Source: Nanobdellota archaeon (GTDB lineage: Archaea > Nanobdellota > Nanobdellia > Woesearchaeales > UBA10107). Taken from it: DNA of 34,762 nucleotides. Both the position numbers and the translations under genes were made by a program. Each line of letters opens with the position of its first letter. Position 1 is the stretch's first letter. Shown here in pieces: positions 1-34,762 of this stretch. The stretch is from NCBI GenBank assembly GCA_038045085.1, contig JBBSYT010000078.1:1-34762 (forward strand), read 5' to 3'. The notes beneath the pieces were generated by a model, which saw only the letters and a program-made list of their open reading frames with translations, searched no databases and was not told where the DNA came from.

Positions 1-744
1 AAAACTACTGCCGAAGATAATTTTTCAGCAACAAGTCCAGGAAGAGAGGCCGAATATTTGATAACTATGCTAAGAGAACTTAAAGATAAAAGCAACTGGG
101 AGAAATATTTCGGAAAAGGATTTGTAGAACTTAAATTCGTTAATGACTGGAAAAAAGCAAGTGGAAGCGATAACAAAGAAGGATGGGGTAAGTGGCAAAA
201 ACAGACATGGGAGAAGTACAATAGAAAGTTTGAAAGTAAAAAAGGGAACATAAATGAAATTATTCGCTTGACCAATTATAGAGTAAAGGAATTGCTTGAA
301 GAGAAAAAAAGAGATGTCAAAAAATTCACAAAATATGTTTTAAATAAGCATGAAAAAGTTGCTCCGAAATTAAAACAAAACTACGAAGAAATGAATAGAA
401 AAGTTGAAGAAACGAATGCAAAAATAAACAAATACAACTCAATAGTTGACGAAACAAACTCTAATTTTGCAGCACTAAGAACAAATCTCCAGAAAGCATC
501 AGGAAATATAACTGATGAGCAGAGGAGAGCGGCAATTTCTTTAATACCTCCATTGTTCAAAAAAGTTTTAGAAGGAATTAAAGAAATTGAAAAACAAGGA
601 TTAGAAATTCGAAAAGAAATGAAAGAATACGAACCACTACTGAAAGATATGAACAAGCGGGAAATAATCTGGAATAAAATCGTCGGATATAGTGCGATAT
701 TTGAAGAACAATATGGATTTGAATTAAAGGAGGAACCTGCATAA
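1..744 (+). CDS. K/E-rich coiled-coil protein, 5' end probably outside the window
   Basis: The frame is open from base 1, with no stop before the tracked TTG at 58. Stop at 742-744, 1 nt before the next start. Composition is heptad-like K/E/N-rich. No family recognised. Confidence 0.5.
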   Translation, partial: KTTAEDNFSATSPGREAEYLITMLRELKDKSNWEKYFGKGFVELKFVNDWKKASGSDNKEGWGKWQKQTWEKYNRKFESKKGNINEIIRLTNYRVKELLEEKKRDVKKFTKYVLNKHEKVAPKLKQNYEEMNRKVEETNAKINKYNSIVDETNSNFAALRTNLQKASGNITDEQRRAAISLIPPLFKKVLEGIKEIEKQGLEIRKEMKEYEPLLKDMNKREIIWNKIVGYSAIFEEQYGFELKEEPA

Positions 745-745
745 A

Positions 746-2056
746 ATGGCCGAAAACAAAGGCGAGTTTGTTTATTATGTAGTCATTGCTTTCCTATTCG
801 GATATGCGGCATGGGATAAATTTCATATCGCAGGATTAATTGGACTGGGAGCAATCTTATTTTTCTGGTATACAAAAAGAGAATATTTTGCATCAATAGC
901 AGGAGCTTGGGGGCTGATATATTTAATAAAACTTCTGATAATTGACATGAACCAATATTTCGTATTGGGGCTCGGAATACTGACGAGCATAATTTTTACT
1001 GGTGCGATGATGAAGTCAATGGAGCTAAGAGAAGCTCTAAAAAAACTTGATCTGGCACAAGAAGTTGCAATGCCTATATTTGGATGGGTTCTGGTCGGAA
1101 TAATTTGGCTTGTTAAATTTCTGATTAATTTTTTGTTAGGACTTATCCCCGTAGTGGGAAGATACATAGCAGGCTGGATAATAAATTTACTCGAAATAGC
1201 AATATTTAGGCCAATAAGATTCATCGCTAATGCAACATGGATGATTATTCTGCACTATTTGGGAACGCTGCAAGTGGCGGGAGCAATTTTAGCTGGAGGT
1301 TTCCCAATACTAATAGGAATTTTGCAGTCGTTGCCAAAATCAATGTCACCGGCAATAACTCACACAGGATTATTACTAGCATGGCAAAAAATCGTTCTTG
1401 GAATGGTTGTGCTTGGAGTTGGAATCTATGCGAGACTCCAAGAAGGCCAGGGGAAAGATGGCGCTTTTGGCGGCTTTATTAAAAAAGAACTTCACAGATT
1501 GCTACTGAAAATTGCAGTCGTCAGAGATTTTGAATGGGTAAGAAATATGGGGAAAGGTGTTGGAAAACTTGAAGCGCAAGCCATGATGCTTGAATTTATT
1601 GAAGACCCAAGAATAAAAGAAAAAATAAGGGACAGACTTGCAAGATTGAAGCTGGCTTTAAAAATGAGAAAAGCTGACCGTGAATTTATTGAAAATGAAA
1701 TGAAAGTAGAAATAACAACTTTGCTTTTGCAGGAATCCGCAAGAAAAAAACAAATACACGGCATAATGAATGCAGAAATCGGTGCAGGAGGAAAAGATCC
1801 AGTAATAGAATTTGAGAGAAAAATACTATTTTACTTAAAACTTGGGGAATGGAGAAAGAACAGAGAAATCGAAAATATGAAAGAAGAATTAGAACAATAT
1901 GGACTTCCACTGGATGATAAAACGGAGTTAAAAATAAAAATGGCGCTTAAGGATAAATTGGATGAAACATACAATAACTTGAATACTACAGAAAAATATG
2001 CAAAATTAGTTGAAAGAATAATGGAGGAAATACAAAGTGAACACAAACAGCAATGA
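746..2056 (+). CDS. Polytopic membrane protein with a long C-terminal coiled-coil domain
   Basis: ATG at 746 preceded by AGGAGG (728-733). The N-terminal ~230 aa contain about 7 hydrophobic helices (e.g. FVYYVVIAFLFGYAAW, VAMPIFGWVLVGIIWLV). The C-terminal ~200 aa are K/E-rich helical. Confidence 0.6.
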   Translation: MAENKGEFVYYVVIAFLFGYAAWDKFHIAGLIGLGAILFFWYTKREYFASIAGAWGLIYLIKLLIIDMNQYFVLGLGILTSIIFTGAMMKSMELREALKKLDLAQEVAMPIFGWVLVGIIWLVKFLINFLLGLIPVVGRYIAGWIINLLEIAIFRPIRFIANATWMIILHYLGTLQVAGAILAGGFPILIGILQSLPKSMSPAITHTGLLLAWQKIVLGMVVLGVGIYARLQEGQGKDGAFGGFIKKELHRLLLKIAVVRDFEWVRNMGKGVGKLEAQAMMLEFIEDPRIKEKIRDRLARLKLALKMRKADREFIENEMKVEITTLLLQESARKKQIHGIMNAEIGAGGKDPVIEFERKILFYLKLGEWRKNREIENMKEELEQYGLPLDDKTELKIKMALKDKLDETYNNLNTTEKYAKLVERIMEEIQSEHKQQ

Positions 2057-2780
2057 TTCATTCATTGAGAAAAAGCTAAACAGCATAATTGCTGCCGGAA
2101 AAGCGCTTGAACTTCTTGAAGAGATAGCGATAGCTGAAAAAACAGAAAGAGATACTAAAAAAGACATTAAAAAAGGAGGCTTTGTTATTGAGGGAGGTAG
2201 GAGACAATCAATTATTGAAAAAATAAGAAGTATAGACCCGTCATTTGCAGAATCGCTAAAATCTGCAGAAAACAAGGATAAATTTATTGAACTAATAAAA
2301 GCAAGAATAGCCGATATCGATAGAGAACTGAGTTTAGTAAGAAAGCAAATAAAAAAAATATCTCCTAAAGAAGAAAAAACGCTCAATCAAAGCGAAAGAG
2401 TACTTGCGAAGTTCTGGAAAATATATGAAGAAATGCTATCAATTCAAAAAAACACTGTTGACAATCTAGAACTTAATAAAAAGTACGAATTTGAACTTGT
2501 TAGTGCTATGAAAGAAAGTAAACTAGGAGAGAAAATTGACTATTTCATCAAAGAAGCGGATAAATCGGTAAAGAGGTCAAGAGAAAACATAATGCTTCTG
2601 GAAAAAATGATTAACCTAATGGAAGAAATGGAAAAAATCAAACCAGATATTGCAAACATGGAAGAACGGATGATTTCGGAAGCAGAAGAGACAGAGGGCA
2701 TAATAGAAATGATACTTTCCAAGTTAGGATTTAAAAGAAAACAATTAAATATCGAAAGAGGGCTAGAAGGAATAAGATGA
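2037..2780 (+). CDS. Coiled-coil protein (GTG start)
   Basis: GTG at 2037 lies 9 nt after GGAGG (2023-2027) and overlaps the upstream gene by 20 nt. There is no in-frame ATG near the 5' end. K/E-rich helical composition. Confidence 0.55.
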   Translation: MNTNSNDSFIEKKLNSIIAAGKALELLEEIAIAEKTERDTKKDIKKGGFVIEGGRRQSIIEKIRSIDPSFAESLKSAENKDKFIELIKARIADIDRELSLVRKQIKKISPKEEKTLNQSERVLAKFWKIYEEMLSIQKNTVDNLELNKKYEFELVSAMKESKLGEKIDYFIKEADKSVKRSRENIMLLEKMINLMEEMEKIKPDIANMEERMISEAEETEGIIEMILSKLGFKRKQLNIERGLEGIR

Positions 2781-3730
2781 AAAAAGTAACTGGATTTGTT
2801 ATTGCGAGCTTGTTTTCAGTACTTAGTGCAGCCGCTCAAAATCCATTCCAGTCTTTTGCCGAAAATGCAAGAACGGGAGCATTATCCGACAGCCTAAAAA
2901 ATATAATTTCTTCAGCATCTGCTATGCCAAATTATATCGAAGCTTTCTTAATATTCATCATACTCGGATTTGCATTAAAAGAAGGAGTTGGAAAAACATG
3001 GCCGGATTCAAAACACAAAGGAGCAATTTCCGTGTCCATGTCGCTTTTACTTGCGTTCGGATACTTGAGAAGTGAAGTTACACTCGGCGGATACATATGG
3101 TATGTACTTGGAACAGTATTAATTGGCATGCTGATTAATCATCTTTCAAATCCAAAAAAAGAGCTTTCAAAATCATTAATTTCACTCGCAATTGGATTTG
3201 CGGTTACATTTTTATTAATATTTGGAATAGGTTTTACCGCAGGCGGAACGGGGTTCAGTCTTCCATGGAAAAGTTCAACAGAACAAACCAGCCCGCTTCA
3301 ATCAAGACTCATAATGAGTTCAACCGGATTATACATCTCCCAAGACCCTAATGAAAACTTTAGACTTGGAGAAACGGCATTAAAAAATGGACGATATGCC
3401 GAAGCAAGAAGATACTTTACAGAAGTTGCTTCTGCAGGAAATGTTCCCGGAAATAATAACTACAATAAAGCGTTCAGATACATAAATCCAGACAAAAAAG
3501 ATGACTTAATATTTAAAAAAATGGTAGCAGACTACAGGGAAGCAATCATAGCGAGAAATGTTAGATTAAGGGATATTGCATTGGAAATTAAAAATAAAAA
3601 TTGGGAACAGGGTTCTGCTGAATTAACGAAGGCCAAAGCTGAGGCAAAAATAGTATATGACGGAATTGCATCAAGAAAAAAAGAACTTTGCACCGAATTT
3701 GAATACAGAGGAGCGCCGATATGCAACTAA
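2777..3730 (+). CDS. Signal-peptide membrane protein with a C-terminal TPR-like 'FRYINPDKKDD' domain
   Basis: ATGA overlap with the upstream stop. N-terminal signal peptide MKKVTGFVIASLFSVLSAAAQ, then about 4 TM helices. The C-terminal ~125 aa are paralogous to 5883..6377. Confidence 0.6.
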   Translation: MKKVTGFVIASLFSVLSAAAQNPFQSFAENARTGALSDSLKNIISSASAMPNYIEAFLIFIILGFALKEGVGKTWPDSKHKGAISVSMSLLLAFGYLRSEVTLGGYIWYVLGTVLIGMLINHLSNPKKELSKSLISLAIGFAVTFLLIFGIGFTAGGTGFSLPWKSSTEQTSPLQSRLIMSSTGLYISQDPNENFRLGETALKNGRYAEARRYFTEVASAGNVPGNNNYNKAFRYINPDKKDDLIFKKMVADYREAIIARNVRLRDIALEIKNKNWEQGSAELTKAKAEAKIVYDGIASRKKELCTEFEYRGAPICN

Positions 3731-5304
3731 CAGATAAAAAACTACCGGGAACATTGATGCTGATGCTAGTTGTTTTAATAGTTTCAGTTTTTGCCGCAGA
3801 CAACGATATATCGACAGCATTGGATGATATTGTTTCGAAAATAAGCAGTCTCGATTTTACAGGAGTTAGCGAAGAAAAACTAGTTGAACTTGGGAAAGAT
3901 GCCATAACCAACGCGAATGAAGCAGAGAAAAGATATGCAGAAATAACTGGACAAAAAATAGAAGAAGCCGAGAAAATTGCGGCGGAAGAAGCAAGAAAAG
4001 GGCAGAAAGAAGGAATTACATTCACTAAAATAAGAAATGCTGTGACAGATAATTATGAAAGAATAATATTTATCTTGACTATATTGGCAGCCATAATAGG
4101 TGGCATTTTAAAATACACAAATCTTGGGAAAAACATCCTGGGGAAACTTAAACTTAGAAAAAGCTTTGTTTCGAGAATGATTGCCTATATTAAAAAAGTT
4201 ACCAGCAAGTTAAGAAAATTAAATTTAGCAGGGATGAACATAAGAAAAACAAAACTATTCAAGAAGCATAACGAAGACGTTGAAGAACTTCTCAGAATAA
4301 CAGAGAAAGACCCGGCCAAAATATATACTGAGAAGGCATTAATATATGAATTAATTGCGAACGAGAAAGAAATAGAAAAAATAAACAAAGTATCTGGAAA
4401 AGAGATAGAAAGGTATGAGAAACTTCTTAAGAACATAAAGCCTGTATCGATAACAAGAATGGCAGAAGACTTAAACGAACAGAGAAAAACTGTTCAAAAA
4501 GTAAGAGAGGTAATTGTAAAAAAAGACTGGCAATCAAGCGAAGTTTACCTTAAAGGAATACCAATAGAAAATATCGAAAGAGACATGGACAAATTAATTT
4601 CGGATTTGACATTTGAAAAAGATTTTGTAAATAAAGAACTTTGGTCAGATTTGAACAAACTATCAACTGCAGTTTACTCATTAAAGCTTGCATGGTCTGC
4701 AGAAAATGTAATAATTGGTCAACAAAATAAAATACTTGATGCACTGATGAAAAACAAAATAGAAGGAACCGAACTAACTAATAGTATCGGCGCAATAAAA
4801 AAACTAAATGATAAATTAAAAGAAGTATATATCAGAGAAATTCAGCTTATGGGAACTCTCCTTGAAAAAGAAAAAATGTTCAAAGCTGAAATTGAAAGTG
4901 TAGAAAAAGGGGTGGCTGCAGAGATTGAAGAGTTGTGGAAAAAGTACAATATTGTCAATGCTGAATCCCTGAATGAGTCAAAAATATTTGAGTTAAATAA
5001 TATTCCATATATCGAGGCCAAAAACTCAATTAAACTAAAAAAAGGAGAAATCAAGAAAATATCGGATTTAAAAAATAATGTGCTTGATTTCGAAAAAGAA
5101 GATGTTGAGACTTTACTCGGAGGGACTGGAAAATCAAAGTTAGGAGAGTGGTTTATCTCGGAGTTCAACAAAAGAGATTTGGCTGAAAGAATTGAAAGCA
5201 TCGCAAGAATTTATCGTAAGAGGGGAGCAGAACCCGATACATTGCTCAATATAAAAACAAAATTAAAGAGAGAAATTGATGACTTCTATCCAGACTTAAA
5301 GTAA
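3721..5304 (+). CDS. Signal-anchored protein with a second TM helix and a ~390 aa coiled-coil region
   Basis: ATG at 3721 lies 7 nt after AGAGGAG (3707-3713) and overlaps the upstream gene by 10 nt. Hydrophobic N-terminus LMLMLVVLIVSVF. Second TM helix IIFILTILAAIIGGIL. Confidence 0.6.
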   Translation: MQLTDKKLPGTLMLMLVVLIVSVFAADNDISTALDDIVSKISSLDFTGVSEEKLVELGKDAITNANEAEKRYAEITGQKIEEAEKIAAEEARKGQKEGITFTKIRNAVTDNYERIIFILTILAAIIGGILKYTNLGKNILGKLKLRKSFVSRMIAYIKKVTSKLRKLNLAGMNIRKTKLFKKHNEDVEELLRITEKDPAKIYTEKALIYELIANEKEIEKINKVSGKEIERYEKLLKNIKPVSITRMAEDLNEQRKTVQKVREVIVKKDWQSSEVYLKGIPIENIERDMDKLISDLTFEKDFVNKELWSDLNKLSTAVYSLKLAWSAENVIIGQQNKILDALMKNKIEGTELTNSIGAIKKLNDKLKEVYIREIQLMGTLLEKEKMFKAEIESVEKGVAAEIEELWKKYNIVNAESLNESKIFELNNIPYIEAKNSIKLKKGEIKKISDLKNNVLDFEKEDVETLLGGTGKSKLGEWFISEFNKRDLAERIESIARIYRKRGAEPDTLLNIKTKLKREIDDFYPDLK

Positions 5305-5775
5305 TTACTCTTCATCATCATCAGACTGAACTGCAGCAACCGGCACATTTGCTGTTGCTTTTGTAGGAGTCATAACTAAGTATTTTCTACCGTCTTTTTC
5401 ATCTATTTTATCAGATATACCTGAGATTCCTTTTCTAGAAAGAGCAGCTAAATCAGCAACTTTGCCGTCTACACAAGCAAGAGCGACAGGAAGGGAAACT
5501 CTGTAATTTCCTATCTTAACTAAAGTATTATTAGGATTAAATTTATGTTCTCTGCCAAAATCTCTTTGAGTAACTATATTTTCCAAAGGCATATCAAATC
5601 CTGGAACTTGAATAGGAGTAATGTAGAAAACTCTGTTTTGTTTTGCTTGTGTACGATTACCAACATAACATCCACCCACAAATGTAAGGGCTCCCACTGC
5701 AACATAAGGCAATAGTTTTCTAACCTTTCTGGACAATCTGTACGCCCATGATGCTCCATCGTTAATATCGTTCAT
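5305..5775 (-). CDS. Small single-pass membrane protein with an acidic C-terminal tail
   Basis: ATG at 5775 lies about 29 nt downstream of a minus-strand TATA box. TM helix LLPYVAVGALTFVGGCYVG. C-terminus ends in DDDEE. Confidence 0.55.
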   Translation of the reverse strand: MNDINDGASWAYRLSRKVRKLLPYVAVGALTFVGGCYVGNRTQAKQNRVFYITPIQVPGFDMPLENIVTQRDFGREHKFNPNNTLVKIGNYRVSLPVALACVDGKVADLAALSRKGISGISDKIDEKDGRKYLVMTPTKATANVPVAAVQSDDDEE

Positions 5776-5800
5776 AGTACGATATTGGGAGATATGCCGA

Positions 5801-5816
5801 TATATAAATCTTTCGT
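5801..5816 (-). promoter_or_regulatory. BRE/TATA promoter for 5305..5775
   Basis: The minus strand reads ACGAAAGATTTATATA. This is a purine-rich BRE directly 5' of a TATA box, about 29 nt from the ATG (leaderless spacing). The same block occurs at 8136-8150 and 14795-14809. Confidence 0.6.
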
Positions 5817-5819
5817 TTT

Positions 5820-5841
5820 GTAGTTACTTATAAGTAGTTAC
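5820..5841. promoter_or_regulatory. Operator-like element GTAGTTAC-TTATAA-GTAGTTAC between two divergent TATA boxes
   Basis: The octamer repeat is read directly from the sequence. Its exact reverse complement occurs at 8155-8176, at the same spacing from the same BRE/TATA block. Confidence 0.45.
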
Positions 5842-5852
5842 AAATAGAAAGG

Positions 5853-5860
5853 TTTATATA
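5853..5860 (+). promoter_or_regulatory. TATA box for 5883..6377
   Basis: TTTATATA lies about 27 nt upstream of the ATG at 5883. Confidence 0.5.
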
Positions 5861-5882
5861 TGAGGTTCTCTAACTATTAACG

Positions 5883-6377
5883 ATGAAAAAGACATTGGCA
5901 GCAGTCATTATCGCCGGATTAACCGGACTAACTGAACTATGCCCAGCAAACACCATTCAATCGAGATTGGTTGTTCAAGGCCAAACAAACCCAGAATATA
6001 GTTACAGATTGGGAGAAGAATCCCGTAAAAACGGAAAATATAAAGAGGCAAGAAAATACTTTAGTGATGTTGTGGCGGCGAGAAATACGCCAGAAAACAA
6101 ACATTACAGACAGGCATTCAGATATATAAATCCGGACAAAAAAGATGATTTGTTATTCAAACAAATGGTCGAAGATTATTCGCAAAGAATAAAAGCAGAA
6201 AGTCTCTTACTAAGAGAACTTGCATCAGAATCAAAAACTTACGATAAAAACAGCCCAGAAAATAAAAAGTTAAAAATAAAAATGGCTGAAATTAGAAATG
6301 CAATTGATGATAAGACAAAAGAGCTGTGTGAAGAATATGAATACAGAGGAGTAAAATGCGAACAAATGAAAATTTAG
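5883..6377 (+). CDS. Secreted protein made almost entirely of the 'FRYINPDKKDD' TPR-like domain
   Basis: Signal peptide MKKTLAAVIIAGLTGLTE. Residues ~37-164 align with the C-terminus of 2777..3730 (YRLGE..KNG.Y.EAR.YF, AFRYINPDKKDDL.FK.MV.DY, ELC.E.EYRG). Confidence 0.6.
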   Translation: MKKTLAAVIIAGLTGLTELCPANTIQSRLVVQGQTNPEYSYRLGEESRKNGKYKEARKYFSDVVAARNTPENKHYRQAFRYINPDKKDDLLFKQMVEDYSQRIKAESLLLRELASESKTYDKNSPENKKLKIKMAEIRNAIDDKTKELCEEYEYRGVKCEQMKI

Positions 6378-7027
6378 AAACAAAAATAAATAGAAAAAAT
6401 TCGAAAATATTGCCACTAATAGCAGCCGCAGGAATCGCAGTTGGAATTCCAGGAAATGCTCGTGCATTTGATTTTGGACTAGGAGGACTTTTTACAGCTC
6501 TTGCTCAGTCAGCAGGATCCATAATTAAAACAATAGGTAAAGAAGTTGGTCCAGCAGCAAAAGAGCTTGGAATAGGTTTAATTGATGCATCGAGAGACGT
6601 TACGCTTAGCGCAAAGGATGCGATAGGAGATGTTTATAGAGATGTTCAAGATGATTTTTGGTACAGAGATGCACAAGACAAATTTAGAACAAGCATAGAT
6701 AGAATAAGAAATTATGAAACTATAAAGATGATTAATAGAACTTCTGAAGCATTAAAATATGCAGGATATGCTGAAGCAATAATGGCAAATCCAGATAAAA
6801 TACCTCCACTTGATGGTGGAAGAGGATATCTTAGAGCTGCATATGACCTAAGACTGGCAGAAGAATCTTCAACATCAAGATATGAAGCAGAAAAGAAACT
6901 TCTTAAAGCAGAACGTGAAAGAAGAGACGCAGAAATATTGAAGGGCTTTGACCAGAGCAAAGGCAGAAAAACAAGCAATGGAAGTACTGACGCCGCTCCT
7001 AAAAAGAAAAATATGTTTGGATTCTAA
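6356..7027 (+). CDS. Secreted hypothetical protein
   Basis: ATG at 6356 lies 4 nt after AGAGGAG (6345-6351) and overlaps the upstream gene by 22 nt. Signal-like segment ILPLIAAAGIAVGIPGNARA. Confidence 0.55.
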   Translation: MRTNENLETKINRKNSKILPLIAAAGIAVGIPGNARAFDFGLGGLFTALAQSAGSIIKTIGKEVGPAAKELGIGLIDASRDVTLSAKDAIGDVYRDVQDDFWYRDAQDKFRTSIDRIRNYETIKMINRTSEALKYAGYAEAIMANPDKIPPLDGGRGYLRAAYDLRLAEESSTSRYEAEKKLLKAERERRDAEILKGFDQSKGRKTSNGSTDAAPKKKNMFGF

Positions 7028-7093
7028 TTTATATTATTAATTTTTATTTTTTAATTATATTTATCTTAGATTAAATTTTAATTTAAAAAATAA

Positions 7094-8113
7094 TTAGTTT
7101 CTAACTATGTCAAAGAACGGCGAATATGTATTTTTCTTTAAATCGACTGGATTTCCAAGAGAATAACTAATCTTTTGTTTCGGAGAAACAGCCTTAACGA
7201 TTGGTCTCCAGCTCAAAATTCCATCAGAAACATAAAGTAATCCGTCATTTGATTTAGTCATAAATGAAATGCTGTCTGCATTTTCAAAAGTAAGTCTTTT
7301 TCCTGCAAGTGTCGTATAATACGGAATATGCTTATCTTTTACTCCATTAGGCAACGGCTTCAAAAGACTGTCTTTTAATTTCAATGAATAAATATCAGAT
7401 TTTCCATTGATATCTTTTCTGACATAAGCCAGAGTATTTTCATCAATCCACGCCATTCTTCCAACAAGTTTATCGATTGAGCTCTTCAAAAATATCTGAT
7501 CGTAAGCTCCAGAATCAGTATCAATACGGATATATTTTCTATTATTTCCATTTTTAGCGCAAACGACGGCCAATTTTTTTCCACCAGATTCAATCACATC
7601 TAAATCTGAAAAGTCTACTTTGTCTTCGAGAATTGTATTAATATTACTTCCGTCTCTGTTTACAAGAACTAAAGACTCCAAATTATTACCTTCGTTGTTT
7701 ATTAAAATAAGTTTATTTCCTATTAGTTTGTATTCTTCAGGAGATACGTCCTTCATAATCAAAGAAATTTCGTCCCCTGATTTCGAATAAAGATTTCCGT
7801 CCTTCATGAAAAATGTGCTATTGTTAAAATATCTTGGATTTTTTATTTTTCCGTATTTAGCTGCAGTACTGGCAGTAAAACTTGTCGAAGAATTATTTGT
7901 AAGACTTTCAGATATTAATTCATTTCCAACTTCATATATTAAAGATTTTCCTGCAAGAGATGAAGATATTGTTTTTTCTGAAGTTGTTTGAGTTGGTAAA
8001 GATTCATATTTAGGAGTTTCTATTGCTTTTGTAACTGGCTTAGGTTTATTTCCTGCACAACCTGCTATTGCTAGTAAAGATGCCAATGCTATTGCTGATT
8101 TGATTGGTTTCAT
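7094..8113 (-). CDS. Lipobox-type surface protein, probably a beta-propeller-like fold
   Basis: N-terminus MKPIKSAIALASLLAIAGCAGN is a signal peptide followed by a lipobox Cys. The rest is beta-rich with repeated short strand-like segments. Fold assignment is a guess. Confidence 0.55.
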   Translation of the reverse strand: MKPIKSAIALASLLAIAGCAGNKPKPVTKAIETPKYESLPTQTTSEKTISSSLAGKSLIYEVGNELISESLTNNSSTSFTASTAAKYGKIKNPRYFNNSTFFMKDGNLYSKSGDEISLIMKDVSPEEYKLIGNKLILINNEGNNLESLVLVNRDGSNINTILEDKVDFSDLDVIESGGKKLAVVCAKNGNNRKYIRIDTDSGAYDQIFLKSSIDKLVGRMAWIDENTLAYVRKDINGKSDIYSLKLKDSLLKPLPNGVKDKHIPYYTTLAGKRLTFENADSISFMTKSNDGLLYVSDGILSWRPIVKAVSPKQKISYSLGNPVDLKKNTYSPFFDIVRN

Positions 8114-8135
8114 ACTTAACCTAACGTAACACTCC

Positions 8136-8150
8136 TTTATATATCTTTCG
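8136..8150 (-). promoter_or_regulatory. BRE/TATA promoter for 7094..8113
   Basis: The minus strand reads CGAAAGATATATAAA, about 28 nt from the ATG at 8113. It shares the ATCTTTCGTTTTGTA block with 5801-5822. Confidence 0.6.
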
Positions 8151-8154
8151 TTTT

Positions 8155-8176
8155 GTAACTACTTATAAGTAACTAC
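8155..8176. promoter_or_regulatory. Operator-like element GTAACTAC-TTATAA-GTAACTAC
   Basis: Exact reverse complement of 5820-5841, in the same position relative to the minus-strand BRE/TATA. Confidence 0.45.
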
Positions 8177-8209
8177 ATGTTAAACCAAGCCCAGAAGCTC
8201 TTAAACCCC

Positions 8210-8224
8210 CGAAATGTTTATAAA
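8210..8224 (+). promoter_or_regulatory. BRE/TATA promoter for 8260..9261
   Basis: CGAAATGTTTATAAA is followed by a leader carrying AGGAGAAAGAGG ahead of the ATG at 8260. Confidence 0.45.
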
Positions 8225-8259
8225 GAGCCTTTGCCTAAGAAGGAGAAAGAGGTATTAAA

Positions 8260-15620: not shown

Positions 15621-15784
15621 GGCTCTGTCCTAAGAGTCAATTTTTAGCATCAATATGTGAGGCTTCATTATGTTAAACGACAGGCATTTTTCGGGGTTCC
15701 AGATAGAAAAATGCTTTATAGATTATTTTCACAAGCCGAACCGATGCTAAAAATCATAGTAATCCAGAGATTTAGGACAGAGCC
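15621..15784 (+). ncRNA. Structured hairpin-type element, copy 2 (unassigned candidate ncRNA)
   Basis: Stems GGCTCTGTCCTAA/TTAGGACAGAGCC, TTTTTAGCATC/GATGCTAAAAA and GGCTT/AAGCC. Central hairpin GCATTTTTC-GGGGTTCCAGATA-GAAAAATGC at 15684-15714. Strand is uncertain. Confidence 0.5.
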
Positions 15785-15801
15785 CGCCCCCCATAGCAAT
15801 A

Positions 15802-15810
15802 TTTATAAAT
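15802..15810 (+). promoter_or_regulatory. TATA box for the rpl1 operon
   Basis: TTTATAAAT lies 18 nt after the element end. A leader of about 40 nt carries GAAGGGT ahead of the ATG at 15874. Confidence 0.5.
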
Positions 15811-15873
15811 ACCTTCAAAACTCAGAATCATATCCCGATTAACTATCAGCCTAGGCTTATAGAAGGGTCAAAA

Positions 15874-16521
15874 ATGGATCAAAAACAAGCATTAACGGCA
15901 TTGAATAAATTAAAAGAAACTTCTCCTAAAAGGAATTTCAAACAAGGAATTGATCTTATTATTACTTTCAAAGATATTGACATGAAGAAAACAGATAATC
16001 AATTAACTCTGTTTGCCAATATCCCACATCCGCCAAAAGAATTCAAGATTTGCGCTTTGGTTGGACCTGAAATGAAGGAAGAAGCTAAGCCTGCAGATAA
16101 AGTTGTTCTTCTTGATGAATTTGAAAGGTATAAAACAGATAAAAAAGCAGCAAAAAAACTTTCAAATGATTTTGATTTCTTTGTTGCACAATCAAACTTA
16201 ATGGCTCAAGTTGCGGCCTCATTCGGTAGACTTTTAGGTCCTAAAGGAAAAATGCCGAATCCAAAAGCAGGAGGAGTTGTTCTTCCAAAAACTAACCTTA
16301 AACCAATCGTTGAAAAACTTAAAAAAACGGCAAAGTTAACTTCAAGAAATACCTTAATGGTGCAATGTTCTATCGGAAAAGAAGATATGGATGAAAATAA
16401 AGTTGTTGAAAATGCTGTTACAATTTACAATCAAGTTTTACATGCAATGCCGCAGGAGAAAAACAATATCAAAGAAGTTATGCTTAAATTAACAATGAGC
16501 AAACCGGTGAAAGTGGAATGA
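15874..16521 (+). CDS. rpl1: 50S ribosomal protein uL1
   Basis: Typical uL1 sequence (NFKQGIDLII, FDFFVAQSNLMAQV, LGPKGKMPNPK) and its position ahead of P0/P1. Confidence 0.9.
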   Translation: MDQKQALTALNKLKETSPKRNFKQGIDLIITFKDIDMKKTDNQLTLFANIPHPPKEFKICALVGPEMKEEAKPADKVVLLDEFERYKTDKKAAKKLSNDFDFFVAQSNLMAQVAASFGRLLGPKGKMPNPKAGGVVLPKTNLKPIVEKLKKTAKLTSRNTLMVQCSIGKEDMDENKVVENAVTIYNQVLHAMPQEKNNIKEVMLKLTMSKPVKVE

Positions 16522-17315
16522 CGAAGCACAAAGTAAAAATAACTCCGGACAAGAAAAGACAGGTTGATGAGTTTGCAAAACTTTTAGCAGAATATCCCAT
16601 AATCGGAATCATAAATTTAGAATCAATGCCGAGCAAGCAATTGCAAGCATCAAGAGGAAAATTAAGAAAAGACGTCATTATAAAAATGACAAAAAGAAGA
16701 TATTTGAAATTAGCAATAGATAAAGTTAAAGACAAGAAACCGGGAATTGAAAAAATATTAGAACACTGTGGCGGAATGCCTGCATTAATGTTTACAAAAG
16801 AAAATCCTTTCAAAATTGCGAACACAATAAAAAGATCCAAATCAAAATCACCAATTAAAGCAGGACAAAAGGCTCCTTTTGATATAATTGTTCCAAAAGG
16901 ACCAACTCCTTTCTCACCGGGTCCTGTCATTTCAGAATTAGCTGGATTAAGAATCAAAGCCGGTGTTGAAGCTGGAAAAATCGCAATCAAAGAAGATGCT
17001 TTAGTTTTGAAAGAAGGAGATGTTTGTTCAATGCCACTTTCAAGCATGTTAATGAGATTAAGCATTGAACCAATGGAAATTGGATTAAGTTTAGTTGCAG
17101 TTTATGAAAATGGAATTATTTATGGAAAAGATGTATTATCAATTGACGAAGTTAAATTAAAATCAGATTTCACCTTGGCACACACATGGGCATTTAATTT
17201 GGCCATGGAAGCTGAAATTATAAACAAACAAACAGTAGAATTCATGCTGATGAAGGCAGAAATGCAGGCACAAGCTTTGCAATCTGCGTCACAATCAAAA
17301 TCAACGGAGGAATAA
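16518..17315 (+). CDS. rplP0: 50S ribosomal stalk protein uL10 (P0)
   Basis: ATGA overlap with rpl1. P0-like sequence ([30 protein letters not shown]). Confidence 0.9.
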
Positions 17316-17316
17316 A

Positions 17317-17610
17317 ATGGAATATGTATACGCAGCATTGTTAATCCACAAAGCGGGACATAAAGTGGATGAACATAACCTGAAAAAAGTATTGGAAGCT
17401 GCTGGTACAAAAGTAGACGATGCAAGAGTTAAAGCAACTGTTGCTGCTCTCGATGGAGTAAACATTGATGAAGCAATAACAAAAGCTGCGGCAATGCCTG
17501 CTGCAAGTGCTCCTGCTCAAACTGCTGGACCAGCCAAAAAGGAAGAAAAGAAAGACGAAAAGAAATCAGAAGAGTCAGCTGCTGCCGGACTAGGCGCACT
17601 ATTCGGCTGA
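17317..17610 (+). CDS. rpl12: 50S ribosomal stalk protein P1 (aL12)
   Basis: [11 protein letters not shown]... with an Ala/Lys/Glu hinge and the conserved tail GLGALFG. Confidence 0.9.
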
Positions 17611-17650
17611 TTTAGAGTATCTTTTTTTCAAAAATGAGAAAACACATACC

Positions 17651-18535
17651 ATGGACAACGACCGAGACCTTAATAGTTTGAAGAACGAACTTAATCAAAC
17701 AGACAAGAAAAAAGAAGAATTGTTTGCACAAAGTAAAGAAAATAGAAATAAGTTCAACGAATTAAGGTCTAAACTTAATCTTCTTAAAAAAGAAAGAAAC
17801 TCTTTAACTGATTCTGTTAAAAAAATTAAAACTGAAAGAGACGAGCTTAACAATCAATTGAAAGTTAAGATTGATAATTTTAAAAAAATAGCACCTCCCA
17901 AAAAACAAGAAAAACCAAAAGTTCAGGTTAATGTCAGTTTTATCAAAAAAGAAATTAAAGCAATGGAATATAAAGTTGAAACGGAAGGATTAAGTTTTGA
18001 TAAAGAACAAAAATTGATGAAAATAATCAAGGAAAAAAGAAAACAATTAGAAGAAGCTAGCCCTCATGCTGGATTAAATCCTGAAGCTCGGAAACTTTCT
18101 GATGAAATTGATTCTATAAGAGCTAAGGCTGACGAAAAACATAGAGAGATGAGAGTTAAAGCAGATGAAAGCCAGAAGAAACATGAAGAAGTTATTTCAA
18201 TTTCAAATCGGATGATTGAGTTAGACAATAAACAAAAAGAAGTTGAAATTGAAATAAGAGAATCTAAACAGAAAATAAATGAAACTAATGAAAAGCTTGG
18301 AGCTAAACTTGAACAAGCAGTTGCACATAAAAAAGAATATCACAAAGAAGCACCAAGAAGAGAGCAAAAACAGCACAGAAATAACAGAAGAGAATATCCG
18401 AGACATAAAGATGACAGAAGAGATCATGGTCCGAGAGTTAACATTGAACAAATGCAGCACAAAGCTGAAGAAAAATTAAAAAAAGGCGGTAAATTGACGA
18501 CAGAAGATTTACTTGCTTTTCAGAATAAAAAATAG
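17651..18535 (+). CDS. Archaeal coiled-coil protein (COG1340-like) with a basic C-terminal region
   Basis: Continuous K/E heptad-like sequence. The position after the stalk operon is common in archaea. Family assignment is tentative. Confidence 0.55.
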   Translation: MDNDRDLNSLKNELNQTDKKKEELFAQSKENRNKFNELRSKLNLLKKERNSLTDSVKKIKTERDELNNQLKVKIDNFKKIAPPKKQEKPKVQVNVSFIKKEIKAMEYKVETEGLSFDKEQKLMKIIKEKRKQLEEASPHAGLNPEARKLSDEIDSIRAKADEKHREMRVKADESQKKHEEVISISNRMIELDNKQKEVEIEIRESKQKINETNEKLGAKLEQAVAHKKEYHKEAPRREQKQHRNNRREYPRHKDDRRDHGPRVNIEQMQHKAEEKLKKGGKLTTEDLLAFQNKK

Positions 18536-18712
18536 TTACTTTTTTCTAAATAAATACTTAACTCCGAATACCAAATAAAGAATAACTAAAATAATTAATA
18601 TAATCGGAAGCATAATCAGCCCCAAAAACAAGAAAAACATTATTATTAAAATAGCAACTATCAAAAACAATAATCCAACGAAATAATTCTTTGTTGTGAA
18701 GACTTTAATCAT
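18536..18712 (-). CDS. Possible 58-aa two-TM micro-protein (below the ORF-track cut-off)
   Basis: My own translation: MIKVFTTKNYFVGLLFLIVAILIIMFFLFLGLIMLPIILIILVILYLVFGVKYLFRKK. The start overlaps the stop of a 34-aa ORF as ATGA. Confidence 0.35.
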   Translation of the reverse strand: MIKVFTTKNYFVGLLFLIVAILIIMFFLFLGLIMLPIILIILVILYLVFGVKYLFRKK

Positions 18713-18813
18713 TTATCCCATGTTTTATTATCTTTTTCATTATCCCATAATTCTTTCATTTTCTCTTTTTGTATCTCGCAGAGATATTTATCGGATTGTT
18801 TATTTGTGACCAT
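18709..18813 (-). CDS. Possible 34-aa hydrophilic micro-protein
   Basis: My own translation: MVTNKQSDKYLCEIQKEKMKELWDNEKDNKTWDK. ATGA coupling to 18536..18712. An AT-rich TATA-like stretch lies upstream. Weak support. Confidence 0.25.
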   Translation of the reverse strand: MVTNKQSDKYLCEIQKEKMKELWDNEKDNKTWDK

Positions 18814-18914
18814 TTATGTTCCAGATATTCCTTCAAATAGATTCTGCTTTGTCTATTTAAATAAACCTCTCAAAATCCGCAAAGCTTATAAATAAGTAAA
18901 GCTTACTTTATGCT

Positions 18915-19178
18915 ATGGTAATTGAAGAAATTGTAAAAATAGGAAAGCGAGGACAGATAACACTTCCAACAAGAATAAGAAAAACGGAACATCTGAAAGA
19001 AGGTGATTTCTTGGAAATGGCTGACGTTGGCGGAGTCATAACCCTGAGAAGAGTTGAAAAAACTCCAACAGTGATTGATTTGTTCAAAGAAGTTGGAGAA
19101 GCATTAAAACGAGAGGGCATAACGACAAGAGAAAAAGCCCTTAGACTCGCGGAAGAGGTTAAGAGAGAGGTCTCTTGA
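18915..19178 (+). CDS. vapB: AbrB/SpoVT-family antitoxin (VapB-like)
   Basis: KIGKRGQITLPTRIRKTEHLKEGDFLEM is the swapped-hairpin AbrB/MazE motif. TATA box GCTTATAAATA lies about 27 nt upstream. Overlaps the PIN gene. Confidence 0.75.
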   Translation: MVIEEIVKIGKRGQITLPTRIRKTEHLKEGDFLEMADVGGVITLRRVEKTPTVIDLFKEVGEALKREGITTREKALRLAEEVKREVS

Positions 19179-19612
19179 TAAAGGTTGTTCTAGACACCAA
19201 TGTATTTGTTGTAGGATTTATCGATCTCGCACAAGGAATAGAATCTGCAGAGGTTAAAATACTAAAGAACCTTCTCAATAAGAACAATACTATTTTACTT
19301 TCTATTCCAATTGAAGAACAAATAATGAGAGTTATTACAAGAGTCAAGGACAAAAACTTTGCAGGATTAATTAGACATACAATTTGGTCAGATTTTGCGG
19401 CTGAATTCGTGGATGTGGATAAAAATAAAAGAACTATTGAAAGTTTCAAAAATAAAGTACCAAGAAAAGACTTGGGAATTTTCTTGACAGCGTTTATTGG
19501 AAAAGCCGACTATTTAATTTCAAACGATAGAGAATTTTTAGATTCAGCATCGAAATGCCAAAATGAATTTAAGTGCATTAGCCCGAATGAATTTTTGAAT
19601 TTCTTAGAATAA
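19175..19612 (+). CDS. vapC: PIN-domain ribonuclease toxin (VapC-like)
   Basis: N-terminal KVVLDTNVF and a later ISNDREF acidic motif. TTG start overlaps the vapB stop as TTGA. Confidence 0.7.
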   Translation: MIKVVLDTNVFVVGFIDLAQGIESAEVKILKNLLNKNNTILLSIPIEEQIMRVITRVKDKNFAGLIRHTIWSDFAAEFVDVDKNKRTIESFKNKVPRKDLGIFLTAFIGKADYLISNDREFLDSASKCQNEFKCISPNEFLNFLE

Positions 19613-19616
19613 TTAA

Positions 19617-20885
19617 TCACATTATTTCCCCCTTCAAGTCCAAATGACTCGCATCTTTTATCTTAACATTGACTTCATCTCCAATCTTGAAGTCTCCTTT
19701 AACAATAATCTGTTTGTACGAATCATTCTTTCCAATCCAAGTATTATTTTTTCCTTTTTCAGTGATTAATATTCTTTCTGTTCTGCCAATCCATTTCTGA
19801 CTGTTTTCTTTTGCAATTTTCTTGAACAAATTCATAACCTCAATTGTTCTTCGTTTGGATTCTTTTCCATCAACTTGCTTCATTTTTGCAGCGGGTGTAC
19901 CAGGACGTGACCAAAATCTTGAATAATTTATCATATCTGGTCTTGTTTTCCTTATAACATTCATAGTTTCTTCAAAATCTTTTTCAGTTTCCGTTGGAAA
20001 TCCACAAATAATATCAGTTGCGATTGAAATTTCGGGTATTTCTCTCCTAAATGCAGAAACAATCTTAACAAAATCTTCTGCAGAATAACCTCTCTTCATA
20101 TCATCTAGAACTTTATCCGAACCTGCCTGCAAAGGAACATGAATGAACTTTAATATTTTATCGTTCTTCATTACGTTGATTAAATCATTTAAATAAGGAA
20201 GCATATGCTTCGGATTTCCCATTCCTACTCTAATTTTGAAATCTTTTTTAATAGTTAAAATTTGTTTTAATAATTCAACTAAGTTCGTTTTGATATCTAA
20301 GCCATAAACAGAATTATCTTGTGAAGTTAACCAAATCTCTTTTGTATTATTATCAACTGCATTTGAGATATGTCTTACAATATCTTTTATTGAATAAGAT
20401 TTTAAGTTTCCACGAGCGTGTTTTGTCTTGCAAAACGTACAAGCATTCAAACAACCTTGACTTATCGTAACAATCTCAATAAATTCATTTTTTCTTACTT
20501 TTGGAAGATTTAGCCGTCCTTCATCTTCTCGTTCTAGGAAAGAAACTACTTTGCACTTCAGTGTGGCTTCAACTGCTTCAACAATTCGTTTAATTTGATA
20601 CGTTCCAACTTTAGAATAATTCTTGAAATCGTTTAATTGTGATTGTGGGATACACCCGGCGATGATAACTTTTTTATCAGAATATTTCTGCTCTAATTCA
20701 TTTAATCGTCTTTGGAAAGAACTAACGGAAGGTGATTTTACGGTGCATGTATTGACTATGACTACATCAGAATCTTCTAGATTATTAACTAATTCAAAGC
20801 CTTCTTTCCTAAGTAACCCCATCATTACTTCCGAGTCTGCTACGTTTGCAGAGCAACCCTGTGTTATGAAATGAACTTTTACCAT
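19617..20885 (-). CDS. MiaB-like radical-SAM tRNA methylthiotransferase, archaeal/CDKAL1 type
   Basis: MTTase N-domain (FITQGCSANVADSE), radical-SAM CLNACTFC, and a C-terminal TRAM-like beta domain. Confidence 0.85.
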   Translation of the reverse strand: MVKVHFITQGCSANVADSEVMMGLLRKEGFELVNNLEDSDVVIVNTCTVKSPSVSSFQRRLNELEQKYSDKKVIIAGCIPQSQLNDFKNYSKVGTYQIKRIVEAVEATLKCKVVSFLEREDEGRLNLPKVRKNEFIEIVTISQGCLNACTFCKTKHARGNLKSYSIKDIVRHISNAVDNNTKEIWLTSQDNSVYGLDIKTNLVELLKQILTIKKDFKIRVGMGNPKHMLPYLNDLINVMKNDKILKFIHVPLQAGSDKVLDDMKRGYSAEDFVKIVSAFRREIPEISIATDIICGFPTETEKDFEETMNVIRKTRPDMINYSRFWSRPGTPAAKMKQVDGKESKRRTIEVMNLFKKIAKENSQKWIGRTERILITEKGKNNTWIGKNDSYKQIIVKGDFKIGDEVNVKIKDASHLDLKGEIM

Positions 20886-20984
20886 GTAACGAACCCTTCA
20901 ATACAAAGTTATAAGCTTTTGGTCTAGTATCCTTTTGGTGACTAAAAAGACAATCGTTATAAAATAGCTGAGTTGGGAGCAAGT

Positions 20985-21614
20985 ATGCCATATCAATTAA
21001 ATGATAGTAAGATACGGAAAATCGCAAAATACTATGAAGAATACAAAGCCAATTCTTCTTTAAATCATGAGAAGATTGGACGATTCTGTGAAGTAAGCCC
21101 CATTACTGTGAAATACTATTTTATGGCCTTTGATAATCACGGGATAGAATCTGTTGTAAATAGAAAGATAAGTCCGCACGATCATTTTGTAAATTTAAAT
21201 AAAAATAAAACTTTGAAATATGCTCTGCGTGCAAAAGAACTCGAAGAAAAATCAAAAAGAACTCTCAATGCTTCATTCAGATCTTATTTGAATATGATTG
21301 AAAAAGAAGACTTATTTGAGAAAAGAGCCACATATGGCGGAACGATAATTAAAATAATATTGGATGAGAAACTCAATACAGAAAAAATAACAGCAGCAAG
21401 AGAAATGGAAGTAACTGCAAGCTCACTCACAAGATACTGTGGCGGAGAAAGAGTTCCGAGAAACAATAAAACTAAAAAATTATTTAGATTCTTAGAACTT
21501 CCTGAACACATAACGACGCTGGATGACATATTCGAAATGATGCCAGATCTTACGACATCAAAAAACGTAGAACTAGATTTAAGAATTTATTTAAAAGAAC
21601 AAAGAATAATTTAA
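20985..21614 (+). CDS. Hypothetical protein with two HTH-like segments
   Basis: The segments EKIGRFCEVSPITVKYYF and AAREMEVTASSLTRYCGG look HTH-like. I preferred the ATG at 20985 over the tracked TTG at 20973. Confidence 0.5.
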   Translation: MPYQLNDSKIRKIAKYYEEYKANSSLNHEKIGRFCEVSPITVKYYFMAFDNHGIESVVNRKISPHDHFVNLNKNKTLKYALRAKELEEKSKRTLNASFRSYLNMIEKEDLFEKRATYGGTIIKIILDEKLNTEKITAAREMEVTASSLTRYCGGERVPRNNKTKKLFRFLELPEHITTLDDIFEMMPDLTTSKNVELDLRIYLKEQRII

Positions 21615-21811
21615 GCCTTAATTCTTTCCATATAACCGCATTTACCGCAAGATTTTCTATCTTTGTGATGTGCAAGCAAAGAACCTTCACATTTAGGGCA
21701 TAAACCGCCCTTTCTGATTAATTTGTTTCCTTCAACTTTGTAAGCTTTGTAAATCTGATATGATTTTCCTTTTGCTACTGCCTTTGGAGCTGCTTTATTT
21801 GGTGCTGCCAT
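21611..21811 (-). CDS. rps27ae: 30S ribosomal protein eS31 (S27ae)
   Basis: Zn ribbon CPKCEGSLLAHHKDRKSCGKCGY. Position downstream of S24e. Confidence 0.85.
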   Translation of the reverse strand: MAAPNKAAPKAVAKGKSYQIYKAYKVEGNKLIRKGGLCPKCEGSLLAHHKDRKSCGKCGYMERIKA

Positions 21812-21812
21812 T

Positions 21813-22127
21813 TTACTGAGCTGCCACCACTTTCTTTTCTAGCTTCGGAATATTGAATCCAATTTTAACTAGCATTTTTCTCTCTTCAATTCTGTTTCTT
21901 TCTTCTTTTGTTTTGTATGAATAAGCAAGAACTTTAGCTTTGTGTGTTCCAAAAGCAACTTTAATGTTTTTTACAACAACCAAATCCGGTTCTACTGATA
22001 ATGATTTAGCGATTGTTTCAAGTACTTCTTTTCTTGGAGGAACTCCTTTTTCAAATTCCAAATCTGCTTCTACTTTATGTCTTGATAAAAGCTGTTCTTC
22101 GTGGTTTTTAGTTATTTTCAGTTTCAT
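21813..22127 (-). CDS. rps24e: 30S ribosomal protein eS24
   Basis: NHEEQLLSRHKVEADLEFE..PPRKEV...FGTHKAKVLAYSY matches the S24e pattern. Confidence 0.85.
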   Translation of the reverse strand: MKLKITKNHEEQLLSRHKVEADLEFEKGVPPRKEVLETIAKSLSVEPDLVVVKNIKVAFGTHKAKVLAYSYKTKEERNRIEERKMLVKIGFNIPKLEKKVVAAQ

Positions 22128-22128
22128 T

Positions 22129-22314
22129 TTATCTGCACTTTATTGCATATTCTCCGTTTTCGTGATAATTGCCTTTCTTTGCAATTTCTGACTTTGAAGC
22201 ATCAACAATATTTATTTTACCCTGACAGCTTGCAGCTACGTCCGCCGAATGGCATCTAGGACAAACATCTCCTTCGTAAAATAATTTATCTCTCTTGCAT
22301 AGTTTCTTTTTCAT
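22129..22314 (-). CDS. spt4: Transcription elongation factor Spt4 (RpoE'')
   Basis: CxxD...CPRCH zinc motif and the conserved SEIAKK segment. 61 aa. Sits between rpoE' and S24e, as is typical in archaea. Confidence 0.8.
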   Translation of the reverse strand: MKKKLCKRDKLFYEGDVCPRCHSADVAASCQGKINIVDASKSEIAKKGNYHENGEYAIKCR

Positions 22315-22330
22315 TTTTCACCTTGTGAAA

Positions 22331-22382
22331 CCCAATTTTGACGAAGTCAAAATGGGCCCATCTCGACTTTGTCGAGATTGGG
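22331..22382 (-). other. Two abutting 11-bp hairpins of the same design in the rpoE'-spt4 spacer
   Basis: Plus strand reads CCCAATTTTGAC-GAA-GTCAAAATGGG (22331-22356), directly followed by CCCATCTCGAC-TTT-GTCGAGATTGGG (22357-22382). A third weaker hairpin, GCACGGC-TTT-GCCGGGC, lies at 22388-22404. Confidence 0.5.
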
Positions 22383-22405
22383 AGTTTGCACGGCTTTGCC
22401 GGGCA

Positions 22406-22996
22406 TTATTTCTTAGCTTCCTTCTTTGTAGGTTTTTCAGCTTTTGATGGAGCTAATTTCTTATTTTTATCGTCTTCAAGCCACTCTAGCTTTCCTAAAC
22501 CTGGCTGCCTCATAGTCAATCCTAATTTTGGATTTGTAAGATCTTTAAATGAAACTGCAACGACTCTTGCTCTGCATAAATCTCCAACTTTTAATGCTCT
22601 CTTTGAATCTCTTCCACTCAAAACTTTTTCTTTTGAAAATGTAACGAAGTCATCCATTGTTTGTGAAACGTGAATCATTCCTTCAATTGGACCTAAATTA
22701 ATGAATGCACCGAAATCAGCGATATCTTTTATGCTTCCGTTCAAAACTTCATGCATTTCTGGTTTGAAAGTTAATAATTCGAAAGTCGATTCGTAAAATG
22801 AAGCACCATCGCCCGGAATAACAATTCCTTCTCCAACTTCATTAATTTTTGAAACATCAATTACAACGCCTATTTCTTGGCTTATAAAACCTGAATATTT
22901 ATCTTTGACAACTTTTAGAACAGATGAAGCTACATCCTCATTAAATAAATTGGGAGGAACTCTTATGTGGTCCTTGACGGTTGTTTTGTAAAACAT
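22406..22996 (-). CDS. rpoE: DNA-directed RNA polymerase subunit E' (Rpo7) with an S1 domain
   Basis: MFYKTTVKDHIRVPP start typical of Rpo7. C-terminal S1 fold (GDLCRARVVAVS). Confidence 0.85.
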   Translation of the reverse strand: MFYKTTVKDHIRVPPNLFNEDVASSVLKVVKDKYSGFISQEIGVVIDVSKINEVGEGIVIPGDGASFYESTFELLTFKPEMHEVLNGSIKDIADFGAFINLGPIEGMIHVSQTMDDFVTFSKEKVLSGRDSKRALKVGDLCRARVVAVSFKDLTNPKLGLTMRQPGLGKLEWLEDDKNKKLAPSKAEKPTKKEAKK

Positions 22997-22997
22997 T

Positions 22998-23378
22998 TTA
23001 ATCCATTATCAGATGATTTTTCTGCCTCAACAATATTGTCCTAACCCCTTCCTTTTTAAGCTTTAGTCTTAGCTCTTTGTCATTTGTAGCGACAATATAC
23101 CCCTTTAAACCAAGGATAATCTTATCTACGTAGTCTTTAGAGGTTGTTTTTAAAGTCTTCGGTTTTTTGGCTTCTAAAATGGCCTTGGCAAGCCTTGCGG
23201 CGGCCTTCTCCTTGCCCCTTTGATGTTCTATTATTGCGTCTAGTTCGTCTAAAGACTTGTCTAGAACATATAGGTCATAAGGAACTTCCATTAGACGGTT
23301 TATTTCTTCATAGATATCTACTTTGAACTGTGCAGGAACCATTATCATGTTTGTATCGAGTAATACTTTTGCTTTCAT
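22998..23378 (-). CDS. PIN-domain protein (Fcf1/COG1412-like)
   Basis: MKAKVLLDTNMIM.. and LKGYIVATNDKELR motifs. I preferred the start at 23378. The tracked 39-aa N-terminal extension looks like non-coding promoter sequence. Confidence 0.7.
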   Translation of the reverse strand: MKAKVLLDTNMIMVPAQFKVDIYEEINRLMEVPYDLYVLDKSLDELDAIIEHQRGKEKAAARLAKAILEAKKPKTLKTTSKDYVDKIILGLKGYIVATNDKELRLKLKKEGVRTILLRQKNHLIMD

Positions 23379-23546
23379 GGTTAGGGGGGTTAATGTTGTA
23401 TTTTTAATGGTTACTTTTCTTAGTTTAGTAATATTACGATAAAAATTTAGCTGGGGCAGATGCAGGCTAGGTTCGAAATAAACTAAAAAACACAAGCAAA
23501 GTTATTTTCGTATTAATAACAAAATAAAAATATTTTGAAAAATAAT

Positions 23547-24710
23547 TTATCTGTGCTTATAAAATCCTAATTTACTCAATATCGTATCAAACACTAAAGA
23601 ATAAACAAAAAACATCAGCAATAACTGAACTAAAACAACAACTCCCGTAAATGAGAAGTTAAGCAAAGCAAATGCAACAGTTACTGTTGCTAATCCTTTT
23701 GGAACAAAGAACGCTATTTCCCACTTTTCTGCTGAATCATACTTTCTTAACGCAATTCTTGAAACTGCAAATCTTATTACAAGATAAATTAAAAACAATC
23801 CAAATGAAAACTCAAAGAATCTTAATGATCTTGGAAGAGAAACAACAACACCGACAATAATGAACATTAAAACTTCAAGAGCAGAATAAATCATATTTTC
23901 CTGTTTCACAATCATTTGTTTTGGTTTTACAAATATATTTCCAAAGATAAATCCGATTGTGGCAACCGCAGCATAACCATTTCCTCCGATTCTTTGCGCG
24001 ATAATGAAAGAAAGCAATAGTCCGATGCCTAAGATTAGTGCTGCAGTGTGTTCAAAATAATTTTTGCTTAAAAGACTAAACAAAATTAATCCAATAATAA
24101 CTCCTGCGCCTATTCCTGCGAAAAGATTTGTAGCAACAAAAATAACTTTGCCAAAAACAGTTAAATCCAGTTTAGAATTTAACGCTTCACCCAGAGATAA
24201 TATCAAAAATGGAATCAACAAAATCACTGCACAAGAAAGAGTTGCTTCGTTTCTCACAAAATGAGTAACTCTATTTGTAGGCAGATGATGTCTTGGGAAT
24301 ATTGCAAGATATTCGACACAACTAATCAATAAAGCGAATATCACGGATGAAAATCCTTGTAAATTAAAGAACGATTTTGCCGCAAATGAAAGAATTATTA
24401 AATTTAATATCAATGCAAACACAAAAAATCTTAAACTATCTTTGACAGAAACATCATATTCGTGGATTTTTATTTTTCTTGTTGAATCAAACAGAACAAC
24501 AACTAAGGCAACTACGCTTAAAACTGCTAAAAACATTCCCCCCAAATCAATAATTGGCCTTTCATTGTAAAAAATATTTCCAAGGATTACTCCAGAAACC
24601 AGTAATGTCAAAGGCAAAGGAATCTTAAACTTTCTTGAAATAGATACCGAGATGATTCCCGCCAAAAGTACTAAAGTTAAACTTGTCAAAAACACCAGCA
24701 CATCTGCCAT
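23547..24710 (-). CDS. Cation:proton antiporter family membrane protein
   Basis: About 11-12 TM helices. N-terminal pattern LLAGIISVSISRKFKIPLPLTLLVSGVILG is typical of CPA-type exchangers. Confidence 0.6.
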   Translation of the reverse strand: MADVLVFLTSLTLVLLAGIISVSISRKFKIPLPLTLLVSGVILGNIFYNERPIIDLGGMFLAVLSVVALVVVLFDSTRKIKIHEYDVSVKDSLRFFVFALILNLIILSFAAKSFFNLQGFSSVIFALLISCVEYLAIFPRHHLPTNRVTHFVRNEATLSCAVILLIPFLILSLGEALNSKLDLTVFGKVIFVATNLFAGIGAGVIIGLILFSLLSKNYFEHTAALILGIGLLLSFIIAQRIGGNGYAAVATIGFIFGNIFVKPKQMIVKQENMIYSALEVLMFIIVGVVVSLPRSLRFFEFSFGLFLIYLVIRFAVSRIALRKYDSAEKWEIAFFVPKGLATVTVAFALLNFSFTGVVVLVQLLLMFFVYSLVFDTILSKLGFYKHR

Positions 24711-24776
24711 AATGATAAAATCGCTATTTGGGTTTAAAAAGTTATCTTTAAAAAGACAGGAAGATTATGATGAGTT

Positions 24777-26027
24777 ATGGACTTAAAAAAGGTCATATCG
24801 AAGATAAAACCCGGCAATACTTCATTAAAAAAAGAAACAGAAGTTATTGTACAAACTATAAATTCTGAGTTAAAAAAGAACAAAATCAAGGCGACTGCCA
24901 TTGTTGGCGGATCTTTTGCAAAAGATACTCATTTAGCAGACGACTTTGATTGTGATATTTTTGTTAAGTTTGATTACAGATATAAAGATGCCAACATTTC
25001 TGATTTGCTGGAAAAAGTGTTAAAAAAACTTAAACCAGAACGAGTTCATGGTTCAAGAGATTACTTTTTGTTCTCGAATACCCAATTTTGGCAAAGCCGA
25101 AATGAGTCCAGCTCGCAAAGACGAAATAGGGAATTAAACTTTGAAGTTGTTCCTGTTTTGAATATTTCAAAACCAAAGCAAGCAATGAATGTAACTGATG
25201 TTTCTCCCTTGCATGTTGCGTGGGTAAAAAAACACAAGAAAAGCGACCAGATAAGATTAGTAAAAGCATTTTGCAAAGCAAACTCAATTTATGGCGCGGA
25301 AAGTTACATAAAAGGATTTTCAGGACATGTTTTAGACATATTAACAATAAAATTTGGGAGTTTTATGAATTTGTTAAAAGCTTCACAAAAATGGAAACCA
25401 AAATCAGTAATTGATGTTGAAAAGCACTATAAAAATGCGGAAGAGACGATGTTTAAATTAAATGTTTCAAAAACTCAAAGTCCGTTAATTATTGTTGACC
25501 CGATACAGCCAGAAAGAAATGCTGCGGCTGCATTAGGCTATGAACAATTTAATGTTTTTGTTAAAAAAGCAAAAGAATTTTTGAAAAAACCTTCGGAAAA
25601 ATTCTTTGAAAAGAAAGTTTTGACTAAAGTTAACTTTAAGGATGCAATAATAATTAATGTTGTTCCGTTAAAAGGAAAAAGGGATGTTGTTGGAGCCAAA
25701 ATAATGAAAGCTCATGAATCAATTGAAAGAGAATTGGAAAACAATGATTTTGAAATTAAAAATTCGGGATTTATTTGGGATAAAGAAACATTCATTTGGT
25801 TTAAACTGAAAAATGAGAAAATAAGTTCTGAATCTATTGTTAAAGGACCGCCATTAGCGATGAAAAATCATGTTTTGGCATTCAAGAAAGAACATAAAAA
25901 TAGTTTTGAAAAGAATGCAAGAATATTCGCTAAAGTTAAAAGAGAATATGTTAATGCTAAAGAATTGATTAAAAACGTTATTAAAACTGATGAAGTTAAA
26001 GAGAAAGTTAAAATAATTTCTATTTAA
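24777..26027 (+). CDS. cca: CCA-adding tRNA nucleotidyltransferase (archaeal class I)
   Basis: GGSFAKDTHLADDFDCDIFVKF catalytic motif, with length and layout typical of archaeal Cca. The last ~38 codons are repeated at 27479-27595. Confidence 0.85.
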   Translation: MDLKKVISKIKPGNTSLKKETEVIVQTINSELKKNKIKATAIVGGSFAKDTHLADDFDCDIFVKFDYRYKDANISDLLEKVLKKLKPERVHGSRDYFLFSNTQFWQSRNESSSQRRNRELNFEVVPVLNISKPKQAMNVTDVSPLHVAWVKKHKKSDQIRLVKAFCKANSIYGAESYIKGFSGHVLDILTIKFGSFMNLLKASQKWKPKSVIDVEKHYKNAEETMFKLNVSKTQSPLIIVDPIQPERNAAAALGYEQFNVFVKKAKEFLKKPSEKFFEKKVLTKVNFKDAIIINVVPLKGKRDVVGAKIMKAHESIERELENNDFEIKNSGFIWDKETFIWFKLKNEKISSESIVKGPPLAMKNHVLAFKKEHKNSFEKNARIFAKVKREYVNAKELIKNVIKTDEVKEKVKIISI

Positions 26028-26049
26028 TAAAAGGTTGTTTATCTGATAA

Positions 26050-26808
26050 TTATATCGGTAAAATCATATTAAAAACTCGTTTTATTTCTTCAGCACTATG
26101 ACCAATTTGAATTTCTGCAGCACGATAGTCGTCATTAGTTACTACATCTCCGCATTTCTTAAGATTATTTTTCGGAATAAACTGAACAAGATTAATGTCA
26201 TTTAACTGAATATCAGAATACCATGCCAAAGCGAATATATCACAAATATCCTTTATTTTTTTGTGCTGCTTATCTCTATCGGGAAGAGAATTTATTTTCA
26301 TGGCTAAAAGCAATTCTGGCTTAGGCAGAAGAAGTTTTTTATCGAATTCATTCAAGATAATATGCTCCTTTTTGCTGAAAACTAAGTTTAATAATGGCTC
26401 GTCTATTGGATCGAAACCAAATGTTTTTTTGAAGTCTTTTGGGATTGAATCAACTATCAAATCCACAAACAAAGGAAATGTAAAATGAGCATGAACTTTT
26501 TCTCCTTTCTTTATTTCTTCTTCTGTTTCTGTGTGGATTTCTTTAAGGAGCCTGAAACTGATTGATTCAAATCTCAATTTTTCTGTCAGAGTTTTTATCG
26601 TCTGAGCCAGCGCGTCTCCTGCGCCCATATTAAATCCCAAATCAATATCTCTGCTTCCGAGATAAGGTCTTCCCTGCGCTTTCTCGAATTTCTTATTTAC
26701 ATGAAAGAAAACCGCCCAGCCACCAAGAATGCAGATTGGCTCTGCCAGATTCTTAATAACTTCTTTCAAATATTTATAAGATGTTTTGGTCTCAAATTCT
26801 TCATACAT
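26050..26808 (-). CDS. abiEii: Nucleotidyltransferase-fold toxin, AbiEii/DUF1814-like
   Basis: ILGGWAVFF...PYLGSRDIDLGF resembles the GG...S.D.D Pol-beta-type motif. A later LLAMKINSLPDRDKQHKKIKDICDI segment is also consistent. TAATG overlap with the upstream wHTH gene. Confidence 0.55.
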   Translation of the reverse strand: MYEEFETKTSYKYLKEVIKNLAEPICILGGWAVFFHVNKKFEKAQGRPYLGSRDIDLGFNMGAGDALAQTIKTLTEKLRFESISFRLLKEIHTETEEEIKKGEKVHAHFTFPLFVDLIVDSIPKDFKKTFGFDPIDEPLLNLVFSKKEHIILNEFDKKLLLPKPELLLAMKINSLPDRDKQHKKIKDICDIFALAWYSDIQLNDINLVQFIPKNNLKKCGDVVTNDDYRAAEIQIGHSAEEIKRVFNMILPI

Positions 26809-27377
26809 TATACTTTCTCCATAAGCATTTCTCCCGCTTCTCTGCAGGGTCCGCCTTCTTTGATTAAATCAACAATCAACTGAGGCATTGAAACTATCGA
26901 AAGTCCGTTTATGATTCTTTTTCCGTACATTGCATATTTATCTGCAAAAATAAGTTTGACATTTCCTTTTCCATATAATCCGTTTTTTGTCAGAAGATCA
27001 TGCCATTTTTCCAAATCTGTTTCATTTATATACAAATCAATTCTTGACGGAAATAAATGATGCTGAACTATATTTTCTGCCTGATATGTGGTAAGAGCAT
27101 AGTTTAGTTTAGTGTGTTTTAGTATTTCCAACGGTTCTTTTACCATGTAGCTTCTGAACTTCCTCGGTTTTTTTGAAAGGCCCAACCAATACTGCAGAAG
27201 CTTCTTTCTGCTGAGTGGTTTTGTATTTCTTGTAAGTTTCTTCCTTTCTAGTTCTTTTAGAAAAAGAATAACCCACTGCCTAGAACATTCTGCCTGCTTT
27301 GATATCTCATTTTTGCTTAAAATAGCTTTGCTCGCAAGCAAAACTCTTAGTATCTGTTCTCTTTTATCTCCTCGCAT
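26808..27377 (-). CDS. abiEi: wHTH antitoxin/regulator, AbiEi-like
   Basis: N-terminal wHTH (REQILRVLLASKAILSKNEISKQAECSRQWVILFLKELE). C-terminal domain ends in SIVSMPQLIVDLIKEGG..REAGEML, typical of AbiEi-type partners. Confidence 0.55.
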   Translation of the reverse strand: MRGDKREQILRVLLASKAILSKNEISKQAECSRQWVILFLKELERKKLTRNTKPLSRKKLLQYWLGLSKKPRKFRSYMVKEPLEILKHTKLNYALTTYQAENIVQHHLFPSRIDLYINETDLEKWHDLLTKNGLYGKGNVKLIFADKYAMYGKRIINGLSIVSMPQLIVDLIKEGGPCREAGEMLMEKV

Positions 27378-27442
27378 ACATGTAAGTATTGGTGCTAGTA
27401 TATAAAGGTTACTTACATGTAAGTATGTGGGTTAGTATATAA
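27378..27442 (-). promoter_or_regulatory. Tandem ~37-bp promoter/operator repeat upstream of the AbiEi-like gene
   Basis: ACATGTAAGTAT occurs at 27378 and 27415, each followed by TAGTATATAA (27396 and 27433). The second copy sits inside the perfect 16-bp palindrome TACTTACATGTAAGTA (27410-27425). The proximal TATA lies about 25 nt from the ATG. Confidence 0.5.
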
Positions 27443-27478
27443 GAGATAATTCACAGAATACAACTTCAAATTAAGAAA

Positions 27479-27595
27479 AATGCAAAAATATTTGCTAAAG
27501 TTAAAAGAGATTATGTCGATGCTAAAAAATTAATTAGAAACTTGATTAAAAAAGATGAAATTAAAGAGAAAGTTAAGACTGTTTCTTTAAATTAA
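27479..27595 (+). pseudogene. Orphan duplicate of the cca 3' end (about 38 codons, no upstream gene body)
   Basis: It translates to NAKIFAKVKRDYVDAKKLIRNLIKKDEIKEKVKTVSLN*, versus the cca C-terminus NARIFAKVKREYVNAKELIKNVIKTDEVKEKVKIISI*. Confidence 0.6.
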
Positions 27596-28583
27596 AGTTT
27601 CCAGATACTTCAGATGAACCGCCGTCTGAGAATTTTCCTGTGCCAGAATAACTTCCAACCATAGTATCTCCGTCCAAAGTGGCAGTGAATGGTGATTTGT
27701 AGCTCATCCCAGAACCTGATTCCGTCATTATTCCGTTGAGCGTATTGCCGGAGATCGTTCCTGAAATTTTTCCCGAAAGACGATACGACCCGCCGCTACA
27801 TTGTTCAGTGCGCGATACAGAATTCCCCTCATCAATTAAACTTCCGCTAAAAGATTCTTCCGTTTCAGTCAATGAAAATGTAAACATTCCATCGTTGCTT
27901 GTTGTGCAAGGACCAGAAATCTCAATTCCACCATATGGTCCGTTCCAATCTCCTTCAACTGCCGCTCCAGCTTGAACTTTAACTTGTGCATGTCCGCATT
28001 TAGAATTTCCATTTGTATCCTTTACGCAAACTCCAACAGAATAATCTCCTTCTTTGCTTGCTGTTCCGAGTATATGTCCATTGACATCTACAATCATTCC
28101 CATGGGCGGAGCACCTTCAGCAAAACTATCTGATTGGAAACTGTAAGGGGGATTTCCCTTTTCCGCAGTTGCAATTAATTCATCACATTTTTGTTTTACA
28201 ATGCAAGTCGCAAGCTGAGTATGAATTGAAATGCTTGGTCCAATAATAGTTACTGCGAAAGATTTTTCTGCTTTATCTCCTTTGCTGTCAGTCACAACTA
28301 AAATAAATGGAGGAAATGTTTTTTTTGAAGTACCTGCTGGCAAAGAACCACCACCACCTATCGTTCCATCTGGACCTAAATTAAATCCATTAGGCAAGTT
28401 TCCAGAAAGACTAAATGCATAAGGAGGAGTTCCTCCCGTAACTAATATTTTAAAGGTTGCAGTACCGCCAGATAACCAGTTAGGAAGTTCTTTTGTATTA
28501 ATTTGCAAAGAACCATCAGTTTTTACTTGCTGCTGAGTGCACGAAATAAGAAGAAATGCAATAACTAAAAATACTCTTTTCAT
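27573..28583 (-). CDS. Lipobox-type surface protein with putative Ig-like repeats
   Basis: MKRVFLVIAFLLISCTQQ is a signal peptide plus lipobox Cys. LPNGFNLGPDGTIGG is the 'putative Ig' type motif. I preferred the ATG at 28583, with a TATA about 30 nt upstream, over the tracked TTG at 28628. Confidence 0.6.
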   Translation of the reverse strand: MKRVFLVIAFLLISCTQQQVKTDGSLQINTKELPNWLSGGTATFKILVTGGTPPYAFSLSGNLPNGFNLGPDGTIGGGGSLPAGTSKKTFPPFILVVTDSKGDKAEKSFAVTIIGPSISIHTQLATCIVKQKCDELIATAEKGNPPYSFQSDSFAEGAPPMGMIVDVNGHILGTASKEGDYSVGVCVKDTNGNSKCGHAQVKVQAGAAVEGDWNGPYGGIEISGPCTTSNDGMFTFSLTETEESFSGSLIDEGNSVSRTEQCSGGSYRLSGKISGTISGNTLNGIMTESGSGMSYKSPFTATLDGDTMVGSYSGTGKFSDGGSSEVSGNFNLKKQS

Positions 28584-28741
28584 TTTATGATTATTCGATA
28601 ATACACTATTTAAATTTATCTTGAACAAAATAATAATCGTTAAATACAGATAATGATGGAAAGTTGTGGTACATATCTTTAACCTTTTTATATCTTTGCA
28701 ATAGTTAGTTTTTTAAATCAAACTATCCTACTCCGTCTTCT

Positions 28742-29749
28742 ATGATTCAAGAACACTTCAAGAAAACGTTTCTAAAAGGAGATATTTTAACGGATATTTT
28801 AGGACAAGACGTAATTAAGCATGATTTAAAATCAGCGTTGCTAGTCGGAAGGCATATTTTAATCATTGGACCGCCAGGAATAGGAAAAACAACTTTGGCG
28901 AAGAATGTTTCTAAATTATTACCGGAAATTGAGGTAAATGACTGCGGATATCATTGCGACCCTAAAAATCCACAATGTCCTGAATGCAGAGCAGGAAAAT
29001 CAAAGAAAAAAACCATTTCAGGTGCAGAAAGATTCGTTAGAATCCAAGGAAGTCCTGATTTAACTGCAGAAGATTTAATTGGAGATATTGATCCAGCAAA
29101 GGCAATGCAATACGGACCATTAAGCATTCAGGCATTCACTCCTGGAAAAATATTCAAAGCAAATAACGGAGTTTTATTCTTTGATGAGCTAAACAGATGT
29201 CCTGAAAAGCTTCAAAATGCATTACTGCAAGCATTGCAGGAAGGATATGTAACGATTGGGTCTTATGATGTTGATTTGCAGGCAAATTTCATTTTTGTTG
29301 CGACCATGAATCCCGAAGATTCAAATACAGAAAAGATAGCTGATGTTCTTTTAGATAGATTTGATGTAATTTACATGGATTATCCTGAAAAACTTGACAC
29401 AGAAATAAAAATAGTAAAAAAGTCAGGAAAAAGCATAGTAAACTTCCCAGATAAGCTTTTATCTGCTGGCATTTTATTCATAAGAATCTTAAGAGCAAAT
29501 AAAGACGTTGAAAAGAAACCAGGAGTTAGAGCAAGTATCGGATTATACGAAAGAGCACAGGCAAATGCATTCTTGGCTAACAGAGACACGGTAACAAGCA
29601 TAGATTTGAAGGATGCGATAATTTCTGTTGTGGCTCACAGAATAAAATTAAAACCTTCAATGAGTTATTTAACGAATGAGATTGATTTCATCAAAGAGCA
29701 GATGGAAAAATTTCTAGAAGAAAATCTCAAAAAAAGTGATTTTACCTGA
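28742..29749 (+). CDS. AAA+ ATPase of the ChlI/MoxR type with a Cys4 insertion
   Basis: Walker A GPPGIGKTT, Walker B VLFFDELNR, sensor ATMNPE and DRFD. The insertion CGYHCDPKNPQCPEC lies between Walker A and B. Confidence 0.8.
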   Translation: MIQEHFKKTFLKGDILTDILGQDVIKHDLKSALLVGRHILIIGPPGIGKTTLAKNVSKLLPEIEVNDCGYHCDPKNPQCPECRAGKSKKKTISGAERFVRIQGSPDLTAEDLIGDIDPAKAMQYGPLSIQAFTPGKIFKANNGVLFFDELNRCPEKLQNALLQALQEGYVTIGSYDVDLQANFIFVATMNPEDSNTEKIADVLLDRFDVIYMDYPEKLDTEIKIVKKSGKSIVNFPDKLLSAGILFIRILRANKDVEKKPGVRASIGLYERAQANAFLANRDTVTSIDLKDAIISVVAHRIKLKPSMSYLTNEIDFIKEQMEKFLEENLKKSDFT

Positions 29750-30926
29750 CCTTCTAGACAAAAATAATCCCGTTCAAGACAAAAATTCTATAGAAGAGCT
29801 TCAAGGTTCTATGCAAAGCGACCCAGAAGAAGAAAAGCTCGCCCATTCTGTAATGGAAGCAGACCAAGAAACAATAGAAGAAGGAAGGTCTGTTAATGAC
29901 GCATTAAATAACGGAATTAATTCTTTTCAGCCAGACATGATATTTGAGCAAATGGTAAATGACTTTAAAATGGCTAAAAATGTATTTGGAGAAACTATTC
30001 TAAAGCAAGTTTCTGGATATAATCCCGATTACATAGAAAAAAACATAAAAGTTCCTGAGTTCAGAAGAGAATTAAAGAATAAAGTAAGGAAAAACATTGA
30101 GGAAATGAGAGATGCCGGAATTCTAGGAAAAGATTTTGAAATAACTCAAAAAGGAATACAATTAGCGGCCTTAGTTATGTACTCCGAAGAACTTGACCAT
30201 TTACTCCCAAAAGGAATGTTTGGAGAACGAATTCATAAAAAGCAGTCTATATATGGAGAACATGATGATATTAAACCATTCAAGAAAAGCGACAGATATA
30301 GAGATATTGCATTAAAAAAATCAATAAAAACTGCAATAAGAAGAGGACATAAAAAACTTGAAATCGATGACTTGAAATCTTTCATAAGACAAAGCAAAGG
30401 AAACTTAGAGGTAATTTACGGATTAGATTCATCAGGAAGTATGAAGGGCAAGAAGATAGAAGTTGCAAAAAAAGCGGGAGTTGCTTTGGCATTTAGAGCA
30501 ATAGAAAATAAAGATAAAGTTGGTTTGATTGTTTTTGGAGAAGAGGTTAAGGAAAGCGTTTATCCTTGCGGCGACTTTCACAGAATTTTAGAGGAAATAA
30601 CAAAAGTTAAGCCTGGAAAAGAAACGGATATGGTTTCAGTCATTAAAAAATCGATAGAAATGTTTTCTAAAGGAACAGCAACAAAACATTTGATTTTGTT
30701 AACAGATGCTTTACAAACAATAGGTTCTAAAAATGAAGTTATTGATGTTTCTGGAATGGCTCGTGCTGCAGGCATTACAATTTCCATTGTGGGGATTAAA
30801 CTTGATAAAGAAGGAATTGAGCTGGCGAAGAACATAACCGAGTTAAGCAATGGAAAGTTATATGCAGTTTCTGCTCTTGAAAACGTTGACAAAATAATAT
30901 TGCAAGACTACTATGATTTAAGATAA
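29736..30926 (+). CDS. von Willebrand factor A (vWA) domain protein, ChlD-like C-terminus
   Basis: MIDAS motif VIYGLDSSGSMKG, later LILLTDA. Overlaps the AAA+ gene by 14 nt. The GTG start is uncertain; an in-frame ATG at 29811 is an alternative. Confidence 0.7.
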   Translation: MILPDLLDKNNPVQDKNSIEELQGSMQSDPEEEKLAHSVMEADQETIEEGRSVNDALNNGINSFQPDMIFEQMVNDFKMAKNVFGETILKQVSGYNPDYIEKNIKVPEFRRELKNKVRKNIEEMRDAGILGKDFEITQKGIQLAALVMYSEELDHLLPKGMFGERIHKKQSIYGEHDDIKPFKKSDRYRDIALKKSIKTAIRRGHKKLEIDDLKSFIRQSKGNLEVIYGLDSSGSMKGKKIEVAKKAGVALAFRAIENKDKVGLIVFGEEVKESVYPCGDFHRILEEITKVKPGKETDMVSVIKKSIEMFSKGTATKHLILLTDALQTIGSKNEVIDVSGMARAAGITISIVGIKLDKEGIELAKNITELSNGKLYAVSALENVDKIILQDYYDLR

Positions 30927-31157
30927 TCTTGAAAGAATTGCATGTAATTTCTTTAATTCATTGTAGACTAATCTTTTATTTTCCAAACTTAACGTTTTAT
31001 AGGCATGAATTGCGCTATTGTATGCGATTGTTGCTAGTTTTTTATCTGTTTGTAAGGCCAATTTTGATTAAGCCTTGTAAAATAACGGCACAACAGAACT
31101 AAGCCGACTTAACTATGGTGCAAAAAGGTTTATAATCTCATAAAAAATCACATAATT

Positions 31158-31754
31158 ATGAAAATATTAGCCTTTTCAGACGTTCATGGCGATTTAAGTA
31201 CGTTGGAACATATCAAGAAAGAAGTTAAAGACAAAAAAATAGATTATGTCGTTTGTGCTGGCGATTACACCTTCTTTGAGCAACACATTGAATTTTTGAC
31301 TAAAAAACTATCCCAACTAGGGACTGAAGTAATTCTCATTCACGGAAATCATGAAGACAGCGAAGTAGTTGAAATTTTGTCTAAAAAATACAAAAATGTT
31401 CATTTTATTCATAAAAAAGTCAAAAAGGCGGGAAATTATGCTTTCATAGGATATGGTGGAGGAGGATTTTCCTTAAATGACCCCGAATTTGTTAAAACAA
31501 CATCAAATTTGGTTAAGAATCTAAAAGAAAAAATAATCCTAGTCACTCATGCCCCGCCAAACGGGACAAAACTTGACCATCTGTCCCGTCGAGGTTATGT
31601 CGGAAATAGAGATTATTCAAAGTTCATCAAAAATAATAACGTCATACTGGCAATTTCGGGACATTTGCATGAAAACTTTAATAAAGAGGACAAAATGGGA
31701 AAAGCAAGGTTGATTAACCCAGGATATAAAGGAAAAATAATAACACTTGACTAA
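31158..31754 (+). CDS. Metallophosphoesterase (calcineurin-like)
   Basis: Motifs ILAFSDVHGD, CAGDYT, GNHE and SGHLH. TATA box GTTTATAATC lies about 26 nt upstream. Confidence 0.8.
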   Translation: MKILAFSDVHGDLSTLEHIKKEVKDKKIDYVVCAGDYTFFEQHIEFLTKKLSQLGTEVILIHGNHEDSEVVEILSKKYKNVHFIHKKVKKAGNYAFIGYGGGGFSLNDPEFVKTTSNLVKNLKEKIILVTHAPPNGTKLDHLSRRGYVGNRDYSKFIKNNNVILAISGHLHENFNKEDKMGKARLINPGYKGKIITLD

Positions 31755-31755
31755 A

Positions 31756-32253
31756 ATGCACCACACAGAAGCCATAAAAAAACTTGAAACTTCAAAAGAA
31801 TTCGATTCTTGGAAGAAAACTCACAAAGAGGCCTATCTAGTTCATTTTTTTAAGATGTTAGACAAGGCTAATGAAAGTATATGGCAAATTGGCTACTACA
31901 GCCATAAAACTAACTTAATCAGCGTTTTTCTCGTTAACGGAATAATAGCTAAGAGTGAAGACTCCGAAGTGTTTAAAGAGCAAAAAAAGCTCGTTCAGCC
32001 GTTAAAATTAGAAGATGCCAAGATTGATGACATAAAAGCGCTTCAAACTGCAGATGAAATTCTAAAAAAAGAATATAAAGGCTCAACAATATTCAAATCA
32101 TTCATGATTTTGCAGAATATTGATGGAGTAGGACAGGTATGGAACGTTACATTTGTCACTAATGAATTCAAAACTGTAAATGTAAAAGTAAATTCTAAGT
32201 CAGGAGAGTGTATTTCTCATAAAATTGTTTCATTAATTCAGGGAAAAGATTAA
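31756..32253 (+). CDS. Hypothetical protein
   Basis: ATG lies 1 nt after the upstream stop, and I preferred it over the tracked TTG at 31747. No family recognised. Confidence 0.5.
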   Translation: MHHTEAIKKLETSKEFDSWKKTHKEAYLVHFFKMLDKANESIWQIGYYSHKTNLISVFLVNGIIAKSEDSEVFKEQKKLVQPLKLEDAKIDDIKALQTADEILKKEYKGSTIFKSFMILQNIDGVGQVWNVTFVTNEFKTVNVKVNSKSGECISHKIVSLIQGKD

Positions 32254-32362
32254 TTTCTCTATTGAAAATAATTTATTTAACTTATAGTTTCAATAATATA
32301 TGTTTAATGTTAATGATATTTATAAGCTTCACTTCATTTGTATTAAAAATAGGTGTGACAAA

Positions 32363-32434
32363 ATGACAGTAAGCTACGAAGCATCCAGAAAATCTAAAAA
32401 ACTTGATTCTTATTTTGAGGAAAAAGAGGAATAG
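32363..32434 (+). CDS. Possible 23-aa micro-ORF
   Basis: My own translation: MTVSYEASRKSKKLDSYFEEKEE. AGGTG lies 8 nt upstream. TATA-like ATTTATAAG lies about 40 nt upstream. A hairpin plus T-run follows immediately downstream. Confidence 0.25.
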   Translation: MTVSYEASRKSKKLDSYFEEKEE

Positions 32435-32442
32435 ACGCCTTG

Positions 32443-32465
32443 CCTTGTGGTTAACAAGGTTTTTC
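32443..32465. terminator. Hairpin CCTTGT-GGTTA-ACAAGG followed by TTTTTC
   Basis: Read directly from the sequence. It lies between the micro-ORF and the convergent tmk stop, so it could act for either strand. Confidence 0.4.
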
Positions 32466-32466
32466 T

Positions 32467-33102
32467 TTATTTTAAAAATGGAAGTTCTTTAACAATAAGT
32501 TCGTGCATAGCTTCAACTTGATTCTGGAGATAAGGAATAACTTTAATTCTGTTTGGTTCTTTTTTTGCCAATTCGAGATATCCTTGATTAACTCTTCTAT
32601 GAAATGGCAGTCCTTCCTGCTCAATTCGATCTGCAATGCCAAACTCTGACGTTGTTGTTTTAGCCAATCCAAGCTTTACCGAAACATCTATAAGATAAGT
32701 TAAATCCGGCTTAACCCCTTGAGTTGCTAATTTATTCAAGAGATGAATTGTTTCAACATCCAGCCCCCTCCCATAACCTTGATAAGCAGCAGTTGAGTCA
32801 TAACATCTGTCAGAAATTACGATTTTTCCCTGTCTAAGATTAGGCAAAACTACATTTTCAAAAAACTGCGCTCTTGCGGCTTCGAAGAGTAACAATTCGG
32901 CTGTTGAAATGATTTTCCCATTATGTTTTGGATTAAGAAGCAATTTCCTTATGTCTTCTCCAACTTCATTACCGCCTAGTTCTTTAGTTAAACAGACTTC
33001 ATAACCTTCTTTTTCAAGATGAGTACTTAGAAGTTTTGCCAGGGTCGACTTACCAGAACCTTCCCCACCCTCAAACGTAATAAAAAACCTCTTTTTCATC
33101 AA
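32467..33102 (-). CDS. tmk: Thymidylate kinase
   Basis: P-loop FITFEGGEGSGKST, DRCYDSTAAYQG (DR[YF] motif), and a lid region. Confidence 0.9.
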   Translation of the reverse strand: MMKKRFFITFEGGEGSGKSTLAKLLSTHLEKEGYEVCLTKELGGNEVGEDIRKLLLNPKHNGKIISTAELLLFEAARAQFFENVVLPNLRQGKIVISDRCYDSTAAYQGYGRGLDVETIHLLNKLATQGVKPDLTYLIDVSVKLGLAKTTTSEFGIADRIEQEGLPFHRRVNQGYLELAKKEPNRIKVIPYLQNQVEAMHELIVKELPFLK

Positions 33103-33139
33103 GAAACGTGTCTTTAATTAATATTTAAACTTTCTTTTG

Positions 33140-33382
33140 TCACTCAATAGAAAGCAGTTTTTCCTTAGAAGTTAGTCCTGACTTGATTCTAACCCGTTTC
33201 TTCAATAATTTAGAAAAGAATTTAACAATTTCAACATTTGCCTTGTTTTCCTCTGGTTTGGCAGCAATAGCAACTTTTAATGACTTTTTAGCATCATCAT
33301 AACCAATTATTTTATTTTCAGAAGAATTTGGTTTAACTGTAATTTTTAATTTGTTATTAATTATGTAATCATTAACATTCAT
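33140..33382 (-). CDS. DUF167 (YggU-like) family protein
   Basis: VKPNSSENKI..LKVAIAAKPEENKANVEIVKFFSKLL...IKSGLTSKEK is the DUF167 pattern. Confidence 0.75.
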   Translation of the reverse strand: MNVNDYIINNKLKITVKPNSSENKIIGYDDAKKSLKVAIAAKPEENKANVEIVKFFSKLLKKRVRIKSGLTSKEKLLSIE

Positions 33383-33690
33383 TTATACTCTCTCCAAGTA
33401 TGTTTGCATTTTTTGCATCGAAAAAATTGTGTTGCCGCTTCATCCCCCGATCTTGTTTGCATCTCCCAGTTGTATGCCTCTCTATGGCTGCAATCCGGAC
33501 ATTTTGCATTCACAGTTGGCAGAGTTTCAATTTGTTTCTCCAGAATTCCTATCTCTTTCATTTCCTGATTAATCGCTTCTGTTATTTTTGTATTCCCCTG
33601 CTCAGAATATCCGCAATGACAAACAAAAACAGATTTTTCTCCGTGCTTCTTAGGGAGCATGATTGATTTACACTTGGGACAGAATTTCAT
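33379..33690 (-). CDS. tfs: Transcription factor S (TFS / RpoM-like)
   Basis: N-terminal Zn ribbon FCPKC...CHCG. C-terminal TFIIS-type ribbon CPDC...QTRSGDEAATQFFRCKKCKHTWREY. Confidence 0.85.
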   Translation of the reverse strand: MKFCPKCKSIMLPKKHGEKSVFVCHCGYSEQGNTKITEAINQEMKEIGILEKQIETLPTVNAKCPDCSHREAYNWEMQTRSGDEAATQFFRCKKCKHTWREYK

Positions 33691-33748
33691 TTTTGAGCCT
33701 CAGTGAAAAAATGAAATAGACAAAGCTTTGCTTTGGCGTGTTTCATGA

Positions 33749-34357
33749 TTAAGCTACCTGCAATCCAAATAATGAAAGAATCCATACAAAGACTATTTTA
33801 ACATATCCGATAAATGGAATTCGCAAACTTGCTTTCCCAATTAAAGTGTACTGTCCTACATTCTTTTCATTTAGAAATTCTGTTTGAATTTGAGCAGGAT
33901 TTTTGTCTCCTTTAGTTTCTAATGGATTCAAACTAATAACTCTGTGAATAATCGGTTTTCCTTCTTTTGAGATAAATACAATGACGTCCCCCAATTCTAA
34001 GTTTTTAGGAGAAGTCAAAACCATTACCTCTCCCTTGCTAAATCCATTTTTGAACGGGAACGTCTTAAATTGCTCCTTTGTTATTCCGAATTGCTTGTAA
34101 TAATCCGACTGCTTGCAAATAAATGACCCGCAGGCCGCGGAAGAATTCCACCAAATATCAAACTTTGCATCATGATCCATCGAACTCGAAACAACAGCAA
34201 CCAAAGGAAACTCACTTCCAAGAATGAACCCTAAAACGGGAAATATGATGAATTTTATCAAAACAAATGCCAAGATTATATTTACAATCCAACTCAATAA
34301 ACTATCGTCTTCCCACACAAAATGCCAAAATTTCTTCAAATTTTGCTTAAACTTCAT
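33749..34357 (-). CDS. Signal peptidase I, archaeal/ER type (S26B)
   Basis: N-terminal TM anchor. Catalytic-Ser box VVSSSMDH, plus GDVIVF, IIHRVI and TKGDKN boxes. Confidence 0.8.
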   Translation of the reverse strand: MKFKQNLKKFWHFVWEDDSLLSWIVNIILAFVLIKFIIFPVLGFILGSEFPLVAVVSSSMDHDAKFDIWWNSSAACGSFICKQSDYYKQFGITKEQFKTFPFKNGFSKGEVMVLTSPKNLELGDVIVFISKEGKPIIHRVISLNPLETKGDKNPAQIQTEFLNEKNVGQYTLIGKASLRIPFIGYVKIVFVWILSLFGLQVA

Positions 34358-34429
34358 AGTATCAAAACCCTAAGATAATATTATAAACCTTTTCTTTTTA
34401 AATAGAGACAACGGAGTTAGTTTACCAAC

Positions 34430-34762
34430 ATGGAAGTACTTGAAGAATATGACTATTGTCCTGTTTGTTATGAAATTCATGGGCAGGCATTTAACGGAGT
34501 ATTGCAGTTAAGAAACCCTACAGACAAAGTCCTAGAATTAATAGAGGAAGAAAATATCAAAAATCATGAAAAAAGTTGGTATTGCTTAAAAAAACAAGCA
34601 GTTCCTAACGGCTTCGATTATCACTTCAATACTGCCCAATTCACAAGATACATGGGGAAAAGACTTCAGCAGATTAAAGGAGGTCAAATTGAAATAACCG
34701 CAAGGTTAGTAACTAGACGCAGACAAAAAAGTAAAGATTTGTATAGTTTTAATGTTTTGTTT
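34430..34762 (+). CDS. NMD3-like protein, 3' end outside the window (not in the ORF track)
   Basis: My own translation: MEVLEEYDYCPVCYEIHGQAFNGVLQLRNPTD...NGFDYHFNTAQFTRYMGKRLQQIKGGQIEITARLV. The CxxC, .LQLR. and G.D.hF...A pattern resembles NMD3. The frame is open to the window end. Confidence 0.45.
   Translation, partial: MEVLEEYDYCPVCYEIHGQAFNGVLQLRNPTDKVLELIEEENIKNHEKSWYCLKKQAVPNGFDYHFNTAQFTRYMGKRLQQIKGGQIEITARLVTRRRQKSKDLYSFNVLF

Follow-up and report, generated by a model that had tools for sequence, protein, structure and literature searches.

Results

The window, i.e. the whole 34,762-nt stretch of DNA analysed here, carries an intact gene for a CCA-adding enzyme (cca), and a 1.44-kb cassette of two genes has been inserted directly after it, displacing an older cca terminus. 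The features of the locus are as follows.

24777..26027, plus strand: cca, class I archaeal CCA-adding enzyme (416 aa), intact; Pfam tRNA_NucTransf2 9e-36, CAA_C 4e-13
25906..26031, plus strand: repeat copy C1, the functional cca terminus (last ~122 nt, stop codon and 4 nt)
26032..26049, minus strand: spacer of 18 nt from the repeat to the toxin stop codon, right end of the cassette
26050..26808, minus strand: toxin-like nucleotidyltransferase (NTase), 252 aa, distantly AbiEii/DUF1814-like by Pfam AbiEii (22.3 bits) and fold
26808..27377, minus strand: antitoxin-like winged-helix (wHTH) protein, 189 aa, 1-nt overlap with the toxin start
27378..27456, minus strand: putative cassette promoter/operator, conserved across loci in unrelated contexts
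27378-27388, minus strand: operator half-site
27399-27406, minus strand: TATA box TTTATATA (minus-strand letters)
27410-27425: perfect 16-nt palindrome TACTTACATGTAAGTA
27436-27443: second TATA-like box
27444-27456: distal half-site-like element
27457..27470, minus strand: left spacer of the insert, non-conserved (0-40 nt in other loci)
27471..27596, plus strand: repeat copy O2, orphan cca terminus, in frame, without start codon or gene body
27573..28583, minus strand: Ig-domain (He_PIG) gene, secreted or lipoprotein-like; Pfam He_PIG 1e-8
28659..28682, plus strand: O3, tentative third and much shorter cca-terminus remnant (GAAAGTTGTGGTACATATCTTTAA), abutting the conserved AAA-gene promoter
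28742..29749, plus strand: MoxR-type AAA ATPase (Pfam AAA_3 / Mg_chelatase), ancestral downstream neighbour of cca

The CCA-adding enzyme is a 100% match to P0001 and 65-81% identical to its relatives; it scores 254 bits against NCBIfam TIGR03671, under the curated equivalog cut-off of 281.3. Positions 25906-26031 and 27471-27596 form an ungapped 126-nt direct repeat with 81% identity and a spacing of 1565 nt, close to the 80% that the original prediction had estimated by eye. The local alignment of the cca end with the orphan region scored 132, compared with a maximum of 30 (mean 18.7, sd 3.3) for some 2000 segments of 200 nt drawn at random from both strands of the window, and a low-complexity K/E/I coincidence is thus discarded. 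O2 translates in frame to NAKIFAKVKRDYVDAKKLIRNLIKKDEIKEKVKTVSLN*, follows a stop codon and lacks a gene body, as had been described, and its final 24 nt are shared with the end of the 27573-28583/28628 ORF of the minus strand, the last 8 codons of the Ig gene lying antisense to it. Between the two copies we found only the genes 26050-26808(-) and 26808-27377(-), with a one-base overlap (TAATG), and an upstream region of about 95 nt with their promoter, again as predicted; the insert measures 1439 bp (26032 to 27470). Roughly the first 12 nt that follow the toxin stop codon look alike by eye (unscored) in the closest cassettes L090, L092 and L093.

The junctions of cca, cassette and orphan were found again in L002 (3067 bp) and L003 (2968 bp), two additional, independent assemblies from Hainich H51 replicates, so that an assembly chimera is unlikely and the artefact explanation was dropped. 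An integron cassette was rejected as well, since the repeat is part of the coding sequence of cca, alignable with orthologs of this gene, and the window contains no IntI-like gene. The empty site that had been proposed as a check is present in L094 (CCA 70% identical), where cca converges on and overlaps a homolog of the Ig gene (P0242, 66% identical, at the same position) in the order cca-><-Ig-AAA-VWA, with the cassette absent. O2 and the Ig 3' end of the window align collinearly with the cca end and the Ig 3' end of L094. A second, older empty state is observed in L004, L005-7, L088, L095 and L097, in which cca is directly followed by the MoxR AAA gene.

The two genes of the cassette

The NTase reaches 22.3 bits (E=1.5e-4) with Pfam AbiEii (PF08843), whose gathering score is 22.5; among 28 relatives in its family, 20 match at E<=0.01 (best E 1.1e-5). 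PADLOC AbiEii was matched weakly (E=0.033), while searches against NCBIfam and profile searches of the PDB gave no match. The AF2 model (pLDDT 86, pTM 0.85) found as its top Foldseek matches the NTase-fold structure 5uvd (E 6.6e-5), 4ok0, ANT(2'')-Ia and poly(A) synthases; the motif GSRDIDLGF and the downstream residues D115 and D119 are invariant in the family. This confirms a pol-beta-type NTase fold, and the features of the AbiEii class, namely this fold, the G[SG]...D.D motif and a C-terminal helical domain, are all present in the protein. Nuclease, recombinase and reverse-transcriptase domains were not detected in the pair.

A homolog of the wHTH protein lies directly upstream of the toxin gene in 78 of the 80 genome loci, the other 2 being cut at a contig end. 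The window protein gave weak generic wHTH matches only (residues 5-70) and no match to the AbiEi models of Pfam (AbiEi_1-4/COG5340), PADLOC or NCBIfam; its C-terminal 110 aa are conserved among relatives, with no domain assigned to them. One of 31 relatives touched AbiEi_2 (E=0.0038), the rest matching generic HTH_11, HTH_69, MarR and TrmB models, and the PDB profile search returned MarR-type regulators only (E>=0.013); the single-sequence AF2 model reached a pLDDT of 40. The AbiE assignment proposed for both proteins thus came close for the NTase, whereas the wHTH protein has no convincing AbiEi match. The latter still fits the AbiEi-type layout, with an N-terminal wHTH followed by a C-terminal domain, an upstream position overlapping the NTase gene, and promoter repeats. 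AbiEii-type NTases have been described as toxins, and from this weak family similarity we infer that the two genes form a toxin-antitoxin-like pair.

With AbiE (AbiEi/AbiEii type IV) and MenAT (DUF1814) the cassette shares an operon of two genes in which the antitoxin precedes and overlaps the toxin, a toxin of pol-beta NTase fold that matches PF08843 marginally, an antitoxin built of an N-terminal wHTH and a second domain, and palindromic promoter repeats. It differs from both in a toxin that stays just under the Pfam threshold and has no PDB sequence match, and from AbiE in its antitoxin of 189 aa, which convincingly matches no AbiEi model.

The promoter region is built as a 37-nt tandem repeat (27377-27413 / 27414-27450), and 27 loci each contain CTTACATGTAAG exactly once, some 33-47 nt before the antitoxin ATG. 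These promoter palindromes suggest that the cassette regulates itself via the wHTH protein as autorepressor: the antitoxin would bind the TTACATGTAA palindromes over the TATA box and start site, and would neutralise the NTase toxin.

The cassette family at other loci

Related cassettes were found in Woesearchaeota, Nanoarchaeota, Methanoperedens, Thermoplasmata and Bathyarchaeia, with both proteins 40-82% identical across several archaeal lineages. None of the 80 other cassette loci has cca within 6 kb; the view that cca is the element's target was consequently abandoned, both as a family-wide rule and in the form of a functional link between cca and the toxin. At about 20% of the loci, the cassette lies between direct repeats of 17-265 nt and 78-99% identity that are specific to the locus and usually represent the 3' end of the adjoining gene or tRNA; about 75-80% of the loci are without a detectable flanking repeat. 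Repeat scores of >=100 were obtained for 10/70 cassette loci compared with 1/198 pseudo-cassette controls, and of >=60 for 15/70 compared with 6/198; within 330 nt, 14 of 68 loci lay above the 99% null. The repeat sequences are different at every locus; of 23 repeats, at least 10 include the 3' end of an adjoining gene or intron-containing tRNA, often stopping a few nt past the stop codon or at the tRNA 3' end. In L052 the target is a tRNA 3' end with a repeat of 17-20 nt; this tRNA was called by eye as an intron-containing gene, which ARAGORN and Rfam did not find.

The unit itself is uniform. Its insert length is nearly constant (1439 nt in the window, 1437 nt in L052), its ends are never farther from the functional unit than 0-40 nt on the left and 2-75 nt on the right, and it is inserted in either orientation beside many unrelated targets. 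The repeats are nearly identical in L037 (98-99%) and L071 (97%), and in L037, the youngest case, they enclose two genes only. Neither an integrase nor a transposase was found in the window or, at about 20 loci with flanking repeats, between those repeats, and the cassette-repeat junctions revealed no conserved terminal nucleotides or common core. The original prediction had described an integrative element at a gene's 3' end with no integrase left, the cassette being either a decayed remnant or mobilised in trans. An insertion did displace the cca terminus, but the decayed remnant found no support, since a bare unit of about 1.44 kb flanked by differing target-derived repeats recurs at many loci. 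IMG/VR viral contigs held no cassette relatives, leaving a viral or proviral carrier unsupported, and a literature search for AbiE with archaeal repeats gave nothing relevant.

Divergence of the repeat copies

In the 96-nt core, C1 is 94% identical to its closest relative L088. O2 forms a long branch whose nearest sequence among all cca ends compared is C1 (86%). When the copies were set against orthologous cca ends, as had been suggested, 11 of the 13 core differences turned out to be derived in O2; a donor genome whose cca end closely matches C1 or O2 was not found. Over its last 18 nt, C1 shares 92% identity with L090 and 67% with L088. The differences between C1 and O2 are protein-conservative (P=0.0004-0.012) in a spectrum-preserving permutation, which replaced a neutral-decay simulation (P=5e-5) ignoring the mutation spectrum. 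In the gene frame, the repeat differences of L021 are synonymous or conservative (P=5e-5) and those of L016 synonymous in 3 of 3 cases, resulting in a Fisher combined P of 8e-8, or 8e-6 without the window. Third codon positions account for 9 of 19 differences in the window, which is not significant alone (P=0.15). Furthermore, in L021 (P=0.013) and L074 (P=0.048) the differences are concentrated towards the ends of the repeat, the pattern that a crossover within it would leave.

Duplication of a single target in place agrees with C1 being the nearest relative of O2, yet the differences are conservative and the tail of C1 resembles L090. Protein-conservative differences argue for homology-driven import with a donor gene end and not for in-situ duplication followed by decay. 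Together with the L090-like tail they point to an origin of C1 and O2 from two lineages.

Discussion

We infer that the cassette was imported joined to the cca 3' end of a related archaeon and was integrated by host homologous recombination, an account to which we give an even chance. The cassette entered the cca -> <- Ig locus of a Woesearchaeote directly behind the cca stop codon; recombination would have taken place within the cca end, either by one (Campbell-type) crossover with a small circular DNA or by one homologous crossover combined with one illegitimate join. The donor end would have become the working terminus C1, and the resident terminus O2 would have been cut off from its gene by the cassette, as an orphan that kept its connection to the Ig gene. 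Homology-facilitated illegitimate recombination and Campbell-type insertion-duplication are known from bacterial transformation and archaeal pop-in genetics, that is from laboratory crosses, mainly with competent bacteria; to our knowledge, recurrent natural use of this route by one cassette family in uncultured archaea has not been documented. The cassette has in common with it the single homologous anchor, whose copies differ as donor and recipient alleles would, the variable repeat length and the independence of a dedicated enzyme. Against import, homologous recombination alone leaves unexplained how the cassette reaches new, unrelated targets and why its ends keep so close to the functional unit. 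Also to be counted here are the missing donor cca end, the lack of a mosaic break around cca in gene-by-gene identities of the flanking genes, the many repeat-free loci, and the cca-linked cassettes of the window and L090, which are 77% identical and not each other's closest relatives.

The nearest known parallel is the "insertion with long target duplication" that was reportedly described for restriction-modification (R-M) gene complexes by Nobusato et al. in 2000. For R-M units, such duplications are variable and locus-specific (46-423 bp), align with a single empty-site copy, in some cases overlap the 3' end of a neighbouring gene, and are unexplained in mechanism (Furuta, Abe & Kobayashi, NAR 2010, PMC2853133). 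No archaeal case survived that screen, which required an insert under 20 kb, no other mobile-element genes and direct repeats over 30 bp matching a single copy at the empty site (PMC2853133); the window shows a 1439-bp insert, 126-nt repeats, the empty site of L094 and no recombinase. In analogy, a staggered break at cca with nicks 126 nt apart, one of them just past the stop codon, could have been filled in, after which the orphan drifted. Variable target-derived repeats around a recombinase-free unit correspond to the R-M pattern (PMC2853133), the near-identical repeats of L037 and L071 are in line with it, and O2 looks like a relaxed copy of C1. Such duplication would also account better than homologous recombination alone for the new targets and for the constancy of the cassette ends. 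We nevertheless rate it as unlikely. The orphan differences are far more protein-conservative than spectrum-matched random substitutions (P=5e-4 in the window alone), and in L021 and L074 they gather near the ends of the repeat. The last 18 nt of C1 resemble L090 and not O2 or L088, and conserved terminal nucleotides that a dedicated nicking or integration activity would recognise were not found. The cassette is likewise a small, addictive-type unit with no linked recombinase. It differs from R-M units in its NTase/wHTH cargo, in its archaeal hosts and in encoding no DNA-cleaving activity that could make the break; moreover, its repeats are less identical (78-99%) and differ conservatively, which suggests that one copy came from another lineage and not from duplication in place.

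An integrase-type element whose attP mimicked the cca 3' end, and whose integrase was lost or acted on a passenger in trans, would account for a duplicated gene end with a replacement end, for the stacked layers C1, O2 and possibly O3, and for the conservative differences, the functional end being carried by the element. Like integrase islands at the 3' ends of tRNA and protein genes, the locus has a functional upstream copy and inserts that pile up, the cca/AAA site being common to several unrelated inserts, and the tRNA case L052 shows the classical integrase footprint. However, the cassette (1.44 kb) differs from such islands in lacking a common att core and, even in the two-gene insert of the youngest case L037, an integrase in cis, and in a repeat that changes wholly from locus to locus, which would require a separate attP and integrase per target for one cassette family. 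As cca is not targeted elsewhere either, we find this explanation improbable. More improbable still is that the wHTH protein and NTase themselves catalyse or prime insertion behind gene and RNA 3' ends. The discrete unit ends, the two orientations, the many unrelated targets, the repeats ending near stop codons or tRNA 3' ends and the conservation of both proteins across archaeal lineages would suit such autonomy. Domains of nucleases, recombinases or reverse transcriptases were not detected in the pair, the NTase resembles AbiEii-type toxins, conserved termini are missing and most loci are repeat-free. In the broader form of a minimal, recombinase-free archaeal mobile element that inserts behind gene and tRNA 3' ends and makes long target duplications, the idea earns little credence from us; if true, the pair would be the archaeal toxin-antitoxin counterpart of the unexplained mobility of R-M units, driven by its own proteins or by an addiction phenotype.

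How toxin-antitoxin and R-M modules move without recombinases of their own is a long-standing question. Here, one cassette family leaves a duplicated 3' end of its neighbour in about one fifth of some 70 archaeal loci, and the divergence pattern of the repeat copies offers a clue as to whether a donor end was imported or the target was duplicated in place. For annotation, orphan gene ends beside defence cassettes should be read as insertion scars and not as pseudogenes.

Layers at the cca/AAA junction

In the older arrangement the gap between cca and the AAA gene is 45-60 nt in L004, L005-7, L095 and L097, and the Ig gene is absent from the same loci. By this comparison the Ig gene, too, was inserted, at an earlier time, between cca and the AAA gene, so that the cca/MoxR junction is a multi-layer insertion site and local hot spot of gene gain. 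The locus also shows that in streamlined DPANN genomes the termini of essential housekeeping genes like cca can be exchanged more than once. Another lineage, L090, carries a cassette 23 nt behind cca; the L090 and L091 contigs end inside the toxin gene and reveal the near junction only. A scan of CCA genes in metagenomes (20 loci) gave no further cassette-bearing cca locus. The cassette has a GC3 of 0.30-0.32, compared with 0.245-0.27 for host genes, a difference that counts in favour of import.

O3 is probably, on slight sequence evidence, a third cca-end remnant. Its homology to the junction of cca stop and AAA promoter in L004, L005 and L088 begins at least 10 nt before their stop codon; its coding part is significant against L004 only (P=0.004), and O3 was downgraded from a firm third copy for this reason. 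A clearer equivalent is present in L089 (P=0.004-0.02).

The duplicated cca terminus

In the contig (GC content 34%) a repeat search recovered one sole long direct repeat of the region, pairing 25906-26031 with 27471-27596 over 126 nt without gaps and with 81% identity. The local alignment score of the two copies was 132, whereas ~2000 random 200-nt segments drawn from the window peaked at 30. The first copy, C1, forms the 3' terminus of an intact cca gene for an archaeal class I CCA-adding enzyme (Pfam tRNA_NucTransf2 and CAA_C), which scored 254 bits with TIGR03671, short of the curated equivalog cut-off of 281.3. The orphan copy, O2, lies in the same frame as cca and reads NAKIFAKVKRDYVDAKKLIRNLIKKDEIKEKVKTVSLN up to its stop codon, but a stop precedes it and the gene body is absent. 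Identical junctions of cca, cassette and orphan were found in two further independent assemblies (L002 and L003). The duplication proposed in the original prediction is confirmed. The stretch between the copies holds two overlapping minus-strand genes with their upstream region:

24777-26027, cca, archaeal class I CCA-adding enzyme, intact
25906-26031, C1, functional cca terminus
26050-26808, (-), toxin-like gene, 252 aa
26808-27377, (-), antitoxin-like gene, 189 aa
27377-27450, 37-nt tandem repeat comprising palindrome, half-sites and TATA boxes
27378-27388, half-site across the antitoxin-like start codon
27399-27406, (-), TATA box
27410-27425, perfect palindrome TACTTACATGTAAGTA upstream of the antitoxin-like gene
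farther out than the palindrome, second TATA-like box with half-site
27471-27596, O2, orphan cca terminus

Most relatives of the window CCA (398-402 aa) lack 17 residues, TQFWQSRNESSSQRRNRE, that it has inserted at ~101-117 (25077-25127). As P0003 also has 17 aa inserted there, but of another sequence, the position resembles a surface loop of variable length or a site of recurrent indels.

Cassette proteins and promoter

The toxin-like protein matched AbiEii marginally with 22.3 bits (gathering score 22.5), the model being matched by 20 of its 28 relatives (best E 1.1e-5). Its AlphaFold model, built from the family alignment, was confident (pLDDT 86, pTM 0.85), and the best PDB neighbours were of nucleotidyltransferase (NTase) fold, namely 5uvd (E 6.6e-5) and the H. 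pylori NTase 4ok0, followed by ANT(2'')-Ia and viral poly(A) synthases. Furthermore, the NTase signature GSRDIDLGF is invariant in the family. The anticipated AbiEii-like toxin was thereby upheld, with membership in the AbiE family appearing borderline. The antitoxin-like protein gave generic winged-helix matches only (HTH_11, HTH_69, MarR, TrmB), and a single one of its 31 relatives touched AbiEi_2 (E=0.004), so that its assignment as AbiEi was not supported.

The cassette family is large (at least 477 matches, 40-82% identity) and was found in Woesearchaeota, Nanoarchaeota, Methanoperedens, other Methanosarcinales, Thermoplasmata, Bathyarchaeia and Thaumarchaeota. The small antitoxin-like gene lies directly upstream of the NTase gene in 78 of 80 genome loci, the remaining two ending at a contig edge. 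At L081 (6471-6480) the toxin homolog aligns in two pieces across a frame change, and this cassette is possibly pseudogenised.

The region upstream of the antitoxin-like gene is conserved among loci of unrelated context. CTTACATGTAAG occurs exactly once per locus in 27 loci, always ~33-47 nt upstream of the ATG, and other cassette clades carry different palindromes, TACCGATATATCGGTA and TACCTATATAGGTA, in the same place. Because the palindrome varies between clades and its position relative to the TATA boxes is constant, co-evolution of the winged-helix protein with its putative operator is suggested. Taken together, gene order, overlap, NTase and winged-helix features and the palindromic promoter point to the anatomy of a putative autoregulated type II/IV toxin-antitoxin operon of AbiE architecture. 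By clade, the operator palindromes read TTACATGTAA, TACCGATATATCGGTA and TACCTATATAGGTA (L034, L051, L056, L066, L071, L074, L078).

Footprint across the cassette family

None of the 80 other cassette loci has cca within 6 kb, which speaks against the proposed cca-specific targeting; the footprint of flanking repeats belongs to the cassette family rather than to cca. Direct repeats in the flanks were much commoner than expected by chance: they reached a local score of at least 100 in 10 of 70 loci versus 1 of 198 pseudo-cassettes that were set at other positions of these loci as controls, and of at least 60 in 15 of 70 versus 6 of 198. With 330 nt considered on each side, 14 of 68 loci exceeded the 99% null. 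The repeats measure 17-265 nt, are 78-99% identical and differ in sequence at each locus.

The antitoxin-side copy mostly stops short of the ATG by 72-135 nt, right outside the operator, and the spacer left in between measures 0-40 nt and is not conserved. The toxin-side copy often begins 2-75 nt past the stop, and at some loci additional cargo lies on one of the two sides. For at least 10 of 23 repeats, the duplicated sequence is the 3' end of the cassette-facing gene, including its stop codon and a few bases; the genes concerned encode 369, 1772, 686, 438, 760, 125 and 79 aa in addition to cca, and the cassette may take either orientation relative to its target. For example, at L052 (5140-5352 and 6789-6808; insert 1437 nt, compared with 1439 nt for the window) the cassette directly follows a tRNA gene that has a long intron of ~115 nt and escaped both ARAGORN and Rfam; the repeat there, 17-20 nt long, spans the acceptor strand together with the 3' half of the T-stem and reaches 2-3 nt further. 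The gene end duplicated at L015 (3966-4083 / 5857-5978) codes for a hydrophobic segment and then RRRE (GLAALATALAGAGAFALRRRE), a pattern resembling a membrane anchor or sorting signal at the C-terminus of a surface protein.

Conserved terminal nucleotides were not found at the cassette/repeat junctions of the compared loci, and relatives of the cassette were absent from viral contigs. No integrase was present between the flanking repeats or in the window. As the repeats, moreover, differ from locus to locus, the reading of the cassette as a decayed integrase element is not supported, and an integrase-island model fails on its defining features, as does an integron model.

The cca/AAA junction in relatives

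Four states of the locus could be read from CCA relatives. In the first, cca is followed after 45-60 nt by a MoxR AAA/VWA pair (L004, L005-7, L095 with 78% and L097 with 65% CCA identity); in L088 (81%) the same AAA promoter begins right behind the cca stop. This state is ancestral, being the most widespread and deepest. In the second, found in L094 (70%), cca is convergent with an Ig-domain gene followed by AAA/VWA, the 3' ends of cca and the Ig gene overlapping by 20 nt. O2 and the Ig 3' end of the window align base for base with this locus, which thus provides the empty site that had been predicted and, together with the AAA-adjacent cca elsewhere, upholds an insertion at the 3' end of cca. 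In the third (L089), cca is followed by a convergent TrmB gene, two more genes and AAA. In the fourth (L090/L091, CCA 73%), a convergent toxin homolog (77% identity) lies 23 nt behind cca, and both contigs stop inside it.

Apparent last codons of an ancestral cca, GAAAGTCCGCGCCATAAGTCTTT, are retained just before the AAA promoter in L089 (P=0.004-0.02); in the window those at 28659-28682 are significant only against L004 (P=0.004). The interval 26028-28741 has at least four contents among relatives (nothing; the Ig gene; TrmB with two genes; the cassette). These differing contents and the retained remnants mark the junction as a local hot spot of accreted inserts, in which O2 would be the terminus from the convergent cca-Ig stage and the cassette the youngest layer.

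Three short independent contigs are broken inside the toxin gene beside cca (L090 7195, L091 3281, L003 2966), a coincidence that suggests either heterogeneity among strains or assemblies interrupted by repeats at the cassette. Translation of the Ig-domain ORF could begin at the annotated ATG 28583 (336 aa) or, with a gain of just 15 residues, at TTG 28628 (351 aa); homologs measure 329-358 aa and occur in DPANN-type archaea only.

Origin of the two copies

If the target had been duplicated in place, the orphan would be expected to drift neutrally, but it has not done so. C1 and O2 differ at 19 positions across 37 codons, with an open frame and conservative residue changes only (P=5e-4 in permutations preserving the exact mutation spectrum; 0.012 for the 96-nt core). 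The same test gave P=5e-5 for L021, P=0.002 for L016 (3 of 3 differences synonymous) and P=0.07 for L018, while L024 and L074 were uninformative; the Fisher combined P is 8e-8, or 8e-6 without the window. Furthermore, differences are concentrated at the repeat ends (L021 P=0.013, L074 P=0.048), the expected trace of a crossover inside the repeat. In the core, identity is 94% for C1/L088, 86% for O2/C1 and 82% for O2/L088, and O2 carries the derived base at 11 of the 13 differing positions. The last 18 nt of C1 are 92% identical to L090 and 67% to L088. The cassette GC3 is slightly higher than that of host genes. On this evidence we favour a scenario in which the cassette was imported still joined to the cca end of a donor and would have integrated by homologous recombination in the cca end, either as a circle through a single, Campbell-type crossover or through one homologous crossover plus one illegitimate join.

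No donor genome for the cca end was found, no mosaic break was seen in the flanking genes, the two cca-linked cassettes, of the window and L090, are not sister, and recombination alone explains neither new targets nor the tight cassette ends. Owing to these weaknesses a long target duplication made in place remains a serious rival. An integrase acting in trans is a weaker one.

The closest described phenomenon is the "insertion with long target duplication" of restriction-modification complexes, with repeats of 46-423 bp and absent linked mobility genes (PMC2853133). Some of those repeats overlap gene 3' ends, the mechanism being unknown, and a systematic screen retained no archaeal case (PMC2853133). 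With the present cassettes the phenomenon reaches archaea and a module of toxin-antitoxin type; they differ in that the two repeat copies resemble alleles of different lineages. With AbiE/MenAT the cassette proteins share their architecture, the toxin-like membership being borderline and the antitoxin-like protein lacking a convincing AbiEi match. From the original prediction, the insertion, its empty site and the AbiEii-like toxin have stood, but not the decayed integrase element, the specific targeting of cca or the AbiEi assignment. The family offers a clean, recurrent natural example bearing on the movement of addictive gene cassettes.

Further features of the contig

Positions 1-9261 hold about ten co-directional genes with weak TPR matches only and no convincing Pfam assignment. 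About 5 kb upstream of cca, a MazE/AbrB-type antitoxin and a PIN-domain toxin form a second toxin-antitoxin pair (18915-19612); L004 and L005 lack it and have different small genes at the equivalent position.
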